Shown here: piece by piece, positions 1 to 64,000 of the stretch
Numbering within the stretch: the first letter of the stretch is position 1
Layout: every line of letters begins with the position of its first letter
Source: a virus
Lineage: Duplodnaviria; Heunggongvirae; Uroviricota; Caudoviricetes
Length of the DNA: 64,000 nucleotides
Virus record (IMG/VR): IMGVR_UViG_3300047472_000248
Span: 52,315 to 116,314 of that record
Strand: one strand, 5' to 3'
Program-made: the position numbers and the translations under genes
Notes under the pieces: generated by a model
The model's database searches: none
Told to the model about the DNA's origin: nothing
Seen by the model: the letters and a program-made list of their open reading frames with translations, nothing else

Positions 1-209
1 CCACGGTGCGACTGAACGCGACGGACGTTCGGAATGCCCTTCATGACTACATCGTCAAGATCTTCCCGAGCGTTGAGACGGCTGGAGCGGTAGGCCAAAT
101 CGACGTCTATGGCGATCGTGACCGCGCCACCATGGCGGTCCTTCACCATGTCGAGGCTATCCAAGTGCGCTACGTGGTGCCTGTGAGAACCATCGGTGTT
201 GAACCCTGA
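1..209 (+). CDS. 3' end of an upstream gene (partial), function unknown
   Basis: reading frame open to the window edge; stop at 207-209; overlaps the next start. Confidence 0.25.
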   Translation, partial: TVRLNATDVRNALHDYIVKIFPSVETAGAVGQIDVYGDRDRATMAVLHHVEAIQVRYVVPVRTIGVEP

Positions 210-1287
210 GCTTCAGCGCGCGCTCGACAAGATCGATGTCGAAGCCTACCTTGACCGGGAGGCGATCGACTACCGCATGTCGCATGGCACGCGCGGGCTG
301 CAGCTCAACCTGCAGGAGTGCCCCTTCTGCCACGGCACTGGCCGCAAGACCTACGTCAATGCCGAGTCGGGCCTGGGCAACTGCTTCCACGGCAGCTGCT
401 CGACACCGAAGTTCAACCTGTTCAAGCTGATCCGCGGCGTGAGCGGCCTGGCCGGGCCCGCGCTGGACGAGCACATCTTCTCGGTCGCTGCCGAGCAGGG
501 CTGGCTCCCGAAGAAGGCGAGGGTCGAGATCGTCAAGCGCGACCTGGCACTGCCGAGCAAGACAACGTCGCTGCCGCTGCAGACGCCGGCCGGGCCGCGC
601 AACCTGCGCTACCTGGAAGAGCGGGGCGTGCCGGCCGACGTCGCCGCCTACTTCAACCTCGCCTACTGCAAGGGCGGCTGGTATCGCTACGAGGCCGAGG
701 GCGCGGAGAAGTTCGTCAGCTTCGACCGGCGCGTCATCATCCCGATCACGGACCTGGCCGGCACGCTGGTGTCGTTCCAAGGCCGCGACACGACCGGCAA
801 ACAGCTGCCGAAATACCTGTTCCCTGCGGGTTTCGCGGTCGCGGGCAGCCACCTCTTCAACGCGCAGAACTTCCAGAACGGGGTGACACGCCACGTGATC
901 GTGGGGGAAGGCGCGTTCGACACGATCGCGACGCACATGGCGATCGACGGCCAGGCCGGGTTCGACTCGGTGCTGCCGATCGCCACCTTCGGCATGCACC
1001 TGTCTGGCGGTCCGGATGGCCAGGTTGCTAAGTTCGTCGAGCTCCGCGACCGCGGGCTGGAGCTGGTGACCTTCATGTGGGACGGCTCGAGGGATGCGCT
1101 TGCGGCGTCCGTCAAGTCAGGGCTGACTTTGATGGGGGTGGGGCTGAAGGTGCGCATCGCACGCCTGCCACTGGACAAAGACCCCAACGAGGTGCCTCCG
1201 GCGACCGTTCGGGATGCCTTCTATAAAGCGACTTCCCTCTCGCGGCTCTCTGCCGTGCGGCTGCTCACGGAAATCGCAAGGCTGTAG
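196..1287 (+). CDS. DNA primase (CHC2 zinc-ribbon + TOPRIM-like domains)
   Basis: CPFCHGTG...NCFHGSC zinc-binding motif; acidic TOPRIM-like motifs VIVGEGAFDTIA and MWDGSRD; GTG start overlapping upstream stop (ATG at 268 is an alternative). Confidence 0.65.
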   Translation: MLNPELQRALDKIDVEAYLDREAIDYRMSHGTRGLQLNLQECPFCHGTGRKTYVNAESGLGNCFHGSCSTPKFNLFKLIRGVSGLAGPALDEHIFSVAAEQGWLPKKARVEIVKRDLALPSKTTSLPLQTPAGPRNLRYLEERGVPADVAAYFNLAYCKGGWYRYEAEGAEKFVSFDRRVIIPITDLAGTLVSFQGRDTTGKQLPKYLFPAGFAVAGSHLFNAQNFQNGVTRHVIVGEGAFDTIATHMAIDGQAGFDSVLPIATFGMHLSGGPDGQVAKFVELRDRGLELVTFMWDGSRDALAASVKSGLTLMGVGLKVRIARLPLDKDPNEVPPATVRDAFYKATSLSRLSAVRLLTEIARL

Positions 1288-1291
1288 CGCG

Positions 1292-1318
1292 GTCAGCATT
1301 GACTGACTTTCTATAATG
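1292..1318 (+). promoter_or_regulatory. degenerate palindrome GTCAGCATTGACTGACT + TATAAT
   Basis: followed by a small hairpin and ATTTATGGGGG before ATG 1358. Confidence 0.5.
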
Positions 1319-1357
1319 CTGGTGTAAGTCCCTGCGGGGCACATTTATGGGGGCGCA

Positions 1358-1873
1358 ATGGCCAAGTTCATGATCGACTCGTGCTACCTACTGCACGAAG
1401 GCGGGACGAAGTTCTACCAATGCTTTCGGTTCACGGCAGAGGGCGTTGGCAAGTGGCCATTCCCACCAGGGGCCAGCAAGAGGGCGATCTCCCTCAACCA
1501 TTGGGGCCCGCATACGGGCGCGCCAGGCCCGCGGCGTCCGGTCGAAGGCGGCCAGACGAAGCTACTGGATAACGACCAGTATCTCGGCCAGCGTTCCATC
1601 AAGATGGGCCGTGGTTACGAGCTGCTCCAGCTGTCCCACGAGAACACTGAGTCCTTTACGAGCCCCAATGCGCAGCTGAAGTTCCAGCAGGAGCTGACCA
1701 AGCTGGTCGGCGCCAAGACGCGCGACGAGATCCTGATCAAGCTCGGGATCGGCGTCGAGGCTACGCCCATCGCAGCCGAGGACGCAGCCCTAGCGCCGAC
1801 GCCCAGTGCCCACAGTTCGCCCATCGCAACAGAGCCCGATTCGACGAGCGACCCTCGTTGGGGCTCCTGGTAA
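1358..1873 (+). CDS. hypothetical protein
   Basis: 171-aa ORF downstream of a TATAAT site at 1313; co-oriented in operon. Confidence 0.4.
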   Translation: MAKFMIDSCYLLHEGGTKFYQCFRFTAEGVGKWPFPPGASKRAISLNHWGPHTGAPGPRRPVEGGQTKLLDNDQYLGQRSIKMGRGYELLQLSHENTESFTSPNAQLKFQQELTKLVGAKTRDEILIKLGIGVEATPIAAEDAALAPTPSAHSSPIATEPDSTSDPRWGSW

Positions 1874-1882
1874 GGGGGACCT

Positions 1883-2392
1883 ATGACCGCCGAGATTCTG
1901 AACATCGACGCATCGGCCGACGGCCGGCGCAACGCTTACACGTTCCGCTGCACGCCCATCGGCCAGCAGATGCACTACGCGGCCTGCCTGCAGCGCGTGG
2001 ATGCCACGCAGCGCCCCGACGCACCCTCCGACTGGGCCGGGTGCAGGAAGGCCTGTGAGCAGGGTCTATGCCCTGCCAAGGGCATGCGCGAGGAAGAGCT
2101 GCTCAAGGGCAAGTCGGTCTACTTCCGGGCGCGCCAGGCACTGCAAGAGGCAGCCGAGAAAGCACGCACCTGGGTCGACACCTGGAAGAACTCGAAGCCC
2201 GCGGGCAAGCGCGAGAAGGGCTCGGTGCTGGACGCGATGGCATCGATCGACACCAGCTACGCGAAGGCCATCAGCGGGCTGACGACCGCGCCGGTGCTCG
2301 CACCCATCGAGGTCCGCCCCGAAGAGACGCCGCTGCAGGCGGCCCGTCGAAAGCTCGCCGAGCGCAAGGCAGCGGCCACAACGAATCATTGA
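1883..2392 (+). CDS. hypothetical protein
   Basis: 169-aa ORF; RBS-like GGGGGAC before ATG; tight spacing to neighbours. Confidence 0.4.
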   Translation: MTAEILNIDASADGRRNAYTFRCTPIGQQMHYAACLQRVDATQRPDAPSDWAGCRKACEQGLCPAKGMREEELLKGKSVYFRARQALQEAAEKARTWVDTWKNSKPAGKREKGSVLDAMASIDTSYAKAISGLTTAPVLAPIEVRPEETPLQAARRKLAERKAAATTNH

Positions 2393-2402
2393 AGGAGAAG
2401 AC

Positions 2403-3782
2403 ATGCTGATCGTGCGCGACGCCGCGAGCGTCTACAGGGCCATCGAGAAGATCGCGGCCACCCCGGGGAAGAACGACAAGATTGCCATGGTGAAGGAAGC
2501 CATGGGACAGTCGAAGCTGTTCGTGCGCGCCATCAAGGCCGCGCTCGACCCCTTCATCACCTACGGGATCGCCGCGCTGCCCGCGCGCCCCGATGCAGCC
2601 CCGGGCGCGAACACGCTCGACGAGGAGACCTGGTGGGAGATGCTCGAGCAGCTCGCCACCCGCAAGCTGTCGGGCAACGCAGCCCGCGACGCGGTGGCGC
2701 GCGCCCTCGCGTTTCTCACGCCCGAGAGTGGCGAGCTGCTGCGCCGGATCATCAAGAAGGACCTGCGCGCCGGCTTCAGCGAAGAGACCGTCAATAAGGC
2801 GGTCAAGGGCACGCTCCCGGCCTTCCCCTACATGCGCTGCAGCCTGCCGAAGGACAGCTACATCGAGAAGTGGAACTGGGGCGCTGGCATCGTCGTGCAG
2901 GAGAAGGCAGACGGTGAGTTTGCCAACATCAATCACGAGGTCGGGGGCATTGTGACGATCACGTCGCGCCAGGGCCGACCCATGGATCTCGGCCAGCTGG
3001 GCGCCCTCGTCGATGACATTCTCAACGCCCTGCCTGCCGGCACGCAAACGCATGGCGAGCTCGTCGTCTACCGCGATGGCCAGCCGTTGCCGCGGCAGGA
3101 GTCGAACGGGATCATGAACAGCATCGCGCAAGGCGGCGATCGCCCGCTGGGTCACGAGATTCGCTACCTGGCCTGGGATCAGATTCCCCTGTCAGCCGTG
3201 GTCGCCAAGGGTAAGCATGAAGTGCCGTATCGCGAGCGCCTAAAAGCACTGCTGGTCGGCATCACGGGATACAAGGGCGGCACGTCGACGGTGCGCCTGG
3301 TGCCGACGAAGATCGTTCACTCGAAGGCCGAAGCGCTGGCAATCTACTCGACCTACCTGTCGCAGGGCAAGGAAGGCGCCGTCATCAAGCACCCGCTCGC
3401 CATCTGGAAGGACGGCACCAGCAAGGACCAAGTGAAGTTCAAGCTGGAGGTCGTCGTCGATCTCCGGGTGAAGGGCTTCGTCGAGGGCACGGGCAAATAC
3501 GCCGGCATGCTCGGTGCGTTCGAGATGGAGAGTGAGTGCGGCCTGCTCAAGACGAACGTCAACGGCCGCGGCGACGACATGCGGGCCGCGGTCTGGGCGG
3601 ACAGGGCGGACTGGCTCGACAGCGTGCTTGCGGTGAGGGCCAACTCGATCATGCCGCCCAGGAAGGAGGGCGACCCGCACTCGTTGTTCCTGCCGGTGAT
3701 GGTCGAGCGCCGGACCGACAAGAGCGAAGCGGACACCCTGCAGCGCGTGCGCGAGCAGTTCGAGGCGGCGGTGGCAGCATGA
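2403..3782 (+). CDS. ATP-dependent DNA ligase
   Basis: motif I KADGEFANINHE (KxDG); motif IV-like EGAVIK; OB-fold region; RBS GAAGGAGAAGAC upstream. Confidence 0.8.
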   Translation: MLIVRDAASVYRAIEKIAATPGKNDKIAMVKEAMGQSKLFVRAIKAALDPFITYGIAALPARPDAAPGANTLDEETWWEMLEQLATRKLSGNAARDAVARALAFLTPESGELLRRIIKKDLRAGFSEETVNKAVKGTLPAFPYMRCSLPKDSYIEKWNWGAGIVVQEKADGEFANINHEVGGIVTITSRQGRPMDLGQLGALVDDILNALPAGTQTHGELVVYRDGQPLPRQESNGIMNSIAQGGDRPLGHEIRYLAWDQIPLSAVVAKGKHEVPYRERLKALLVGITGYKGGTSTVRLVPTKIVHSKAEALAIYSTYLSQGKEGAVIKHPLAIWKDGTSKDQVKFKLEVVVDLRVKGFVEGTGKYAGMLGAFEMESECGLLKTNVNGRGDDMRAAVWADRADWLDSVLAVRANSIMPPRKEGDPHSLFLPVMVERRTDKSEADTLQRVREQFEAAVAA

Positions 3783-4024
3783 ACGGCATCGGGATCGCCT
3801 TGGCGTGTGTTGCCATGGTGGGGCTGACTGTCTCCTGCACGGTTTCTATCGCGCGCTACGACGCACGCACGAACGCAGAGGCAGAAGCTTCATGGCAAAC
3901 CTGGGAGACGGCTCGCGCAGCCGAAGGTTGCAAAGTCACGAGCTTCATCTCCACGGGGCGCGGCTACTTGCGTGAGGTCTACACCTGCCCTGATGGCAGA
4001 GTGGTTCTGGGGAGATGGAAATGA
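3779..4024 (+). CDS. small membrane protein
   Basis: ATGA overlap with ligase stop; hydrophobic N-terminus IGIALACVAMVGLTV. Confidence 0.4.
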   Translation: MNGIGIALACVAMVGLTVSCTVSIARYDARTNAEAEASWQTWETARAAEGCKVTSFISTGRGYLREVYTCPDGRVVLGRWK

Positions 4025-4260
4025 CCGACTTCGACGCGATCGATACGGCCATCCTCAACCGCATTTCCAAGGGCGACAAGCCGACCTTCAATTCGATCTG
4101 GACCGCGGTGCGCGAACTGGCCGACGCGCTTGCGCCTGAGCCGAAACCCGGGCGCGGCCGTGGTCGCGAGGGCTGGCGCGTCGTCGATCGCCGTCTGCAG
4201 GCGCTGCGCAAGAAGGGGCGTTTGCACTACAGCCGCCAGACGGGCTGGGAGGTCGCATGA
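4015..4260 (+). CDS. hypothetical protein
   Basis: 81 aa; RBS GGGGAG 6 nt upstream; overlapping start/stop chain. Confidence 0.45.
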   Translation: MEMTDFDAIDTAILNRISKGDKPTFNSIWTAVRELADALAPEPKPGRGRGREGWRVVDRRLQALRKKGRLHYSRQTGWEVA

Positions 4261-4520
4261 GCGAGCGGGTCATCATCCACATCGGTGGTCAGAACCCGCT
4301 GCTTCTGCAGCACGTCAGACGCTCGCGCGGCGTGATCACCCGTGCCGAGGTGGTCAACGGCGGCTGGGTCTACCGGCAGAAGGATGGCAAGTGCGAAGCG
4401 CGCGACCACAGTCGTGCCGTGAGCACCTGGGACCTCGACCCGCGCCTCGAGGAGACGCCGGTGCCGGAGCACCTGGACGGCGACTACGACGAAATCATCA
4501 ATGAGGTCCTGAAAAAATGA
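4257..4520 (+). CDS. hypothetical protein
   Basis: 87 aa; ATGA overlap with the upstream gene. Confidence 0.45.
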   Translation: MSERVIIHIGGQNPLLLQHVRRSRGVITRAEVVNGGWVYRQKDGKCEARDHSRAVSTWDLDPRLEETPVPEHLDGDYDEIINEVLKK

Positions 4521-4765
4521 AACTCGAAGACATCATCGCCACTGGCCGCCGCTGGGGCTTCTTTCCCGAACCGCCCGCCGGCAAGGGTATTCGGACGCTC
4601 TGGTTCCTATCACCCATCAAAAAGCCGGCCAACCGGCGAGTCGTCGCAACGGTGACGGTCGACGAGGAAACACTTGCCGATCGCACCAAGTTCGCCGCCA
4701 TCATGCGCGACGCTCGCGCTGGGATGCGGCGCTACCACCGCATGAACCCCGCGGCGGCAACATGA
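4517..4765 (+). CDS. hypothetical protein
   Basis: 82 aa; ATGA overlap. Confidence 0.45.
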   Translation: MKLEDIIATGRRWGFFPEPPAGKGIRTLWFLSPIKKPANRRVVATVTVDEETLADRTKFAAIMRDARAGMRRYHRMNPAAAT

Positions 4766-5061
4766 GCCTACTCTCCTGGTTCCTGCTACTGATCGTCCAG
4801 AACGCGGCATTCACCTGGGTGAGCCGCGCCCGCAATAGCAGCTCGATCGCTTACCACGCGGTCGCGTCCATTTTCAGCAATGGCATCTTCTTCGTGAGTC
4901 AGTTCATGCTGATCGGCCTCGCGACACATCCGGGCATGGGCGCGCGCGAAGTGCTCACCCTGGGCGTCACCTACATCGCTGGCACCGTAACTGGCTCGCT
5001 GCTGATGCACTGGGTCGCGCTGCGCTATCTCGAACGGGGCAAGCGAAGGGTGGGCGCGTGA
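4762..5061 (+). CDS. small membrane protein
   Basis: 99 aa, two or three hydrophobic helices; ATGA overlap. Confidence 0.45.
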   Translation: MSLLSWFLLLIVQNAAFTWVSRARNSSSIAYHAVASIFSNGIFFVSQFMLIGLATHPGMGAREVLTLGVTYIAGTVTGSLLMHWVALRYLERGKRRVGA

Positions 5062-5234
5062 ACGTCAACGACCTCCGCAAGCACCACCCCTTTCCCTGGC
5101 GCTCGTCCGAAGGCCCGGATGCCGGCCAGATTCGCGTGCTCGATGCGCAGGGTAACGAGATCCCCATCCTAGTCATGACCGACTTCATCGTCGGCATCAC
5201 CACCAAGCTGGCAGAGCACCCGGTCCGGCCATAG
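5058..5234 (+). CDS. hypothetical small protein (58 aa)
   Basis: GTG start overlapping upstream TGA; below the 60-aa cutoff of the supplied ORF track. Confidence 0.25.
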   Translation: MNVNDLRKHHPFPWRSSEGPDAGQIRVLDAQGNEIPILVMTDFIVGITTKLAEHPVRP

Positions 5235-5247
5235 GGGTCAGTCTCTC

Positions 5248-5272
5248 TATAATCGGTAAGTCACCACTGACT
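5248..5272 (+). promoter_or_regulatory. TATAAT + GTAAGTCACCACTGACT
   Basis: CTCTATAATCGGTAAGTCACCACTGACTGACC. Confidence 0.5.
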
Positions 5273-5291
5273 GACCAAACGAGAGACATCC

Positions 5292-5729
5292 ATGAAATTC
5301 TTCGCATTCATCGCCTCCTTCTTTGCCGGCCTCAAGAGCTGGCTTGTCGCCAAGTTCGGGGGCGAGATCCGCCCGAAGGTCCAGGCCATCATCGACGTGC
5401 TGGAAAGCCACCCGAGCACGTTCACGGCACAGCTGCTCGACGTCTACGGCGACACCGTGAAGACCGCGACCGACGGTGCTACAGCCATCGAAAGCGCCCT
5501 GACGGCGGTGAACGACGTGAAGGTGGTAGCAGCCGATGCCGAAAACCTGGGCGAGAGCGTCGCGACCTTCGTGCACTACATCGGCACCGAGATCCATATC
5601 ATCGCCGGCAAGCTGCACATCAGCGACGAGTTCGGCTCGATCGCGCTGAACTGGGGCGAGGCCGCCGCCATGAAGAACGCCCTCGAAGCCTGGGCCAAGA
5701 GCTACTTCACCGCGCCGGCGGCCGAGTAA
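5292..5729 (+). CDS. hypothetical protein with hydrophobic N-terminus
   Basis: 145 aa; follows TATAAT/palindrome element at 5248-5272. Confidence 0.5.
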   Translation: MKFFAFIASFFAGLKSWLVAKFGGEIRPKVQAIIDVLESHPSTFTAQLLDVYGDTVKTATDGATAIESALTAVNDVKVVAADAENLGESVATFVHYIGTEIHIIAGKLHISDEFGSIALNWGEAAAMKNALEAWAKSYFTAPAAE

Positions 5730-5733
5730 GGCC

Positions 5734-6336
5734 ATGGCGGTCATCACCCTCACGGGCCCGACTTGCGCCGGCAAGTCGACGCTCGAAGCCCTGCTGAGGC
5801 GCACTGGCGTGTTCTGCAACGCAATCTCACACACGACGCGCGCACCGCGGCCGGGCGAGGTTGATGGCCAGGCCTACCACTTCGTCACGCCCCGTGCCTT
5901 TCAGGCACTGCTCGACGCCGGCTGGTTCGTCGAGAAGGTGGACTTCGACGGCAATCGCTACGCGATGAGCAAGGGGGCAATCCGCCATGCACTCGACCAG
6001 GCACGTCACGTCGCGATCGTCGTCGACCCGCACGGCGCCGACCAGATTCAGGCCTGGTGCGAAGAGCAGGGCATCCCGTCGGCGGCCGTCTGGCTCGACA
6101 CCGGCACGGAGACGCAGGCGCTGCGCTTCATGGAGCGCGTCGCGACCACCGACAACCTGGCGCCGCTCGTGACGCGCCTGGCCTCGATGCTCTCGGACGA
6201 GGTGCGCTGGCGCTACTTGGCGTCATCGAACCAGATCAGCCTGGAGCGCACCTACAACCTGCAGCTCTTCGGCATCGACCAGAGCAGGTCTGCCGAGGCC
6301 GTCCGCCTGGTCACCGAGCTCGCCGACAGCCTCTAA
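5734..6336 (+). CDS. gmk: guanylate kinase-like nucleoside monophosphate kinase
   Basis: P-loop GPTCAGKSTL; TTRAPRPGEVDGQAYHFV matches the GMP-kinase TTRxxRxGExDGxxYxF signature. Confidence 0.65.
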   Translation: MAVITLTGPTCAGKSTLEALLRRTGVFCNAISHTTRAPRPGEVDGQAYHFVTPRAFQALLDAGWFVEKVDFDGNRYAMSKGAIRHALDQARHVAIVVDPHGADQIQAWCEEQGIPSAAVWLDTGTETQALRFMERVATTDNLAPLVTRLASMLSDEVRWRYLASSNQISLERTYNLQLFGIDQSRSAEAVRLVTELADSL

Positions 6337-6354
6337 AACCCTCGGGTGCGTCCC

Positions 6355-6360
6355 TATAAT
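6355..6360 (+). promoter_or_regulatory. TATAAT -10-like hexamer
   Basis: CCCTATAATGGG 20 nt before ATG 6381. Confidence 0.4.
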
Positions 6361-6380
6361 GGGTCGCACTTGGAGGGCGA

Positions 6381-7040
6381 ATGCAGCTTCTCAACATCGG
6401 CCGGGTGAGGGATCACCTCGGCCAATCTCCGCTTGTGGACGACCCGCTGTGGGCTTGCGAGTCGCACAAGGTCCAGTCGCGTGACCTGACGATGTTCGTC
6501 GCCCGCTGGGCGGCAAGGGAGCAGGGTCCCATCGCGAACACCGCGATCGGTGTGCTGCAGGCAGAGGCGATCAAAGACATCGTGCGCGGCCGTCTCGGCG
6601 GCACGCTGGCCTGGCTCGACTACCGCATCGACCAGCCGCGCTTCATGGCAGATGAACTGGTCGACGGCCTGGCGCGGCTCCCGCTGCCGCGCCGCGGCGC
6701 CTGCCTATTCGCCCTGGAGGCCAAGATGGGCCTGCAAGACGTCGCCGACCTGACCTGGAAGGACGTGCCGCATCGGACCGAGATCCCGCAGACGGGTCTG
6801 TGCCAGGAGGTGCTGCGCGCCCAGCCGCGGCACATCCGCCTCAGCTACGTGTTCTGGGAGGAGGTCGGCCCGCGCGTCGCCGCGCCGCTGCTCGAGCTGG
6901 ACTACAGCGTCAAGATGGCCTTCGCGTGCGCCTGGCACGAGCTGCAGGAGAACTACGACGCGATGCTGATGGTCGACCGCCAGGCCGACGCTGTGAGCCT
7001 GCTCGAGATCGCAGGCGAGATCCGCCGCGGCGAACTCTAG
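6381..7040 (+). CDS. hypothetical protein
   Basis: 219 aa; RBS GGAGGG; follows TATAAT at 6355. Confidence 0.5.
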   Translation: MQLLNIGRVRDHLGQSPLVDDPLWACESHKVQSRDLTMFVARWAAREQGPIANTAIGVLQAEAIKDIVRGRLGGTLAWLDYRIDQPRFMADELVDGLARLPLPRRGACLFALEAKMGLQDVADLTWKDVPHRTEIPQTGLCQEVLRAQPRHIRLSYVFWEEVGPRVAAPLLELDYSVKMAFACAWHELQENYDAMLMVDRQADAVSLLEIAGEIRRGEL

Positions 7041-7366
7041 GCCCGCGCCGGCCTGGCTGATCCTGCCGTGGCGATCAGGCCGCACGCGGCGATGAGACCG
7101 AGCACCCCGAAGACCATCATCAGGGTGCGCCCGTTCTCAGCCCGCCCCACGCGCGCCATCGAGATCACGCCGCGCTTGTCCAGCGTCTCGGTCAGCGGCA
7201 GCTTCAGGTAAGCCTGGCGCAGCTCGATGTCGCGCTCGTGCTCATCCTGGTAGAACATCTCGGTCACGCGCGAGGTCGGGTCGGCTGACGCGAACTGGAT
7301 GTAGCCGTAGCCCAGCCCGAGGAGGGCGACCAGAAGTAGCAGCGACGCGAATAGCCGAACGTTCAA
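7037..7366 (-). CDS. membrane protein
   Basis: 109 aa with terminal TM helices; RBS GGAGTG upstream on the minus strand. Confidence 0.4.
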   Translation of the reverse strand: MNVRLFASLLLLVALLGLGYGYIQFASADPTSRVTEMFYQDEHERDIELRQAYLKLPLTETLDKRGVISMARVGRAENGRTLMMVFGVLGLIAACGLIATAGSARPARA

Positions 7367-7394
7367 TTTTCACTCCGAGTTGACATAAGAAAGA

Positions 7395-7649
7395 TTAGAG
7401 CGCATCGCCCAGATCGGACATTTCGCGTGCGATCGCCGGCACGAATGCCAGCCATGTCGGCCCAGTTCGATCGATGGCTTCTGCCAGCGTGTAGCCCATG
7501 TCGGCAAGCCAGTCCGGCCGGTTCAGCACGAGCGCGACAGCAACCTTCTCGCCGGTCGACTGCGCGCTCCAGGCATCGCGGCCGCCGCGGCGCGCGTCGT
7601 TGGCTTTACCGAACAGGTGCCGAAACTCGGCGCTCTTGGGGTCGTTCAT
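7395..7649 (-). CDS. hypothetical protein
   Basis: 84 aa; co-oriented with the plasmid-like module. Confidence 0.35.
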   Translation of the reverse strand: MNDPKSAEFRHLFGKANDARRGGRDAWSAQSTGEKVAVALVLNRPDWLADMGYTLAEAIDRTGPTWLAFVPAIAREMSDLGDAL

Positions 7650-7684
7650 GCTGGTGGTAGTTCCAAGGGGCAGATCGCACTATA

Positions 7685-7957
7685 GTGGTCCCTGAATTTC
7701 AACCCGAAACGATGACCGACGAAACCTCCAACCTGGTGCTCGAGCACCTGCGCCACATCCGCGGCAAGGTCGACGCGATCGCCGATGACGTGCAGCTGCT
7801 GAAGACTCGCATGACGTCGATCGAGGCGCAGGTCGCGGGCCTGCACACTCAGGTCGCGCTGGTGCACGGTGACATGGCAACGGTGCATGGTCGAATGGAC
7901 AAGATCGACATTCGCCTGACGCTCATCGAGCGCCGTCTCGAACTGGTCGAGCCGTAG
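7685..7957 (+). CDS. coiled-coil protein
   Basis: 90 aa; heptad-like repeats; overlaps a competing minus-strand ORF (7646-8020). Confidence 0.3.
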   Translation: MVPEFQPETMTDETSNLVLEHLRHIRGKVDAIADDVQLLKTRMTSIEAQVAGLHTQVALVHGDMATVHGRMDKIDIRLTLIERRLELVEP

Positions 7958-7970
7958 CGTCACGGTTGGA

Positions 7971-8771
7971 CTATGCCCGCGACACCATAAGCAGGTCGGT
8001 GCGCGGGTCGATCGCGGCACTCGAGAAGAACCCGGTCTCCACCAGGCGGCCGGCCGCCAGCTTCAGCTTGTAGCGGAACTTGCGCAGCTCGGCGATCTCG
8101 CTGCCGCACAGCTCGTGCAGCTTGGCCACGCTGTAGGGATACGGCTCCGCGTGGGTGATGTAGAAGCTGTGCAGCCACTTGGCCAGGGGCGACAGCTTCA
8201 GCCGCATCTTCCAGTCCAGGCGCGAGTAGGTCGCCGGCCCGAACAGGCTGATGATCTCGCGCTCGAGAAGGATCTCCCACTGCCGCAGGGTCGCCCCGCC
8301 GGCATCCTCCTTCCAGCGAAACGACCGGATCAGCGACCCGGTGTAGTTCTGCCGCGCGCCGGCGCCAGGTAGTTCAACGGTGACGGCCACCGCCGACGCC
8401 TTCAGCCGGTCGAGACAGTCGACCAGGCGCCGGTAGCTCGCGCTGTTCTTCGTCCAGCCCAGCTCGGTGAGCATCGAGTAGGCGGTGAACTGCACGTGCG
8501 TGCCCAGCGGGTGCATCCGGGCGATGTGCAGGATCTGCAGGAAGACATCCTCGTCGTCCTGCCGCAGCTCTTCGCCGGTGTAGGTGATCTCGATCCCACG
8601 CAGCGCCGCGATCGGCCGGCGCTTCAGGTTGTCCCGGGCCCCTGCCCTGACGTTGGCGACATTGAAGAGCGCCGAGCGGGCGAAGCAGTTGGGCAGGCCC
8701 CGAAGGTCGGCCGGCCAGATCGGCAGCTGGTCAGGCGAGACCGTCACGGTTGAACTACGTCGGGCGGGCAT
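7971..8771 (-). CDS. TrfA-like plasmid replication initiator
   Basis: 266 aa; LFNVANVR...LRGIEITYTGEEL...DEDVFLQILHIA resembles the RK2 TrfA family; start abuts the iteron array. Confidence 0.55.
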   Translation of the reverse strand: MPARRSSTVTVSPDQLPIWPADLRGLPNCFARSALFNVANVRAGARDNLKRRPIAALRGIEITYTGEELRQDDEDVFLQILHIARMHPLGTHVQFTAYSMLTELGWTKNSASYRRLVDCLDRLKASAVAVTVELPGAGARQNYTGSLIRSFRWKEDAGGATLRQWEILLEREIISLFGPATYSRLDWKMRLKLSPLAKWLHSFYITHAEPYPYSVAKLHELCGSEIAELRKFRYKLKLAAGRLVETGFFSSAAIDPRTDLLMVSRA

Positions 8772-8824
8772 TCGGGCTCCGGCAGCTGGATGCGCGCGAG
8801 TTTGCCGTCGGGCGCCCTGCCCTG

Positions 8825-8951
8825 TCCATAGCGCAACGGTGACGCTGCATAGTGCAAGGGTGGCGTCTCATAGTCGGAGGGTGACACCAGCGTCCTCTCC
8901 ATAGTCGAAGTGTGACGCCCTCCCCGTTCGAGCCATAGTCGAAGCGTGACG
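8825..8951. repeat. five direct iterons CATAGTCGAAGNGTGACGCC (candidate oriV)
   Basis: copies at ~8825, 8846, 8867, 8898, 8932; 21-22 bp period for the first three; immediately upstream of the TrfA-like gene. Confidence 0.7.
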
Positions 8952-8999
8952 CCCGGCCTGGGCGAACCACCCTTCTAAAAGCTGTCTTTTCTCTGGAGT

Positions 9000-9008
9000 T
9001 ATCCACAG
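9000..9008. promoter_or_regulatory. DnaA box TTATCCACA
   Basis: perfect consensus 9-mer between the iterons and an AT-rich patch (CCATTTATCAG). Confidence 0.5.
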
Positions 9009-9168
9009 GGGCGTAGTCCAACGGTGGCAAAGTTGTCCCGGTTATAGAGGGATTACCATTTATCAGCGGGTCACGGTTGCACTAGGCCGCCGTCACCGTT
9101 GCGCCGTCGCTCGCGCGAAACGGTCACCCTTGCGCCGTGCCTGCATTCTGCCGGGCGTCACGCTTGAA

Positions 9169-9507
9169 CTAGCCCCCTGCCCTCACCCGCTCCATCTTCT
9201 CGGCGATCGCCTCGAGGATGAACCGGTGCATCGACATCGACGGCAGCGTGTGCACCAGGGCCATCAGCTCGAAGTGATCCGTCTCGGGCATCTTCAGGTT
9301 CACCTGCTTGAGCACCCGGGGATTGAGGCCATTTGCAGGCGCTGCAGGCTTCTGTCGCTGGGTGGGTGGCGGGGCTGGCACTGGCGGGGGCTGTGGGGCC
9401 GCGGCGGGCTCTTCCTGGGGCTGGTCGGCCGTCAGGTTGGTCTTCGCCTGCTCGACGAACTCTTCTGGCGTGCGCGGCGGTTTGATTCGGCGCAGCGTCC
9501 CCGTCAT
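9169..9507 (-). CDS. ParG-like ribbon-helix-helix partition / centromere-binding protein
   Basis: 112 aa; disordered Pro/Ala-rich N-terminus and C-terminal RHH-like segment; translationally coupled to parA-like gene. Confidence 0.45.
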   Translation of the reverse strand: MTGTLRRIKPPRTPEEFVEQAKTNLTADQPQEEPAAAPQPPPVPAPPPTQRQKPAAPANGLNPRVLKQVNLKMPETDHFELMALVHTLPSMSMHRFILEAIAEKMERVRAGG

Positions 9508-10163
9508 GCGGCCTCCTTCGCGGTCTCGAACATCTCTTTGTAGAGCCGGCGCATCTCGAACATCGCCTTCTCGTCGCCCTTCCCTTGCTCGGTCACCGCC
9601 AGGCCGTCGCGTGCGGCCCGCCTGAAGGCGACGCGATCGCGCAGCACGGCATCGGCCAGCTGCACGTTCGTCAGGTCGCCCACGACCTCGCGCATGTCGT
9701 CCGCATCGGTCATGGTCGCGTGGGTCGGGGCGCAGTTCACGACCACGTAGGCGCGCAACTTCTGGTTGAAGGTCTGGACGTCGCCCACCACCCGATCGAT
9801 CGCGGCCAGGCCGTGGATGTCGAACTGGCTCGGCCGCGCCGGGATGAGCATCACCTGGGCGACGAGCATGGCCTGGCGCAGCTCGATCGAATCACGGCCG
9901 CCGGCGTCGATGACCACGTCGTCGTAGCGTGGCGAGAGCTTGCGCAGCTCCTCGGTGACGCCCTTCCCTTTCAGCTGGATGCAGCTGATCTTCGGCTCGA
10001 CGCCCTCCTCCGTTCGGATCTCCGCCCATGAGGTGGCGCTCTGTTGCGTGTCGGTGTCGACCAGCAGCACGTCGCGCCCCGCAGCCGCCCGGATGGCCGC
10101 CAGGTTCGTCGCGATCGTCGTCTTGCCAGTGCCGCCCTTCTCTCCGCCAACGAGGACTATCAT
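9504..10163 (-). CDS. parA: ParA/ParF-family partition ATPase
   Basis: deviant Walker A GGEKGGTGKTT; DTD motif; 219 aa, small type-Ib ParA. Confidence 0.8.
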   Translation of the reverse strand: MIVLVGGEKGGTGKTTIATNLAAIRAAAGRDVLLVDTDTQQSATSWAEIRTEEGVEPKISCIQLKGKGVTEELRKLSPRYDDVVIDAGGRDSIELRQAMLVAQVMLIPARPSQFDIHGLAAIDRVVGDVQTFNQKLRAYVVVNCAPTHATMTDADDMREVVGDLTNVQLADAVLRDRVAFRRAARDGLAVTEQGKGDEKAMFEMRRLYKEMFETAKEAA

Positions 10164-10169
10164 GCTCTC

Positions 10170-10410
10170 TCCTATGCTAGGGTATCAAAGCAGATGCCAG
10201 TGCCCCATGGGCTAGGCGATCGCAGGCGATGCCAGCATAGGACAGCGTGGTGTAGGAGAGGATAGCACCCCCTTCCCTGCCCTCGGCTAGGGTTTGCGAT
10301 GCTAGGCTATGCCACCAGACCGATGCATAGCATATGAGAGGGGAGGGTAGGCGACCCTATGCGATGAGCCCGCATGCCACCATAGGCTAGGCTATCGCAG
10401 GCTATGCGAG
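10170..10410. repeat. centromere-like array of short CTAGG / TATGC / GCATAG repeats (candidate parC and par promoter)
   Basis: about 12 degenerate hexamer copies in alternating orientation directly upstream of parA. Confidence 0.5.
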
Positions 10411-10414
10411 GGGC

Positions 10415-10447
10415 ATAAAAAAGGCGCCCACGAGGGGCGCCACTGAG
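10415..10447 (-). terminator. intrinsic terminator downstream of the HTH regulator gene
   Basis: GGCGCCCCTCGTGGGCGCC hairpin followed by TTTTTTAT on the minus strand. Confidence 0.55.
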
Positions 10448-10467
10448 GGGAAGGGGTGGCCTGGAGC

Positions 10468-10977
10468 CTAAGCTGCCTTGCGATGCGACGTGCCCAGCGT
10501 GCGCGCCACTGCAGCATGTGCTGCCTTGCGCTGATCGCGGAGCTTTCGCAGAACAGGGATGAGCGCCTCGACAAAGGCAGGCTCCGCGGCCAGGTCGATG
10601 TCCATGTCCTGCAGCTCGTGGTTCACCAGACGCAGCAGGTTCGCATCCTTCTGCGAGACCATCCGGGTCGTCATGATTTCCTCCAAGGTCTTGTAAGTCT
10701 CGGGGGTGTATTCCTTCATGACCAGGCGAAAGAGATAGACGGGATCGCCGTCGATGGCCTTGCACAGCGCGGCAATCTTGTTGATCGGCAGCTTCATCTC
10801 GCCGGTCTCGATCATCGTCATGATGTTGCCGGTGGCATAGCCGAGCGTGGACGCGACTTCCCTGCGCGTCTTACCGCTGGCATCCATCAGTCGCGCGATG
10901 TAGTCGGAGACGGCGCCCTTGTATCCCCGCTCGCGCTCCTTGACTACCTCCGTCGATCCCTTCTTTTGCGTGGCCAT
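10468..10977 (-). CDS. HTH (XRE-family) transcriptional regulator, candidate repressor
   Basis: helix-turn-helix REVASTLGYATGNIMTMIETGEMKLPINKIAAL; divergent from early operon. Confidence 0.6.
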   Translation of the reverse strand: MATQKKGSTEVVKERERGYKGAVSDYIARLMDASGKTRREVASTLGYATGNIMTMIETGEMKLPINKIAALCKAIDGDPVYLFRLVMKEYTPETYKTLEEIMTTRMVSQKDANLLRLVNHELQDMDIDLAAEPAFVEALIPVLRKLRDQRKAAHAAVARTLGTSHRKAA

Positions 10978-10984
10978 GCTGTTC

Positions 10985-11268
10985 TTCCTTCCTTCAATAA
11001 AGAGGATAAATGACCGCTTGGCGGCCCTGCTTCCCTGTGGGTAGCGAGGGCATTATATGAGAGTCAGCGCTGAGTGATCAGCTCTAGACGTGCCAGATAT
11101 CGGGATTTACCTCTAGAAACTAGGGGGTCGCTTCTATCTGATCAGTCTCCCCTGACTGAGGGTGCACGTCAGACGACACCTACATTCTCCCTATAATGCA
11201 GGGGCTTCGAGACACCCCGTAACCATAGACTGCCAAGCAGTCAGCCCTGACTTAGGAGACATCGACAG
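10985..11268. promoter_or_regulatory. divergent switch region
   Basis: two CTCTAGA repeats; degenerate palindrome AGTCTCCCCTGACT at 11144; TATAAT at 11192; perfect palindrome AGTCAGCCCTGACT at 11239 overlapping RBS TAGGAGA. Confidence 0.55.
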
Positions 11269-11451
11269 ATGGCCGGCCAACTAAACGGAAAAGAAGTCAC
11301 GAGTGACGAGTTTGTTCGAGTCATGCAGTCAGCTGAGTCTGTAACACGCCTCGATATGGGGCTCGGCGACATCTACATCCTGAGGTTCAAAGCTGGCGAT
11401 CGTGCCGCGATCGCGATGGACGGGCGCTACGCCCTGGTCGACATCGGCTGA
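11269..11451 (+). CDS. first gene of rightward operon (60 aa)
   Basis: ATG 12 nt after RBS TAGGAGA; promoter-proximal position. Confidence 0.35.
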   Translation: MAGQLNGKEVTSDEFVRVMQSAESVTRLDMGLGDIYILRFKAGDRAAIAMDGRYALVDIG

Positions 11452-11536
11452 CGCATCGGCTGCTGTTGCAGCCCCGCCCCGAATCCGAGGGGCAATTTTT
11501 AGAGTTCGTTCATTGCAGCGAACGAAGGGGAGCGCG

Positions 11537-13762
11537 ATGCGCAAGGACATCATGGTGGTTCGGGAGTCGATCGGAAAGATCGTCACGCTCCTGACGGATC
11601 GCAAGATCAACGTAACACAGCGTGGCACCGACGCATACGTGCGCTACGCTCCGGACGGTCAGGTTCTCCAGCTCAACGTCCCCTACCTGCCCGATGATGC
11701 CGACGATACGCTGATCGCGGCGATCCAGGGCTTTCTGGATCATGAAGTCGGTCACGTTCTGCACACCGACCACAAGGTCGTGGTGTCGGCCGCGAAGCAG
11801 GGCACGCGCATCAAGAAGATGGCCAACCTCGTCGAGGACGTCTACGTCGAGAAGATGATGGCCAAGACATTCCCGGGCAGCGAGTCGAACCTCGAGCGCC
11901 TGCGTGAAGTCTTCCTGAACCGGATGATCAAGCCCGAGCTCGACAAGGCGATCGCCGCGGGCGACACGACCTTCGCGTCTGGCTCGCTGATGATCGTGCA
12001 GTTCCGGGCGTGGGGCGGGCAGCGCGCGTGCGCTGACTTTCTGAAGGCGAAGGCTGCCGTCTACGACCCGCTGCTGGCAGACCTGCGCGACGCCCTGGGC
12101 GCCGACATCGCCGAGCAGCTCGGGCAGACCCGCAGCAGCGCCGACTGCCTGCACCTGGCCAAGCGGGTGATCGCCCGGATCGAACAGTGGGAGGAAGACC
12201 GCAAGAAGAAGGAGATGGAGCGCCGCCGCAAAGAGCGCGAGGCAGCCAAGAAGGAAGAGGAGGAAAAAGAGCCACCGCCGCCGCCCAAGGACGACCCCCG
12301 CGAGGAGTCTGAAGAGCAGCCGCCCAAGGAAGGGGAGGGCGAAGAAGAGCCTCCAGAGGAGGCCGAACCGGGCGAGGGTGGCGAGGGCGAGCCGGCACCC
12401 GAAGAGGGCAGCTCGGAAGAGGAGGGCGAGCCCGCCCCGGGCGACGACGAGGGTGAAGAGCCTGCCCCCAGCGAAGAGCCCACGGAAGAGGGCGCACCGC
12501 CACCCGAACTGAAGCCGTCGGGTGAGGAGTCCGCCGGCGAACCCGAGCCCGGGGAAGAGCCTGAAGAAGATGAGGGTGCCGGCATGGGCGCCAGCGAACC
12601 CGAGCCGACCCCTGAACCCGGGGAGAGCAGTGCGGGCGCTGAGGAGGAGGGTGAGGAGGGTGAGGAGGGCACAGCACCGTCTGAAGAGCCGGCATCGGCG
12701 GCCGCCGAAGAGGGTGGGGAGGAAGAAGAGGAGGAAGACCTCGGTCCCGAGCCGGAACCGTCGTCGCTGCTGCCGGCGCTGGACGAAGCCGAGGGGACCG
12801 ACTTCAGCAAGGATCTGGCCAAGATTCTGGGCGAGGATTCCCGAGAGACTATGGTCAAGTCGGACTACTGCATCTTCTCCACCGAGTGGGACAAGGTCGA
12901 GATCTTCGAGCCGCCCGGCGCGGTGCCCGACCGCCAGGTCACCGACCTGGTGGAGACCACGACGTCGATGGTGGGCGTCATGGCCAAGAACCTCGAGCGC
13001 GCGATCGCCGCGATGACCAAGGTCGCCTGGAACCCCGGGCTGCGCCGCGGCCGCATCAACCCGTCCGCCCTGGCCAAGTCGGGCGTGGGCGACGATCGTC
13101 TCTTCCGCAAGCGCTACGAGCACCGGGCGAAGGACACGGCGGCGACCCTGCTGATCGACTGCTCCGGGTCGATGCAGGGCCCGAAGATGCGCACCGCTGC
13201 GCTGGCGGGCTACGCGCTGTCGATGGTGCTGGAGCGCCTTCGTGTGCCGCACGAGGTGGTGGGGTTCACGACGAGGATCTCCACCGAGATGGAGGCGGCA
13301 CTCGACCGTGAGCGTCGCAGTCACGGACGCTCCGTGAACTATTCGCGGGACGAGTCGCTCTACATGCCGATCTTCAAGGAATTCCACGAGCGGGTGACGG
13401 CAGTCGTCACGCGCCGTATGGCTTACCTGGTCCCTGGCTACCCCGAGGGCGTGATGCGGAACAACGTCGACGGCGAGAGCGTGCAGATCGCTGCGCATCG
13501 CCTGCGCCAGCAGCGTGCCAGTCGGCACGTCCTGATGGTGCTGTCGGATGGGCGGCCGGCCTGCTCGCCAGGCTATGGGCTGAACGAGCACCTGCAGAAG
13601 GTCGTTCGGAACGTCGAAGCGAGCGGCATCGATGTCATCGGCATCGGCATCGGCACCTCGGTCGTCGAGCAGTTCTATCCACGCAACGTCGTGGTCGACG
13701 ACATCAAGGAACTGCCGCAGGTCGTCATCAGCCAACTCGGAAAGTTGCTCTTGGCTGTGTGA
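11537..13762 (+). CDS. CobT-like von Willebrand factor A protein with long acidic E/P/G-rich linker
   Basis: C-terminal MIDAS LLIDCSGSM; ~250-aa low-complexity poly-E/P region; RBS AAGGGGAG; 11402 is the ORF-track start, 11537 is the preferred ATG. Confidence 0.6.
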   Translation: MRKDIMVVRESIGKIVTLLTDRKINVTQRGTDAYVRYAPDGQVLQLNVPYLPDDADDTLIAAIQGFLDHEVGHVLHTDHKVVVSAAKQGTRIKKMANLVEDVYVEKMMAKTFPGSESNLERLREVFLNRMIKPELDKAIAAGDTTFASGSLMIVQFRAWGGQRACADFLKAKAAVYDPLLADLRDALGADIAEQLGQTRSSADCLHLAKRVIARIEQWEEDRKKKEMERRRKEREAAKKEEEEKEPPPPPKDDPREESEEQPPKEGEGEEEPPEEAEPGEGGEGEPAPEEGSSEEEGEPAPGDDEGEEPAPSEEPTEEGAPPPELKPSGEESAGEPEPGEEPEEDEGAGMGASEPEPTPEPGESSAGAEEEGEEGEEGTAPSEEPASAAAEEGGEEEEEEDLGPEPEPSSLLPALDEAEGTDFSKDLAKILGEDSRETMVKSDYCIFSTEWDKVEIFEPPGAVPDRQVTDLVETTTSMVGVMAKNLERAIAAMTKVAWNPGLRRGRINPSALAKSGVGDDRLFRKRYEHRAKDTAATLLIDCSGSMQGPKMRTAALAGYALSMVLERLRVPHEVVGFTTRISTEMEAALDRERRSHGRSVNYSRDESLYMPIFKEFHERVTAVVTRRMAYLVPGYPEGVMRNNVDGESVQIAAHRLRQQRASRHVLMVLSDGRPACSPGYGLNEHLQKVVRNVEASGIDVIGIGIGTSVVEQFYPRNVVVDDIKELPQVVISQLGKLLLAV

Positions 13763-13789
13763 GATTTTTCTCGCTCGCCCGTTGCGATA

Positions 13790-13811
13790 AGTCAGCCCTG
13801 ACTGTATGATT
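13790..13811 (+). promoter_or_regulatory. AGTCAGCCCTGACT + TGTATGAT
   Basis: between the CobT-like and CobS-like genes. Confidence 0.5.
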
Positions 13812-13877
13812 GCCGAGAACCAGAGCGCATAGTTCGTTCTGTCGCATTTAGCTAAACCTTTTTTGGGGAGCACCTTT

Positions 13878-15086
13878 ATGAGCGAAGTCGCCACCGTCGA
13901 AGAACTCGACACCCGGATCAGCTGCGAAATCTGTGGTGCCAAGTGCCACGGCATTCAGACGCACCTGAAGGATGATCACGCCGACTGGACATTGGCACGC
14001 TACGAGAAGGAGTTCCCCGGCAAGCCGCTGCTCTCCGAGCTGGCCAAGATGAAACTCGCCGAGCACCAGGCCGCAAAGAAGGCTGCCGCAAACCCGGCGT
14101 CGTCATCAGTCAGCACTGACTCGAAGCAGCGCGCTGAGACGAAGTTCTTCCATGAAGTCTTCGGGCTGGGCATGGTGCCGGCGGCGCTCAGCACCCCGTC
14201 GAAGGACGGGAAAAAGAAGGCACGGCCGATCCCGATCACGACGCTGATCAACACGCCGGAATCGCAGCCGATGGTGCCGGCGATCGACCCGAACTACGTC
14301 TTCAACCTCGACGTCCTCAAGAGCGTGATGCTTGCCGCCGAGATGGGCGTCGCGGCCTATCTCTGGGGCCACGCCGGCACGGGGAAGACCTCCCTGTTCG
14401 AGCAGCTGTTCGCGCGGACCAACCGCCCGATGATCCGGGTGCAGCACACCGCCAACATGGAAGAGTCGCACATCGTCGGCCAGTGGGTGCTGCGTGAGGG
14501 CGAGACGGTGTTCGAACTCGGCCCGCTGCCGCTGGCCATGATCAATGGGTGGGTCTACCTCGCCGACGAATACGACTTCGGCCGCCCCGAGGTGCTGTCG
14601 GTCTACCAGGCCGTGCTCGAGGGCAAGGCGCTGGTGATCAAGGAAGCTGACGCGAAGAACCGCGTCATCAAGCCGCACCCGAACTTCCGCTTCGTCGCGA
14701 CGGGCAACACCAACGGCACGGGCGACGAGTCGGGCCTGTATTCGGGCACGAACATCCAGAACGCCGCCAACTACGAGCGCTTCGCCATCGTCGAGCGCAT
14801 GCCCTACATGGAGCCCGAGCTGGAGGCACGCCTCGTGTCGCAGCAGGCCGCCATCGCGATTCTCGACGCGCGCAAGCTGGTCGACTACGCCGGGCGCATC
14901 CGCACCGAGTTCGACAACGGCAAGGTGACCTCGCCGATCTCCCCGCGCTCGCTGATCTACGCCGGGAAGATCGGGATGATCCGCGCCAACTACCGCATCG
15001 GCCTCGAGAAGGCCTACATCAACCGCCTGTCCTCGGTCGACCGAGAGACGGCATTGCAATTCGCCCAGCGCGTTTTCGGAGCTTGA
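13878..15086 (+). CDS. AAA+ ATPase, CobS/MoxR-like
   Basis: Walker A GHAGTGKTS, Walker B-like VYLADEYD; N-terminal Cys/His cluster CEICGAKCHGIQTH. Confidence 0.65.
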   Translation: MSEVATVEELDTRISCEICGAKCHGIQTHLKDDHADWTLARYEKEFPGKPLLSELAKMKLAEHQAAKKAAANPASSSVSTDSKQRAETKFFHEVFGLGMVPAALSTPSKDGKKKARPIPITTLINTPESQPMVPAIDPNYVFNLDVLKSVMLAAEMGVAAYLWGHAGTGKTSLFEQLFARTNRPMIRVQHTANMEESHIVGQWVLREGETVFELGPLPLAMINGWVYLADEYDFGRPEVLSVYQAVLEGKALVIKEADAKNRVIKPHPNFRFVATGNTNGTGDESGLYSGTNIQNAANYERFAIVERMPYMEPELEARLVSQQAAIAILDARKLVDYAGRIRTEFDNGKVTSPISPRSLIYAGKIGMIRANYRIGLEKAYINRLSSVDRETALQFAQRVFGA

Positions 15087-15742
15087 GCATGACGGCAGTA
15101 ACCAAAGAGCAGTTCGCCAACGACGGCAGCTATGAGTCGGTCGAGCGCATGTTGCGCCAGCTGGCGGGCAAGTGCTTCAAGCGCGTGTCGGGCATGGGTC
15201 TTTCGATGGACTTCGATGACTGCATGGGCATCATGAACGTCGGCTATGCCGAGTCCCTGCGCACCTGGGACCCCGAGAAGTCCAAGTTCGCGACGTGGTG
15301 CCAGTTCGTCGGGCTGCAGCACTTCAACCGCGCGATCGCGAAGGAAGAGCGCGAACGTGCCGAGATGGGCATGGTGTCCTTCACCGACATCATGGGCTCG
15401 AGCGAGGAGGGCAGCGACGACTTCACCGAGTTCTTCGCGGCCGCCGAGTCCGATGCAGAAGAGGCGCCCGACGAGCGACGGGCCCGGTTCGAGCTGAACA
15501 TGGAGCGTCTGCGCACGCTGTCGCCGGCGGCCAAGCGCCTGGTCAAGGCGCTGATCGAGTCGGAGATGGCCGTCAGCCGCGAGATCGTCACGCTGCACAG
15601 CCTGACCCAAGCCCTGGGCATGGACCCCAAGACCGTCTCCGGCGTCTGCCGTGAGCTGAAGCACGTCTACAGCCTGACGAACCTGCGTGTGGTCGCGCCG
15701 GCCAGGCCGAAGGGCGAAGCGCAGGAGCAGACCGCGGCGTGA
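15083..15742 (+). CDS. sigma-70-family-like RNA polymerase sigma factor
   Basis: region-2-like FATWCQFVGLQHFNRAIAKEER (cf. FxTYAxWWIRQAIxRAI); C-terminal HTH-like region 4. Confidence 0.45.
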   Translation: MSMTAVTKEQFANDGSYESVERMLRQLAGKCFKRVSGMGLSMDFDDCMGIMNVGYAESLRTWDPEKSKFATWCQFVGLQHFNRAIAKEERERAEMGMVSFTDIMGSSEEGSDDFTEFFAAAESDAEEAPDERRARFELNMERLRTLSPAAKRLVKALIESEMAVSREIVTLHSLTQALGMDPKTVSGVCRELKHVYSLTNLRVVAPARPKGEAQEQTAA

Positions 15743-16317
15743 AACCCGTTTGCTATGGCATGGTGAGCATGCACGAGCCGGGCAGCCGCGTCTGCCAGGA
15801 ATGCCCGCATCAGGCCGGCTGCTCCAGCGCGGCCTACCAGCTGCTCGACCGGCTGCCCGACACGCCCGAGGTGCGCACGACGCGCCAGCAGCTCGCAGCG
15901 GTGCGCGCAGCGACCGCAGACTCGCCAGAGGGGCAGGGGAGGGAGGTGCAGCGCAGCAAGCGCGGCGTGCTCAGAATCGCCCTCACGGTGGCCGAGTTGG
16001 CGGCGATCGAGCGGTTGCCCGCGGCGGTCGGTGCGCGCGTCAAGACGCTGGCCGAGCGTGGCTGGTTTGCGTTCGCCCGGGCCGAGCTCCAGGCCGGCCG
16101 CAACCCCGCCCCGAGCGGGACGATGAAGGTGGCGATGGACGCGCTGCTCGCCGGCGGCTGCACCCGCAAGGGACTGATCCAGGCCTTCGTCACGCAGCTC
16201 GGCATCAAGCCCGCGTCTGCTGCCGTGCAGGCTTCGGTGCTGGTCTCCGTGCTGGCCTTCGGGAAGATCGCAGTGGACAACTACGGGAAGCTGGTCCCGA
16301 CGCCGAACAACAACTGA
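15739..16317 (+). CDS. Cys-rich hypothetical protein
   Basis: 192 aa; N-terminal CxxC...CPHQAGC. Confidence 0.45.
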   Translation: MKPVCYGMVSMHEPGSRVCQECPHQAGCSSAAYQLLDRLPDTPEVRTTRQQLAAVRAATADSPEGQGREVQRSKRGVLRIALTVAELAAIERLPAAVGARVKTLAERGWFAFARAELQAGRNPAPSGTMKVAMDALLAGGCTRKGLIQAFVTQLGIKPASAAVQASVLVSVLAFGKIAVDNYGKLVPTPNNN

Positions 16318-16329
16318 GAGACTGCCCCT

Positions 16330-16575
16330 ATGTCAGAAGTCACGATCACCATGCCCAAGGAACTCACGGGCGAAATGCTGCGCGCGGTGCGTGAGCATCC
16401 ACTCACGAAGGTCGAAGACCGCGACGAGATGAACCTGCGCATCGGCTGGCTGATCTGCGCCTGGGACGTGCTCGCGGAGCACCGCCGGCCGCCACCCGTG
16501 CCGTATCGACCGCCACAGCCGACCCCACTGGGGGCGATTCCCAACGATCCGAGAGTGAAGTGGTCCTGGAAATGA
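16330..16575 (+). CDS. hypothetical protein
   Basis: 81 aa; RBS AGAGACTGCCCCT; ATGA overlap with dnaE start. Confidence 0.45.
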   Translation: MSEVTITMPKELTGEMLRAVREHPLTKVEDRDEMNLRIGWLICAWDVLAEHRRPPPVPYRPPQPTPLGAIPNDPRVKWSWK

Positions 16576-19500
16576 ACCCCCTTCAGATCGCCCCATCGAT
16601 TCGCTCCGACTTCTCGATCGGCGAATCCTCTGCGCAGATCCCGAAGCTGGTCGACCGCGCGAAGGAGCTGGGCTACAAGGCGCTCGCGCTCGTGGACACC
16701 ATGAGCGTCTCGTCGATGCCCAAGTTCGCCAGCGCGTGCAAGAAGGCCGAGATCAAGCCCATCGTTGGCTGCACCGTCCGGGTCGTCAACGATCCCGCCG
16801 AGCGGGTGAAGGACCGCGAGAATGGCGGCTACCGCCTGAAGGTCTACGTCAAGACCGAGCGGGGCCTGCAGTCGCTCTACCGGTTGCTGACGACGGCGCT
16901 CCAGCCCGACCACTTCTACTATCACAGCCGCTGCTCGCTCGACGAGGTCCTGCAGCTCGAGGACGTGATCGTCACCACGGGCGACATGCACAACCTCTGG
17001 CACCGGCAGGACGCGGCCGCGATCGACAGCCACCTGATTCACCGCTTTGGGAACGACTACGGGGTGGAGCTGGTCGCGCTGAAGACGCCACTCTTCGACC
17101 GCCTGAACCGCACCGCCTGGGAAGTGGCACAGTCTCAAAGCCGCAACATCATCGTCACCCGGCCGGTCTTCTACCTCACGCCGGAGGATGCCGACAGCAC
17201 CGACGTGCTGCGGGCGATCTCGTCCAACACGTCGGTCGACAGCATCTTCCTCCCGCAGCCCTACGTGCGCGACATGGCGCTGCTCGACCCCAAGGACTAC
17301 CTGAAGCACCTGCAGGCGCTCGACGAGACGCTGGGCGCCAAGGTGGCAAGCCGCGGGCTGCACCACGTCAAGGGCATCGCCGACAACTGCACCTACGAAT
17401 TCAAGAAGCTCCCACCCTCCATGCCCAAGATGGCAGAGGACGAGTTCGTCACTCTCTGCGGCATCGTGCGCGACGGCTGGACCGAACGCTTCTCGAAGAC
17501 CGTCTGGGGCCACGCGCCGGCGCCCGCCGAGCTGCAGGTCTACAAGGACCGCCTCAGCTTCGAGCTGAGCGTCCTGAAGAAGATGGGCTTCAGCGGCTAC
17601 TTCCTGCTGGTGCACGACATCGTCCAGTGGTCGAAGGACAACGGCATCCGCGTGGGCCCCGGGCGGGGCTCCGCCGGCGGCAGTCTGGTCGCCTACCTCA
17701 TGGGGATCACTGACCTCGACCCCGTGCGCTTCGACCTCCTGTTCGAGCGCTTCATCAATCCCGACCGGATCGACTTGCCCGACGCCGACCTCGACTTCAT
17801 GTCCGGGCGCCGGCACGAGGTGATCGAATACATCACCAACAAGTGGGGCAAGGATCACGTCGCGGGCATCGTCAACTTCTCCACCCTGGGCGCTGCGTCT
17901 GCGCTGCGCGACAGCGCGCGCCTGCACGGCCTGAAGCCCTACGAGTATTCGTGCTCGAAGCAGATGGAGAAGGAGCACGGGGTCGCGCTCAGCCTCGAGA
18001 AGTCCGCCGAGCTGGTGCCCGACATCGAGAAATTCAAGCTGGACCGCCCGGTGATATGGAACCACGCGGTGCGCATCGAGGGCGCCAACCGCAACCTCTC
18101 GCAGCACGCCGCGGGCGTGGTCGTCGCCGGCGAGCCGATCGTCAACCGGGCGGTGGTCTCCACCCAGCCGGGGCACGCGGTCATCCAGTGGGACAAGAGC
18201 CAGGTCGAAGAGTTCGGCCTGATCAAGATGGACATCTTGGGCCTGACGACGCTCGACGTGATCGATGCGATCCTCACCTACGTGAAGGAGCGCCATCACA
18301 AGACGATCGACACGCTGCGGCTGCCGCTCGACGACGACAAGACCCTGAAGGCATTCGCCAAGGGCGACACCGTGGGGGTGTTCCAGTTCACGGGGTCGGG
18401 CATGCGCAAGCTGCTCAAAGAGATGGCGATGGGCGGGCCGCTGACGTTCGACGATGCGTGCGCTGCCACCGCGCTGTTCCGGCCGGGCCCGCTCGACGCC
18501 GGCCTGTGTGACCGCTACGTTCAGGTGAAGCAGGGAGCCGCGACGCCCTACTACGAGCACCCCGCGCTCGAGGAGTGCCTCAGCGACACCTTCGGCGTGA
18601 TCGTCTACCAGGAGCAGGTCATGAAGATCTGCCGGGTGCTCTGCGGGTTTACCCCGGGTGAAGCCGACGGTGTGCGCAAGGCCATCGGGAAGAAAGACCC
18701 GGTGAAGATGGCCGAATACGGGGAGCAGTTCGTCGCCGGCGCCGTCAAGGCAGGCATGGACAGCTTCCGCGCCGAGGCGCTTTGGGAGCAGATTCTGGGC
18801 TTCGCGGGCTACGCCTTCAACAAGTCGCACAGCTACGCCTACACGCTGCTCAGCTACACCACCATGTGGCTGAAGGTGAACTACCCGCTGGAGTTCTTCG
18901 CGGGCTCGCTGTCGGTGGTCGACGACTCGGACGCCCAGGCGATCCTGATCGCCGACGCGCAGAGCAGGGGCATCCGTGTGCTGCCGCCCGACGTGAACTA
19001 CAGCAGCGCGCGCATCGAGATCAAGGGCGAGGACGAACTCTACGCGCCGCTGCAGGCCGTCAAGGGCATCAGCAGCAACGTCGCCGCGTCGATCCTGAAG
19101 CTGCGCGAGGCCACCTCGGAGCACGTCCACGTCGGGCCGCCCGTGGTCAGAACGAAATCCCCGCTGACGATGACGGACTTCGATCCGGCGCGCCAGAAGG
19201 AGATTTTGGGGCGGGTCAAGGTCAACGCCGCGCACCGCGCTGCGCTCGATAAGGTGGGCGGGTTCTTCTCGATCACCGGTGGCGTGCCCCCGACGCACCC
19301 TGACCGCTTGCGCGACCGACTGGCACTCATGCCCGGGTTCACCGTCGAGACGGTGAAGGCCGATCGGAAGCTCACCGTCGAGCACCTGGCCAAGATCAAG
19401 ATCACCCGCCTGGTGGAAGAGGCGCGGACCTGCGAGGGCTGCTCGTTCAAGGGCAAGACGCACCCCGTGGTCCGCATGGGCGACGCGCCGAAGTTCATGC

Positions 19501-19961
19501 TGGTCTTCGACACCCCGAGCTACCAGGACGACCGGGCGGGCAAACTGCTCGCAGAGGGGAGCGACGAGCGCCCGGGCAACTACGAGGTCGTGCGCGCCGC
19601 GCTGAAGGGCATTGGGCTTCGGGTCGGCGACGGCTACTACACCGCGCTGGTGAAGGCCGCGAAGAACAAGGGCCAGAAGGAGCTGACGAACGAGCAGATC
19701 AACGGGTGCAGCAAGTTCCTGATGGAGGAGATTGCGATCCTGAAGCCGCCCGTCATCGTCGCCATGGGGAGCAATGCGGTGCGCTTCTTCGCGCCGGGTA
19801 TCAAGGGCTCGCCGGCTGACCTCGCCGGCAAGGCCATCTATCGCAGCGATCTGGACGCAACCGTCATCTTCGGCATCAACCCGGCGTCGCTGTTCTTCGA
19901 CCCGAGCAAAGAGGCGCTGATCGTTGCGGCATTCGACAAACTGGGCGAGCTTTTGAGCTGA
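16572..19961 (+). CDS. dnaE: DNA polymerase III alpha (DnaE-type) with C-terminal family-4-UDG-like domain
   Basis: PHP domain; [17 protein letters not shown]...[26 protein letters not shown]...DLDF polymerase core; C-terminal CEGCSF...FDTPS...[21 protein letters not shown]...GINPAS parallels UDG family 4 with GEAPG replaced. Confidence 0.85.
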   Translation: [1129 protein letters not shown]

Positions 19962-19968
19962 GCCAGTA

Positions 19969-19987
19969 AGTCAGCCCTGACTATAAT
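19969..19987 (+). promoter_or_regulatory. GTAAGTCAGCCCTGACTATAAT
   Basis: canonical unit after dnaE stop. Confidence 0.6.
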
Positions 19988-20008
19988 CGGTTCACTTACG
20001 GGGGATAC

Positions 20009-20470
20009 ATGACAGTCAAGATTCAACTCGATGCCGGGGCACTCGACCGCCTCTTTCCTGAGGGCAGCGAAGCCCGCGCCGACCTGGCGCGCGGTGTCGC
20101 CGTCTCGCTCTGCGAGAAGCTCGCGATCAAGGAAGTCAAGCACCTGTCGGACGGAGCGAAGCAGGCCGTAACCGATGCCATTCGTGGCGTGTGCCGCGAC
20201 GACAAGCTGTTTCTCGGGTATGACGAGCACACCCACCGTGTTCATGACAACCTGATGGCAAAGATCCGCATCGCGGTGCGCAAGCAGGTTGACGAAGCGA
20301 TCGCCGAGGAGCTCCGGGTCGCTGTGCGCGACAGCGTCGAAGCTGCCAAGCTCGACATCGCACCGGTGGTGCAGTCCCGCCTCGAAGCCTGGATGACGCC
20401 GGCGATGGACGAACGTCTGCGCCAGCGCGTCGCTCAAGTCCTGACCAACCTGATCTCACCGAAGGCCTGA
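20009..20470 (+). CDS. hypothetical protein
   Basis: 153 aa; follows palindrome/TATAAT site at 19969-19987. Confidence 0.5.
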   Translation: MTVKIQLDAGALDRLFPEGSEARADLARGVAVSLCEKLAIKEVKHLSDGAKQAVTDAIRGVCRDDKLFLGYDEHTHRVHDNLMAKIRIAVRKQVDEAIAEELRVAVRDSVEAAKLDIAPVVQSRLEAWMTPAMDERLRQRVAQVLTNLISPKA

Positions 20471-20472
20471 AC

Positions 20473-21006
20473 ATGAGCGACGACGCCGTCATCAAGTCAT
20501 TCATCGACCTCGCGCAGATGCGCCAGGACATCGCGATCAACCCGACCGACCTGACGACCGCGCTGCAGCAGCACGCGAGCCTGGCGGTGACCTACGGCCT
20601 GGCCGCGCAAGACGCCCGCCGCCAGCACGAGCGCTGGAAGACGGCACTCGAGCTGCTGGAAGCCAAGCTCGATGCCGAGCACCGGGCGACGCTGAAGGAA
20701 GAGAACCCGAAGACCACCGAGGCACAGGTCCGCTCGGCCGTCGTGAGCGACGCCCGCTGGCGCAGCGCCCAGACCCGCGTGATCGACGCGCAGCACCACT
20801 TCCGGCAGTGCGAGGTCGTCTACTCCAACTTCTCCCAGCGCGGCGACATGCTGCTGCAGATGGCCCGTGACTCCGCCCGGGAAATGGCCGGTGGCAGCGT
20901 CCGTATGCAGGTAGTGGCCGGCGCCATCGCGAACGGTTCGGACGGTCGTCAGCGCATGCTCGACAAGATGCAGGCGAATCGCGAAACTGCCACAGCTTCG
21001 ACTTAG
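20473..21006 (+). CDS. coiled-coil protein
   Basis: 177 aa. Confidence 0.5.
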   Translation: MSDDAVIKSFIDLAQMRQDIAINPTDLTTALQQHASLAVTYGLAAQDARRQHERWKTALELLEAKLDAEHRATLKEENPKTTEAQVRSAVVSDARWRSAQTRVIDAQHHFRQCEVVYSNFSQRGDMLLQMARDSAREMAGGSVRMQVVAGAIANGSDGRQRMLDKMQANRETATAST

Positions 21007-21012
21007 CCAGTA

Positions 21013-21031
21013 AGTCAGGACTGACTATAAT
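21013..21031 (+). promoter_or_regulatory. GTAAGTCAGGACTGACTATAAT
   Basis: canonical unit before the SSB-like gene. Confidence 0.6.
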
Positions 21032-21086
21032 CTAAGCGTGCAGATAGCACACTCAGAAAACTACCCACCACAGGAAATCAGCAACC

Positions 21087-22100
21087 ATGACCTCCTCACT
21101 TCTCCAGGCCATTCGCGACAAGAAGCAGGCGATGTCCGCCGGCCGCAAAGAACGCACCGCCAAGATCCCCGACGGCCGCAGCCGCTGGAAGATCTTCGGC
21201 ACCTGGCGCGCCGAGGGTGACCAGTTCTGGCACGACTTCGGCCAGCACTTCGTCAAGAACGCCGCGGGCGAGATGAAGGCGGTCTACATCTGCACCGACA
21301 AGACCTTCGGGCGTCCGTGCGGGATCTGTGACCAGATCTTCCCGGCGCTCAAGAGCGCGAAGCACAACGGCGACACGGCGCTCGAGAAGATTCTGAAGGG
21401 CGCCCTGGCCAACGGCCGCGTGCTGGTCAACGCCGCGCAGCTCGACGGCAAAGAGCCGAACAAGATCGTCATCCTGGAGCTGGCACCGACCGCGTTCGGG
21501 ATGCTGATGACGGCGATGGAGGAATACATCGACGCCGGCCAGGACGTTCTGAACCCGACGACGGGCAAGGACTTCACCTTCACCAAGGAAGGCACGGGGC
21601 TCGATACGAAATACACCGTCGGCGTCTCGGCGGCGTTCGTGCCCTGGAAGAGCGAGATCAAGCTGAACGACCTGGACGAATACGTCAAGCAGGAATCCAG
21701 CGATGCCAGCCTGCGTGCGCTGAACACCGTGCGCCAGGTCGCGGGCCTGCTGCCGGCGCCGGCCGCCGCGTCTTCCGCCGCCGCAATGTCGACGGTCATC
21801 GACGAAGAAGAATACGCCCCCGCCCGCATGCCGGCCAGCGCTCGCGCAGCTGCCCCGGCTCCGGTCGAAGAGGTGGAAGACGTGACCGCCTCGGTTGGTG
21901 CCAGCGAAGAAGACGAAGAAGCTGCAGCGATCGCCGCAGCCGAAGCGGAACTCGCCGCGAAGAAGGCAGCGATCGCCGCCAAGAAGACCGCAGCGGCCGC
22001 ACCGAAGCCGGCTGCACCCGCGCCGGCACCCGCCGAAGCTGCGGCCGTCGAGAGCACCGGTGACCCGGACGTCGACGACCTGCTGCGCATGCTGGACTAA
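21087..22100 (+). CDS. gp32-like single-stranded DNA-binding protein
   Basis: H...C-x9-C-x2-C zinc site (HDFGQHF...YICTDKTFGRPCGIC) with T4 gp32 spacing; acidic C-terminal tail DPDVDDLLRMLD. Confidence 0.5.
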   Translation: MTSSLLQAIRDKKQAMSAGRKERTAKIPDGRSRWKIFGTWRAEGDQFWHDFGQHFVKNAAGEMKAVYICTDKTFGRPCGICDQIFPALKSAKHNGDTALEKILKGALANGRVLVNAAQLDGKEPNKIVILELAPTAFGMLMTAMEEYIDAGQDVLNPTTGKDFTFTKEGTGLDTKYTVGVSAAFVPWKSEIKLNDLDEYVKQESSDASLRALNTVRQVAGLLPAPAAASSAAAMSTVIDEEEYAPARMPASARAAAPAPVEEVEDVTASVGASEEDEEAAAIAAAEAELAAKKAAIAAKKTAAAAPKPAAPAPAPAEAAAVESTGDPDVDDLLRMLD

Positions 22101-22121
22101 GCACCCCTTTCCCCGTGACCC

Positions 22122-22152
22122 CGCCGAGCCTACGGGCTCGGCATTTTTCTCT
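22122..22152 (+). terminator. intrinsic terminator
   Basis: GCCGAGCCTACGGGCTCGGC hairpin followed by ATTTTTCTC. Confidence 0.6.
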
Positions 22153-22169
22153 CCAGGGAAAGCTGCTGC

Positions 22170-23135
22170 ATGTCTATCACGATCGACATCATCGACGGCA
22201 ACTCGATCGCCCACGCCTGTCACGAGGCACCCCCGCTGACCGTCAATGGGATGCAGGTGCAGGCCATCTACGGCTTTCTGCGCACCCTGCGTTCGATGCT
22301 GCGCGAAGCGCCCTCGAAGCCGATCGTGCTGTGGGACGGCACCGCGCAGTTCCGCTTCGACCTCTACCCCGACTACAAGATCCGCCGGCGCACGCCGGGC
22401 GACGCAGAGCACGAGGCGAGTCGCGCCGCGTTCAAGAAGCAGGGGCCGCTCCTCGAGAAGGCACTCGAGTTCCTGGGCGTCATCCAGATGCGCAGCCCGC
22501 TGCTCGAGGCGGACGACCTCGCCCACCACCTGGTGCAGGCGATGCCCGGCCGGAAGATCCGCATGGTCACGGGCGACCGCGACTGGCTCCGGATGGTGCG
22601 GCCCAACTGCTCGTGGCACGACCCGATCCGCAGCCGTCGGGTGACGACGATCAACTTCCTGGACTTCACGGGCTACCACAGCCCGGATGAATGGGCGCAG
22701 GGCAAGTGCATCACTGGCGACATGGGCGACGACGTGCCCGGCATCAAGGGCATGGGGGAGGGGAGCAAGGAAACGCCCGTCTTCATCGCGAAGTGGAAGA
22801 CCGTGCAGGCCTTCTTCGACGCGGTCGACAACGGCACCTACACGCCCAAGTCCCGGGCGAGCAAGACGGCCAAGACGCTGCACCCCGAACAGTTCCTGGC
22901 CAGCCCCGAGGGCCGCGCGATCTTCGCGCGCAACGTCAAGCTGCTCGACCTGCGGCACGCCCGCAAGCCCCTGCCGGGCGAGGTCGTCACGACCCACGGG
23001 GCACCACAACCCGAACGCTTCAAGGCGCTGTGCGAGCGCCTGGCATTCCTGTCGATCCTCAGAGAGCTGCCGGAGTTCCTGCAGGCCTTTGGGGTTGACC
23101 GGGCGAGCACAAGCCCCGCGCTTGAGGCCGCCTGA
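22170..23135 (+). CDS. 5'-3' exonuclease / flap endonuclease (T4 RNase H / Pol I exo family)
   Basis: PIN-like N-terminus IDIIDGNSIAH, LWDG...DYKIRRR, GDRDWLRMVRPN; H3TH region. Confidence 0.75.
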   Translation: MSITIDIIDGNSIAHACHEAPPLTVNGMQVQAIYGFLRTLRSMLREAPSKPIVLWDGTAQFRFDLYPDYKIRRRTPGDAEHEASRAAFKKQGPLLEKALEFLGVIQMRSPLLEADDLAHHLVQAMPGRKIRMVTGDRDWLRMVRPNCSWHDPIRSRRVTTINFLDFTGYHSPDEWAQGKCITGDMGDDVPGIKGMGEGSKETPVFIAKWKTVQAFFDAVDNGTYTPKSRASKTAKTLHPEQFLASPEGRAIFARNVKLLDLRHARKPLPGEVVTTHGAPQPERFKALCERLAFLSILRELPEFLQAFGVDRASTSPALEAA

Positions 23136-23157
23136 CACCACCATCTGAAAGACAATC

Positions 23158-24201
23158 ATGACTCTCGACGCAGCCGCACTCGCGGCACTCTCCGCAGGTC
23201 TGGAAGACCTGCAAAGCGAAAGCGGAGAAGTTCTCGAGCCGAAGTTCTGGCTCGACCTGGGCTACGCGCCGATCAACAAGATCCTCAGCGGGGACTACAC
23301 CCGCGGGTTCCCCTACGGCCGCATGATCGAGATCGCCGGGCCGTCTGCCACGGGCAAGACCCTGATCGCTACCCTGGCGATGATCGTCGCACAGCGCGCC
23401 GGCGGTATCGCGATCTTCGTGGACTGGGAGCGCAGTTTCAACAAGACGTTCGCCGAGCAGCTGGGCCTCAATACGGCGTTCCCCTACTTCATGTATGACC
23501 GGGCGAAGACCTGGGAGTCCGGCAACACGTTCGCGATGCAGATCGCCGAGCGGGTGCGCGAGAAGAAGCTGATCGCGCCCGAGGCACCGATCGTCGCAGT
23601 GCTCGACTCGATCGCCGCTGCGGTGCCCAAGTCCGTGATGTTCGATGCCAAGGGCAACAAGCGCGGCATCGAAGAGCTGTCCATGAACGACACGACGGCG
23701 CTCGCCCGCATCACCAGCACGACGCTCAAGTCCGTCAACCAGTATGTCGGCGACTTCGACATGACGGCGATCTACCTCAACCAGATCCGCACCAAGCCGG
23801 GCGTGGCCTATGGTGACCCGCGCACCACCCCGGGCGGCGGTTCGATGGAGTTCTATGCCTCGCAGCGCCTCTTCACGGGCCGCAAGAAGATCATGGAAGG
23901 CACGGGCTCGGACAAGGAATTTAAGGGCTCCTTGATCGGCCTGGAGACGGTGAAGAACAAGCTCACCCGTCCATTTCAGGAAACCAACCTGCGCCTGATG
24001 TATGACGGCGAGGAAGGCAAGGGCATCGCCAAGTTCGACTTCACGCAGGGGATGATCGAGCACCTGGTGGAGCAGAGGGCGCTCCCGATGGACGGCAAGA
24101 TGATCGTCTTCGAGGGAAAGAAATACTACGCGGGCGTGCTCGCAAAGAAGATCGACGCCGAAGGCAAATACCCCGCACTCGTGGAGATGCTGCCAGTTTA
24201 A
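23158..24201 (+). CDS. RecA/UvsX-family recombinase
   Basis: GRMIEIAGPSATGKT Walker A in RecA-core context; 347 aa. Confidence 0.7.
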   Translation: MTLDAAALAALSAGLEDLQSESGEVLEPKFWLDLGYAPINKILSGDYTRGFPYGRMIEIAGPSATGKTLIATLAMIVAQRAGGIAIFVDWERSFNKTFAEQLGLNTAFPYFMYDRAKTWESGNTFAMQIAERVREKKLIAPEAPIVAVLDSIAAAVPKSVMFDAKGNKRGIEELSMNDTTALARITSTTLKSVNQYVGDFDMTAIYLNQIRTKPGVAYGDPRTTPGGGSMEFYASQRLFTGRKKIMEGTGSDKEFKGSLIGLETVKNKLTRPFQETNLRLMYDGEEGKGIAKFDFTQGMIEHLVEQRALPMDGKMIVFEGKKYYAGVLAKKIDAEGKYPALVEMLPV

Positions 24202-24234
24202 GTCGACGGGGCTGCTGCTGACTATCATGAATCG

Positions 24235-24579
24235 ATGATGCAGCAGCTTAAGTTCTCCTATCCACGTCGCGGCCTAGTCGGGAGCTTCAACACCTTCAGG
24301 CTCGGGCTCGCGCCCTCCCGCAATCTGAAGCCCGGCGAGCAAGTGGAGCTCGTCGCAGCCCGAACGGGCAAGCACCTGGGCTATGCCACGGTGCAGTCGC
24401 TGCACACCGGGTCGCTCGACACGATGGCATCGGCGCACGCAGCGCTCGCCCACAACTGGAAGGACCACCCAGCCGAGCAACGCGCGGAGCTGTTGAAGGG
24501 GTCCATGAAAAAGCGATACCCGCCTGGCCGCTGTGCTGATGATTCAGCGGTCACGGTCATTTATCTGGAGGCTTCATGA
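24235..24579 (+). CDS. hypothetical protein
   Basis: 114 aa; TATCAT -10-like element upstream. Confidence 0.4.
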   Translation: MMQQLKFSYPRRGLVGSFNTFRLGLAPSRNLKPGEQVELVAARTGKHLGYATVQSLHTGSLDTMASAHAALAHNWKDHPAEQRAELLKGSMKKRYPPGRCADDSAVTVIYLEAS

Positions 24580-24863
24580 ACGTCTACCGCATCACCTACC
24601 CCGAGTCGTTGGTGGCGGCTTCCCCCGACACTTGGAGACCCGTCTTCCGAGCGACGAAAGAGGCAGCGCACGTCACGGCAAAAGAGACGGTGAACGCTGC
24701 CTACTGGACTGACGTCTACATCGACGAGCTGGCGGTGGAAGCTGACAAGGGGGCGCTCATCACGGCATTGAATGGCTGCGGCATGTCGAACCCGAAAGTC
24801 CTCAAGTCCTGGACGCTCACCGAGCGTGGAGGCATGCACGAGTGCGAGAGGGCCGAAGCGTGA
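24576..24863 (+). CDS. hypothetical protein
   Basis: 95 aa; ATGA overlap. Confidence 0.4.
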   Translation: MNVYRITYPESLVAASPDTWRPVFRATKEAAHVTAKETVNAAYWTDVYIDELAVEADKGALITALNGCGMSNPKVLKSWTLTERGGMHECERAEA

Positions 24864-25039
24864 GCGCCCCCGACGACGAATCGATCGGCGAAAAGGACGC
24901 CTGGAATCGGGGCTACATGGCGGCCTCGCACGGCCGCAGCGAGACGAGCAACCCCTACGACGTGAACTCCGACCAGCACCTGTCGTGGAACGACGGCTAC
25001 CAGGCGTGGGTGGACGAGAACGAGGGGACCGACGAATGA
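24860..25039 (+). CDS. hypothetical small protein
   Basis: GTGA overlap start; 59 aa. Confidence 0.3.
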   Translation: MSAPDDESIGEKDAWNRGYMAASHGRSETSNPYDVNSDQHLSWNDGYQAWVDENEGTDE

Positions 25040-25398
25040 AGACGATCATCGCCGGCAGCCGCGAGATCATGGACTACGCGACCGTGCGTGACGTGGTCAA
25101 CGATCTGGTTTGGAATCGTGCCTGGGATATCACCGAAGTCGTCAGTGGTGGTGCCAAGGGCGTCGACCAGATGGGCGAGACGTGGGCCAACCGCAACCAC
25201 GTGCCGATCAAGCAGTTCATTCCCGACTGGAACGGCTACGCGGGCATGCGTGCCGGCCTTGTGCGCAACTCCAAGATGGCCGACTATGCCGACGCATTGA
25301 TCGCGATCTGGAACGGTCACAGCACTGGCACAGAGCATATGATTCGCGTCGCTCGCGAGCGTGGCCTGAAGGTGCACGTCGAGATCGTCAATGGCTGA
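25036..25398 (+). CDS. Rossmann-like (SLOG/DUF2493-like) nucleotide-binding protein
   Basis: IIAGSR...VVSGGAKGVD pattern; ATGA overlap; 120 aa. Confidence 0.4.
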   Translation: MKTIIAGSREIMDYATVRDVVNDLVWNRAWDITEVVSGGAKGVDQMGETWANRNHVPIKQFIPDWNGYAGMRAGLVRNSKMADYADALIAIWNGHSTGTEHMIRVARERGLKVHVEIVNG

Positions 25399-25870
25399 CA
25401 CCAAGATCGGCGAGGCCAAGCCCGACCCCTCGGGGCTGTGGACGTCCCGGGTGGTCCGCCGCGATCGCAAGTTCTACGGCGAGATTCGCAGCTACAAGCG
25501 GGTCAAGCTGGCCGTCTACTGGGCGCACCGCCGCACCGACGAGGAGTTCAGGGAGCTGGAGGCCTGGGCGGTCGATGTCGACACGATCGCCGCCTTGAAG
25601 TCCTACGCGGTGACGCACGTCGGCATCCTGGTCGAAGACGGCCGCCGCTACCTCGCGCCAATCAGTCTCTTCGGCCCCGCGGGCAAGGACGTGGGCGTGC
25701 AGGTGCTCGACTACTCCAAAGCGAAGGGCAGGGCACCCGGGGCGAAGGGTAAGTTCGGCGCGCTGCAGTATTACGTGCCGATCGCGCTGTTCAAGGCGCA
25801 CATCCCACCCATCGAGACGCGCGAAGAGACGCTCTTGGAGCGCATGCGTATTTCTGCTCGAAAGAGGTAG
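25391..25870 (+). CDS. hypothetical protein
   Basis: 159 aa. Confidence 0.45.
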   Translation: MADTKIGEAKPDPSGLWTSRVVRRDRKFYGEIRSYKRVKLAVYWAHRRTDEEFRELEAWAVDVDTIAALKSYAVTHVGILVEDGRRYLAPISLFGPAGKDVGVQVLDYSKAKGRAPGAKGKFGALQYYVPIALFKAHIPPIETREETLLERMRISARKR

Positions 25871-25897
25871 TCAGTCCTGACTTAGTCTACCTATAAT
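25869..25897 (+). promoter_or_regulatory. AGTCAGTCCTGACT + 9 nt + TATAAT
   Basis: GTAGTCAGTCCTGACTTAGTCTACCTATAATG. Confidence 0.55.
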
Positions 25898-25920
25898 GTG
25901 ACCTCATTGATACCAACCAG

Positions 25921-26625
25921 ATGAAAGGTCAAAGCATGAGAGACGAACGGGGTTACGCGATGGGTGGCGTGCTGTCTGACGACCAGGTTCTCGCCATGTG
26001 GGATATGGCGCATCGTCGGATGATCGACAAGGTCCGGGTCGTCGACCCGTCGGGCTTCACCCCGCACGAAGACAACGAGCTGATGCGCATGGCCGAGTTG
26101 CCCCACTGCGGCATCGACATGATGGCCCACTTCCTGCGCAAGACGCCGCTACAGATCTCGTCGCGGCTTGCCTACCTCAAGGGGCGCAAGGCACCCGAGA
26201 AGGTCGTCACGATCAACATCAACGGCGCCTTCGACACGGCAATCGTGGACGTGAAGAAGGCTGCGGAGGCCGCCAAGGCAGAAGCTCACCACCCGGGCGC
26301 CCTCACGAAGGACGGCTGCGTCTCGGCCCCGCCGAAGGCGCGCACGCACGCCGCGGTGATCAAGGCATGGGCGGACGGTGCCGACATTCAGTCGTTCTAT
26401 GCCGGCGCCTGGCGCGAGGACCCGCACCCGGCGTTCAGCCCGAAGGTCTCCTACCGCTTGAAGCCGGCGCCGCTGCCGAGCGCCGATGACCTGGCGAAGG
26501 CACTGCTGTGGCAGTCCATGAACCCTTCCACCTTCCTCAAGACCGATCCGGGCGCCGCGCACTACGACACCGTCATGGCGCAGGTCAAGGCGCACAACAA
26601 GCCGCTCACCTCGCTCGTCGCGTGA
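25921..26625 (+). CDS. hypothetical protein
   Basis: 234 aa; follows palindrome/TATAAT at 25869-25897 (alternative ATG at 25936). Confidence 0.45.
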   Translation: MKGQSMRDERGYAMGGVLSDDQVLAMWDMAHRRMIDKVRVVDPSGFTPHEDNELMRMAELPHCGIDMMAHFLRKTPLQISSRLAYLKGRKAPEKVVTININGAFDTAIVDVKKAAEAAKAEAHHPGALTKDGCVSAPPKARTHAAVIKAWADGADIQSFYAGAWREDPHPAFSPKVSYRLKPAPLPSADDLAKALLWQSMNPSTFLKTDPGAAHYDTVMAQVKAHNKPLTSLVA

Positions 26626-26990
26626 TGGCGCAGCAGCACCACGAAGCCATGATGCCCTCCTGGACCCGCTCGGCATGGGCGCTCATTCTCGTCAGCGACG
26701 GCATGGGTGACACCATCGTCGCCGGCAGTTTCGGCATCTGGTCCGACGTGCAGGAGATTGGCAACAACCCTGCCGAGATCGGCCTCCCCTACGACATCGA
26801 AGCCACCGGCAGCGCGCCGGGCTTCTACCTGTGGGAGGGCACCGTGTCGTTCGATGGCCTGGACGGCATTGACTACGATGGCAATGCGAAGCACCTCACG
26901 TGGGAAGAGGCAAAGCCGTGGTTCGACAAGGGTGCTGAAGCGCCGGAAGCCGACACGTCGACCGACGGCACGGTCACGCTGCTCGCTTGA
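26625..26990 (+). CDS. hypothetical protein
   Basis: ATG overlapping upstream TGA; 121 aa. Confidence 0.4.
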   Translation: MAQQHHEAMMPSWTRSAWALILVSDGMGDTIVAGSFGIWSDVQEIGNNPAEIGLPYDIEATGSAPGFYLWEGTVSFDGLDGIDYDGNAKHLTWEEAKPWFDKGAEAPEADTSTDGTVTLLA

Positions 26991-27394
26991 TCGCCGCCAC
27001 CGCGGCACTCTGCCTCGCGCTCAACGTGTATCACGAGAGTCGCGGGCAACTGATCCCGGGCCAATACGCCGTCGCGCTCGTGACCATGAACCGTGCCAAG
27101 GTGCTGGGGAGGGTCTGCGCGACGGTGTTCGCACCGAAGCAGTTCAGCTGGGCCAACCACGGGGTTCACCGCACCCGTGCCGGCTGGGTCATCCCGACGG
27201 CCCTACAGCCCCGTGACGAGGGTGCCTGGCAGCTCGCGCAGACCATCGCGAACCGCACCCTGGGCGGCCGCATGCCCGACTTCACCTGGGGCGCCACCTT
27301 CTACCACACGACCGCCGTCTCCCCGGCCTGGCGGCATGCAATGGTGGACATCAAGACGATCGGCGACCACCGTTTTTATGCGGTGCCGCAGTAA
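26987..27394 (+). CDS. SleB-like cell-wall hydrolase (Hydrolase_2 family)
   Basis: NVYHESRGQ...AVALVTMNRAK...FAPKQFSW...ANRTLGG pattern; TTG start. Confidence 0.55.
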   Translation: MIAATAALCLALNVYHESRGQLIPGQYAVALVTMNRAKVLGRVCATVFAPKQFSWANHGVHRTRAGWVIPTALQPRDEGAWQLAQTIANRTLGGRMPDFTWGATFYHTTAVSPAWRHAMVDIKTIGDHRFYAVPQ

Positions 27395-27420
27395 GTCAGG
27401 GCTGACTCGCTACCTATAAT
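27394..27420 (+). promoter_or_regulatory. GTAAGTCAGGGCTGACT + 7 nt + TATAAT
   Basis: after the SleB-like gene stop. Confidence 0.55.
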
Positions 27421-27428
27421 CGACACAT

Positions 27429-27454
27429 GCGGGGCGACTGCCCCGCGCTTTTAT
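27429..27454 (+). terminator. promoter-proximal terminator-like hairpin
   Basis: GCGGGGC-GACT-GCCCCGC then GCTTTTAT; 9 nt after TATAAT, 13 nt before ATG 27467. Confidence 0.5.
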
Positions 27455-27466
27455 CGGGGAGGGCTT

Positions 27467-28612
27467 ATGAAGCCAGCATACGGTCTCGCGGCAGACCTCC
27501 ATTTCCATAACTGGTCTGCGTTCTCGACGGTGAACCTCGACGGGTTGAACAGCCGTCTCGCGGGCCAGATCGAAGAGCTCCACCGCCTGTGCGCCGAGAC
27601 GCGTGCCGCCGGTGGCCAGATCGTGGTGCTCGCGGGCGACATCTTCCACGTGCGGGGCTCGGTGGCACCCTCGGTGCTCAACCCTGTGCGTGATGCCATC
27701 TTGCACGAGGTCGGCGCCAACCTGATGCAGTTCTACATCCTGGCCGGCAACCACGACCTGGAAGGCAAAGAGGCGACCCGCATCGGAAGCGCCGTCACCG
27801 CGCTTGAGATGGACGGCGTGGTCGTCATCAACGAGCCTGAATACGTCGAATATATCGGCGGCGGTGCCTACTTGGTGCCCTGGCATGAAAAGATCGACGA
27901 CCTGAAGAAGGCCATCGAGTTCGGGACGCGCAGCTGGGAGCGCGAGGACACCGACCTGATCCTGCACGCCCCGATCGACGGCGTGATCGAAGGCCTTCCG
28001 CCGCACGGGCTGACGCCGGAATACCTGGCCGGCCTGGGCTTCAAGCGCGTGTTCTCGGGCCACTACCACAACCACAAGACGTGGAAGTTTGAGCGCCCGT
28101 GTGTGATCAAGGGCACGCCCGGCTTTGGCACGACCCTGACGCAGGTGACAAGCATCGGCGCCCTGTCGCATCACAGCTGGTCGGACATCGGCAGCAAGGC
28201 GGGCTTCGTGCTCGTGCACCCCGACCGCATCGACTGGCGCAAGTCGCACCTGCCGGCCTTCATCGACCTGGGCGAGCTCGTCGAGGTGGAAGAGGACGAC
28301 CTCTTCCAGGCCGTCGACGGGAACTACGTCCGGGTGAGGGTCGAGGGCAGCAAGGTCGCCGAGATGAAGGCGGTCGTCGAAGACCTGAAGGGTCTGGGCG
28401 CCCGGGGCGTGATCGTTCAACCGACCCCCGCGGCTCCCGTGCGTGAGCGTGCAGATGGGACCGCGCTGAGCGCCAGCGTCGCAGCGGGGGCGTCGATCGA
28501 AGCATCGGTCGGCGACTTCATCAAGACGGCGAAGCTGGTCGCGGCCGAAGCGCTGGTGACGGCCGCGGCGATGAACGTGCTCGAAGCCGCCGCAGAACTG
28601 GAGACCGAATGA
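27467..28612 (+). CDS. sbcD: SbcD/Mre11-like nuclease (T4 gp47-like)
   Basis: phosphoesterase motifs DLHFHNW, LAGDIFH, GNHD. Confidence 0.8.
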   Translation: MKPAYGLAADLHFHNWSAFSTVNLDGLNSRLAGQIEELHRLCAETRAAGGQIVVLAGDIFHVRGSVAPSVLNPVRDAILHEVGANLMQFYILAGNHDLEGKEATRIGSAVTALEMDGVVVINEPEYVEYIGGGAYLVPWHEKIDDLKKAIEFGTRSWEREDTDLILHAPIDGVIEGLPPHGLTPEYLAGLGFKRVFSGHYHNHKTWKFERPCVIKGTPGFGTTLTQVTSIGALSHHSWSDIGSKAGFVLVHPDRIDWRKSHLPAFIDLGELVEVEEDDLFQAVDGNYVRVRVEGSKVAEMKAVVEDLKGLGARGVIVQPTPAAPVRERADGTALSASVAAGASIEASVGDFIKTAKLVAAEALVTAAAMNVLEAAAELETE

Positions 28613-30552
28613 AGATCTACTCGCTATCCATCGACAACTTCCTCACGATCGGGAACGCCTGTCTGCAGCTCGCGAGCAAGGGCTTGAACCTGATCGACGG
28701 CGTCAACGACGAAGACAGCTCGGCCACCAGCAACGGGGCGGGCAAGTCCAGCGTCGTCGATGCGCTCTGCTGGTGCCTGCACGGGGTGACGGCACGCGGC
28801 GCGAAGGGAGACGCGATCGTCAACAACGTGGCCAAGAAGGGCACGTGCGTTCAGATTCAAATGGGCGACGAGGTCGTGATCTATCGGGTCACCCGCTACC
28901 GCAAGCATCCGGAGCACAAGAACCAACTTCGCATCGAAATGCGAGCGGTCGGCACGAGTAACTGGGCGGACCTCAGCAAGGGCACCGAGGCGGAGACGCA
29001 GAAGGTCGTCGACCAGGCGCTCGGGTGCACCTACGAGGTCTTCGTGGCGGCCGTCTACGCAGGCCAGGAGAAGATGCCCGACCTGCCCAACATGACCGAC
29101 GCAGAGCTGAAGCGCACGATCGAAGAAGCAGCCGGCATGCGGCGCCTGGAGCGGGCGTTCGAGATCGCCAAGAGCCGGCGCACCGCCGCTGTCGGGGCGC
29201 ACAGCACCGCCGAAGACAAGCTGACCGTGCTGCAAGCCCGCAAGCTGCGGATCGAAACCGACCTCGTCGATGTCGAAGCCCGGATGACTGCCTGGGCCGA
29301 CGGCCGCAAGACAATGATCGATTCGGCAGGACTGATTGTCGAGGTCACGCACGAAAAGCTGCGCACTGCGCGCGTCGCTGTCGGTGCGTGGGACCCGACC
29401 CGCATCGAGCTCGAGGAGCAGAAGGCCAAGATCGACGTCGAGCTGGCCGAACACAGCAAGAAGGCCGCGGCCGTCAAGGCGGCGAGCGATGCTGCCGCGG
29501 CCGCCGACCGGGCGATCGATCGGGCGAAACTGTCGACTGCCACCAGCGCGGTCGCTTCGCTCCAGAAGGACCTCGACAACGCGCCGGCGGCCATGGCCAA
29601 GCCCTGCGGGGAGTGCGGCAAGGCACACACCGCCGACGAGCTGGAGACGTTCACCGCGCACCTGAAAAAGCGGCTCTCGGACGCGCAGCTGACGCTCGGC
29701 TTCATCAAGATCGCCGTCACCGAGCAGGCCAAGACCGCGGTCGCCGCCAAGAAGGCCGCCGAGAAGGCCGCCAGCGAGCTTCCGGACGTGTCGACCCTGG
29801 CCGCTACCCGCCGCGAGCTGGAGAAGCGCCTGGGGCGCACGGCAGAGCTTGCTGCGGCCGTCGAACGCACGATGAAGGACCATGAGGCCGCCAAGGTCAC
29901 GCTCGCGCACCGCAAGGCCGAGCCGAACCCCGATGCCTCGCTGCACGCGACGCTCACGAAGCAGCTGGCCGAGATCGCATCGGAGCTGGGCGGGGCACAG
30001 GCCAACGTCGACAAGCTGCTCGTCGAGCGCGAGGTTGCCGAAGACGTGGTGAAGGTCTTCGGGCCCGCCGGCGTGCGCGCGCAGATCCTCGACACCGTCA
30101 CGCCCTACCTGAACACCCGCACGGCGCACTACCTCTCGGCGCTAAGCGACGGGAACATGGTCGCCACCTGGACGACGCTCACGAAGAACGCCAAGGGTGA
30201 GCTGCGGGAGAAGTTCTCCATCGAGGTGGAGCTCAAGACCGGCGGCGACTCGTTCACGCTGCTGTCGGGCGGGGAGAAGCGCAAGGCACGCCTCGCGTGT
30301 GCCCTCGCGCTGCAGGACCTGGTGGCATCCCGGGCGGCCAAGCCGATCGAGCTCTGGATCGGTGACGAGATAGACGCAGCGCTCGACCCGGCCGGCCTCG
30401 AGCGCCTGATGGGCCTGCTGGAGCTGAAAGCGCGTGACCACGGCACCGTCATCGTCATCTCGCACAACGACATGAAGGACTGGATCGATCGAACGACGAC
30501 CGTGACGAAGGGGACCGATGGCATCTCGACGGTCGCGGGGGCGATGGTATGA
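28609..30552 (+). CDS. sbcC: SbcC/Rad50-like ATPase (T4 gp46-like)
   Basis: Walker A GAGKSS; zinc hook CGECGK in coiled coil; signature LSGGEKRKARLA; Walker B LWIGDEID. Confidence 0.8.
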   Translation: MKIYSLSIDNFLTIGNACLQLASKGLNLIDGVNDEDSSATSNGAGKSSVVDALCWCLHGVTARGAKGDAIVNNVAKKGTCVQIQMGDEVVIYRVTRYRKHPEHKNQLRIEMRAVGTSNWADLSKGTEAETQKVVDQALGCTYEVFVAAVYAGQEKMPDLPNMTDAELKRTIEEAAGMRRLERAFEIAKSRRTAAVGAHSTAEDKLTVLQARKLRIETDLVDVEARMTAWADGRKTMIDSAGLIVEVTHEKLRTARVAVGAWDPTRIELEEQKAKIDVELAEHSKKAAAVKAASDAAAAADRAIDRAKLSTATSAVASLQKDLDNAPAAMAKPCGECGKAHTADELETFTAHLKKRLSDAQLTLGFIKIAVTEQAKTAVAAKKAAEKAASELPDVSTLAATRRELEKRLGRTAELAAAVERTMKDHEAAKVTLAHRKAEPNPDASLHATLTKQLAEIASELGGAQANVDKLLVEREVAEDVVKVFGPAGVRAQILDTVTPYLNTRTAHYLSALSDGNMVATWTTLTKNAKGELREKFSIEVELKTGGDSFTLLSGGEKRKARLACALALQDLVASRAAKPIELWIGDEIDAALDPAGLERLMGLLELKARDHGTVIVISHNDMKDWIDRTTTVTKGTDGISTVAGAMV

Positions 30553-31070
30553 ACGACACCGAGATCGCCCGGGTGCTCGGGATCGGCGACATCAATCCGG
30601 CCGAATGGCAGTGGATGCAGGAGAAGGTCGCGCGACTCGTCAGTGGCCACATTGCAGAGGGCGACAAGTGCCTCGTGACGGTGAGCGGGCCGCGCAAGCT
30701 GCCCTGCACATTGCGCGCTGGCAAGGCAGCGCATGTCGGCATGCCTGTAGCAGTCCCCTTCATGGGTGGCGAACAACTGCTTGTCCAGTCGGTCTTCCAT
30801 CACATCGCTCGCGACACGGTCTTCGTCAGCCTGTCCGCTGCGTGCGCTCGTCTCGCCCGACAGAACGTCAAATCTGTGGACCTGAACTTCGTCGAGGCTT
30901 GCGCCATCTTGGAGGGCTTCGACGCCTGGGTGGCGAAGATCATCGAGCAAACGCCCGGTGCTGCCGATCGCATAACGGGGCGTGAAGAAATGCGCAGGCT
31001 GGAAGAGGCTGCAGAACAACGCGAGCGCGAGTATGAAGCCACGCGCCCGGCACTTTGGGGGACCTGGTAA
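30549..31070 (+). CDS. hypothetical protein
   Basis: 173 aa; ATGA overlap. Confidence 0.45.
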   Translation: MNDTEIARVLGIGDINPAEWQWMQEKVARLVSGHIAEGDKCLVTVSGPRKLPCTLRAGKAAHVGMPVAVPFMGGEQLLVQSVFHHIARDTVFVSLSAACARLARQNVKSVDLNFVEACAILEGFDAWVAKIIEQTPGAADRITGREEMRRLEEAAEQREREYEATRPALWGTW

Positions 31071-31759
31071 TGGACTGGCTAATGGACGACGACCACCGCA
31101 TGCTCGGGCCGGTCGTCAACTCGATCAACCGCCTCTGCAGAAGCGAGCCGATCCCGGTGCAGTTCTATGCGCCGTCGGTGATCTTGCGGGTTGAAGAAAC
31201 AACGGCAGACGAGAACATCGCCGGGACGTTCACCCACGAGGGCCCGGCCTACCCGGTGCTGGTGGGCGCACAGGACTACCCCAGGCCGATGCTCTTCTTC
31301 CGGAAGTTCACCCCTGCCACGGGCAAGGTGAGTGGCGGCAATCGCTACTACATGCCGATGCGCGAGGCATGCGACCAGGTGGTGGGCCTGAGGGGCGCGC
31401 TGGAGGCCATGCTCGGTGTGCCGATCCCATCGAGCGAACTGCCCCGCACATTCGGGCCGCCGGACCCGCCCAAGCAGCCGCCGGAGCCGCTGTGGGAGAG
31501 GTATCCGTTCACGCCATCTGTATTGGTAGGGGCGTCCTGGGTGCCATTGCCACCACCGCCTGCCGCGCCTGTTCCTCCGCCACCCGCCCCGAACCCCGTG
31601 CCTGAGAACCCCTTCGAACCGGAGCCAGGGCCAGAGACGACAGTGGAAGTGCCGGACCTTCCCATCATCAAGGACCAGCCTGCCGAACTCGACGACGACC
31701 TGCTGCACGAGATCGCCGATGCCGCCGACATCCACCCCGAGGGGTGGGGCGCCTGGTGA
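31070..31759 (+). CDS. hypothetical Pro-rich protein
   Basis: TAATG overlap; PPPAAPVPPPPAPNPVP stretch. Confidence 0.45.
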   Translation: MDWLMDDDHRMLGPVVNSINRLCRSEPIPVQFYAPSVILRVEETTADENIAGTFTHEGPAYPVLVGAQDYPRPMLFFRKFTPATGKVSGGNRYYMPMREACDQVVGLRGALEAMLGVPIPSSELPRTFGPPDPPKQPPEPLWERYPFTPSVLVGASWVPLPPPPAAPVPPPPAPNPVPENPFEPEPGPETTVEVPDLPIIKDQPAELDDDLLHEIADAADIHPEGWGAW

Positions 31760-31772
31760 AACCCAAAATCTG

Positions 31773-31817
31773 GCGCCGAGAAAAGTCCGTGCGCCCAAAT
31801 ATGTAACAAGGAAACCC
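31773..31817 (+). promoter_or_regulatory. conserved 45-nt leader element, copy 1
   Basis: GGCGCCGAGAAAAGTCCG...CCCAAATATGTAACAAGGAAACCC immediately before ATG; near-identical to 37691-37736. Confidence 0.5.
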
Positions 31818-32396
31818 ATGAACCCCACCGTCACCATCGTCGGCATCGACCCGAGCTTTCGCAACACCGGGCTGGCACGCGCCAGCTACGACCTCGTGAC
31901 CGGCGAGTGGCAGGTCACGCACCTGCTGCTGTCCGAGACCGAGAAGGGCAAGGCCAAGCTCGTCCGAAAGTCCAGCGACGACCTCTCGCGCTGCAAGATT
32001 CAGCACGACGCCGTCGTCGCCTTCTGCAAGGACGCGCACTTCGCGGTCGCCGAAGTCCCGAGCGGGGCGCAGAGCGCTGCCGCAGCCTTCAGCAACGGGG
32101 TCTGCTGCGCGGTGCTTGCCGCGGTGCCGTGCCCCCTGATCGAGGTCAACCCCACCGAGGTCAAGCTGGCGAGCGTGGGCGACAAGTGGGCCGCGAAGGA
32201 GCAGATGATCGAATGGGCCGTCGCGCGCTTCCCCAAGGCCGGCTGGCTCACCCGTAAGCTGAAGGGCAACGTCGAGCTGGTCGCCAAGAACGAGCACCTG
32301 GCCGACGCCTGTGCCGCGATCGCCGCCGGCCTCAAGACCCAGCAGTTCCTGCAGTCGACCGCGATGCTGAAGGCCGCCATGAGGATTGCTGCCTAA
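31818..32396 (+). CDS. RuvC-like Holliday junction resolvase
   Basis: N-terminal IVGIDPSFRNTGLA (cf. RuvC ILGIDPGSRVTGYG); acidic catalytic residues spaced as in RNase H-like fold. Confidence 0.55.
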   Translation: MNPTVTIVGIDPSFRNTGLARASYDLVTGEWQVTHLLLSETEKGKAKLVRKSSDDLSRCKIQHDAVVAFCKDAHFAVAEVPSGAQSAAAAFSNGVCCAVLAAVPCPLIEVNPTEVKLASVGDKWAAKEQMIEWAVARFPKAGWLTRKLKGNVELVAKNEHLADACAAIAAGLKTQQFLQSTAMLKAAMRIAA

Positions 32397-32415
32397 AAGT
32401 TCGCCTTACATGGTA

Positions 32416-32429
32416 AGTCAGGCCTGACT
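32416..32429. promoter_or_regulatory. AGTCAGGCCTGACT palindrome
   Basis: family member preceded by GTA; no clear TATAAT. Confidence 0.5.
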
Positions 32430-32479
32430 GACGTAGCATCGCTGCCCCTTTCCGATCGATAACAACAGGAGTTCCCTGA

Positions 32480-34819
32480 ATGCATTCCTCATGGGACACG
32501 CCGGCGCGTGTCTACGCCCCGGGCATCGGTGACGCCGTCGCCGACCGCACCGTCAACCGCAAGCTCGACCCCACCACCCGCCAAGAACTCCCGGCCTGGA
32601 CCGAGAAGGGCGCCGACCCGCGCCCGTTCGCCCGTGAAGTCTGGGCAGACGTCGCCAAGCGCGTCGCCCTGGGAAACACCGGCCTGCGCGACCAGGACGC
32701 CCCGTTCGAGTTCGAACCGCTGCACCACCACCTGCGCCAGGCATCGCTGCTGATGTCGGGCCGCCACCTGCAGCACGGCGACCTGCACCAGTCGACCCGC
32801 AACCAGGAAGTCTTCACGAACTGCAGCACGGCCGCCGCCAGCTTCCTCGAGTTCTACCTGCTGCTCAACGGCTCGGGCGTCGGCCGCAGCTACGACGACG
32901 CGATGATGCTCGTCGACTGGCGCAAGATGCCCAAGGTGCGCGCGTGCCTGCGCCCCGACCATCCGGACGTGGTGAGCGGCGAGATCGCCGACCCGAACGA
33001 CGAAAGCTACGGCGACTACGTGCACATGCACGTGATGCATGTCGAAGACAGCCGCGAGGGCTGGGCGAAGGCGGTCGAGAAGATCGAGTTCATGACCTGG
33101 CTCGGCGTGCACCGCGACGACGTGCTGCTGATCGACTTCTCGGATGTGCGCCCCCGCGGCGCCCCGATCGGTGGCATGCAGAACCGGCCGGCCAGTGGCC
33201 CGGGCCCGCTGATCGAAGCGATCCGCAAAACCGCCAAGCTGCGCGACGCCGGCATGGAGCCCTGGGAGGCCACCATGCACGCCGACCACTACTACGCCGA
33301 GTGCGTGCTGGTGGGCGGGGCGCGCCGGGCTGCCCGCATGGCGACGAAGAGCTGGCGCGACAAGAGCGTGCTGCGCTTCATCGACATCAAGAAGGGCGGG
33401 GTGCTCTGGAGCTCCAACAACTCCATCACGGTCGACGAGGAGTTCTGGGAGGGCGTGCGCAACGTGAAGCGCTTCGTCGATGCGGGTCACACGCGCATTG
33501 TGGCGACCGACCTCGAGTGGCATGCCTTCAAGGTCTTCCAGGCTACCACCAAAGCCTCCTACTTCCACAAGACCGGCGAGCCCGGCTTCATCAACGTCGA
33601 CAAGCTGACGCAGAAGAACGAAGGCGTCGAGATGCTGTTCGACGGCCAGTTCGCGGGCAGCAAGCGCTTCCAGCTCGAACCCGAGACGGAGATGCTGACG
33701 ATGGCGCTGGCATCGGTCTTCGCCAAGCTGCCGTTCTCGATGATCGTGAACCCGTGCGGCGAGATCCCGCTGTCACTGCTGGGCGGCTACTGCGTGATCG
33801 CGGACACCGTGCCCTACCACGCACAGCCGGTTTGGGGTCCTAGTTGGCGCAGCACCGAGCAGTGGCATGCAGCATGGGATCACGAGGCAGAGGCAGCCTT
33901 CCGCACGGGCGCCCGTGCGCTGATCCGCACCAACACGATGGACTGCCTCTACCACAAGGAAGTCCAGCGCACGAACCGCATCGGCGTGGGCTTCACGGGC
34001 ATCTTCGAATACGCCTGGGCCCGCTTCGGCTTCGGGTGGAAGGACCTGGTGGATGAGCAGCGCTCGCTTGCCTTCTGGCAGACGATGTCCCGCTTCAGCA
34101 ACGCCGCCGTCGACGAGGCACGCAGCTACTCGGCCAAGCTGGGCGTGGCGATGCCGCACACCGTCACGACTGTGAAGCCGGCCGGCACGACCAGCAAGCT
34201 CTTCGGACTGACCGAGGGGGCGCACCTGCCGAGCATGCGCAAGTATCTCCGCTGGGTGCAGTTCCGCAACGACGACCCGCTGATCGAGCAATACGCTGCC
34301 AAGGGCTACCCGATCAAGCGTCTGAAGACCTATAGCGGCACGACCGTGGTGGGCTTCCCGACGGTGCCGGAGATCTGCAAGCTGGGCATGGGTGACGCGC
34401 TCGTGACGGCAGGGGAGGCAACGCCTGAAGAGCAATACGAGTGGCTCCGGCTGCTCGAGAAGTATTGGCTTAACGGCTACGAAGACACCGTGCGCGGCGG
34501 AGACATCTGCGTGGGTGGCCACGGCTGTGCCGGCCAGGTCAGCTACACGCTGAAATACAAGCCGGAGCTGGTGAGCTTCGAGGACTTCCAGCGCACGCTG
34601 CTGGAGGGCCAGTCGTCCATCAAGTGCTGCTCGGTGATGCCGCAGACGGACACCTCCGCCTACGAGTATCAGCCCGAAGAGCCGATCAGCGACGAGGACT
34701 TCGACGCCTTGGTCGCACGGATCAACGATCCCGAGATGAAGCAGAGCATCGGTTTCGAGCACGTGGACTGCGCGTCGGGTGCCTGCCCTATCGACTTCTT
34801 GGGCAGCGAAGCCGCGTAA
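32480..34819 (+). CDS. nrdJ: ribonucleotide reductase, class II (adenosylcobalamin-dependent, NrdJ-like)
   Basis: 779 aa single chain; active-site MIVNPCGEIPL motif; C-terminal Cys pair. Confidence 0.75.
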   Translation: MHSSWDTPARVYAPGIGDAVADRTVNRKLDPTTRQELPAWTEKGADPRPFAREVWADVAKRVALGNTGLRDQDAPFEFEPLHHHLRQASLLMSGRHLQHGDLHQSTRNQEVFTNCSTAAASFLEFYLLLNGSGVGRSYDDAMMLVDWRKMPKVRACLRPDHPDVVSGEIADPNDESYGDYVHMHVMHVEDSREGWAKAVEKIEFMTWLGVHRDDVLLIDFSDVRPRGAPIGGMQNRPASGPGPLIEAIRKTAKLRDAGMEPWEATMHADHYYAECVLVGGARRAARMATKSWRDKSVLRFIDIKKGGVLWSSNNSITVDEEFWEGVRNVKRFVDAGHTRIVATDLEWHAFKVFQATTKASYFHKTGEPGFINVDKLTQKNEGVEMLFDGQFAGSKRFQLEPETEMLTMALASVFAKLPFSMIVNPCGEIPLSLLGGYCVIADTVPYHAQPVWGPSWRSTEQWHAAWDHEAEAAFRTGARALIRTNTMDCLYHKEVQRTNRIGVGFTGIFEYAWARFGFGWKDLVDEQRSLAFWQTMSRFSNAAVDEARSYSAKLGVAMPHTVTTVKPAGTTSKLFGLTEGAHLPSMRKYLRWVQFRNDDPLIEQYAAKGYPIKRLKTYSGTTVVGFPTVPEICKLGMGDALVTAGEATPEEQYEWLRLLEKYWLNGYEDTVRGGDICVGGHGCAGQVSYTLKYKPELVSFEDFQRTLLEGQSSIKCCSVMPQTDTSAYEYQPEEPISDEDFDALVARINDPEMKQSIGFEHVDCASGACPIDFLGSEAA

Positions 34820-34849
34820 TAAATCACGCAGCCAGCGGGAGGGGCTCAC

Positions 34850-34874
34850 TATAATGAGTAAGTCAGCCCTGACT
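34850..34874 (+). promoter_or_regulatory. TATAAT followed by AGTCAGCCCTGACT palindrome
   Basis: CACTATAATGAGTAAGTCAGCCCTGACTG. Confidence 0.55.
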
Positions 34875-34976
34875 GTTGATCAAATCGACTGGCCAGAGCC
34901 GGCGCTTCCACCGATCAATCTGTGGAATGCGCCCGCCCTGGTCACAAGGTCACCATCATTTTTGAAGGAGAAACCC

Positions 34977-35429
34977 ATGACCAAGACCAGCTACACCGCC
35001 GACGTGCGCCCCGCGAAGGGCTACGTCGCGCTCGACGGCGTCACCTACGAGACGCAGAAGGCCGCGATCACCGCGAGCCACGACTTCAAGGTCATGGCGG
35101 CCCTGAAGGACTTCGCGGCAGCATGCCCGAGCTTCGACGGCACCGAGCCGAAGGACGGCGCGACGTTCGACGACCGTGACAACCCGGTGCTCTACCAGGA
35201 CGGTCTGGCGACGTTCATCTTCGTGCATCGCAACGCCATCCTCGCCGCTCTGAAGCAGGAAGTCTCGCTGCGCAAGCCTTACGCCCGCAAGCCGAAGACG
35301 CCGGCGGCGCCCGGCCTGCGCGGTGCCGTGCTCACCCAGGGCGACGCCGATGCCGACCTCGCGGGCACCCCGCGGCCGAACAACGCGACCGTCAGCCTGA
35401 AGGGCACCGATCTGCCGATCGCGGCCTGA
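34977..35429 (+). CDS. hypothetical protein
   Basis: 150 aa; RBS GAAGGAGAAACCC. Confidence 0.5.
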   Translation: MTKTSYTADVRPAKGYVALDGVTYETQKAAITASHDFKVMAALKDFAAACPSFDGTEPKDGATFDDRDNPVLYQDGLATFIFVHRNAILAALKQEVSLRKPYARKPKTPAAPGLRGAVLTQGDADADLAGTPRPNNATVSLKGTDLPIAA

Positions 35430-35628
35430 CCGATCAACGGCGCAGTCGCAAGCGAAAACAAGTAGTGATCCCAGGCACTGATAAGGCCTGGGCGAGTGAA
35501 CGGAAGTAGCTGGGCGAGGCTAATCAGACACGCGCGATGCACACGGACCTCTGGTTCAAGTCCGCTCTCTCGCATGTGATCGCCGTCGGATCGTTCCCGA
35601 CCTGCGTCTCCACCCTTCCGGAGGTTCG

Positions 35629-35820
35629 ATGTTCAAGCTCGTCCTGATCGCAGCGCTGGTCTTCGCCTTCGCCTGTTGGTTCATCAACATCGCTCGCAAG
35701 CGCGAGCGGAAGGTGGTTACCACAACGCTGCGCAAGGGCCTCATCCCGCTCGTGATCGGCATCGTCACCCTGTGCGTGCTGATCGCGGTTCTTCTTCTCC
35801 CTTCCATCAAGGTGATCTGA
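35629..35820 (+). CDS. small two-TM membrane protein (possible NfeD-like partner of the SPFH protein)
   Basis: 63 aa, two hydrophobic helices; RBS GGAGG. Confidence 0.45.
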   Translation: MFKLVLIAALVFAFACWFINIARKRERKVVTTTLRKGLIPLVIGIVTLCVLIAVLLLPSIKVI

Positions 35821-35823
35821 CCC

Positions 35824-36663
35824 ATGAAAAGACTCTTCTCCCTGTTCCTGATCGCGTCGTTCGCGCTGCTTGCGGGCTGCACCCGCATCGACAGCGGCAA
35901 CATCGGCATCGACAACACCCTCGGCCAGGTCAAGAGCGAAACGCTCAGCTCCGGCTACTACAGCACGGTCTTCAAGAACGTCCTCGAGATCAGCGGCAAG
36001 CAGACGCACATCGCCTTCGACGGGCTCAAGCCCAAGTCGAAGGACAACATCACGATGGACGACTTCGACGCCGACATCTACTACTCGATCAACTCGTCCG
36101 ACGCCCCCAAGATCCTGACACGCTTCGCCGGTGACATGCAGGCACAGCACGTGCCGGACGGCCAGCACGACGACGGCTCGATGCTGATCGGCAGCAACTT
36201 CGTCAAGCGAATGGCGCGCAGCGCGATCTTCGACGTGGCACAGGGGCACAACGCGGCCGACATGAACGCAGCCCGCAACGACATCGAGAAGGCGATCGCA
36301 ACGCAGCTGCAGGCAATGCTCGACGAGCACGCCGGCAAGGGGTGGTTCAAGGACGTCAACGTCACCGTGCGCAGCATCGTCCCGGACCGCAACCTGCAGG
36401 AACAGATGCGCCTGAACGCCGACCGCACCTTCAAGCTGGCCGCCAAACAGAAGGAGATCGAGCTTGCCAATGCCGAAGCGCAGCGCCTGGCAGCCGAAGC
36501 CCAGGGCGTCGCGAAGGCCAACGAGATCATCAGCGCGTCGCTGACGCCGCAGCTGCTCCGCATGCGTGAGATCGAGACGCAGGCCAAGTTTGCCAGCGCG
36601 GGCACCCACACCGTGATCATGGGCGGCAGTGGCGCAGTCCCGCTCGTCCAGGTCAGCAAGTAA
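35824..36663 (+). CDS. SPFH/band-7 family lipoprotein
   Basis: signal peptide with lipobox LLAGC; SPFH core plus coiled-coil AEAQRLAAEAQGVAKANEII. Confidence 0.6.
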   Translation: MKRLFSLFLIASFALLAGCTRIDSGNIGIDNTLGQVKSETLSSGYYSTVFKNVLEISGKQTHIAFDGLKPKSKDNITMDDFDADIYYSINSSDAPKILTRFAGDMQAQHVPDGQHDDGSMLIGSNFVKRMARSAIFDVAQGHNAADMNAARNDIEKAIATQLQAMLDEHAGKGWFKDVNVTVRSIVPDRNLQEQMRLNADRTFKLAAKQKEIELANAEAQRLAAEAQGVAKANEIISASLTPQLLRMREIETQAKFASAGTHTVIMGGSGAVPLVQVSK

Positions 36664-36750
36664 CCAGCGTCGGGAGACGTCAGAGGCCCGGGAGGGCTTC
36701 CGCATGGGACCCCACAGCCCAAGCGAAAACCTTCCCCAAAGGAGACACAC

Positions 36751-37671
36751 ATGACCACGCAGATCAGCGCCAAGGTCATCGCCGACAGCATCAGCGGCGA
36801 CGACATGCGGCTCACAACCCTCCAGCTCTGCTACCCGCGCTTCATCCACGCAGAAGCGAAGACCCACCGCATTCTGAGCGCGGACTCGGAGCAGGTCGTC
36901 GTGCACACCGGCTCGGCCGGGTTCATGGACGACCCGATGCTGTCGCGCAACGCATCCTCGAGCCGGGCGATCCCAGTCGCGAAGATGATCGAGCAGGTGC
37001 GCAACGACCCGGCGATGCCGGTGCACTGGGGTAAGAACGTCGCCGGCATGCAGGCGCGGGAAGAGCTCACCGGCGACGCGCTCGATGCTGTCAGGTCCTT
37101 GTGGCTTGCAGCTGCGCGTGGTGCGGCAGACCTCGCCGAAAGGATGATGCGACTGGGCGGCCACAAACAGGTCGTCAACCGCATCCTGGAGCCCTTTCAG
37201 TGGATGCACGTCATCGTGACAGCCACCGAGTGGGACAACTTCTTCGAGCTGCGCGACCACGAAGACGCCGAGCCCAACATCCAGGTGCTCGCGCGCTGCA
37301 TGAAAGAGGCGAGGGCGGCATCGACGCCGATCAAGCGCTACGCCAGCGAGGACGGGCGGTGGGAGTCGTCGTGGCACCTGCCCTACGTGGCCGACGCGGA
37401 GCGCGAGCTGTATCGTCTCGACGTGCTGCGCAAGGCATCGGTCGCCCGCTGCGCCCGGGTGTCCTTCCTGAATCACGACGGCACTTACCCGGTGATCGCC
37501 AAAGACGTCGACCTCTACGACCGCCTGGTCGGCGCCCGGCCGCTGCATGCGAGCCCCACCGAGCACGTCGCGATGGCGCTGAAGCACAAAGGCTTCGTCA
37601 AGAACCTTCGCGGCTGGGAGCAGCACCGCGTCGCGGTCGAGAAGATCCACGCACCGAGCGTCTTCGCCTGA
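36751..37671 (+). CDS. flavin-dependent thymidylate synthase ThyX-like protein
   Basis: ThyX-like segments (ATEWDNFFELR cf. NxRxxxHFxxLR); the RHR-x-S signature is degenerate (THRILS). Confidence 0.4.
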   Translation: MTTQISAKVIADSISGDDMRLTTLQLCYPRFIHAEAKTHRILSADSEQVVVHTGSAGFMDDPMLSRNASSSRAIPVAKMIEQVRNDPAMPVHWGKNVAGMQAREELTGDALDAVRSLWLAAARGAADLAERMMRLGGHKQVVNRILEPFQWMHVIVTATEWDNFFELRDHEDAEPNIQVLARCMKEARAASTPIKRYASEDGRWESSWHLPYVADAERELYRLDVLRKASVARCARVSFLNHDGTYPVIAKDVDLYDRLVGARPLHASPTEHVAMALKHKGFVKNLRGWEQHRVAVEKIHAPSVFA

Positions 37672-37690
37672 TTTTCAAAACCGGCATTTC

Positions 37691-37736
37691 GGCGCCGACG
37701 AAAGACCGATTCCCCAAATATGTAACAAGGACACGA
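37691..37736 (+). promoter_or_regulatory. conserved 45-nt leader element, copy 2
   Basis: GGCGCCGACGAAAGACCG...CCCCAAATATGTAACAAGGACACGA immediately before ATG. Confidence 0.5.
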
Positions 37737-38396
37737 ATGGACTTCCAGACCTTCCAACCGCTCGCCTGCGCCACCGAGTCCGTGCCGGCCGAGATTCCCG
37801 ACCACGTCGACTTCTCCGTGGTCCTGGGCGTGCTGAACGGCATCGTGGCGCTCTCCAAGGCCTGCAGCACGCTGCACCGGGCGATCTACTACTCGTCCCC
37901 GGAAAAGACCGTGGCGGTCGATTACGACGCCCTCGAGCGCGCCGGGATCAAGCTGCCCCCTGCGTGCCCCTCGCAGTTCGTGCCCGAGCGGATCGACCTG
38001 CGCGTGCTGCACTGCGTCGTCGGCAAGGCCGCCGAGACGGGCGAACTGGCCGAGCTGGTGCTGCGCGCAGCCTTCGGAGAGGGCTTCGACAAGCACGAGT
38101 TCAAGAAGGAGCTCGGCGACGGCCGCTGGTATGACGCCATCGGCCTGGACGCGGTCGGCTGCAACGACGAGGGCCCGATCCTCGACGCGATCATCGAGAA
38201 GCTGCGCAAGCGCTACGGCGACAAGTTCGACGGGCTTGCGGCCGTCAATCGCGACACCCGCGTCGAGGACATCGCCGCGTGGGCCGCAATGGAGCGGCAG
38301 AACCACACCCTGCAGACTCAGGTGCGGTCGCTGCCGGCGACGGACCGCGAAGTGCGCGAGGTCAGCATCGAAGAGCTGAAGGCGGACCTGGCGTGA
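37737..38396 (+). CDS. hypothetical protein
   Basis: 220 aa; start directly after leader element. Confidence 0.5.
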   Translation: MDFQTFQPLACATESVPAEIPDHVDFSVVLGVLNGIVALSKACSTLHRAIYYSSPEKTVAVDYDALERAGIKLPPACPSQFVPERIDLRVLHCVVGKAAETGELAELVLRAAFGEGFDKHEFKKELGDGRWYDAIGLDAVGCNDEGPILDAIIEKLRKRYGDKFDGLAAVNRDTRVEDIAAWAAMERQNHTLQTQVRSLPATDREVREVSIEELKADLA

Positions 38397-39034
38397 TCAC
38401 GCTCGCGGGTAGCCACAGAACAGGGAAGACGACGCTCGCGCACGCCTTTGCCCAGGCGCAGGGCATCCCCTTCCTGCGCACGTCTGCTGTCGAGGCTTTC
38501 AGAGCGATGGGGAAGGACCCGAAGGTCCAATACCCCATCGAAGAGCGCTTTGCCATCCAGAAGGCGCTGCTGCACGTATTCGTCAAGCAATACGTCTCGG
38601 CGCAGCAGAGCGCCGGCACGAGCGGGCTTTTCATCACCGACCGGTCGCCGCTCGACCTGGCGGCCTACATGCTCGCCGACATGAACCGCGGCACCGCCGA
38701 CAGCGGGATGGGGCAGGCAGTCAAGGACTTCGTCGGCGAGTGCATCGACGCGACGAATCGCTTCTTCTCGCTCGTGATGGTCGTCCAGCCTGGCATCCCG
38801 GTGACGGAAGAGGAGGGTAAGGCGCCCACCTGCCCCGGCTACATGGAGCACCTCAACACGCTCATGCTCGGACTGCTGCTCGACCCTCGGCTTGCGAGCG
38901 CGCACTACTACATCCCGCGGGCCTACGTCGCGCTGGAGACGCGCCTGCAGGCGACCTACAACGTGGTGCGCTCGCTTATGGAAGCGCAGGTCGAGGCAAC
39001 CCGCACATATCGGGGGGCGAAAGCCTTACACTGA
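38393..39034 (+). CDS. P-loop NTPase, predicted nucleotide kinase
   Basis: Walker A GSHRTGKTT near N-terminus; GTGA overlap start. Confidence 0.45.
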   Translation: MITLAGSHRTGKTTLAHAFAQAQGIPFLRTSAVEAFRAMGKDPKVQYPIEERFAIQKALLHVFVKQYVSAQQSAGTSGLFITDRSPLDLAAYMLADMNRGTADSGMGQAVKDFVGECIDATNRFFSLVMVVQPGIPVTEEEGKAPTCPGYMEHLNTLMLGLLLDPRLASAHYYIPRAYVALETRLQATYNVVRSLMEAQVEATRTYRGAKALH

Positions 39035-39036
39035 TC

Positions 39037-39055
39037 AGTCAGCCCTGACTATAAT
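39037..39055 (+). promoter_or_regulatory. AGTCAGCCCTGACTATAAT palindrome/-10 unit
   Basis: GATCAGTCAGCCCTGACTATAATGGG directly after the kinase stop. Confidence 0.6.
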
Positions 39056-39076
39056 GGGCACAGCTAGAACGACACC

Positions 39077-39105
39077 GAGACACCCGAAAAGGTGTCTCCT
39101 TTTTA
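39077..39105 (+). terminator. promoter-proximal intrinsic terminator / attenuator
   Basis: GAGACACC-CGAAAA-GGTGTCTC 8-bp stem then CTTTTTAT; followed by mini-ORF ATG GTC GCT GAC GGT TAG (39105-39122). Confidence 0.6.
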
Positions 39106-39120
39106 TGGTCGCTGACGGTT

Positions 39121-39134
39121 AGTCAGCCCTGACT
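39121..39134. promoter_or_regulatory. AGTCAGCCCTGACT palindrome abutting RBS TAGGAG
   Basis: same 20-mer AGTCAGCCCTGACTTAGGAG as at 11239. Confidence 0.55.
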
Positions 39135-39144
39135 TAGGAGCACG

Positions 39145-39555
39145 ATGGACGCAGTGCCGAGCCCACGTGAAGAACTCGAACGCAAGGCGGTCGAGACACT
39201 CGAGGACATCGAGTGGCGCCGGCAGCAGGGCACCTTGAGCGGCGATGCCGCGGCCGCTGCAGCGCGGGCGATCTACCACGTGACCAGCGGGCTCGTGGAC
39301 TACTCGGTGACCGAGCTGGTGCAGGCGGTCGAAGCCCAGGCAAGCCCGATCATGAAGCGCCACTTCCTCGAACGCGCCACCGGCACCTCGGTCGTCATCG
39401 GCTGGAACCGCACGCGCCAGGTCTTCGGGATTGTGAAGCGCCAGGTCGGGCAAGACCCCAAGGTCAACCGCATCGAGTGCGGCGAAGAACCCCCGCCCGA
39501 GAAGATCGCCAAGGTCGTCAAGGCCCTGACCGCCAAGGGCTACATCGAAATCTGA
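39145..39555 (+). CDS. hypothetical protein
   Basis: 136 aa; RBS TAGGAG. Confidence 0.5.
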   Translation: MDAVPSPREELERKAVETLEDIEWRRQQGTLSGDAAAAAARAIYHVTSGLVDYSVTELVQAVEAQASPIMKRHFLERATGTSVVIGWNRTRQVFGIVKRQVGQDPKVNRIECGEEPPPEKIAKVVKALTAKGYIEI

Positions 39556-39572
39556 ACCCACGAAAGGAATCT

Positions 39573-40061
39573 ATGAGCAACATCCTCTCCCGCATGCGCG
39601 ATCTGGTTGTCTACAACAGCGAGCACCACGCGCTGGCGCTCTCCCTGAAGCTGGAGAAGCTGCCGGTGAACGAGCGTCGCAAGTGGTTCGGCGGCTCGCA
39701 CCCGACCGGCTGGCTCTACCTCTTCCGCGACCCCGAGTTCCCCGACATCGTGCTGGAGACGGTGCAGTCGCAGTTCGGCGGGGACGCGATCACCAGCACC
39801 TACATCGGCAACCACAGCTCACTCGCCAACGTCGGCACGCTGATCAGCGCACGCGAAGACCTGATCCGTGCGATCGCGCAGGAGATCGGGCTCAGCATCC
39901 CCGCGATCGGCATCCCGGACCCGGTGCGCGGCCGCGACCTGTCGCTGAAGGAGCTCTCCACCGGCCAGCTGATCGACCTGCTGGCAGAGCGCAACGGCGT
40001 CGGCCTGATTCAGGTCGTCAGCGACACGCACAACGTCGCCGCGCCGATCGCGACGGTCTGA
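39573..40061 (+). CDS. hypothetical protein
   Basis: 162 aa; RBS GAAAGGAATCT. Confidence 0.5.
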   Translation: MSNILSRMRDLVVYNSEHHALALSLKLEKLPVNERRKWFGGSHPTGWLYLFRDPEFPDIVLETVQSQFGGDAITSTYIGNHSSLANVGTLISAREDLIRAIAQEIGLSIPAIGIPDPVRGRDLSLKELSTGQLIDLLAERNGVGLIQVVSDTHNVAAPIATV

Positions 40062-40087
40062 CGCGCCCACAACCACAAGGAACAGCC

Positions 40088-40357
40088 ATGGACAGCTACC
40101 CCGTCTACAGCCTCACCGACCGCCCGGTGCGCCTCGTGCAGCACTACCTGAAGGCCGACCCGAGCGTCATCACCTACCTCGGCTTCGTCAGCAAGCCCTT
40201 CGTGCTGGAGGCGGCCGAGGGCCCCGCCGTCATCAGCCCCGAGACGGTCGAGGGCTGGGAGGGCGGCTACGTCATCAGCTACCCGCCGGGCGGCGAGAAG
40301 CCGAGCCCGCTGTCGCCGAACACCGTGCGCGCCGACTACGTGATGGTGGTGGGCTGA
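40088..40357 (+). CDS. hypothetical protein
   Basis: 89 aa; RBS AAGGAACAGCC. Confidence 0.45.
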   Translation: MDSYPVYSLTDRPVRLVQHYLKADPSVITYLGFVSKPFVLEAAEGPAVISPETVEGWEGGYVISYPPGGEKPSPLSPNTVRADYVMVVG

Positions 40358-40358
40358 C

Positions 40359-40739
40359 ATGGACGACTTTCAGAAGCGCGTCGACGAGTGGATGCTCGTC
40401 TGCTTCAACGAGACGATCGCGGCCGACGTGGTCGAGCGCAGCCACCGCTTTCTCGAGGAGGCGATCGAGCTCGCCCAGGCATCGGCCTGCACCGCCAACG
40501 AGGCGCACCAGCTGGTGGACTACGTCTTCAGCCGTCCCGTCGGTGAGCGCACGCAGGAGGTGGGCGGGGTAGGGGTCACGCTCGCTGCGCTCTGCACGGC
40601 CTACGGCATCGACATGCAGGCGGCGTTCGGCGCCGAGATCGCCCGGTGCTTCACCAAGGTCGCGCAGATTCGCGCCAAGCAGGCCATGAAGCCCAAGTTC
40701 GGCCCGCTGCCCGGCAGCACGTTCGCGGTTGCTGCATAG
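40359..40739 (+). CDS. MazG-like nucleotide pyrophosphohydrolase
   Basis: all-alpha 126 aa with EEAIEL (EExxEL-type) metal-binding motif. Confidence 0.4.
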   Translation: MDDFQKRVDEWMLVCFNETIAADVVERSHRFLEEAIELAQASACTANEAHQLVDYVFSRPVGERTQEVGGVGVTLAALCTAYGIDMQAAFGAEIARCFTKVAQIRAKQAMKPKFGPLPGSTFAVAA

Positions 40740-40757
40740 CCGACGCGCAGCGCCCAA

Positions 40758-40774
40758 AGTTCAACCATCGCAAC
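40758..40774 (+). promoter_or_regulatory. class-2 motif AGTTCAACCATCGCAAC
   Basis: 17 nt upstream of RBS GGGG and ATG 40792. Confidence 0.5.
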
Positions 40775-40791
40775 ACGTTAGGGGAAATCAC

Positions 40792-41418
40792 ATGGCGAGC
40801 AAGCCCAAGCGCATCGTCGTCACCATCAGCCAGGCGAAAGACATCGCCGAGCGCCTCGCGACGCGGCTGCTGGCTGAAGAGAGGGCGGACGCCCACGATC
40901 AGCTCGAAAGGGCAGGCGCCCGGGCGCTTCAGAGTCTCTGGCCGGTCGATACGCACGTGCTCGACTGGTTGCGCAGCAGTGAATCCGACAAGTTCGTTCA
41001 CAAGAATCGCAGTCGAACCCATGCCTGTGTCAGCGCGTCGTCTTCAGGCCCGCTCAAGGGTCGATGCTCTCTGAAAGCCAGCACTGCGCTGCTCCAGGAC
41101 TACGACCCGCTGCCGGACAACTATTCCGAGGTTTCCGACGCGGAATACCTCGCGCTCGAGGCGGCGCACAAGCGCGTCTATGACGCCGCCCAGGCGTTCC
41201 CCAAGCTGCGCGACGACCTGTTTCAGCAGATCCGCCTCGCCCGCTACCGGGACACGCTGATCGAGGCCTGGCCCGAGGCGACGGACATCATCGACTCGGT
41301 CATCAAGGCGCCGGCTGCGATCCCCGAGCCGGCCGCGATCGAGAAGCCGCTGGTGGCGATCGTCGGCAAATACCTGATGCGCCTGCCGGCGCCCGTGACC
41401 AACGTCTTCATGGCCTGA
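40792..41418 (+). CDS. hypothetical protein
   Basis: 208 aa; follows class-2 motif. Confidence 0.5.
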   Translation: MASKPKRIVVTISQAKDIAERLATRLLAEERADAHDQLERAGARALQSLWPVDTHVLDWLRSSESDKFVHKNRSRTHACVSASSSGPLKGRCSLKASTALLQDYDPLPDNYSEVSDAEYLALEAAHKRVYDAAQAFPKLRDDLFQQIRLARYRDTLIEAWPEATDIIDSVIKAPAAIPEPAAIEKPLVAIVGKYLMRLPAPVTNVFMA

Positions 41419-41477
41419 AAACAGCACCGCCGCGGCGCTGGTAAGACGCGGCATTCACGACGAAGGAGACGCAGACA

Positions 41478-41828
41478 ATGAAAATGAAGTTCCTCATGAC
41501 CGCGGCCGTTGCCGCCTTGATCGGCATGGCCGCACCCGCGGTCGAGGCCTATGCACCGCCCGTGGCAGCGCCGGCGACCGTCGGCTGGCTCACCGACGCG
41601 CAGACCGCGGCGCTGATCTACCTGGCCGACCAGAAGACGGCGGGCAACGACACGCTGATGTCCGACTTCCTGGTCGCGGCGGTTCCCACGCTGCTGTTCG
41701 CCGAGTTCCACGGGCTGATCGCCGGCGGCTACATCCGCTACACCGCGCCGTCGACGACCCCGGGCTATCCCGACCTCGTGACGATCACCGTCGCCGGCGT
41801 CGTCCGCTCGCACCAGACGAACCCCTGA
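41478..41828 (+). CDS. secreted/periplasmic small protein
   Basis: signal peptide MKMKFLMTAAVAALIGMAAPAVEA; RBS AAGGAGACG. Confidence 0.5.
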   Translation: MKMKFLMTAAVAALIGMAAPAVEAYAPPVAAPATVGWLTDAQTAALIYLADQKTAGNDTLMSDFLVAAVPTLLFAEFHGLIAGGYIRYTAPSTTPGYPDLVTITVAGVVRSHQTNP

Positions 41829-41834
41829 TCTGAC

Positions 41835-42032
41835 ATGGCTCGGTCGACCTACATCTACGTCATCGTGCTGGGCGAGGCGATGGCGCCGTTCACGGTGAAG
41901 CACGAGGCCAAAGCCTGGCTCGAGAAGAAGTGCCCACCGTCGTGGGTCGACCAGGCCGTGGTCAAGAAGTTCGCCGACAACGCGGGCGGCCTGCGCAAGG
42001 TCATGCCCGCACGGGAGTTCCTCGAGTCATGA
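41835..42032 (+). CDS. hypothetical protein
   Basis: 65 aa. Confidence 0.4.
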   Translation: MARSTYIYVIVLGEAMAPFTVKHEAKAWLEKKCPPSWVDQAVVKKFADNAGGLRKVMPAREFLES

Positions 42033-42256
42033 ACGACATCGTCGCCTACCACGACATGCACGAGACGGCCGTCGACGGCCTACCAGGCAAGCCGGGCATC
42101 TACAAGACGGCCGGCAGCCCCAGCGGCGTCTCGTTCTTTCGGCGCTTCGACGGGTCCGCCTGGTCGTCGGTATTCTGCTCGCCCGGCGAAGCCGTCGATG
42201 CAGAGTGCACCGTGTGCAACCCGCCCAAATTCTGGAAAGAGATCGAAGCATCATGA
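42029..42256 (+). CDS. hypothetical protein (paralog A)
   Basis: 75 aa; shares PG(I/V)YKT(A/S)G...FWRR(F/Y) with the next ORF. Confidence 0.4.
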   Translation: MNDIVAYHDMHETAVDGLPGKPGIYKTAGSPSGVSFFRRFDGSAWSSVFCSPGEAVDAECTVCNPPKFWKEIEAS

Positions 42257-42483
42257 GCCAAGAAACGACCCCCTGGTTCAACACCGTCCGTGACGGCCAA
42301 CCGCTCGAGCACCGTCCGGGCGTCTACAAAACGTCGGGGCGCAAGAACGCACGGAAGACCTTCTGGCGGCGCTACGAAGCGGGCTGGTGGTCGGTGCCGT
42401 GCGCGACGTTCGAATACGCCCAGACGGCGCCGATCTCCATCCACTACCTGCCGCCGCTGTGGTGGCAAGGGACGACGGGATGA
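42253..42483 (+). CDS. hypothetical protein (paralog B)
   Basis: 76 aa; tandem paralog of 42029-42256. Confidence 0.4.
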   Translation: MSQETTPWFNTVRDGQPLEHRPGVYKTSGRKNARKTFWRRYEAGWWSVPCATFEYAQTAPISIHYLPPLWWQGTTG

Positions 42484-43061
42484 CGATCATCGGCGGCGTC
42501 GACATCGAGACGACCGGCATCGACTGGGACAAGGGTCACCGGATCATCGAGTTCGCCATCTCCCTCTACGAGTTGGAGACCAAGCGCAAGCTCGGCAGCT
42601 TCGAGACGCGCGTAAACCCCGAGCGTCCGATTGACCCCAAGGCCCAGGCGGTGCACGGCATCAGCTTCGAGGACCTGGCCGACAAGCCACTGTGGCCCGA
42701 GGTCGCGCCCAAGGTCTCCAAGCTGCTGTCGAAGTGCAACTACCTCGTGATGCACAACGGCGAGGGCTTCGACGCGCCCTTCATCTTCCACGAGCTGTTC
42801 AGGGCGGGCGTGCCCATTCCCCCGATGTTCGTGGTGGACACGATGCTGCGCGGCCGCTGGGCGACGCCCGACGGCGCGGTGCCCAACCTGCAGGCGCTGA
42901 GCTTCGCCTGCGGCGTGCCCTACGACAAGGAAAAGGCCCACGGCGCCCTATACGACGTGGACGTGATGATGGACTGCTTCTTCAGCCAGTTCGACGCGGG
43001 CTTCTTCCCGCTGCCGACGGCCGAGCTGGCGGTTCGAGCAACCAGGAGTGCAACAGCATGA
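42480..43061 (+). CDS. DnaQ-like 3'-5' exonuclease (DEDDh)
   Basis: Exo I VDIETTG, Exo II HNGEGFDAPFI, Exo III HGALYDVDVM. Confidence 0.7.
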   Translation: MTIIGGVDIETTGIDWDKGHRIIEFAISLYELETKRKLGSFETRVNPERPIDPKAQAVHGISFEDLADKPLWPEVAPKVSKLLSKCNYLVMHNGEGFDAPFIFHELFRAGVPIPPMFVVDTMLRGRWATPDGAVPNLQALSFACGVPYDKEKAHGALYDVDVMMDCFFSQFDAGFFPLPTAELAVRATRSATA

Positions 43062-43447
43062 GCGAAGCATTGAACGTCGCGCTGAGCGCGAATGAGGTCA
43101 CCGGTCTGGTTCACAAGGCGATCACTGCCGCCGTCGTTGAGCGGATCGGCAGGGGTAGCGGCCTCTACAGCATTTCCAGGCAGATCGATCTTGCGATCGA
43201 GCACGGCATGAACGAGCGCCGGGGGCATATCGCCAGCGCCTTTGCTGCGGCGATCGACAAGTGCGTCACGTCGCCCGAGTTCGAGCAGGCGGTGCGCGAC
43301 GCGCTGCTGAAGCGGATCTCTGACAAGTTCGCCGGCGCGTTCGACGGGGTCATCGTCTCCGCTGCGCGCAAGGCGGCCGGCGACGCAGCGACGCATGCGC
43401 GTCTCGGCGGCCTGCTGTTCAAGCCCGACCTGGTGGTCAAGGCATGA
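43058..43447 (+). CDS. hypothetical protein
   Basis: 129 aa; ATGA overlap. Confidence 0.45.
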   Translation: MSEALNVALSANEVTGLVHKAITAAVVERIGRGSGLYSISRQIDLAIEHGMNERRGHIASAFAAAIDKCVTSPEFEQAVRDALLKRISDKFAGAFDGVIVSAARKAAGDAATHARLGGLLFKPDLVVKA

Positions 43448-43692
43448 CAGCCCAACCCATCCTGCCCGAGGGCTGGCGCTTCCGCACCGAGATTCAGCGC
43501 ACCGGCCTGTTCTCGGGCCATCGGACCATGCTCGTGCTCCAGCGCGAGGTGTCCGTGATGAGCGCCCTGGGTCCGTGGCCCAGTAGCGAGACTTATTGGG
43601 TCGATGCCAAGACTCCCGACATGCACGACTTCTTCGCCGCACTCGCAGCCGAGAAGTTCGCCCCAAAGCCGAGCGTCGAAACTCAAAGTTAA
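43444..43692 (+). CDS. hypothetical protein
   Basis: 82 aa. Confidence 0.4.
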   Translation: MTAQPILPEGWRFRTEIQRTGLFSGHRTMLVLQREVSVMSALGPWPSSETYWVDAKTPDMHDFFAALAAEKFAPKPSVETQS

Positions 43693-43725
43693 CCCATCGC
43701 GAGCGGTTCGCGATTGGGGACAAAG

Positions 43726-44061
43726 ATGAACATCGAACGCCTGAAATTCGCTGTCGCCCGGGGTGCCCGGGTGCAGATCAGAACGGGGGCCGAACCGGAG
43801 TGGCGTGACCACCCGTCGGGCTACCTGGGCTACCGGCACGCCGACTATCGCGTGCACCCGGACGACGCAGCGCTCGAATACGGGCCGCTATCTGCAGCGC
43901 TGAAACATCGGATCGTGTGGTCCGAGTGGACTGAAGGCGCCGCTGCCGCTTTGATATTCGCGCGGCACCTTGGATTCGAACAGGTGCACTACGCGAGCGA
44001 CGCCGAGCATCTTCACTACTGGGACTTCGTCGCCGAATACCTGGCGGACCAAGGACTATGA
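43726..44061 (+). CDS. hypothetical protein
   Basis: 111 aa (alternative start 43714). Confidence 0.4.
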   Translation: MNIERLKFAVARGARVQIRTGAEPEWRDHPSGYLGYRHADYRVHPDDAALEYGPLSAALKHRIVWSEWTEGAAAALIFARHLGFEQVHYASDAEHLHYWDFVAEYLADQGL

Positions 44062-44627
44062 GCACACCGATCTACTACTTCCCGAGCTTCCTGGCCACCG
44101 ACGCGACCTACGTGTTCGATCGGCTGTGGGCTGATCTGGACTGGGTCCGCGCCGAGGGCTCGAACCGTCGCGAATACTACGTTGCACGCGCGGGCATCGG
44201 TGCCTACACCTACGGGCGCGGCGCCGGCCGCCGCACCTACGAACCGCAGTTCGCGCACATCCTGATCAGGTCGGTCTGGAACATGGTCGAGACCATGACC
44301 GGCGTCAAGTTCGACGTGTGTTTCCTGAACGGCTACGAGAACGAGCGTGACGCCCTCGGCTGGCATGCCGACGACTCGCCCGAGATGGACGACGCGCGCC
44401 CGATCGCGATCGTCAGTCTGGGCGCCGAGCGGGAGATCATGTTCCGTCCGAAGGGCACCGACCAGGCGCGCCAGAACCTGCTGCGCGAGACGTTGATGCT
44501 GCAGAACGGCAGCCTGTGCCTGATGGCTTCCGGCATGCAGGACACGCACGAGCACAAGATTCCCAAGGCGGGCAGGGCGGTGGGCCCGCGCATCTCGTTC
44601 ACCTTTCGAGGCTACGTGAAGCAATGA
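44058..44627 (+). CDS. alkB: AlkB-like 2OG-Fe(II) dioxygenase (nucleic-acid demethylase)
   Basis: HxD as GWHADD, second His in HEHKIP, RISFTFR (RxSxTxR) 2OG-binding. Confidence 0.65.
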   Translation: MSTPIYYFPSFLATDATYVFDRLWADLDWVRAEGSNRREYYVARAGIGAYTYGRGAGRRTYEPQFAHILIRSVWNMVETMTGVKFDVCFLNGYENERDALGWHADDSPEMDDARPIAIVSLGAEREIMFRPKGTDQARQNLLRETLMLQNGSLCLMASGMQDTHEHKIPKAGRAVGPRISFTFRGYVKQ

Positions 44628-44821
44628 AGCGCTACGCACTCTTCGCAGGCGACCACTACTACCCGAGCGGAGGTTGGCACGACTTCGCAGGGTTCTTCGA
44701 CTCGCCCGGGCAAGCGAAGGCCCGTGCCTCCAAGCTGCCCCGAGAGCCATGGGAACGTGCGGACGACAAATGGTGGCACATCGTCGATCTTCAAACGGGC
44801 GAAATCATCGAGAAGGACTGA
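44624..44821 (+). CDS. hypothetical small protein
   Basis: 65 aa. Confidence 0.35.
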   Translation: MKRYALFAGDHYYPSGGWHDFAGFFDSPGQAKARASKLPREPWERADDKWWHIVDLQTGEIIEKD

Positions 44822-44822
44822 T

Positions 44823-46073
44823 ATGCAAGTGATCAAGGAAGAAGGCTCGCGCCCGATCAAGGCGTGGGTGGGCACGAAGAACAGCGGCAGCTTCAATTGG
44901 GAAGAGCCGTCGCTGGTGCCCGACATCGAAGACTCGGCGATGCAGCAGCTGAAGAAGCTGGCCAAGATGCCCTTCATCGCGCCCAACGGCGTCGCGGTGA
45001 TGCCCGACGTCCACGCCGGCATCGGCTCGACCGTGGGCAGCGTCATCGCGACCGACAAGGCCATCATCCCCGCGGCGGTTGGGGTCGACATCGGGTGCGG
45101 GATGAACGCGGTGCGCCTGTCGCTGAAGGCGAGCGACCTGCCCGACTCGCTGCTGGCCGTCCGCCACCAGATCGAGCGCGACGTGCCGATGGGCAATAGC
45201 TCACACACCCGCGCTGAGGATGTGGACGCGAACCGCCGGCGCCTGCCGATCGCCGACGACGTCAGGGGGCGTATGGCTGTCAGCTCTGCGGTCGGCGGCT
45301 GGTATCAGGCTGAGAGCAAGGCGGCGTCGCAGCTCGGCACGCTCGGCAGCGGCAACCACTTCATCGAGCTGTGCCTCGACGAGAATCAGAACGTCTGGAT
45401 CATGCTGCACTCGGGCTCGCGCGGCATCGGCAACATGATCGGCCGGCACTACATCGCCAAGGCCAAGCGGTCGATGGAGCAATTCTTCATCAAACTGCCC
45501 GACGGCGACCTGGCCTACTTCCCCGAGGACACCGACGACTTCGAGGACTACACCCGGGCCGTCCAGTGGGCGCAGGACTACGCGCTCGAGAACCGGAAGG
45601 TGATGATGACCGCGGTGATCGCGGCGCTGCGCCTGCACATCCCCGTGCCGTTCGAGGTCACGACCGAAGCGATCAACTGCCACCACAACTACGTCGAGAA
45701 AGAGAACCACTTCGGCCGCAACCTGTGGGTGACCCGCAAGGGTGCCATTCGGGCGCGTGAGGGCGACCTGGGCATCATCCCTGGCTCGATGGGACAGCAG
45801 AGCTACATCGTGCGTGGCAAGGGCAATCCCGAGTCCTACTGCAGCTGCTCGCACGGCGCCGGCCGCGTCATGTCGCGCACCGAGGCCAAGCGCCGCTTCA
45901 GCCTGCAGGACCTGGTGGCGCAGACCGAGGGCGTCGAATGCCGGAAGGACGCCGATGTGATCGACGAGATCCCGGGCGCTTACAAGCGGCTCGACGTCGT
46001 CATGGAGAACCAGAAGGACCTGGTCGAAGTCGTCCACACGCTCCGCGCGGTCCTTTGCTGCAAGGGCTCGTGA
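44823..46073 (+). CDS. rtcB: RtcB RNA 3'-phosphate/5'-OH ligase
   Basis: MPDVHAGIGSTVG, GVDIGCGM, GSGNHFIELC signature motifs. Confidence 0.8.
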   Translation: MQVIKEEGSRPIKAWVGTKNSGSFNWEEPSLVPDIEDSAMQQLKKLAKMPFIAPNGVAVMPDVHAGIGSTVGSVIATDKAIIPAAVGVDIGCGMNAVRLSLKASDLPDSLLAVRHQIERDVPMGNSSHTRAEDVDANRRRLPIADDVRGRMAVSSAVGGWYQAESKAASQLGTLGSGNHFIELCLDENQNVWIMLHSGSRGIGNMIGRHYIAKAKRSMEQFFIKLPDGDLAYFPEDTDDFEDYTRAVQWAQDYALENRKVMMTAVIAALRLHIPVPFEVTTEAINCHHNYVEKENHFGRNLWVTRKGAIRAREGDLGIIPGSMGQQSYIVRGKGNPESYCSCSHGAGRVMSRTEAKRRFSLQDLVAQTEGVECRKDADVIDEIPGAYKRLDVVMENQKDLVEVVHTLRAVLCCKGS

Positions 46074-46333
46074 TGAAGCCGATCTACGAACACTGGGGGA
46101 CGCCCGAGGGGCGCGAGGGCATTCAGCGCACCCTCGTAGAGGAAGATCCCGACGACGCGCTGTTCGCTGCTGTGGGTATCCGAGAGGTCGACGAGCGCGG
46201 CAACGTGCGCACGCTGACCGTCGAGGAGCTGAACGCCCGCGGCGTGCGTCGTAGCGTCGCGGCAAAGAACATCACCACGGGCGAGATGAAGCCAAGTCGC
46301 TCCGGGCCATTCTTCATCGTCAAGGGGTCGTGA
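46070..46333 (+). CDS. hypothetical protein
   Basis: 87 aa; overlapping stop/start. Confidence 0.4.
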   Translation: MMKPIYEHWGTPEGREGIQRTLVEEDPDDALFAAVGIREVDERGNVRTLTVEELNARGVRRSVAAKNITTGEMKPSRSGPFFIVKGS

Positions 46334-46644
46334 TGAAGTTCTCCGAGATTGTTCGGCGCTTCTGCGCGTTCAGAGAGTGGATGGAGCCGACGGATGACGG
46401 CACGGTCTACTGCCTACCGGAGGCTTCGCTCGAAGACCTGGACGACCAGATCGAAGTGTGCACGCTGTGGCAAGACGCCGCGCGCTACCGCCACCTGCGT
46501 GAGCACGGCCGCTGCGACTCGAAGCATGGCCACGGCCTGGTGCTTGGCGGTCGGGACAAGGCGAGCATGGCATTCCGCTACTGGGGCACGCCCGAAGAGC
46601 TGGACCGCTCGGTCGACGCCGACATGGCCGTCAGGAGCCAATAG
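46330..46644 (+). CDS. hypothetical protein
   Basis: 104 aa. Confidence 0.4.
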   Translation: MMKFSEIVRRFCAFREWMEPTDDGTVYCLPEASLEDLDDQIEVCTLWQDAARYRHLREHGRCDSKHGHGLVLGGRDKASMAFRYWGTPEELDRSVDADMAVRSQ

Positions 46645-47015
46645 TGAAAGATCCGATCATCTACCGCTCTTGGCCGCGTGACACGATCTCCGAAGCGATC
46701 AGTGAGTTCAACCACCACATGCACGATGGTGCCGGGATCGAGGAGATCGAGGCGGGCCTGCACGGGCTGGACTTTTTAACCCGCGCGTCAGAGCTTGGCA
46801 GCGACCTGGAGGCCCGTCTCGACGGAGCCGTCACAGAGGGGCGCATGCGGATCACGCTGATGCTTGAGCAACTGGACCAGCAGGAGAAGGTGCAGCGCGC
46901 GATCACGGCGCTGAAGCACCTACAGGTGACCATTCGGGGTATTCAGCGCCGCATCGAGTGTCCGCCCGATGCAGAGGAGTATCTCGCGCAGCGACGGATG
47001 GGAGCCGTCCTATGA
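46644..47015 (+). CDS. hypothetical protein
   Basis: 123 aa; GTG start. Confidence 0.4.
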   Translation: MKDPIIYRSWPRDTISEAISEFNHHMHDGAGIEEIEAGLHGLDFLTRASELGSDLEARLDGAVTEGRMRITLMLEQLDQQEKVQRAITALKHLQVTIRGIQRRIECPPDAEEYLAQRRMGAVL

Positions 47016-47170
47016 CGAGCCACAAAGAGATGCTGGCCTGGCACCGCGCCACCATTCGCAAGACGCTGAAGGAGCTGGCCAAGCTCTGCCCGGGCGCGTT
47101 CGATGCGGAGGGTAACCCGAAGCCCGCGACAGCCTACCCACGTCCAAAGCGCACAGTCAATACTGACTGA
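47012..47170 (+). CDS. hypothetical small protein
   Basis: 52 aa; ATGA overlap. Confidence 0.3.
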   Translation: MTSHKEMLAWHRATIRKTLKELAKLCPGAFDAEGNPKPATAYPRPKRTVNTD

Positions 47171-47200
47171 CATCGAAATCAGCCCAACGCAAACACCACC

Positions 47201-47557
47201 ATGGATGCAGTCAAAATCACCCCCGAAGTAGCCGCTGACTGGCGCTCCTGGGTCGCCGTCGCAAAGGCGGCGCGGGAAACGCCGGCAATGCAGCTGCACG
47301 TGTCGGTCCAGACGATCTCGGTCGTCAACGCGATCCTCTCGCAGCAGGACAAAATGCTGCACAACATGCAGGCGATCTGCCAGGTGGCCACCAAGCGCCA
47401 CAACGAGATTGCCGCGCAGTTCCAGGCACTTGCCGATGCCGTGCGTCGCATGCACGACGTAGAGGACACCTACGGGTGCGGCTTCTCCGAAGCTGCCGCT
47501 TGGAACGATGCCAACAACGAAGCCCGCCGCCTGGCCGGCATGAAGGGCCGCACATGA
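47201..47557 (+). CDS. hypothetical protein
   Basis: 118 aa. Confidence 0.45.
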   Translation: MDAVKITPEVAADWRSWVAVAKAARETPAMQLHVSVQTISVVNAILSQQDKMLHNMQAICQVATKRHNEIAAQFQALADAVRRMHDVEDTYGCGFSEAAAWNDANNEARRLAGMKGRT

Positions 47558-48204
47558 GCCAGCCCTTCTTCACCTCCGACCTGCACGCCTGGCACCGCAG
47601 CCGGGCGGAGTTCCGCGGCTTCTCGACCATGGAAGCGATGAACGAGGCGATCATCGCCGACTGGAACCGCGTCGTGCGGCCGGTCGACGAGGTCTACCTG
47701 CTCGGTGACGTGTGCTTTGCCGGCACGACCAAGACGCTCGACTTCCTGGACCAGCTGAACGGTCGCATCCACCTGGTGCGCGGCAACCACGACAAGGGCA
47801 TGAGCGGCCAGGTCCTGCAGCGCTTCGAGTCGGTGGACAAGATGATGTCCATCAAGGTGCCTGTGGCGCGTGGCGATGGCATCAACACCGTCTACCGCAT
47901 CGAGCTGTGCCACTTCCCGATGCTGTCGTGGGACCTGGCGCACTACGGTGCCTGGCACCTGCACGGGCACTCGCACGGCAACTGCAAATACCCGCACGAG
48001 AACGCCCGGATGATGGACGTCGGGATCGACACGCAGACGCCCTATGTGCCGCTGCGTGGGGAAGCGCCGAACTGGCAGGGGCGCTTTCGCCCCTACTCAT
48101 TCCAAGAGGTGCGCGACATCATGCTCGCTCGTGAAAACTGGTCGCCCGATCATCGGGTGCGCAGTGAAGACGAATCGCGAGAGTTTCTCAGGGAGGCTGT
48201 ATGA
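47554..48204 (+). CDS. calcineurin-like metallophosphoesterase
   Basis: SDLHAW, LLGDV, GNHD, HGHSH motifs. Confidence 0.65.
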   Translation: MSQPFFTSDLHAWHRSRAEFRGFSTMEAMNEAIIADWNRVVRPVDEVYLLGDVCFAGTTKTLDFLDQLNGRIHLVRGNHDKGMSGQVLQRFESVDKMMSIKVPVARGDGINTVYRIELCHFPMLSWDLAHYGAWHLHGHSHGNCKYPHENARMMDVGIDTQTPYVPLRGEAPNWQGRFRPYSFQEVRDIMLARENWSPDHRVRSEDESREFLREAV

Positions 48205-48338
48205 CACCGCAAGAAAAACGCCTTACGGCGTTCATGAACCGCATCTCGATGGTGACGCTGGCCGACGTGCTGCGCATCTTCGGCGCGGGGCTCGCGTTCG
48301 GGATCGCGCTCGGCTTGAAGTTTGGGGCGCACGCTTGA
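48201..48338 (+). CDS. tiny membrane protein (45 aa)
   Basis: RBS GGGAGG 8 nt upstream; ATGA overlap; hydrophobic C-terminus; below ORF-track cutoff. Confidence 0.3.
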   Translation: MTPQEKRLTAFMNRISMVTLADVLRIFGAGLAFGIALGLKFGAHA

Positions 48339-48730
48339 CGGACCGTCCGAAATACATCATCAACCCGCTGCTGGCACCCCGCACCTGGAATGCCGAGTTC
48401 TGGCAGCTGACCGTAGCGCGCAACCCGAGCTGGATCAACAGCTGCTGGCTTGGCACGGGGTGGCAGGTCGTCGACTTCCCATCCCGAATCCTGCGCGAGA
48501 TCGTCGCGCCGGCGATGACGGGGAACCTGCGCCTGACCGCCAAGACGCTGGTCTGGACACCCATCAGCATGCTGGCGTTTCTCTTCGCGGGCATCACCGG
48601 CCGTCTGGTCGCGCTACCGCTGCCTGCCCGTGTGATCGAGCAGGCGGTCGTGCTCGACACCGCCACAGCCCGGATCGCAGCGAAGCGCCCGAAAGCGCAG
48701 TTCGTCACCGTTCGCCCCGAGGCCGACTGA
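48335..48730 (+). CDS. membrane protein (TTG start)
   Basis: 131 aa with TM segments; TTGA overlap. Confidence 0.25.
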   Translation: MTDRPKYIINPLLAPRTWNAEFWQLTVARNPSWINSCWLGTGWQVVDFPSRILREIVAPAMTGNLRLTAKTLVWTPISMLAFLFAGITGRLVALPLPARVIEQAVVLDTATARIAAKRPKAQFVTVRPEAD

Positions 48731-48915
48731 TGGGGCGTCGTCTGATGGGCTACGCGCTCGCCGCGGTCGTGAACCTGTGTCTGCTCGCAGTGGGCGCGTG
48801 GCTCACCTGCACGCACCTTGCATCGCAGTCCCGATCGTTCGGGGTGGCACTGATCTTCATCAACCTCGCATCGCTACTGGCGGTGCTGGGCCTCTTCGGA
48901 AGGGAAGCAACATGA
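48730..48915 (+). CDS. tiny two-TM membrane protein (61 aa)
   Basis: ATGA overlap; hydrophobic. Confidence 0.3.
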   Translation: MGRRLMGYALAAVVNLCLLAVGAWLTCTHLASQSRSFGVALIFINLASLLAVLGLFGREAT

Positions 48916-49313
48916 CGGAAGCGGAAATCACCGCGCTGATCGCCGAAGAGGTCGACCTCGGCGACGAGCCGCCGCACATGGTCACCACCAGCGAGGCGAC
49001 CCTGCGACGCATCGTTCGGCGAGCAAGCGGTGGCTGGCGGCCGATGGAGACGGCTCCGAGGGACGGCACGGCCGTGCTGTTGTTTATCGAAGACGCTGAA
49101 CATCCATTCGAGGACGAGTCGACGACGGTCTCTATCGGCTCGTATGGGGTTGAAGGTGGCCCAGAACAAGACCCGACGTGGAGCTTCGCGGGTTGGTGCT
49201 GGCAGCAAGACTGCTACTGCCGGGGCGCGGGTCGACCGATAGGTTGGATGCCACGTCCAGCCGCGCCCGGCTGGGCACTCCCAAACAGCCTATTGTCAGC
49301 GCCCACTGCCTAG
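48912..49313 (+). CDS. hypothetical protein
   Basis: 133 aa; ATGA overlap. Confidence 0.4.
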   Translation: MTEAEITALIAEEVDLGDEPPHMVTTSEATLRRIVRRASGGWRPMETAPRDGTAVLLFIEDAEHPFEDESTTVSIGSYGVEGGPEQDPTWSFAGWCWQQDCYCRGAGRPIGWMPRPAAPGWALPNSLLSAPTA

Positions 49314-49324
49314 CCCCGGGCGCG

Positions 49325-49343
49325 ACAGTTCACCTGTCGCAAC
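49325..49343 (+). promoter_or_regulatory. class-2 motif ACAGTTCACCTGTCGCAAC
   Basis: preceded by GC hairpin; 15 nt before ATG 49359. Confidence 0.5.
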
Positions 49344-49358
49344 AAACAGGGGTCCCCA

Positions 49359-49736
49359 ATGCAGGGTGCACACTGTCTCATCCGGGTCAAGAAGACCTAC
49401 CGTCCAACCTCACGTGAGATCGTGGGCATGCGCCTTCAAGCGTGCGTGCCCAACGAAGCGCAGCGCAAGATGTTCGGGCGCGACGACGGGTCCTTCGTCA
49501 TCACGAAGAAGATGGTCCCGTCCTTCAAGGGCCCCTACCTGATCGCCGAGGGCAGTGACCTGGGCGAAGTCACGCCCGCCGACATCGAGCGCTTCAAAGA
49601 GCGCCTGCGCTTCTCGGGCTACACCGAGTTCCACATGATCGAAGCGTCCGAGCCCAAGCAGCCGAAGGTCAGCCCTGCGGTGCAGGCCAAGGTCGACGCG
49701 ATGCTTGCCCGCCTTCGCGAGCAAGGCTTCTGCTGA
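49359..49736 (+). CDS. hypothetical protein
   Basis: 125 aa. Confidence 0.45.
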   Translation: MQGAHCLIRVKKTYRPTSREIVGMRLQACVPNEAQRKMFGRDDGSFVITKKMVPSFKGPYLIAEGSDLGEVTPADIERFKERLRFSGYTEFHMIEASEPKQPKVSPAVQAKVDAMLARLREQGFC

Positions 49737-49779
49737 TTCGCAGCCGACGACCTGAGCCCGCTGCCGGGCCGCGGTCGTC

Positions 49780-49799
49780 ACAGTTCACCCTGTCGCAAC
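49780..49799 (+). promoter_or_regulatory. class-2 motif ACAGTTCACCCTGTCGCAAC
   Basis: preceded by GACGACC...GGTCGTC hairpin. Confidence 0.5.
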
Positions 49800-49843
49800 G
49801 AAACGCGACGTTTATGTCAGACCACCCTTTATCAGGAGGCCCC

Positions 49844-50671
49844 ATGGGCAAGAAACAAACCGCTCCCGCCACCACCGAAGTCACCAGCATCGAGGTCATC
49901 GAAGGCGCGATCGACGCGCTCGATTCGAACCCGGCGCTCGACGAGCTGATGGCAGCGCTCGAATCGGTCCCGGCCGACGAAGTGCAGGTCGAGACGCACG
50001 ACGACCACGACGCCGAAGCGATCGACGCTGCGGTGAGCGGTGCCGAAGCGATCGAAGCGTCCATCAAGGCCGCGACCGTCGACGAGCACGACGATGGCAG
50101 CGCCCCGACCGAACCGACGGGCGAAGACGCGGCGATCGCCGCCGATGCGACCGAAGCTCCCAAGGGCAAGAAGAAGGGCACGGGTGCCAAGCGCGTGCAC
50201 TACAGCGACAAGACGCAGCGGATCATCGACCGCCTGGGCGACAAGGCGAGCGAGTTCACCGTGCTGACCCTGGCCGACGCCGAGCTCGACGAGGACGCGA
50301 TCAAGCTGGTGATGGCCGAGACGTTCGACACCATCCGCAAGATGAACAAGAAGCAGCAGGCACGCGCCGGGCTGCTGATGGACTTCGTCTCGGGCAAGTC
50401 GACGCGGCTGAACGAAGTCGCGACGCGCACCCTGAAACTGCTGCACAGCTCCGGCGCGGTCAGCATGGGCAAAGACGGCAACCTGCTGAAGGACCTGCTC
50501 GCCAAGCCCTACAGCCCGGGCGCTGCGCGTGCCATGGGCGGGAATACGGTCGGCATGTTCGAAGACCTCAAGCTGGTCGTGAAGGACGGGGTGAACTACC
50601 GCGTCAACCCGGAGTCGCTGCTGCTCGCGAAGACGAACTCGCTGCTCGGTCTGAAGGCCGCAGCGGTCTGA
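49844..50671 (+). CDS. acidic hypothetical protein
   Basis: 275 aa; RBS CAGGAGG; D/E-rich N-terminal half. Confidence 0.5.
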   Translation: MGKKQTAPATTEVTSIEVIEGAIDALDSNPALDELMAALESVPADEVQVETHDDHDAEAIDAAVSGAEAIEASIKAATVDEHDDGSAPTEPTGEDAAIAADATEAPKGKKKGTGAKRVHYSDKTQRIIDRLGDKASEFTVLTLADAELDEDAIKLVMAETFDTIRKMNKKQQARAGLLMDFVSGKSTRLNEVATRTLKLLHSSGAVSMGKDGNLLKDLLAKPYSPGAARAMGGNTVGMFEDLKLVVKDGVNYRVNPESLLLAKTNSLLGLKAAAV

Positions 50672-50738
50672 TCGGCACGCCCCGGGTGCTAGCATAGGCT
50701 ATGCCCCGGGGCGGTCACACCACCCACAGGAGAGGGCG

Positions 50739-51053
50739 ATGCGTCACGACATCATGAACAAGATCGAGGCAGTCCTGGGGACGCTCGATGAGCTGGAACT
50801 GCACGAGGTCAATCGGCGCTGCGTCGACAAGATACGTCAGATCCATCAGGCGAAGGCATTTGCCAAGCTGTCCGCGTTCCGGGTGGGCGACCTGGTGGCG
50901 TTCAACGATCGCTACGGCCGCCCGACCACGATCCTGGTCGACCGCATCAACCAGCGCTCGGTGAGCGGCTTCACGAACGACGCGATGCGCAAGAAGTGGC
51001 GCGTCGATGCCTCGCTGTGCCGCCTGGTGGGCGCGGATAAACTCGCAGCATGA
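50739..51053 (+). CDS. hypothetical protein
   Basis: 104 aa; RBS AGGAGAGGG. Confidence 0.45.
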   Translation: MRHDIMNKIEAVLGTLDELELHEVNRRCVDKIRQIHQAKAFAKLSAFRVGDLVAFNDRYGRPTTILVDRINQRSVSGFTNDAMRKKWRVDASLCRLVGADKLAA

Positions 51054-51208
51054 GCGAGAAAATCTACCGCGTCACGGTGACGCTCGACGTCTACGGACAA
51101 ACGAGCAAGGCAGCTGCTGCCGAGTTTCTCGAGGAAGCGCTGCACGTCGATGGCATGATCGTCGTCTCGGAGACGAAGCCCGAGATCGTCAAGCAGGACC
51201 CAGCCTAA
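51050..51208 (+). CDS. hypothetical small protein (52 aa)
   Basis: ATGA overlap; below ORF-track cutoff. Confidence 0.3.
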   Translation: MSEKIYRVTVTLDVYGQTSKAAAAEFLEEALHVDGMIVVSETKPEIVKQDPA

Positions 51209-51261
51209 CGCCCGCAAGGGCCTTCCTGCCTAGGCCCGCCCACAGCCTCCCGCTAGGCTGC

Positions 51262-51282
51262 CCCGAGCCCCTCGGGGCTACC
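51262..51282 (+). other. perfect GC hairpin CCCCGAG-CCC-CTCGGGG in a 330-bp non-coding region
   Basis: 7-bp stem; no U-tract. Confidence 0.4.
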
Positions 51283-51408
51283 TACCCCTTGCCCTGATCG
51301 TTCCGACGCAAGGCGGGCCCATCTGGTGGGTCCCAGGGCTAGGCGCAAGCCCGCTCAAACCCCCGATTTGCGTGAAGTAATGCCCGTCAGGCTGCGACGA
51401 TCGCTTCC

Positions 51409-51434
51409 TATAATGCGCGCAGTCAGTCCTGACT
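51409..51434 (+). promoter_or_regulatory. TATAAT followed by AGTCAGTCCTGACT palindrome
   Basis: CCTATAATGCGCGCAGTCAGTCCTGACTTG. Confidence 0.5.
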
Positions 51435-51516
51435 TGCAGGGCTAACCTTCGTTTCGTTGACCTAGCGGTCGCGCGAGCAGCACTGCTCCAGGGTGATCGG
51501 TGCGCCTGTGTAACAA

Positions 51517-51529
51517 AGTCAGGACTGAC
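51517..51529. promoter_or_regulatory. AGTCAGGACTGAC palindrome near start of 51540 gene
   Basis: preceded by TGTAACAA; 10 nt before ATG. Confidence 0.4.
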
Positions 51530-51539
51530 GGAACCATTT

Positions 51540-52229
51540 ATGAAGATCATTCGAAGGTTTTTGTGGATGAAGGACGAAGACTTCGGGACCGACGGGTGGA
51601 TGTCCGCATGGATCGGCCGCTCTCGCGGGTTCAACGTGAACACCCAGGGCTTCGGCCTGGTGCACGACATGCTGGAGCACGCGCTGACCGACACCGGAAC
51701 GTTCCATGAGGAGCTGATGGCATTCGGCCGCATGGAGGTGCTTCGGGCCGACAGCGGGGTGCTCGCCTACAACAGCCCCTACATGGGGAACTGGCAGACG
51801 GCGCTCGGCCGGGAGCTGCATGGCATTTGGATGACCGCCTACTGTCCGGAGCTCGAGCAGGCACCGCCGATCGACCTCGAGGACGGCTGGGAGCACGCGA
51901 GCGGCATCGTCAGGGCATTCCGCGGCCTTTGTGAAGACCTGGGTGACGAAAAGCCAGACGAGGACTTTTACCGAAGCCTGGGCGCCTGGGTGCAGATCGG
52001 TCACCGCGATGCGCTTCGTCGCTACGGCGGCAGCAGCGAGTGCTACGAGTTGGGCTGGATCGGCCACAGCCTGAGCGAGGCACTGGACGAGCGAAAGACC
52101 CACGGCCACGACGAGGGCGACGTGCTGCGTCTCGCGATCGACACCGACGCCCGGAGTTTCCAAATCGATGTGCGCGAGCACTACCTACCGAGCAGCCAGC
52201 GGCTGCTGAACAACTGGATGAGGAGCTAA
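51540..52229 (+). CDS. hypothetical protein
   Basis: 229 aa. Confidence 0.5.
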   Translation: MKIIRRFLWMKDEDFGTDGWMSAWIGRSRGFNVNTQGFGLVHDMLEHALTDTGTFHEELMAFGRMEVLRADSGVLAYNSPYMGNWQTALGRELHGIWMTAYCPELEQAPPIDLEDGWEHASGIVRAFRGLCEDLGDEKPDEDFYRSLGAWVQIGHRDALRRYGGSSECYELGWIGHSLSEALDERKTHGHDEGDVLRLAIDTDARSFQIDVREHYLPSSQRLLNNWMRS

Positions 52230-52231
52230 AC

Positions 52232-52495
52232 ATGAGCTTCAAGGCACAACTTTCGGCGCTGCTTGTCGCTGCGTCGCTGATCGAACTCGACGACATGGAC
52301 GCCGGCCTGATGGAGGCCGAAACCGAAACGGTCAGCGTCATCATCCGCGAGCACGAGCGCGAGGTGTTCTTCCTCGACCAGGAAGTGGAGGTCGATGAAG
52401 GTGGTGTCGCGCTCGTTGCCGACGTCGACGGGATCGAGCATCGGCTCTTCCTGGCCAAGGTGCGCGAGATCCGGGCATCGGACATCAGCGCATAG
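52232..52495 (+). CDS. hypothetical acidic protein
   Basis: 87 aa. Confidence 0.4.
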   Translation: MSFKAQLSALLVAASLIELDDMDAGLMEAETETVSVIIREHEREVFFLDQEVEVDEGGVALVADVDGIEHRLFLAKVREIRASDISA

Positions 52496-52531
52496 CCGAG
52501 CAGCGCACCCCACTGCCGAGCGCTGACCTCG

Positions 52532-52550
52532 ACAGTTCAACCATCGCAAC
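52532..52550 (+). promoter_or_regulatory. class-2 motif ACAGTTCAACCATCGCAAC
   Basis: 16 nt before ATG 52567. Confidence 0.5.
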
Positions 52551-52566
52551 AACAAGGGGAGCACCG

Positions 52567-52857
52567 ATGTTCGGGCTTACCACGAAAGCCAAGCTGCGCG
52601 AGGCGCAGGGCGCTCTGCGTCTGGAGCGCAGTAACCACATCGACACGATCAGCGCCGCCGGCGAGCAGCTCGGAACTGTTCTCAACGCGGTAAACGCACT
52701 GGGGCGTGCGGCCTACATCCTCGAACAGAAGATCGAGGACCCGCACGACGACGGCACTGGCAACGGCGCTCGGCCGCCAACGGGCGGCGACTACAACACG
52801 CTGATGGAGCTGGTGCGTCTTTGCATTGCCAAGACGCAAGAGGCGGTGCAGCTGTGA
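52567..52857 (+). CDS. hypothetical protein
   Basis: 96 aa. Confidence 0.45.
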   Translation: MFGLTTKAKLREAQGALRLERSNHIDTISAAGEQLGTVLNAVNALGRAAYILEQKIEDPHDDGTGNGARPPTGGDYNTLMELVRLCIAKTQEAVQL

Positions 52858-53156
52858 GCGACAAGCCCCAAGATTCCTACATCGACCACCACCGCGGTGG
52901 CACGATGCTGGTCGGTCCGGATGCGATGAAGCTGTTCAAGGCTGCGACCCTCAAGTCGAGCCTCACGCTCTACGACAAGACGAAGCTGATCCCCACGCGC
53001 GGCGTCACCATCACCGTGATGCTCCGCATGGCCACCGAGTTCACGAACAAGACCTACAAGCGCACGCAGGTCCTGCAGGCGGCCGCCGACCTGCAGGTCT
53101 GGATCGATACCATGCGGGCGGCGATTCCACACCTCGAGGACGGGAAGCAGGTATGA
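52854..53156 (+). CDS. hypothetical protein
   Basis: GTGA overlap; ~100 aa. Confidence 0.35.
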   Translation: MSDKPQDSYIDHHRGGTMLVGPDAMKLFKAATLKSSLTLYDKTKLIPTRGVTITVMLRMATEFTNKTYKRTQVLQAAADLQVWIDTMRAAIPHLEDGKQV

Positions 53157-53557
53157 CCAAGGACCAGGCAATGGAAGCGCTGAGCACGAAGCTCGGCGTC
53201 TGGCTGCCGCTCGGGCAGCAGCAATTCCTCGCGAGCGCATTGCGCGGCGAGGAGGCACAGAACTTCATCGACAAGATCGAGGAGCTGGTCACGACCATCG
53301 ACGCGATGCCGGTCACCTACGAGCAAGAGTCGCTCGGCGACCAGGCAATCGTCCACCTGCACTACTTCCGCGGCGGTGCCGACTGGTGGATCACCGAGAA
53401 GGACAAGCAGGGTGGGGTGCTGCAAGCCTTCGGCTGGGTGCAGCTGCACGGCGGCGACCCCGAGCCGGGCTACATCGACATCACGGAGGTCATCGCCCTC
53501 GGTGTGGAGATGGATTTCTACTGGACTGCCAAGACCGTGAAGGACGCGATCAAGTAG
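53153..53557 (+). CDS. hypothetical protein
   Basis: 134 aa; ATGA overlap. Confidence 0.45.
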   Translation: MTKDQAMEALSTKLGVWLPLGQQQFLASALRGEEAQNFIDKIEELVTTIDAMPVTYEQESLGDQAIVHLHYFRGGADWWITEKDKQGGVLQAFGWVQLHGGDPEPGYIDITEVIALGVEMDFYWTAKTVKDAIK

Positions 53558-53585
53558 CACGCCCAACGCCTGACCCCGGGCGTCA

Positions 53586-53603
53586 AGATTCAACCATCGC
53601 AAC
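53586..53603 (+). promoter_or_regulatory. class-2 motif AGATTCAACCATCGCAAC
   Basis: preceded by ACGCC...GGCGT hairpin; 17 nt before ATG 53621. Confidence 0.5.
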
Positions 53604-53620
53604 AACGCAGGGCCCATGCC

Positions 53621-53983
53621 ATGCTGAAGGTCTATCACCTGACCCACCGCACCCCGCGCGCATTCGTCGAGTGCCGCATCGTCGATAACGCGGTGCGCTA
53701 CTGGACGGGCATGCACCCGGATATCCACTACGTCCATGTCGCCGACGTCAACGTGGAGGGTGCGGTCGCACCTGAAGACGCCTTCCACCTGACCAACAAC
53801 ATCGACCAGCCCTGGGTCCGCAACGCGGGCGTCACGGTGATGCTCGAGGACTGGCAGCGCGGCATTCGCTCCACGTCGGTGGGCGACGTGGTTGTCGATG
53901 CCGCCGGCGTCGTGTGGTTTTGCGCACCGTTCGGCTGGGAGGAGATGGCCGGCGTGCCGCTCATCCCTTTCGCACCCGCCTGA
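53621..53983 (+). CDS. hypothetical protein
   Basis: 120 aa. Confidence 0.45.
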   Translation: MLKVYHLTHRTPRAFVECRIVDNAVRYWTGMHPDIHYVHVADVNVEGAVAPEDAFHLTNNIDQPWVRNAGVTVMLEDWQRGIRSTSVGDVVVDAAGVVWFCAPFGWEEMAGVPLIPFAPA

Positions 53984-53986
53984 GTA

Positions 53987-54005
53987 AGTCAGCTCTGACT
54001 ATCAT
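53987..54005 (+). promoter_or_regulatory. GTAAGTCAGCTCTGACTATCAT palindrome/-10-like unit
   Basis: TATCAT variant of TATAAT. Confidence 0.5.
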
Positions 54006-54018
54006 GAAAGAGTCCATC

Positions 54019-54354
54019 ATGAAGTTCCACACCCACAACGACGCCGCAACCACCGGGCCGATCGTCGTCACCTTCACGGCCCTGCAGGGGTTCATCCAGG
54101 GGACGATCGAGCAGATCTGGGCGGCCTTCGGACCGCCCAAGCTGCACCCGAACGGCGAGCGCATGACGCACGAGTGGCACGTCCAGTTCGGAGACGGCAC
54201 CGTCGCCACGATCTACAACTGGCTGCAGCAGGTGGAGCCCAAATGGGTGATCGACTGGCGCATCGGTGGCCACAACAGCCGATCCAACACCCTGGTGCAC
54301 GAGGCCTTCCGGGCTGCACTGCACCGTGATCAAGACGAACGGAGAGCCGCATGA
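54019..54354 (+). CDS. hypothetical protein
   Basis: ~112 aa; RBS AAAGAG. Confidence 0.45.
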   Translation: MKFHTHNDAATTGPIVVTFTALQGFIQGTIEQIWAAFGPPKLHPNGERMTHEWHVQFGDGTVATIYNWLQQVEPKWVIDWRIGGHNSRSNTLVHEAFRAALHRDQDERRAA

Positions 54355-54719
54355 GCATGGTCGCCGAAACCTTGCGCCTCGTCGCGGCGCACTTGCCGCG
54401 AGTGCGTGCGGACGAAGGGAACAGTGCCGACGGCTACGGCCGCGCCAAATCCCCTTACATCTGCGACACGCTCGGCGTTGCCAGAGGTGCCTGGATCGAT
54501 AACGAATACGCGCCGGACTGGAACCAGGCGGATATCGGGCCGACATGGCAGCACGAGGCACATAGCTTCCTGGTCGACCTCGGCATGGGCACGGGCAAGA
54601 CCGTCTTCAGCCGACATGATCCCCGCGCGCTGACCGACGCCGAATACGCCGACGCCCAAGAGCGGCGCGTTGCCTGGCTGATCTTCGCTGCCGACCTGGC
54701 GAAGGAGTGGGACGTATGA
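54351..54719 (+). CDS. hypothetical protein (paralog 1)
   Basis: 122 aa; shares SPYICD, LGMG(T/S)G, WL(I/L)FAADLA(K/E)EW with the next gene. Confidence 0.45.
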   Translation: MSMVAETLRLVAAHLPRVRADEGNSADGYGRAKSPYICDTLGVARGAWIDNEYAPDWNQADIGPTWQHEAHSFLVDLGMGTGKTVFSRHDPRALTDAEYADAQERRVAWLIFAADLAKEWDV

Positions 54720-55045
54720 ACAAGATTGCCGAGGCGCTGCGCTACGTCGCCGAGATCATCCCGCGCACCAAGCGCGAGGCTGTCGACAGGTCGCCTTACA
54801 TCTGCGACCTGGTGGACGATATCCGGTCTTCCTTCCATCCCGGGGACGCTGAGCATGCGCAGTGCATTCGGCGTGCGCACGACTTCCTGCACTTTCTCGG
54901 CATGGGCTCGGGGCTGTGCGAGTTCGTCGACAACGGCAGGGCCATGAGCGGCCTCAGTCCGCTCCCCTATGCCAAGGCGCAGAACCTGCGCATCACGTGG
55001 CTGCTGTTCGCGGCCGACCTCGCAGAGGAGTGGAAGGTCCGATGA
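54716..55045 (+). CDS. hypothetical protein (paralog 2)
   Basis: 109 aa; tandem duplicate of 54351-54719. Confidence 0.45.
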   Translation: MNKIAEALRYVAEIIPRTKREAVDRSPYICDLVDDIRSSFHPGDAEHAQCIRRAHDFLHFLGMGSGLCEFVDNGRAMSGLSPLPYAKAQNLRITWLLFAADLAEEWKVR

Positions 55046-55323
55046 GCACGATCACCCCTGTCTGTCCCGCGTGCGGCTCCCGCGAGTTCCGCAGTAACGA
55101 CCACGTGCTGTGCTCGACGGACATCGCCGAGATGACCCTGCAGCCCGACGGCACGTTTTCGATCGAATACTCCACGTGCGGCTCGGAGACCTACGACGAC
55201 ACGACCGAGCCGGTCAACCCCGAGAAGCCCTACGAGTGCGCCGAGTGCCAGCACCCGATGAGCGAGGTGGACCTGATCGCGTGCCATGCGGCCGAGGTCG
55301 AAGAAGAGGAAGAAGGCGAATGA
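55042..55323 (+). CDS. zinc-ribbon protein
   Basis: 93 aa; CPACGS...CSTD...CGSE...CAECQH; acidic tail. Confidence 0.45.
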   Translation: MSTITPVCPACGSREFRSNDHVLCSTDIAEMTLQPDGTFSIEYSTCGSETYDDTTEPVNPEKPYECAECQHPMSEVDLIACHAAEVEEEEEGE

Positions 55324-55496
55324 GCACCAATGCAATCACCCTACTCGATGATGGGCGCGACATGCCGCTTACAGACGCGCAGGCCCGGCGCTTGATGGAA
55401 ATGGGTCTGATCACTCCCTACGAAGATGATGACAGCTTCTTTCACCTTTACGGTATGGAGACGACCTGGGCCGATGTCGACGCGGCGCTCGCATGA
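55320..55496 (+). CDS. hypothetical small protein
   Basis: 58 aa. Confidence 0.3.
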   Translation: MSTNAITLLDDGRDMPLTDAQARRLMEMGLITPYEDDDSFFHLYGMETTWADVDAALA

Positions 55497-55596
55497 GCGA
55501 CCGCTACTGCCTCTTCTGCGGTCACGGCGGGCATCGCTCCCACGCATGCACTGGGCGCCCAATCACGCAGCCTGACTTCGCACGCCCGCTGCCGTC

Positions 55597-55615
55597 AGTC
55601 AGCACTGACTATACG
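55597..55615 (+). promoter_or_regulatory. AGTCAGCACTGACTATACG palindrome/-10-like unit
   Basis: TATACG variant. Confidence 0.45.
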
Positions 55616-55634
55616 TCATCGCAAACGACAGGGG

Positions 55635-55862
55635 ATGACGATGACGCTGATGCAGATGGTGACCGCGGTCTTTGCCTCACCGGCACCGAAGGACCATGAC
55701 GTGATCATGACCGAAGACGGCTGCTTCCGCGGCGTGGTCTACACCGGCACGCGCCGCGAGTGCGAGCGCTACCTGGCCACGCACGACTCGACCTCCTCGC
55801 GGCAGCTGGCCCTGTCGCAACGCAGCCTGGTCGACGAGCCCATGTCCTGCGACGCGCTGTAA
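55635..55862 (+). CDS. hypothetical protein
   Basis: 75 aa; RBS AGGGGATGACG. Confidence 0.4.
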   Translation: MTMTLMQMVTAVFASPAPKDHDVIMTEDGCFRGVVYTGTRRECERYLATHDSTSSRQLALSQRSLVDEPMSCDAL

Positions 55863-55880
55863 CGATTCACCTGTCCCAAC
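55863..55880 (+). promoter_or_regulatory. class-2 motif variant CGATTCACCTGTCCCAAC
   Basis: 15 nt before an ATG at ~55897. Confidence 0.4.
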
Positions 55881-56011
55881 CACCGAGCACCCGACATGAC
55901 AACGCTCGCTCTTCAACAGCTGCACATCCGCGTCAAGGTCTTGGGCGCGATCACCGAGTGTCTGCTCGCGCAGCGTCGCATGTGCTGGTTGCGCAACCAC
56001 CAGGAAGTCCA

Positions 56012-56299
56012 ATGAGCTACAGCCCCTACAACCGCCTCCCATCCGAGCACGAGATCGCCGAGCAGCGTCGTCGCACCAGCCGCATCGCCCGGGCGAAGTC
56101 CAAGCGGCAGATCAACGACGCGCGCCGCATGCCGTGCAAGGTCTTCAAGCCGCTCGCTGAAGACGGGGGCCTGGTCTGCACCGAAATGTGGGCGCAGACC
56201 CGCGAGGACCTGGAAGCGGCAATGGGCGCCGACACCAACCCGACGGTCGGCTATGCCGAAGCCGTCGAAGAAGCACAGCAGCAACTGGAGGCCGTATGA
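56012..56299 (+). CDS. hypothetical basic protein
   Basis: 95 aa. Confidence 0.45.
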   Translation: MSYSPYNRLPSEHEIAEQRRRTSRIARAKSKRQINDARRMPCKVFKPLAEDGGLVCTEMWAQTREDLEAAMGADTNPTVGYAEAVEEAQQQLEAV

Positions 56300-56658
56300 C
56301 CCCCAGACAGAAACTTCTCCTCGAAGCACTGTGCCTGCTGCAAGCAGGGCGCATGCTGATCGATCGACGTGCCAACTGGGGCACGGGTGATTACGCCACA
56401 GACGCCGATGGTGAAGTCTGCTCCACCCGTTCCCCCAGTGCGACCTGCTTCTGTTCTGTTGGCGCGATGAGCGCTGTGGTTTCACCCCATCGGCTCTATG
56501 GCTGGCTTGTTGCGCGCTCTCGCCTGGATAACAGGTTCAGGGCCCGCGGCTTCAAGGACACGATCGACGGCAACGATCGGTCCACCCATCGTGAAGTCAA
56601 GAAGGTCTGGGATGAAACCATCGAGGCGCTTGCTCTCGAACTGGAGTTTGCCAAGTGA
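56296..56658 (+). CDS. hypothetical protein
   Basis: 120 aa; ATGA overlap. Confidence 0.45.
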   Translation: MTPRQKLLLEALCLLQAGRMLIDRRANWGTGDYATDADGEVCSTRSPSATCFCSVGAMSAVVSPHRLYGWLVARSRLDNRFRARGFKDTIDGNDRSTHREVKKVWDETIEALALELEFAK

Positions 56659-56900
56659 CCTACTCGTGCTCCGACTTCGCCGACAGCATTCTCGAATCGC
56701 TGGACCACCACAAGCTGGTCAACCTCGACGACATGACCGAGGAAGATCGAGACGAGTTCAACGACTCGCCATCGGACCAGGCCGACGTGTGCCTCGAAGC
56801 GATCGATCGGCTCGTGCGCGAGCGCGACCTGCTCCGGGACGCACTGAAGGCGGCCGCCGCACCAGCGCTCGCACTCATCGACCAGGAGCTGGCCAAGTGA
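56655..56900 (+). CDS. hypothetical acidic protein
   Basis: 81 aa. Confidence 0.45.
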   Translation: MTYSCSDFADSILESLDHHKLVNLDDMTEEDRDEFNDSPSDQADVCLEAIDRLVRERDLLRDALKAAAAPALALIDQELAK

Positions 56901-56985
56901 CCCACATCCTCAACACCTGCCTCCTGGCCCTGGTCGCCACCATCGTGGTGGTCGCGCAGGCTCTCCTCTTCAACGACACGACACC

Positions 56986-57552
56986 ATGACGAACACCCAA
57001 GAGCTGATCGGCAAGCTGGTCGCCGAAGAAGCGCAGCGCGACGCAATCCACATCGCCGTGCTGCCCGTGATCGCGAACGAATACCTGACGCCCGGCACGC
57101 GCGTGGGCATCATGCAGGGCACCGTCAATCGCGTGTCGGCCGACGCCACGAAGATCGCCGAGGGTCGCACCATCGGCATCGTCGACCCCTTCTTGCGCAC
57201 CGCGCCGATTGACGGTGAGCGTGTGTGGCTGTTCCTCGACCCGAACACCATCACGTCGTTGCGGCACAACTGGACGCACCCGCTGATCGGCGAAGAAGTG
57301 CCGGCCGGCGCCGACATCTCGAAGGCGTATGCCGAGAAGGTGTTGCGCGGTTTCGCGGCGACCTCTGACGCCCGATACAGCGACGAGCCGTTCGACAAGC
57401 TGCTATCGATGCTAGGCGACATGAGCAAGAAGGGCTATGTCTACGGCAACGATGCATCCGGCGAGATCCCCGCCAACGTGTGGGATGCCTACGAAGCCTA
57501 CACGGGCGAAAGGGCGGGCGAGCGGCCCGAGTATTTCTCCTGCAGCTGCTGA
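56986..57552 (+). CDS. hypothetical protein
   Basis: 188 aa. Confidence 0.5.
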   Translation: MTNTQELIGKLVAEEAQRDAIHIAVLPVIANEYLTPGTRVGIMQGTVNRVSADATKIAEGRTIGIVDPFLRTAPIDGERVWLFLDPNTITSLRHNWTHPLIGEEVPAGADISKAYAEKVLRGFAATSDARYSDEPFDKLLSMLGDMSKKGYVYGNDASGEIPANVWDAYEAYTGERAGERPEYFSCSC

Positions 57553-57561
57553 TCGAGCGCT

Positions 57562-57804
57562 ATGACCCTGCCTGTCCCCACCATCGAGCCGCTCGGCAGA
57601 CTCGACAGACCCGGCAAGCTCCGCTGCTGGTCGACGCGCCCGGCTGCGTGGGGTGGTGTCCATGTGGTTGAGGGCACGGGCTACACCGAGGACGATGCCT
57701 ACGAGAAGTGGCTCAACGCGCTGTGTCGTGCAGAGGGCCTCAAGCGTTCCGACTACCACGGGCTGAAATACGTTCATCGCAACCCGACACCGACACCACG
57801 ATGA
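57562..57804 (+). CDS. hypothetical protein
   Basis: 80 aa. Confidence 0.4.
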   Translation: MTLPVPTIEPLGRLDRPGKLRCWSTRPAAWGGVHVVEGTGYTEDDAYEKWLNALCRAEGLKRSDYHGLKYVHRNPTPTPR

Positions 57805-58097
57805 AACGCCTCACGCCTCAGCAAGAGAGCGCCGCACACCGGGCGCTGTTTGCCCTCCACCGCATGCATTGGAAAGAGGGTGGTGAGAAGGCTCGCCCGC
57901 GCGTCGTGCGCAAGCTGAAGGCCCAGATCCTGACGCTGGTGGGTGCCGATGGGCCGTGCTACATGCTCGACCCCGACCTGTGGTCGCTCTACAGCGACTG
58001 CCACAAAGACCGCTACGGGTTCCGCCCGCGGGGCAGCTTGTCGGTCACATGGTGCGAACAGGAGCTGAAGGACTGGGCCGATCGGGGTGCGCTATGA
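57801..58097 (+). CDS. hypothetical protein
   Basis: 98 aa; ATGA overlap. Confidence 0.45.
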   Translation: MKRLTPQQESAAHRALFALHRMHWKEGGEKARPRVVRKLKAQILTLVGADGPCYMLDPDLWSLYSDCHKDRYGFRPRGSLSVTWCEQELKDWADRGAL

Positions 58098-58300
58098 AAC
58101 GTCCAACCTACTACGTGGTGCGCACCGGCCCGGACAGCTTCGACCTTCGGCAAGAGCGATTTCGCTCGGAGCTTGAGCAGGGCAAGGAACACCCGCACGA
58201 CCTGATGGCAACGAGCTTCACCGCTGCAGGCATGCGCGAGATCCTGGACAAGTGGTTCTCGGACACCGACGATTCGGCACTGCCTCCGGAGACACCATGA
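58094..58300 (+). CDS. hypothetical protein
   Basis: 68 aa. Confidence 0.4.
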   Translation: MKRPTYYVVRTGPDSFDLRQERFRSELEQGKEHPHDLMATSFTAAGMREILDKWFSDTDDSALPPETP

Positions 58301-58572
58301 GCAGGCTCACCTGGCCGGACAAGAGCCCGCGACATGGCTTCGCCTACGACCGCGTCCCAACGAAACGCGGCTCGGTCTATGGTGGCAGCCTCGACGCGCA
58401 CGACCACGTCGAATACGGCTCGATCCTTGACAGCGTGTTCGAGATGGCGAGCGATATCGAGGCAGCGAACAACGCCCCGGCGAGCGCCGCGATCGACCAG
58501 GTGCTGAAGGACGAGCGTTGGCGCATCCTTCCTCGGCACCGCAAACTGATCGTCGAAAGGCTCGCAGCATGA
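58297..58572 (+). CDS. hypothetical protein
   Basis: 91 aa. Confidence 0.4.
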   Translation: MSRLTWPDKSPRHGFAYDRVPTKRGSVYGGSLDAHDHVEYGSILDSVFEMASDIEAANNAPASAAIDQVLKDERWRILPRHRKLIVERLAA

Positions 58573-58877
58573 ACCACCAGGCAATGATCGAGCACGACAG
58601 TATGCGGCTCTATCGCAACCGCGACTACGTGCAGCACTTCCTGGACCTCCGCGTCTTCGACCTGCTCAATGACGCCACGGACGGGCTCCACCTGATGACC
58701 ACCGGGTGCCTCGACGCGCTCGAACACATGCCTACTGGGTCGATGTGCTCGAGCTCCTACGGGCCGTTCATCATGGACGTCGGGCGCGGCAGCACCCCCG
58801 AGCTTCGCAAGTGGCAGCAGGAGATGTCCAAGAAGCTGATCGCGCAGCTGCGGGCTGAAGAGGGCAGCAGGGCCTGA
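58569..58877 (+). CDS. hypothetical protein
   Basis: 102 aa. Confidence 0.4.
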   Translation: MNHQAMIEHDSMRLYRNRDYVQHFLDLRVFDLLNDATDGLHLMTTGCLDALEHMPTGSMCSSSYGPFIMDVGRGSTPELRKWQQEMSKKLIAQLRAEEGSRA

Positions 58878-59035
58878 TGATGCTCACGAAGGCTGATGTC
58901 AACGCACTGCGCTCCGAGATGAACGCGCAGTTTGGCGCGCACCTGCGTGCCATCCGGTCGCTCAGAAGGTGGATCGTCGGGACGACGATCGCGCTCGGCA
59001 TCGTGGGGTTCATGGTGTTCCTGCATGCACAATGA
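58877..59035 (+). CDS. small C-terminally membrane-anchored protein (52 aa)
   Basis: hydrophobic C-terminus IALGIVGFMVFL; below ORF-track cutoff. Confidence 0.3.
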   Translation: MMLTKADVNALRSEMNAQFGAHLRAIRSLRRWIVGTTIALGIVGFMVFLHAQ

Positions 59036-59038
59036 GCC

Positions 59039-59416
59039 ATGAGTGATGCCAACCGCCGCACCCGCCTTCTGGAGCTCTTCAACGGCCCTCGGTTCAACGG
59101 TGACCGATCGGCGCTGATCGCCGAGACCGGGCTCACCAAAGGCAGGGTCGCGCAGTTCTTCAATCCGGCACAGCCGTTCGGCGAGCGCGCAGCTGCCAAC
59201 CTGGCAGAGAGGCTGGGCCTGCCCGCGAGCTACTTCGATGCAGAGTCTGGCCCGTATCAGCGTGCGATCGAATGGATCGCCTCCAGCGACGTGCGGGTCG
59301 CGGTGCCGCTTGTTGCGCATGCGTTTCAGGTGCCTCACACGAAGGTCCTGCGAGACGTTCGTGAAGCCCGTGCGAGCCTGACGAAGCTCGCTGCTGCCGC
59401 ACCCGGGGCGCGATAG
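59039..59416 (+). CDS. Cro/CI-type HTH DNA-binding protein
   Basis: LLELFNG...ALIAETGLTKGRVAQFFN...LAERLGLPASYFD helix-turn-helix. Confidence 0.55.
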   Translation: MSDANRRTRLLELFNGPRFNGDRSALIAETGLTKGRVAQFFNPAQPFGERAAANLAERLGLPASYFDAESGPYQRAIEWIASSDVRVAVPLVAHAFQVPHTKVLRDVREARASLTKLAAAAPGAR

Positions 59417-59431
59417 TTCACTCATCGCAAC
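59413..59431 (+). promoter_or_regulatory. class-2 motif ATAGTTCACTCATCGCAAC
   Basis: 20 nt before ATG 59452. Confidence 0.45.
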
Positions 59432-59451
59432 CGACCACCAGAAAGCACAGC

Positions 59452-60000
59452 ATGCAGACCTTCTCCGACTTCGTCACTGCCTACAAGAAGCACGTCCACG
59501 GGTGGGATGACGCGATGTGCGATTGGGCCAATGTCCCGAGTGCCGAGAACAAGAGCGTCCACCTGACGAACTTCCAGCTCAACGCGATCGAGACGACCAT
59601 CCGTCAGCACGACCTTTGCGACTTCGGTGAGGGGCACCTTTCCGAGGTCTACCCGATCGTCCAGTCCGCCTTCGCAGCCCACCCGGGCGCTTCGCTCGAC
59701 TTCGACCTTGAGTCCAGCTATTCGCTAGCCTCACCGTGGTGCTATGAGTGCCACAGCGCCGACGAATACATGGTGCGCATCGCGCGCTGCCTGGTTGAAA
59801 CGGAAGACGGGTGCGTGGGCGATGCCGACTACAACGACGAGCAGCTCCAGCGCACGCGCACGATTCTCGGCGCCCTGGTCGCTGTCGGGGTGCCGATCAA
59901 CTACGTGAACAGTCAGGTTCCTGCGATCGCCCATTGCGAGGATGGGGACAACCCTGTGCAGCAAGCCTTCTTGCGCAAGCTGTTGGGCCTGACGCCCTGA
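59452..60000 (+). CDS. hypothetical protein
   Basis: 182 aa; last gene before a strong terminator. Confidence 0.5.
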   Translation: MQTFSDFVTAYKKHVHGWDDAMCDWANVPSAENKSVHLTNFQLNAIETTIRQHDLCDFGEGHLSEVYPIVQSAFAAHPGASLDFDLESSYSLASPWCYECHSADEYMVRIARCLVETEDGCVGDADYNDEQLQRTRTILGALVAVGVPINYVNSQVPAIAHCEDGDNPVQQAFLRKLLGLTP

Positions 60001-60004
60001 ATTC

Positions 60005-60052
60005 CGAAGGGCGGGAAGGGCGAATTCGGCCCTCCCGCTTTGCTTTTAGCGC
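60005..60052 (+). terminator. intrinsic terminator ending the long rightward operon
   Basis: GGGCGGGAAGGGCGAATTCGGCCCTCCCGC stem-loop followed by TTTGCTTTT, then AT-rich spacer. Confidence 0.65.
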
Positions 60053-60213
60053 CCATTCGCCTAGGCCCTTGTAAGTCCTTGATTTATAAGGCTTTTTAGA
60101 CACATTGGCTCGCACAATTGCAGTCACAGGCGCAATCTACCCGAGAAGCACCGAATTCACGCACGACCAGGCGCAGAAATCTGCACCAGCCGATCGGAAT
60201 CCGCACGCAAAGC

Positions 60214-60705
60214 CTACGACAAGGCTGCCCCGATCAACGCAAAGCACCTACCCCTACGACCGAAACCTCCGAGGGGCAGGCTGCCCGATTCAAAGCCCCG
60301 ACCCACCAGGCCCAAAACGTAGAAGAACAACCAGAAGACGAACACCAGCAGCAAGCGCGCCGAACCGTAGAAGAAGACCAGCAGCGCACCACGGCAAAGG
60401 CGAACCACCAGCACCGAAACACCCCGGGTCGGCAGAGCGCCAAACACGTAGACGAACAACCACCCGGCAGTCACCACCGACAACGCCGACACCCACACGG
60501 GCACAGACCAAGGCTCACCCTCCTCTGGGATAGAAGGAGAGGGTAGACACAGGTAGGTAGAGAAGGACCAGGACAGGGGGCGCAGCCCAGGCTCACACCA
60601 GGCGAACGCAGTGAGCCGTTGGCGTGCTTCCTTGTCGTCGTCCCAGTCCTCCAAGTCCTTACCGCTGGCGTCCACCTGGCAGGAGCCTCGGCTGCACTGG
60701 GCCAA
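60214..60705 (-). CDS. possible multi-TM membrane protein (TTG start), reverse-oriented
   Basis: + strand A/C-rich and G-poor, consistent with a minus-strand L/V/F/G-rich gene; four hydrophobic segments; weak start. Confidence 0.25.
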   Translation of the reverse strand: MAQCSRGSCQVDASGKDLEDWDDDKEARQRLTAFAWCEPGLRPLSWSFSTYLCLPSPSIPEEGEPWSVPVWVSALSVVTAGWLFVYVFGALPTRGVSVLVVRLCRGALLVFFYGSARLLLVFVFWLFFYVLGLVGRGFESGSLPLGGFGRRGRCFALIGAALS

Positions 60706-60961
60706 ACACCCTCATTGCCATAGGTAAAACACCCACGCGCAGGCTCAGGCAGCGTGGTCCTAGGCCCCTCGGAAACCGTGCCAAATTGCCCGATGGGACC
60801 CGTATCAGGGCCTTCGGCGTAGCTGTCGTTCCTTACAGCAAAACTACAATGTGACTTATACGTAAAGCGAATTCCCTGTAAGGGTAGTCCGTTCGGCTTA
60901 CACGTAGGCACCCTCGGCGAGTTCCCACGGGGGTCAGAAACGTCTTATAGAAGGCATTCTC

Positions 60962-61369
60962 TTGAAGAAACCGATCCCCCACTTCCGCCCGAAGCTCGCC
61001 TGGTCGAACACCTCCGCTGCGGCACTGCCTGAAGCCAACAGTGCCCCCACCCAGGACGACCAGGCTGAGGACCGCCGACACGGCGAGCGCCGGCAGCTGA
61101 CGACCCATCCGATCGCTGCACACCGGGAAGAAGCGCTCGCCCCCGTCGGCGTCCCCGCAGTGCACAGAGAGCGCAGCCGATTCAAGGTGCAGATTCGCAC
61201 CTGGGACGGCGAGCTCCAGACGATCATGGTCTCGTCTTCTCGGCAGTTCAGCCACCCGGACCGACTGCGCGCAGCCTTCAAGGCAGCGTTTGACATCCTC
61301 GAGCCGGGGTTCACGCTGGTGACCCTTGAGATGTTCGCGTCGCAGACCATCGAGGTCGACGTCGCCTAA
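60962..61369 (+). CDS. hypothetical protein (TTG start)
   Basis: 135 aa; non-repetitive C-terminal half. Confidence 0.3.
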   Translation: MKKPIPHFRPKLAWSNTSAAALPEANSAPTQDDQAEDRRHGERRQLTTHPIAAHREEALAPVGVPAVHRERSRFKVQIRTWDGELQTIMVSSSRQFSHPDRLRAAFKAAFDILEPGFTLVTLEMFASQTIEVDVA

Positions 61370-61401
61370 CCCCCGATAGTCCTGAAGGAGCAGCACACCC
61401 C

Positions 61402-61671
61402 ATGCCACACCGACTTGAGGCCATTCCCTCCCTGCTTGAAGGCACCGAGGTTCGGATCATCTACACCGACGCCGTGGGGCAGCCCCATGAAGGCATCTTC
61501 TCAACCACGCAGGTCTTCCCCGACCGTGGGCTGGACCTGGCCATGAAGATGCGCAGCGTGCTCGAGGACCTGATGCAGGACACCGGTGCCACCTTGTTGT
61601 CGGTGGGGCTGGTGTCGTCCGAGTTCTCGAGCGTGCCGGTCGAGTCGCACTTCGTGGGCCTCAACGGCTAG
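61402..61671 (+). CDS. hypothetical protein
   Basis: 89 aa; good RBS GAAGGAG. Confidence 0.4.
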   Translation: MPHRLEAIPSLLEGTEVRIIYTDAVGQPHEGIFSTTQVFPDRGLDLAMKMRSVLEDLMQDTGATLLSVGLVSSEFSSVPVESHFVGLNG

Positions 61672-61820
61672 GCACCAGGCTTCGAAGCTCCCGGCACGGC
61701 ATACGGCTCGGGGCCTCGATAGGCCCTTCAGGCTCAGGCCCACCCACCCCGGCTTGGCTCATCCCGACACATAGCCTAGGCTAGGGTAGTCCGGGCTGCC
61801 CGCTGCCTTCCCCTGGTTGC

Positions 61821-61840
61821 GACAGTCCCACCTGTCGAAC
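61821..61840 (+). promoter_or_regulatory. class-2 motif variant GACAGTCCCACCTGTCGAAC
   Basis: palindromic CGACAG...CTGTCG arms; 29 nt before ATG 61868. Confidence 0.4.
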
Positions 61841-61867
61841 ACAACCACCCACCAGGGGAAGACAACC

Positions 61868-62026
61868 ATGCCGTCCCGATCGCTCATCCAGCTGCTCAAG
61901 CGTGCCATCAACCTGAAGAAGTCGCTCGGGGTGCGCTGCGCCGCGGGCTACCTCCGAAACCGGGAGGTGCAGTTCGATGTCGCCTACTTCGCGATGTTCG
62001 GCCGTCTGCCGCGCGAGCTCGCATGA
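61868..62026 (+). CDS. hypothetical small protein (52 aa)
   Basis: RBS GGGGAAGACAACC. Confidence 0.35.
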   Translation: MPSRSLIQLLKRAINLKKSLGVRCAAGYLRNREVQFDVAYFAMFGRLPRELA

Positions 62027-62247
62027 CGCCGATCTACTGGGAGCCTTGGGAGCACTCCTACGCCATTGAGGAGCGCAACCTCATGCTCGGCATCGACCAC
62101 AACGGGATGCCGCTCTACGCCGACGGCCTGACGATCGCCGAGCTGATGCACGAGGCCGAGTCCCAGCGCAGCGCCCGGAAGAAGGTCGAGACGGCCCAGA
62201 AGCGCCGCTGCAGGGCTGGCCAAGAGAAGGGCACGCGACGCGCGTAG
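62023..62247 (+). CDS. hypothetical protein
   Basis: 74 aa; ATGA overlap. Confidence 0.4.
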   Translation: MTPIYWEPWEHSYAIEERNLMLGIDHNGMPLYADGLTIAELMHEAESQRSARKKVETAQKRRCRAGQEKGTRRA

Positions 62248-62551
62248 ACGCCTGCAGCAACGCCCACACAGCGCCCGGGGTTCGGCATCGCCGCCCTGGG
62301 CGTTTTCATGTTCGGCTGACTGCCTGTAAGCAGGGCCTAGGACGCGGCGCTGTCCTGGTGCCTTGATATTCGGCGAGGGTCCTTTAAGGCGGCGTTTGGA
62401 CCAGGCGGCCCGCCCTGGGCTCCGCCCCCGCGCTGCCAAATGCGAACGGGCCTCAACAACCGCGGTCCTTCTCACGCCCCGCGTGCCAAGTCAAGCGAAT
62501 TCGAATACCCGACCGCCTTATTCAAGATACGGGTTTGCCCTAGGTGCGATC

Positions 62552-62578
62552 AGTCAGAACTGACTTACATTATCTATA
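62552..62578 (+). promoter_or_regulatory. AGTCAGAACTGACT palindrome + AT-rich -10-like TACATTATCTATAC
   Basis: in a 380-bp non-coding spacer before the low-GC3 gene. Confidence 0.5.
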
Positions 62579-62631
62579 CCGCATCAATTGATGACGGTGT
62601 TTATGAAACCTAACCCAAAGGGGATTTTGAA

Positions 62632-63255
62632 ATGAACGCTTCGACCACCACCTACGCCCGCGGTATCGCCCTCTTGAACGCGCATCCCGCCCGTGCAAGC
62701 GCTGATATTAGCGCGGTTCTGAACCCGCGCAGTGCATTCGGTTTCGTCGAGAAGACTGCGCAAGCATTCGACCGTTTCGGTATCGATGCAGACATCGTCT
62801 TTTCTCTCCCGCAGAAGCAAGTCAAGCGCGCGGTTCAGATGGTCAATGCAGTCGTGTCGGGCACGTATGACAAAATCGACGCGACTACCGCGTGCGGGCT
62901 GTATGCCCTGCGTCTCTCCCCCGATAACGCCCTCGAATACGATGCGCTTCACCTGCTCATCTCTGGGGTTGTGCGCAAAGAAGATTCGCTGATCGATCAG
63001 AAGGGGGTTTCGCGCTCGATTCTGCGTCGATTGTTCGCCCGGGTAGGGGCTAACACCGTCTCGACGCAGAAGTCGCGCAGCTTCGGGAATAACGGGTTCT
63101 GTGACGCCCTGGGCATGACGGGTGCAACGCACGGTAAGGTGAACCGCATGGTCGACCTGAACCCCGCGCACCCCCTTACTGTCGCATTCTTCGAAATGGT
63201 CGACAAAGCAAATCCCGCGCAAATCGACGCGATCGGTGGGGGCAAGGGAGAGTAA
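62632..63255 (+). CDS. hypothetical protein, atypical codon usage
   Basis: 207 aa; many T/A-ending codons unlike the rest of the window; RBS AAAGGGGAT. Confidence 0.5.
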   Translation: MNASTTTYARGIALLNAHPARASADISAVLNPRSAFGFVEKTAQAFDRFGIDADIVFSLPQKQVKRAVQMVNAVVSGTYDKIDATTACGLYALRLSPDNALEYDALHLLISGVVRKEDSLIDQKGVSRSILRRLFARVGANTVSTQKSRSFGNNGFCDALGMTGATHGKVNRMVDLNPAHPLTVAFFEMVDKANPAQIDAIGGGKGE

Positions 63256-63260
63256 GGGCA

Positions 63261-63278
63261 GAGGGGCGTTAACGCGCC
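63261..63278 (+). other. GC hairpin GGGGCG-TTAACG-CGCCCC after the gene
   Basis: contains palindrome GCGTTAACGC; weak U-tract. Confidence 0.3.
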
Positions 63279-63288
63279 CCTTCTGCTA

Positions 63289-63302
63289 AGTCACCCCTGA
63301 CT
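63289..63302. promoter_or_regulatory. AGTCACCCCTGACT palindrome
   Basis: CTAAGTCACCCCTGACTTAC before 63321 gene. Confidence 0.45.
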
Positions 63303-63320
63303 TACTACACCGAGACCACC

Positions 63321-63512
63321 ATGACGACACTACAGCAAGCCCCACGCACGAAGCCCCGTCTGCGCAAGCCCGATGCACGCATGTGGGCACGCATCGACGG
63401 TGACGAAGACGATGCACAGCAGCAGATCGAGCGCGCACGCATGGGGTATGACGACGAGCGCGACCCATGCGATACCCTCGACTTCATGCTTTCGCTAGGG
63501 CTTCCCCTGTGA
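63321..63512 (+). CDS. hypothetical acidic protein
   Basis: 63 aa. Confidence 0.35.
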   Translation: MTTLQQAPRTKPRLRKPDARMWARIDGDEDDAQQQIERARMGYDDERDPCDTLDFMLSLGLPL

Positions 63513-63730
63513 AGCGCGCTCTGATCTATCGCTTCGAGTGCGAGACGCACGGGGACACTGTCACCATGCACAACACCGTGCAGCGCGACGGGTGCGACGG
63601 TGCCCCGTTCATCGTCACGCATGCGTCGCTTGAGGGTGAGGTCTCTTACCGTGCGACGCTCGATGACTACGATGCAGCAAAGGGCGCGTTCATCTCGCGC
63701 GTCATGCACGAGATGTCAAGCGCGGGGTAA
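63467..63730 (+). CDS. hypothetical protein (start probably GTG ~63509)
   Basis: CETHGD...CDG Cys/His pattern. Confidence 0.35.
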   Translation: MRYPRLHAFARASPVKRALIYRFECETHGDTVTMHNTVQRDGCDGAPFIVTHASLEGEVSYRATLDDYDAAKGAFISRVMHEMSSAG

Positions 63731-64000
63731 CCCTCTAGACCTTGACCCCCTCACGGGGGTTTCAAGCTCGTGAATCCATTGCCGCCTAATTTTTCGCCAC
63801 AGGACCCACCCCGCCTTATACCTAGCCGTCCTGCCGACACGCCACAGGTCCGCCCAGCCCCGCGAGAGCACCCGGAGCGCAAGGCAACGGGCCCACGTGC
63901 ACCGCTGGAATCCTGGCGGCCGCGCACCAGACCCTCTGCCTTATACAGACCCCTAGTTTCGTGCCTCGCCTACCGGCGCGGGGGGGGGGGGGGGGGCCCC

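Follow-up and report, generated by a model that had tools for sequence, protein, structure and literature searches.

Within the window, by which we mean the whole 64-kb stretch of DNA that was analysed, genes for an AlkB-family dioxygenase, an RtcB RNA ligase and a calcineurin-like metallophosphoesterase (MPE) lie on one strand in a chain of 11 genes that overlap or almost touch, with spacings of -4 to +30 nt at the junctions from orf115 to orf45. The cluster proper runs from 44058, the start codon of AlkB, to 48204, the final base of the MPE stop codon; from its sequence it is read as co-directional and translationally coupled, with operon-like packing. The phage that carries it is approximately 116 kb in size with a GC content of 65%. 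The genes of the chain are as follows.

43714..44061, + strand: orf115, opens the overlapping chain; 4-nt overlap of its stop with the AlkB start; high GC3
44058..44627, + strand: AlkB-family Fe(II)/2-oxoglutarate dioxygenase of an ALKBH2/3-like clade, 189 aa
44624..44821, + strand: orf65, small protein, Phage_T4_Y07C family (PF26894)
44823..46073, + strand: RtcB RNA ligase (3'-phosphate/2',3'-cyclic-phosphate to 5'-OH), 416 aa
46073..46333, + strand: orf86, hypothetical; 1 nt common to the RtcB stop and the orf86 start
46330..46644, + strand: orf104, hypothetical
46644..47015, + strand: orf123, hypothetical
47012..47170, + strand: orf52, hypothetical
47201..47557, + strand: orf118, hypothetical; 4-nt overlap of its stop with the MPE start
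47554..48204, + strand: calcineurin-like metallophosphoesterase (MPE), aq_1665-like / phrog_547 family, 216 aa
48201..48338, + strand: orf45, small hydrophobic protein, closes the overlapping chain

Tight gene packing is the norm throughout the window. Pfam and PHROG scans returned no match for orf115, nor, when searched directly, for orf65, whose family call is a precomputed Pfam match on an identical gene in Logan contig L124; the first 4 nt of orf65 overlap the AlkB stop, and a single nucleotide separates its end from the RtcB start. Homologs of orf86 were absent from the other loci compared. No promoter-like site was found at the cluster and no terminator-like site of note within it, while the 64 kb contain no tRNA gene, no Rfam match, and neither a polynucleotide kinase nor an ATP-dependent RNA ligase.

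Identity of the three enzymes

The initial annotation had placed AlkB, RtcB and a calcineurin-like phosphoesterase here, among what it took to be small early genes, and proposed profile searches; Pfam and PHROG matches far beyond chance were obtained for all three, each gene is intact, and the catalytic residues of the signature motifs are kept in every case. RtcB matches its Pfam model at 6e-127 across positions 1-426 of 426 and retains all motifs of the Pyrococcus horikoshii enzyme, namely D62 (MPDVH), C92 (DIGCG), N178/H179 (GSGNHF), H196, H288 and the nucleophile H344 (SHGAGR). Its identity is 62-74% to 80 phage RtcBs from IMG/VR and 69% to that of Bordetella phage PHB04, and it scores under the NCBIfam cut-offs of RtcB2-type models. 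The mechanically called reading frame begins at GTG 44724; the true start is likely to be ATG 44823, because this codon lies 1 nt past the upstream stop and homolog alignments begin at residues 1-3.

AlkB matches Pfam 2OG-FeII_Oxy_2 (E 8e-18) and phrog_21963, 'alkylated DNA repair' (3e-65), and residues H103-x-D105, H166 and R178/R184 are unchanged in 15 aligned homologs. Of the proteins with solved structures, human ALKBH3 matches the single sequence best (full-length match, 3e-19), and the family profile likewise finds ALKBH3 and ALKBH2 as its closest solved relatives (E 2e-28 and 1e-27). These comparisons indicate an ALKBH2/3-like clade that is mostly phage-borne. E. coli AlkB was not detected by the family profile even at E 0.1, and the window protein is not its equivalog, scoring 21 bits on TIGR00568, for which the cut-off is 231. 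ALKBH3 acts preferentially on single-stranded DNA and RNA and is able to demethylate tRNA. The window protein shares its Fe(II)/2OG triad and 2OG-binding arginines with human ALKBH3/ALKBH2 and plant-virus AlkB domains, although the phage form is a minimal, stand-alone protein of ~180-190 aa encoded by dsDNA phages. AlkB enzymes, including the viral domains, repair RNA methylation damage (PMC2553587).

MPE passes the gathering cut-off of Pfam Metallophos (1.4e-5) and matches phrog_547 at 2e-52. All five metallophosphoesterase motifs are kept in the family alignment (D9/H11, D52, N78/H79, H120, H139/H141) and the family profile matches 1XM7 over its full length (E 2e-20). The family was found in 1,487 phage records, a far wider spread than that of RtcB; Vibrio and Escherichia, its main host genera, do not appear among the ten genera on the RtcB list, while Pseudomonas, Mycobacterium, Bacillus and Enterococcus are common to both lists.

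Genomic neighbourhoods of AlkB and RtcB

Among approximately 130 sampled AlkB, RtcB and MPE loci, the complete trio occurs in this window only. AlkB was near RtcB at 0/80 RtcB loci and MPE at 1/80, and RtcB was near AlkB at one of 34 AlkB loci; the full combination is not conserved as an operon or module. An independent AlkB/RtcB pair, 2.2 kb apart, is present at locus L006. AlkB and RtcB alternate in one genomic slot among relatives of the window phage, the gene after AAA_28 in syntenic relatives being either AlkB (L103, L105) or RtcB (L097, L037, L061, L073, L030).

It is unlikely, but deserves weight, that the three are unrelated accessory genes brought together by chance in a highly variable stretch of the replication arm. 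RtcB alone would then repair RNA, MPE would have another job, and AlkB would mend alkylated phage single-stranded DNA or replication intermediates, or reset DNA methyl marks, the role to which phage AlkB has been assigned in preference to RNA repair (Iyer et al. 2021, PMC7824862). Besides that suggestion and the lack of conservation of the trio, such an explanation is favoured by the surroundings of AlkB, which comprise a DnaQ exonuclease, DnaE, SSB, RecA, SbcCD and ThyX; by five relatives in which AlkB lies near the DnaQ exonuclease and AAA_28 without RtcB; by source records, which label AlkB alkylated DNA repair; and by the packing, which is tight window-wide anyway. A role for AlkB on single-stranded DNA is indeed equally compatible with the local context, since this is a DNA replication/repair arm with a DnaQ-like exonuclease 1 kb from the gene.

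Chance association leaves unexplained, however, what accompanies AlkB elsewhere. Genes for RNA-repair enzymes lie near 12 of the 34 AlkB loci and one of 80 controls (p = 1e-6, only indicative, since the controls were not size-matched and loci share ancestry). Among these neighbours, RNA_ligase, PTH2, CCA-adding enzyme, HAD_SAK_2 and Thg1 were verified with Pfam. AlkB has five different kinds of RNA-repair enzyme beside it in ~12 lineages; RtcB, Pth2, CCA-adding enzyme and Thg1 have previously been interpreted as phage RNA repair (PMC7824862). The clade also adjoins RtcB and Pnkp/Hen1-type genes, with a kinase, Hen1 and a PNKP-ligase protein close behind AlkB in phages XacN1 and RAS14. About 15 AlkB loci have no RNA-related neighbour, among them those of Cr30, CcrColossus and a prophage of Piscinibacter.

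A tRNA gene was found within 10 kb of AlkB at 16/34 IMG/VR viral loci, within 1.5 kb at 12/34 and within 500 nt at 7/34, all on the same strand; the corresponding counts for control dCMP-deaminase loci were 12/80, 3/80 and 0/80 (Fisher p = 2e-5 for 1.5 kb, again only indicative, the controls being unmatched for genome size and the loci not phylogenetically independent). The density is 0.2-0.55 tRNAs per kb in the interval that starts 9 kb upstream of AlkB and stops 2 kb downstream of it, and ~0.04 thereafter. Half of the ten AlkB loci in GTDB bacterial assemblies lie inside arrays of 14-45 tRNAs, and in Piscinibacter MQ-18 AlkB is the sole credible ORF of a 27-tRNA array, with a tRNA no more than 30 nt away on either side. 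Suppressor-like tRNAs occur near AlkB at L006 and L224. We found no paper reporting an association of AlkB with tRNA arrays. Coincidence accounts neither for these arrays nor for the slot shared by AlkB and RtcB, and the affinity of the single AlkB sequence to ALKBH3 also counts against it.

The same arrays bear on another possibility, which we consider distinctly improbable: that AlkB edits tRNA modifications, removing or oxidising a methyl mark that host or phage tRNAs normally carry, so as to retune decoding or to hide tRNAs from modification-dependent anticodon nucleases, with RtcB acting in parallel. AlkB is co-oriented with tRNAs and tens of nucleotides from them, which implies co-transcription with the arrays; the eukaryotic ALKBH1, ALKBH3 and ALKBH8 are editors of tRNA modifications and provide a precedent; and the suppressor-like tRNAs would fit. 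Yet nothing was found that separates editing from repair, the 64-kb window of this phage lacks tRNA genes, and the genes adjoining AlkB elsewhere encode enzymes of repair (ligases, CCA-adding enzyme, Thg1, Pth2) rather than of modification.

The metallophosphoesterase and RNA ligases

The MPE family turns up repeatedly beside RNA ligases, which belong to three unrelated families. MPE, Rnl1 and an AAA_33 kinase are adjacent in phi92; in PAK_P2, MPE lies 0.9 kb from Rnl1, with a kinase; RtcB, NADAR, Rnl and MPE all fall inside 5.4 kb in Listeria phage LMTA-34; AlkB, MPE and Rnl genes overlap at L116 and L118; and RtcB is followed by MPE at L098. At three of seven further MPE loci (L208, L209, L212) tRNA genes are no more than 1 kb away.

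These associations argue against a somewhat unlikely alternative, in which MPE is merely a neighbour of RtcB and, instead of acting on RNA ends, degrades the nucleotides of host immune signalling (cyclic nucleotides or oligonucleotides, 2',3'-cNMPs) or is a protein phosphatase or single-stranded DNA nuclease. The P-loop kinase of phi92 and PAK_P2 weighs further against it, the heal-and-seal set being thereby reconstituted. The alternative draws on the prediction that phage calcineurin-like phosphodiesterases counter nucleotide signals (PMC7824862), on the much commoner occurrence of the family than of RtcB, and on its nearest solved relatives, which are aq_1665 (of unknown function), the glycerophosphodiesterase GpdQ and the ssDNA 'Nuclease MPE', with no match to the Pnkp phosphatase in the PDB. 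In its favour, too, RtcB requires no healing of ends. Cooperation between the two is biochemically unclear because RtcB needs a 3'-phosphate on its substrate, and a 3'-phosphatase would strip that end group.

A probable RNA-repair kit and its known counterparts

Because each family adjoins tRNA genes or RNA-repair enzymes in other phages, the cluster is probably a kit for repairing damaged tRNA or RNA during infection. It is about as likely as not that it constitutes, in one coupled chain, an accessory damage-repair island for RNA, mainly tRNA, of a lytic-type phage. The common RNA-repair theme of the initial annotation is borne out by the neighbours (tRNAs, RNA-repair enzymes, RNA ligases and the shared slot); it finds no support in conservation of the trio or in tRNA genes of the window.

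The T4 enzymes Pnkp and Rnl1 restore cleaved host tRNA and so defeat the suicidal PrrC anticodon-nuclease defence. The logic proposed for the cluster, phage-encoded repair of cleaved host tRNA, is identical, and relatives of the window MPE adjoin Rnl1 and a P-loop kinase (phi92, PAK_P2); the window differs in lacking the kinase and the ATP-dependent ligase and in having RtcB, which seals 3'-phosphate and 5'-OH ends directly so that healing is unnecessary, while T4 has no counterpart of AlkB. The bacterial Rtc (RtcR-RtcA-RtcB) and RtcB2-PrfH systems share the ligase family and its chemistry, but RtcA cyclase, the RtcR regulator and PrfH are all missing from the window, and its RtcB is phage-borne, in a replication arm, and below RtcB2-type cut-offs. 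Bacterial Pnkp-Hen1 is likewise a multi-enzyme RNA repair set with a calcineurin-type phosphoesterase, and a split kinase/Hen1/ligase set stands behind homologous AlkB in XacN1 and RAS14; the window MPE, however, is aq_1665-like, outside the Pnkp/lambda-phosphatase clade, and neither Hen1 nor kinase is present. The cluster also fits the theme of the jumbo-phage repertoire of RtcB, Rnl1/2, CCA-adding enzyme, Thg1, Pth2 and tRNA arrays, viewed as counter-measures to attack on translation (Iyer et al. 2021, PMC7824862), although this phage, at ~116 kb, is not jumbo and its window has no tRNA gene.

[quoted passage not shown] AlkB, with Fe(II) and 2-oxoglutarate, would reverse methylation damage of the 1-methyladenine/3-methylcytosine type in single-stranded nucleic acid, the substrate in this case being most likely tRNA or another RNA, and MPE would process RNA ends as a cyclic phosphodiesterase, a 2'/3'-phosphatase or a trimming nuclease. 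Metal-independent ribonucleases, among them anticodon nucleases, HEPN RNases and endoribonuclease toxins, produce ends of the kind that RtcB joins. We infer the substrates, the cooperation of the three enzymes and the benefit to translation alike. An anti-defence role for the cluster is plausible, in which translation would be kept running against host defences or toxins that target tRNA.

The AlkB-RtcB-phosphoesterase cluster

The cluster is built around three enzyme genes:

44058-44627, + strand: AlkB-like dioxygenase (AlkB), 189 aa
44823-46073, + strand: RtcB ligase, 416 aa
47554-48204, + strand: calcineurin-like metallophosphoesterase (MPE) of the aq_1665-like / phrog_547 family, 216 aa

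The initial annotation had described an RNA repair-like cluster at 44058-48204 with a suggested anti-defence role; the first position is the AlkB start codon and the last is the end of the MPE stop codon, and profile searches and alignments agree with the identities and motifs proposed for all three enzymes, every catalytic residue being kept. AlkB matches Pfam 2OG-FeII_Oxy_2 (8e-18) and phrog_21963 (3e-65); compared with the PDB, the single sequence matches human ALKBH3 over its full length (3e-19) and the family profile matches ALKBH3/2 (E 2e-28), with E. coli AlkB not among the matches of that profile at E <= 0.1. The iron triad H103-x-D105...H166 and the 2OG-binding R178...R184 are invariant across 15 homologs. 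With this HxD...H triad, the RxxxxxR motif and a double-stranded beta-helix core predicted by sequence match, the protein has the features of a Fe(II)/2-oxoglutarate dioxygenase. Membership of the E. coli-type equivalog (TIGR00568) was rejected at 21.4 bits against a cut-off of 231.

RtcB matches Pfam PF01139 across model positions 1-426 of 426 (6e-127), phrog_1075 (3e-148) and the solved RtcB structures (7e-35 to 1e-31). The family's hallmarks are a histidine nucleophile (Pho H404) and a set of metal/GTP-site residues (Pho D95, C98, N202, H203, H234 and H329); in the alignment to 4DWR the protein shows H344 (in SHGAGR) as nucleophile together with D62, C92, N178, H179, H196 and H288. All P. 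horikoshii active-site residues are retained, and GTP/Mn-dependent ligation is predicted. MPE reaches 26 bits with Pfam Metallophos (cut-off 21.5) and matches phrog_547 at 2e-52, while the top PDB match of its family profile is aq_1665 (1XM7), over the full length (2e-20). Its five metal-binding motifs (DxH, GD, GNH[DE], H, GHxH) are unchanged throughout the family alignment: D9/H11, G51-D52, G77-N78-H79-D80, H120 and G138-H139-x-H141. A Pnkp or lambda-phosphatase-type RNA 2',3'-phosphatase was considered and is not supported: in place of the GDxxDRG and GNHE signatures of that clade the protein has LGDVCF and GNHD and no DRG, and no Pnkp or lambda-phosphatase chain occurs among its PDB matches. 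The predicted folds already follow from the full-length sequence matches to solved ALKBH3, RtcB and aq_1665.

Eleven genes, from orf115 (43714), the first of the chain, to orf45 (48338), the last, succeed one another at junctions of -4 to +30 nt, and a scan of 40-52 kb for promoters and terminators found no sigma-70-like promoter and no convincing terminator within the cluster. Because of this spacing and the lack of internal signals, 43714-48338 looks like a single translationally coupled chain, in a window packed in the same way throughout. The small ORFs of the cluster have no Pfam or PHROG match, orf65 excepted, and no homologs in the other fetched loci. A precomputed match on an identical Logan contig places this 65-aa protein, encoded between AlkB and RtcB (44624-44821), in the Phage_T4_Y07C family (PF26894).

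The window has a GC content of 65%, with nearly every gene on the + strand, and carries what profile matches identify as a phage-type replication and nucleotide-metabolism arm, comprising a DnaG-like primase, ATP-dependent DNA ligase, guanylate kinase, CobT/CobS-like proteins, a sigma-70-like protein, DnaE with a C-terminal UDG domain, a gp32-like SSB, a 5'-3' exonuclease, RecA, SbcCD, class II ribonucleotide reductase, an SPFH protein, ThyX, an AAA_28 P-loop protein and a DnaQ-like exonuclease. The nearest cultured phages are distant, DnaE having ~42% identity to Rhizobium RHEph10 and Pseudomonas nickie-type phages. An identical AlkB protein is recorded on a 116,314-bp contig and on a 26.8-kb Logan contig; no record has an identical RtcB product. 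No tRNA genes or ncRNA were found in the 64-kb window. Details of three features of this arm are as follows:

7971-10977, - strand: TrfA replication initiator (PF07042, 6e-39), ParA ATPase and HTH_31 regulator
11402-15742: CobT-like VWA protein and CobS-like AAA_5 ATPase, then directly a sigma-70 region-2 protein
16560-19961: DnaE-type Pol III alpha subunit with a C-terminal uracil-DNA-glycosylase-superfamily domain (PF03167, residues 986-1124)

The first of these is a plasmid-type replication and partition module inside the phage replication arm, and may reflect a phage-plasmid lifestyle.

Distribution of the three genes in other loci

From IMG/VR, 80 RtcB loci and 34 distinct AlkB loci (the latter in two rounds) were obtained with ±10 kb flanks, and conservation was assessed by searching 21+80, later 120, loci with local tBLASTn, the queries being the three enzymes and the products of adjacent genes (L-numbers denote fetched loci, including those of cultured phages and bacterial assemblies). 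AlkB was present in none of the 80 RtcB loci and MPE in one (L098, where it follows RtcB); conversely, RtcB lay near AlkB in one of 34 AlkB loci (L006, an unrelated 141-kb contig, at a distance of 2.2 kb) and MPE in three. A conserved AlkB-RtcB-MPE operon (within ~10 kb) was rejected, no other fetched locus having all three genes. The proposal of an RNA-repair module is supported in part: gene context in other phages supports its theme (AlkB occurs in tRNA arrays and near RNA-repair genes, and MPE adjoins RNA ligases) but not a fixed three-enzyme unit.

No RtcB partner was common to the window and the other RtcB loci, and only SPFH/Band-7 recurred beside RtcB. Nine of 82 RtcB loci had this gene nearby (e.g. 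L026 and L097: SPFH 14373-15203), and in about half of the nine it was directly downstream, with a median gap of 14 nt; the SPFH gene of the window (35824-36663) is 8 kb upstream of RtcB.

Relatives of the window phage have in common the backbone RNR-ThyX-AAA_28-...-SPFH-DnaQ exonuclease. The slot behind AAA_28 holds AlkB in two of them (L103, L105) and RtcB in five (L097, L037, L061, L073, L030), and the order AAA_28-exonuclease-AlkB is found in L112, L113 and L120. In the window both AlkB and RtcB stand behind the exonuclease, and it alone among the compared relatives has both. Alternation of AlkB and RtcB in one slot is expected of interchangeable accessory genes with related roles.

AlkB, tRNA arrays and RNA-repair genes

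A tRNA gene was present within 10 kb of AlkB in 16 of 34 viral loci, within 1.5 kb in 12 and within 500 nt in 7, always on the same strand, compared with 12, 3 and 0 among 80 dCMP-deaminase control loci fetched likewise. For the 1.5 kb distance Fisher's test gives p = 2e-5, a value to be taken as indicative only, given controls unmatched for size and loci that lack independence. Among the 80 RtcB loci, 16 had any tRNA and 5 had one within 1.5 kb. Between 9 kb upstream and 2 kb downstream of AlkB the density was 0.2-0.55 tRNAs per kb, falling to ~0.04 per kb further on; AlkB therefore lies inside tRNA arrays or at their downstream end. The effect extends beyond jumbo contigs, with tRNAs within 1.5 kb in about 8 of 25 AlkB contigs < 200 kb (hand tally).

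A scan of 185,579 bacterial and archaeal species, one genome per species, returned only 10 loci of this AlkB clade. In five of these ten bacterial-assembly loci (L218, L219, L221, L224, L225), AlkB lies within arrays of 14-45 same-strand tRNAs; in Piscinibacter sp. MQ-18 (L218 7218-11930) it is the sole credible ORF in a 4.7-kb array of 27 tRNAs, starting 22 nt past tRNA-Asn and ending 27 nt ahead of tRNA-Ile. Another Piscinibacter homolog is a prophage gene. The clade is thus largely carried by phages or mobile elements. Two side observations concern AlkB loci: that of Achromobacter anxifer (L219) has a second AlkB-like ORF (12319-12933), and suppressor-like tRNAs, with anticodons CTA and TTA, are found near AlkB in two phage-like contigs (L006 7833-7907, L224 7798-7878).

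Genes for RNA repair also accompany AlkB: 12 of the 34 loci have them, compared with 1 of the 80 dCMP-deaminase controls (not size-matched); Pfam-confirmed neighbours are RNA ligase PF09414, PTH2, CCA-adding enzyme, HAD_SAK_2 ('Swiss Army Knife RNA repair') and Thg1. In the cultured jumbo phages XacN1 of Xanthomonas (L121 7608-10682, ORF199-197) and RAS14 of Stenotrophomonas (L229 8022-11239), a P-loop kinase (AAA_33), Hen1 and a PNKP-ligase-domain protein come close behind AlkB and make up a split Pnkp/Hen1-type RNA repair system. XacN1 ORF197 is annotated as 'metallophosphoesterase', and has a Pfam PNKP_ligase match (E 1e-30), a weak DNA_ligase_A_M match and no Metallophos match. In Salicola phage SCTP-2, Pth2 is 3.5 kb from AlkB; no comparable RNA-repair neighbours were found around AlkB of Cr30 and CcrColossus. 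The association of AlkB with tRNA arrays and RNA-repair genes is strong and apparently unreported: our literature search, of incomplete coverage, found no paper tying phage AlkB to either.

Phosphoesterase neighbours and a possible tRNA rescue unit

Further MPE loci were sought with a two-sequence alignment query, which returned 9 loci only, and with a single-protein query, which returned none. The family repeatedly adjoins RNA ligases of three unrelated families. In Escherichia phage phi92 (L217 5998-7888), gp097 (MPE), gp096 (T4 Rnl1-type) and gp095 (AAA_33 kinase) are adjacent, and in Pseudomonas phage PAK_P2 (L215 4992-7832) MPE is 0.9 kb from Rnl1 and an AAA_33 kinase, three small genes standing between MPE and Rnl1; both sets resemble a heal-and-seal RNA repair trio that has gone unannotated. 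Listeria phage LMTA-34 has RtcB, NADAR, Rnl (PF09414) and MPE inside 5.4 kb, near a tRNA, and in L116 and L118 overlapping AlkB-MPE-Rnl genes lie within a tRNA array. Three of seven additional MPE loci have tRNAs within 1 kb.

[quoted passage not shown] Enzymes of the AlkB family act on single-stranded DNA and RNA, where they remove m1A/m3C by oxidation; the substrates of ALKBH3 are ssDNA, RNA and tRNA. Viral AlkB domains repair RNA (PMC2553587). In the proposed mechanism, RtcB would reseal cleaved host tRNA or RNA, AlkB would clear methyl lesions off it, and MPE would process RNA ends, the last being the weakest step. Beside ATP-dependent ligases, MPE could act as the 3'-phosphatase or cyclic phosphodiesterase; a 3'-phosphatase fits those ligases but not RtcB, because RtcB requires a 3'-phosphate, and with RtcB the enzyme might instead perform 2'-phosphate removal or trimming. 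Alternatively, this aq_1665-like protein might have a role unrelated to RNA ends, such as hydrolysis of signalling nucleotides. It is possible, if on balance improbable, that this ALKBH2/3-like AlkB clade is a dedicated tRNA demethylase that moves together with mobile tRNA arrays and with RNA-repair islands of phages, and that in this phage it is coupled to RtcB in a tRNA rescue unit for two kinds of lesion.

The heal-and-seal set consists of kinase, 3'-phosphatase and ATP-dependent RNA ligase; all three activities stand with the MPE family in phi92 and PAK_P2, whereas the scanned ORFs of the window gave no match to RNA_ligase, RNA_lig_T4_1 or a PNK-type kinase. Unlike the Rtc operon (RtcR-RtcA-RtcB), it has RtcB without adjacent RtcA cyclase or RtcR regulator, neither giving a Pfam match in the RtcB neighbours or larger window ORFs (ORFs < ~110 aa elsewhere were only partly covered). 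T4 Pnkp/Rnl1 acting against PrrC is in principle a known phage tRNA-repair counter-defence, and recent work has described many tRNA-cleaving defence systems; the present cluster may bring a benefit of that sort. Our literature search turned up no experimental study of a counter-defence role for phage RtcB or AlkB. Phage RtcB, Rnl, CCA-adding enzyme, Thg1, Pth2 and tRNA arrays have been read as RNA repair and tRNA provisioning, and phage AlkB has been attributed to DNA methyl-mark resetting (PMC7824862). We read the cluster as a putative direct-ligation (RtcB) RNA-repair island to which an AlkB demethylase and a phosphoesterase of aq_1665 type have been added; the phage is mid-sized and shows no tRNA gene in the 64 kb covered.

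The interest lies mainly in the association of AlkB with tRNA arrays and RNA-repair genes, and its position as the lone protein gene in large bacterial and phage tRNA arrays offers a simple experimental handle. If AlkB and MPE belong with phage tRNA repair, phage counter-measures would extend to base demethylation of RNA and include a new end-processing enzyme, a phosphoesterase family of about 1,500 phage genomes would gain a function, and phage 'alkylated DNA repair' genes would be reassigned to RNA. Should this AlkB clade be a dedicated tRNA demethylase, methylation of tRNA bases, by chemical damage or by an undiscovered host defence or toxin, would be damage that phages must reverse, joining anticodon cleavage (ligases), 3'-end loss (CCA-adding enzyme), 5'-end loss (Thg1) and stalled peptidyl-tRNA (Pth2).

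Follow-up and report, generated by a model that had tools for sequence, protein, structure and literature searches.

Anatomy and probable regulatory role of the 4 kb behind the long operon of a roughly 116-kb phage, with a winged-helix gene of an undescribed family

Organization of the region behind the long operon

The window analysed here, a 64,000-nucleotide stretch of phage DNA, carries a long + strand operon. The terminator of this operon and the 4 kb that follow it contain these features:

60008-60047, + strand: intrinsic terminator of the long operon, a GC-rich hairpin (60008-60041) and then TTTGCTTTT
60067-60097, - strand: conserved element of about 31 bp, read on this strand as AAAAAGCCTTATAAATCAAGGACTTACAAGG
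60181-60619, + strand: T-depleted, A/C-rich tract, probably non-coding
60214-60705, - strand: 163-aa 'multi-TM' ORF, probably a compositional by-product
60620-60961, + strand: non-coding leader with many short motifs that the rest of the window seldom shows
60962-61369, + strand: small gene A, 135 aa, TTG start behind GAAGG, lineage-specific
61402-61671, + strand: small gene B, 89 aa, weakly conserved, coding margin 0.34
61804-61864, + strand: hairpin with a 14-bp stem, its 3' arm over the ribosome-binding site of gene C
61868-62026, + strand: small gene C, 52 aa, conserved in the L002/L014 lineage, coding margin 0.38
62023-62247, + strand: small gene D, 74 aa, overlapping ATGA start, lineage-specific
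62270-62308, + strand: intrinsic terminator of the C-D mini-operon, then UUUU
62552-62571, no strand assigned: operator-like palindrome AGTCAGAACTGACT (62552-62565) and abutting TACATT -10-like box, likely promoter of the 207-aa gene
62632-63255, + strand: 207-aa gene with low GC3, its modelled winged-helix product belonging to an undescribed family
63257-63302, + strand: GC-rich hairpin (63257-63287), then a second palindrome copy AGTCACCCCTGACT (63289-63302)
63321-63512, + strand: small gene F, 63 aa, lineage-specific, coding margin 0.28, GC3 0.688
63467-63730, + strand: small gene G, 87 aa (ATG 63467) or 73 aa (GTG 63509), lineage-specific
63731-63979, + strand: conserved non-coding region at the convergent junction, from the L002/L014 alignment

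The strong terminator that the first-pass annotation placed at the operon end is real, with a hairpin folding at -24.4 kcal/mol (z -2.35). A second, AT-rich hairpin (60066-60091, -12.9 kcal/mol, then CTTTTT) lies at the 31-bp element; this hairpin is not conserved in the relatives. The element itself is 87-93% identical in the lineages L002, L006 and L011, where no other nearby sequence aligns, and its orientation is flipped in the latter two. It includes the sole match in the window to the IHF consensus WATCAANNNNTTR (60072-60084; one in 64 kb versus 0.21 expected). An A-tract precedes the core by 8 nt, as in lambda attP H'. The element, which is probably bound by IHF, is closest to IHF sites of this kind and matches their consensus (PMC8942017, PMC10380432) exactly. 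In contrast to these sites, about 25-31 nt are conserved here, far beyond the known need of IHF, the element is inverted between lineages, and its 20-nt core recurs letter for letter in IMG/VR, in more than 120 viral contigs that are unrelated.

Coding margins lie at 0.25-0.50 for every small + strand ORF, and the genes at 60962-62247 show a normal GC3 of 0.82-0.93. For genes A (coding margin 0.31, GC3 0.82), D (0.50 and 0.93), F and G, no homologues were found in the relatives. For gene B, phmmer picks up one ORF each from L006 and L011, at E 4.5e-5 and 1.1e-4, and gene C gives phmmer E values of 1e-12 and 7e-13, with 45% identity by tblastn. Lineage specificity is just as marked in the last genes of the long operon before them. 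Compared with the rest of the window, the leader 60620-60961 is enriched in the k-mers AGGCTCA, GTCCTAGGCCC, AGGGTAG, CCTGTAAG, CTTATAC/G and GCGAATTC, and related words are present in L002 and L011. The hairpin ahead of gene C (-28.1 kcal/mol, z -4.0) lies inside a leader with CATAGCCTAGGCTAGGGTAG, and the C-D terminator hairpin (62270-62304) folds at -26.6 kcal/mol (z -2.9).

The thymine-depleted tract and its minus-strand reading frame

The A/C-rich, G-poor composition described after the operon proved to be extreme. Among all 400-nt windows of the 64 kb, those that begin at 60051-60201 are poorest in G (0.233) and richest in A+C, at 0.698 about 6 sd above the window mean (0.524, sd 0.029). 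The sharper property is the depletion of T, which falls to 2-3% over 60300-60500 (minimum 2.5%) and stays at or below 7% in 200-nt windows throughout 60181-60619. A T-depleted tract occupies the syntenic place in four lineages, including L002, L006 and L011, without sequence similarity; the terminator and the IHF-type site are likewise recurrent in four lineages. The period-3 signal of the tract is weak, and no RNA structure beyond that of shuffles was found on either strand. The tract is probably non-coding.

The 163-aa minus-strand frame noted earlier as a possible multi-TM ORF exists, has three hydrophobic segments on the Kyte-Doolittle scale and, alone among the minus ORFs between 11 and 60 kb, reaches a positive coding margin (+0.19). 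Since stop codons all contain T and reverse-complemented stops all contain A, most frames of the tract stay open; frames of at least 100 aa are open in 74% of shuffled tracts. Furthermore, any minus-strand translation looks hydrophobic because an A-free strand encodes only F, L, S, C, W, P, R, V, A and G. Scarcity of thymine removes stops on both strands, and the ORF has probably arisen as a side effect of it.

If real, the ORF would encode a lineage-specific small membrane protein, for instance a superinfection-exclusion or holin-like one, and the T depletion of the + strand would merely mirror hydrophobic coding on the other strand. We consider this doubtful, though it deserves to be weighed. 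Three or more hydrophobic segments arise in 4% of composition-matched shuffles, GC3 is 0.76 with T enriched at codon position 2, synonymous choices are skewed (GAC 6:0, TAC 4:0, TTC 10:3), and two gene callers, JGI and Logan, both called the ORF. On the other hand, its codon log-likelihood of -4.12 lies at the level of shadow ORFs (-4.0 to -4.25) and not of real genes (-3.5 to -3.9). No homologue of its product except itself was found among 5.8 billion sequences, and neither a ribosome-binding site nor a promoter is evident. The L002 and L006 tracts carry no coherent minus ORF, yet their composition is conserved; the minus ORFs there have negative coding margins and Cys-rich translations, one with 10% Cys. 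This multi-TM candidate is therefore short of both homologues and a coding signal like that of the phage genes.

A little less probable still is a joint function, in DNA or RNA, of the strand-asymmetric tract and its neighbouring IHF-type site. They could act as an origin of lytic replication or as a rut-like insulator that loads Rho, which would back up the terminator and shield the downstream regulatory genes from read-through. The tract lies directly after the terminators and its composition is kept in four lineages though the sequence is not. Its + strand RNA would be C-rich and G-poor (C/G 1.65 in the window and 1.38 in L006) and would fold only weakly, at -0.23 kcal/mol per nt versus -0.40 on the other strand. 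In addition, the IHF-type core is often found in IMG/VR among iterons, DnaA boxes or tRNA 3' ends, with at least three copies of an 8-mer within 200 nt at 40% of core sites versus 11% of background positions. However, C roughly equals G in L002, and rut sites are not known to be U-depleted. The site has no flanking iterons in the window, the TrfA iterons lying instead at 8.4-9.2 kb, and a T-poor tract accompanies the IHF-type element in 3 of 123 sites, indicating no general linkage.

The winged-helix gene and the phage-wide palindrome

The spacer 62248-62631, described earlier as 380 bp of non-coding DNA with a palindrome and a promoter, spans 384 nt without coding signal and holds the C-D terminator, AGTCAGAACTGACT and the TACATT box. 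The latter two likely constitute the promoter of the 207-aa gene. The 14-bp palindrome AGTCAGnnCTGACT has 19 copies in the window versus 0.17 expected, 17 of them away from the 207-aa gene; most are intergenic and overlap or abut TATAAT boxes, and the order of palindrome and then -10 box is repeated at other promoters of the window. In each of the seven close lineages, a copy precedes the homologous gene by 24-80 nt, while more distant homologues have other upstream palindromes (CACTGCAG..CTGCAGTG, GGTCA-N3-TGACC and GTCTTATATAAGAC). Behind the gene, the hairpin 63257-63287 (-23.7 kcal/mol, z -5.2) followed by a palindrome is an arrangement also seen after the homologue in L002, L014, L027 and L152.

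Dispersed-operator immunity is exemplified by the C1 operators of P1 and the 'stoperators' of mycobacteriophage L5, which are asymmetric sites. The motif studied here resembles such systems of phage-plasmids and temperate phages in being one short word, placed about once per 3.4 kb, almost always intergenic and overlapping or abutting sigma-70-type promoters; it differs from the P1 and L5 sites in being a perfect 6+2+6 palindrome. The phage also has plasmid-type maintenance genes: a TrfA-like initiator with iterons, ParA within a type Ib-like par cassette (9.2-10.4 kb) with its own small partner gene, and an XRE repressor. Relatives of RHEph10 and Nickie have been treated among phage-plasmids (PMC7969092). 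In RHEph10, three palindrome copies were counted in 50 kb (record 40-90 kb), and no member of the 207-aa family turned up when record 40-115 kb was searched by HMM.

Against a reference set of 53 genes (GC3 0.860 +/- 0.045, minimum 0.735), the 207-aa gene has a GC3 of 0.702 (z -3.5), the lowest among all sizeable genes, a synonymous-codon score of z -3.1, and 20% T-ending codons versus 7%. The preference for A/T-ending codons attributed to the whole stretch 62632-63730 holds for two of the three genes named, the 207-aa gene and gene F, since 63512-63730 (gene G, coding margin 0.39) has a GC3 of 0.795 and normal codon usage. In all eight relative lineages with flanking DNA sufficient to judge, the 207-aa gene occupies one locus, after a non-coding leader of 0.4-1 kb and before a convergent DEAD-helicase/ParB block, at 41-59% identity. 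As GC3 also tends to be low in the homologues, it is a property of the gene family and not a mark of recent import.

A confident model (pLDDT 94) gives the product a winged-helix DNA-binding fold. Searches of Pfam, PHROG, NCBIfam and PDB, and of cultured phages, plasmids and genome representatives, gave no match to the family, which is a new, undescribed one. Its nearest likeness is to winged-helix regulators of the MarR/ArsR type, such as Sco3205 (3zpl), RosR (6ez1), SmtB and STIV F93 (2co5). In contrast to these, it lacks sequence-profile matches to database entries, has a unique N-terminal helical domain of about 80 residues, and carries an insertion, NTVSTQKSRSxGxNGFC, which is its most conserved part. 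Fold, conservation and context indicate that the product is most likely a phage transcription regulator. The protein is predicted to bind DNA; as binder of the palindrome, the XRE-HTH protein (10468-10977) is an equally good candidate. A DNA-handling role in the plasmid or lytic cycle, as a centromere-binding or origin-binding protein or a packaging adaptor, is distinctly unlikely, given that the best structural matches of this DNA-binding fold are transcription regulators and that the par cassette already has its partner gene.

Reading of the region and its convergent end

We favour, with moderate confidence, the view that the 4 kb past the long operon constitute a conserved regulatory tail of the replication/nucleotide-metabolism block on the + strand, composed of terminators, a predicted site for bending by an IHF-type host factor, a spacer almost devoid of thymine and a winged-helix gene with transcription of its own. 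In this arrangement, transcription of the long operon would end at the strong terminator, next to the exact and conserved IHF-consensus site, where the host bending protein probably binds. The thymine-depleted stretch of about 450 nt that comes next would most likely serve as a non-coding spacer or leader and not as a membrane-protein gene. Two short operons of fast-evolving small genes (A-B and C-D) would then follow, each behind a long leader whose short motifs recur in other control regions of the phage. The 207-aa gene would form its own transcription unit, with a sigma-70-type -10 box abutted by the palindrome, a strong ribosome-binding site ahead and a hairpin at its end. The regulator it most likely encodes could thereby stand under operator control common to about 17 other promoters, its low GC3 being a family trait.

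The first-pass description of the region is confirmed, and its interpretation is partly supported. The region is indeed distinct in composition, in its autonomous 207-aa unit with atypical codon usage and in its mostly lineage-specific small ORFs, but the reading as an accessory island is not supported. Morons are autonomous promoter-gene-terminator units in prophages, and the 207-aa gene resembles them in its predicted own promoter, flanking hairpins and deviant composition. Nevertheless, horizontally acquired moron or defence/anti-defence cargo, expressed autonomously for host benefit or against host defences, is very improbable and largely refuted by synteny: despite the lowest GC3 among sizeable genes, the small ORFs A, D, F and G without homologues, and a family unmatched in cultured phages, plasmids or genome representatives, the 207-aa gene is not patchy, its promoter bears the phage's own operator motif (predicted to regulate it), its fold is a DNA-binding one and not that of a host-fitness or defence factor, and no protein of the region received a defence or other assignment from PADLOC, Pfam, PHROGs or NCBIfam, the one PADLOC match being weak (E 0.028 across 37 residues). 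The module thus appears as an ordinary regulatory unit, though a poorly charted one.

At the convergent junction, 63731-63979 aligns with L002 and L014 at a mean column identity of 64%, with invariant blocks. It contains a hairpin (63738-63769, -16.1 kcal/mol, z -4.2), CCTTATAC at 63813 and 63938, and GAATCCTGGCGGCC at 63908-63921. All four CTTATAS sites of the window fall inside the region studied.

The segment downstream of the operon terminator

The long + strand operon closes with a hairpin at 60008-60041 (-24.4 kcal/mol) followed by UUUGCUUUU; together (60008-60047) they form a Rho-independent terminator, as the first-pass annotation had proposed. The same annotation took the segment from there to 63977 for an accessory island carrying moron or defence/anti-defence cargo. 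The elements of this segment are as follows.

60067-60097: IHF-type element
60181-60619: thymine-depleted tract
60214-60705, minus strand: candidate ORF of 163 aa
60962-61369, + strand: small gene A
61402-61671, + strand: small gene B
61868-62026, + strand: small gene C, 52 aa
62023-62247, + strand: small gene D
62248-62631: non-coding spacer of 384 nt
62632-63255, + strand: gene of a 207-aa protein, a winged-helix DNA-binding protein by predicted structure
63321-63512, + strand: small gene F
63467-63730, + strand: small gene G

As a description the annotation is accurate; the cargo interpretation is not supported. Homologues of the 207-aa protein occupy the same locus in every lineage examined, with 41-59% identity, and the patchy presence that marks a moron is not seen among the relatives compared. 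Their contigs have a common layout, in which small genes are followed by a non-coding leader of 0.4-1 kb, the homologue and sometimes one small gene and, farther on, by a convergent minus-strand block with a DEAD/ResIII helicase and ParB-domain genes. In a phmmer map of seven close lineages, the 207-aa gene is the sole gene common to all. Searches with defence and anti-defence protein models gave no significant match (PADLOC, eight proteins, best E 0.028 over 37 residues), and Pfam, PHROGs and NCBIfam offered nothing for a defence assignment.

The preference for A/T-ending codons reported for this area was recovered in 62632-63255 (GC3 0.702) and 63321-63512 (0.688) but not in 63512-63730 (0.795), and the genes at 60962-62247 are not deviant in codon usage. 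For the 207-aa gene, GC3 lies at z -3.5 and under the minimum of 53 reference genes, whose GC3 is 0.860 +/- 0.045, with a synonymous-codon score of z -3.1 and a codon log-likelihood of -3.995. Since GC3 of the homologues is also lowish within their own neighbourhoods (0.757 versus 0.818, rank 6 of 30, in the relative L002; 0.737 versus 0.807, rank 3 of 26, in the relative L006), the deviation is a trait of the family.

The 384-nt spacer does contain the terminator, palindrome and -10-like box that had been described, and the 207-aa gene is predicted to possess its own promoter and terminator, with a palindrome and a TACATT box upstream and hairpins at 62270-62304 and 63257-63287. A scan for the sigma-70 consensus gave no promoter above threshold between 59 and 64 kb, so promoters were called by likeness to TATAAT sites of the window itself. 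The best reading of the segment is a conserved regulatory tail with several promoters, which includes a winged-helix regulator gene predicted to be autonomously expressed. Strong compositional oddity, a private promoter and deviant codons are not in themselves a mark of foreign cargo in phages; in this case they belong to a conserved control region.

Among the small genes, C is common to L002 and L014 and B is weakly common to L006 and L011 in the phmmer map, which returned no homologue of A, D, F or G in the relatives. Since the two final genes of the long operon upstream also have no homologue, such lineage-specific small ORFs are not peculiar to the segment. Past gene G, the DNA gives a better alignment with L002 and L014 than any small protein. 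Upstream of gene C, a hairpin at 61804-61864 (-28.1 kcal/mol, z -4.0) has a 14-bp stem that pairs TGCCTTCCCCTGGT with ACCAGGGGAAGACA; its 3' arm covers the ribosome-binding site of this conserved gene (start 61868), whose translation it may control. In L002, a protein with a match to the Acb2/Tad1-hairpin anti-defence sponge family is encoded at 17501-17725, downstream of the ParB genes and about 7 kb past the 207-aa homologue; recognisable anti-defence cargo of the clade thus lies elsewhere, beyond the window end.

Megablast of 60000-64000 against INPHARED and an exact 39-mer search of IMG/VR gave no match. The DNA of the segment is present, identically, on a Logan contig that ends at the G-run closing the window, and the 207-aa protein is also recorded for a JGI contig of 116,314 nt. 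This run (63980-64000) consists of 17 G followed by CCCC, and the independent Logan assembly breaks at its start (~63983). No G-run is seen at the corresponding place in relatives; the run may have arisen in sequencing or assembly, or be a true homopolymer at the convergent junction.

The winged-helix family and a dispersed palindrome

The 207-aa protein has eight homologues at 52-59% identity, and 106 clusters were retrieved at E <=0.001 from a library of 1.84 billion proteins, all of about 200 aa and all metagenomic. Nothing significant was found in Pfam, PHROG, NCBIfam or PADLOC for the 207-aa protein, all ORFs and 54 family members, and sequence-profile searches of the PDB with the protein and the family gave no match. 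The same holds for tblastn of the protein against phages and plasmids, for two distant family members against phages, and for scans with back-translated patterns through IMG/VR and GTDB genomes; cultured phages, plasmids and genome representatives carry no match to the family. A metagenome scan recovered only three short Hainich groundwater contigs, and a Foldseek search of BFVD a single uncharacterised phage protein. Of the features of the MarR family (PF01047 and relatives), the winged helix-turn-helix fold is present in the predicted structure, whereas sequence-profile membership is not seen in Pfam or NCBIfam for the protein and the 54 members; palindromes adjoin the gene and may be the kind of operator that a MarR-type homodimer would bind. 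A family of at least 106 clusters of uncharacterised winged-helix proteins is thereby brought to notice.

The palindrome beside this gene, AGTCA-N4-TGACT and mostly AGTCAGnnCTGACT, occurs 19 times in the window versus 0.17 expected, and nearly all copies are intergenic.

Copies 1-10 of the palindrome start at 1115, 5259, 11239, 13790, 14108, 19969, 21013, 25869, 27394 and 32416
Copies 11-19 start at 34861, 39037, 39121, 47155, 51421, 53987, 55597, 62552 and 63289

Its position relative to TATAAT-type boxes varies: the two overlap as CTGACTATAAT at 19982, 21026 and 39050, the palindrome lies 5-6 nt downstream of the box at 5248, 34850 and 51409, and 7-9 nt upstream of it at 25892 and 27415. Since placement over core promoters is variable while the central G and C are conserved, an operator for a dimeric repressor seems a better fit than a promoter element or an RNA hairpin, and the copies look like a dispersed operator system. 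All seven close lineages have a copy 24-80 nt ahead of the homologue; the second copy near the 207-aa gene, at 63289, directly follows the terminal hairpin, and in two further loci (L027 and L152) the copy is just downstream of the homologue instead. These palindromes beside the gene and its homologues point to a 207-aa gene that belongs to the regulon of the phage itself. Upstream of more distant homologues, other palindromes are present; in L151 (~750-775) and L152 (~1010-1030), perfect GTCTTATATAAGAC palindromes are located 185-245 nt ahead of the gene.

The 207-aa family could be a master regulator acting on dispersed AGTCAGnnCTGACT operators and, if so, would decide between lysis and maintenance in a large clade of phage-plasmid-like phages of ~110 kb that is so far uncultured. 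An alternative candidate binder of the palindrome is the XRE-HTH protein of the maintenance module listed below. Palindromes are also found outside the window: IMG/VR contigs of 45-67% GC contain two to five each, with the same CTGACTATAAT junction. A link between palindrome and winged-helix protein through Rhizobium phage RHEph10 was rejected: three palindromes were counted in 50 kb (40-90 kb of its record), but an HMM search covering 40-115 kb of the record found no family member.

The window is phage DNA of 64-65% GC, the bulk of it a single long + strand block for replication and nucleotide metabolism, accompanied by a plasmid-type maintenance module.

+ strand block: genes for primase, ATP-dependent ligase, CobT/CobS-like proteins, a DnaE-UDG fusion, RecA, Mre11/Rad50-like proteins, class II RNR and RtcB
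7037-10977, minus strand: plasmid-type maintenance module
7971-8771, minus strand: TrfA-like initiator (E 6e-39)
8370-9176: iterons CGTCACCGTTGMACTA, at least 9 copies in both orientations, beside the TrfA-like gene
9169-9507: small partner gene of ParA
9504-10163, minus strand: ParA
10170-10410: repeat array of CTAGGCTAT/AGGCGATGC units
10468-10977, in the minus-strand block: XRE-HTH protein

This module suggests a phage-plasmid lifestyle. By DnaE, the closest cultured phages are RHEph10, Pseudomonas phage nickie and Stenotrophomonas ANB28 (108-122 kb), at just 40-42% identity; RHEph10 has the same overall gene order, in which a convergent ParA/DEAD-helicase block at the end leads to ParB and then terminase. 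RHEph10 and Nickie have been treated in connection with phage-plasmids (PMC7969092). Rhizobium phages P11VFA and L338C were rejected as close relatives, having RNR alone in common and using Pol I. The DnaE-type polymerase (16560-19961) carries a C-terminal domain of the uracil-DNA-glycosylase superfamily, an annotation also given in RHEph10. Directly upstream, at 15083-15742, a phage protein with sigma-70 region 2 is encoded, so a phage sigma factor could use some of the unexplained motifs as promoters.

The thymine-depleted tract and the IHF-type element

The compositional extreme noted behind the terminator was confirmed in 400-nt windows (lowest G 0.233; highest A+C 0.698, about 6 sd over the window mean). 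Thymine depletion describes it more sharply than A/C richness and G poverty, since T makes up 2-3% of 60300-60500 and, from 60181 to 60619, never exceeds 7% in 200 nt. L002, L006 and L011 have a tract with this same ceiling at the corresponding place, 2-3.4 kb ahead of the homologue, and the four tracts have no alignable sequence in common.

The minus-strand ORF had been put forward as a possible multi-TM protein. It exists, with three hydrophobic segments, but homologues or conservation were not found. Two gene callers accept it, its coding margin is positive (+0.19), T is enriched at codon position 2 and its synonymous choices end in C; moreover, when the tract is shuffled, open frames of at least 100 aa appear in 74% of cases and three or more hydrophobic segments in just 4%. 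On the other hand, a search of 5.8 billion sequences matched the ORF to itself alone, tblastn and tblastx of the relatives gave no support, and for the corresponding ORFs of L002 and L006, one of them with 10% Cys, the coding margins are negative. Its codon log-likelihood (-4.12) resembles that of shadow ORFs (-4.0 to -4.25) rather than that of real genes (-3.5 to -3.9), and the period-3 signal of the tract is weak (SNR 2.6-3.0 versus 6-16 for real genes; phase chi-square p 0.03-0.35). Since stop codons all contain T and their reverse complements A, a T-poor tract is nearly stop-free on both strands, and overlapping ORFs indeed run across it in several frames; codons free of A yield only F, L, S, C, W, P, R, V, A and G, which is why the minus-strand translation looks membrane-like. 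A real gene here is therefore rather doubtful, and the 'membrane protein' is probably artefactual, produced by thymine depletion on one strand. It exemplifies how such depletion generates long, hydrophobic-looking opposite-strand ORFs that gene callers then accept.

The tract could be a new functional non-coding element, T-free and conserved in composition only, beside the IHF-type site; candidates are a lytic origin activated by transcription and an RNA that, being U-free, escapes or titrates a host factor. A role as a Rho-loading insulator or as an origin element was also considered, and neither is well supported. A structured non-coding RNA was rejected, as folding (z -0.68 and -0.60) does not exceed shuffles on either strand; no Rfam match was obtained in the tract at E <=1 and the tRNA scan was empty. 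A disordered basic + strand protein is unlikely given GC3 of 0.52-0.60, and its coding margins are negative, with no consistent ORF in the relatives. These more novel readings, the 207-aa family as a master regulator and the T-free tract beside the IHF-type site as a functional element, are rather unlikely. The only other strongly T-depleted tract of the window, 12063-12744, lies in the CobT-like gene (11402-13762) and may encode a low-complexity polar stretch; if so, T-free DNA can also arise from coding for polar residues.

Left of the tract, the IHF core consensus WATCAANNNNTTR (PMC8942017, PMC10380432) is matched by AATCAAGGACTTA at 60072-60084 on the minus strand, the sole match in 64 kb versus 0.21 expected. 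L002, L006 and L011 retain the core, with 87-93% identity across 60067-60097, and an A/T tract precedes it by about 8 nt in all four lineages (AAAAAG-CCTTATA-AATCAA). Relative to the window and L002 (7395-7431), the element is inverted in L006 (6510-6540) and L011 (1070-1100); despite the inversion, the flanks keep their orientation, with a (CCT)AGGCTC word on the left and the T-poor tract on the right. The hairpin that the window copy can form is unstable in the relatives. Sequence and not hairpin is therefore conserved, as expected for a protein site, and from its sequence the element is predicted to be a candidate host IHF site. This instability and the inversion in two lineages also led us to reject the 60066-60091 hairpin as a conserved terminator.

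A 20-nt core of the element, CCTTATAAATCAASRACTTA, recurs verbatim in more than 120 IMG/VR contigs (loci L031-L150) of 28-64% GC with unrelated flanks. In IMG/VR, 40% of core sites have at least three copies of an 8-mer within 200 nt, versus 11% of random positions, and a number of sites lie next to DnaA boxes or the 3' ends of tRNAs. The core often lies between iteron-like repeats, sometimes as tandem or inverted pairs, and its conservation far exceeds what the IHF consensus requires. A general link between the element and a T-poor tract was rejected (3 of 123 sites), and literature searches with the motif strings, the 20-nt core included, returned nothing relevant.

Further words of the leader

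The word CTTATAS has all four of its window copies in the segment versus 1.05 expected, all on the + strand.

60855, + strand: CTTATAC/G site
60944, + strand: CTTATAC/G site
63815, + strand: CTTATAC/G site
63940, + strand: CTTATAC/G site

These sites resemble half-sites of GTCTTATATAAGAC and are another candidate operator family. Together with the 14-bp palindrome, the IHF-type 20-mer and the winged-helix family, such motifs could open up the regulatory logic of poorly studied large phage-plasmid-like viruses.

Other leader words are rare elsewhere in the window, namely AGGCTCA (four of five + strand copies), CCTAGG (five of six), GCGAATTC (three of three) and AGGGTAG (three of five). CTAGGC, TAGGCTA and AGGGTAG form clusters in three stretches of non-coding DNA, at 10212-10387 (the array near ParA), 51228-51339 and 60059-62335 (the leaders of the segment), the second falling within the intergenic region at 51.2-51.5 kb that carries CTAGGC/TAGGCTA words. 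They may constitute a shared binding motif, and the clusters in common connect the segment with control regions elsewhere in the phage. At 61770, CATAGCCTAGGCTAGGGTAG resembles the units of the repeat array at 10170-10410.
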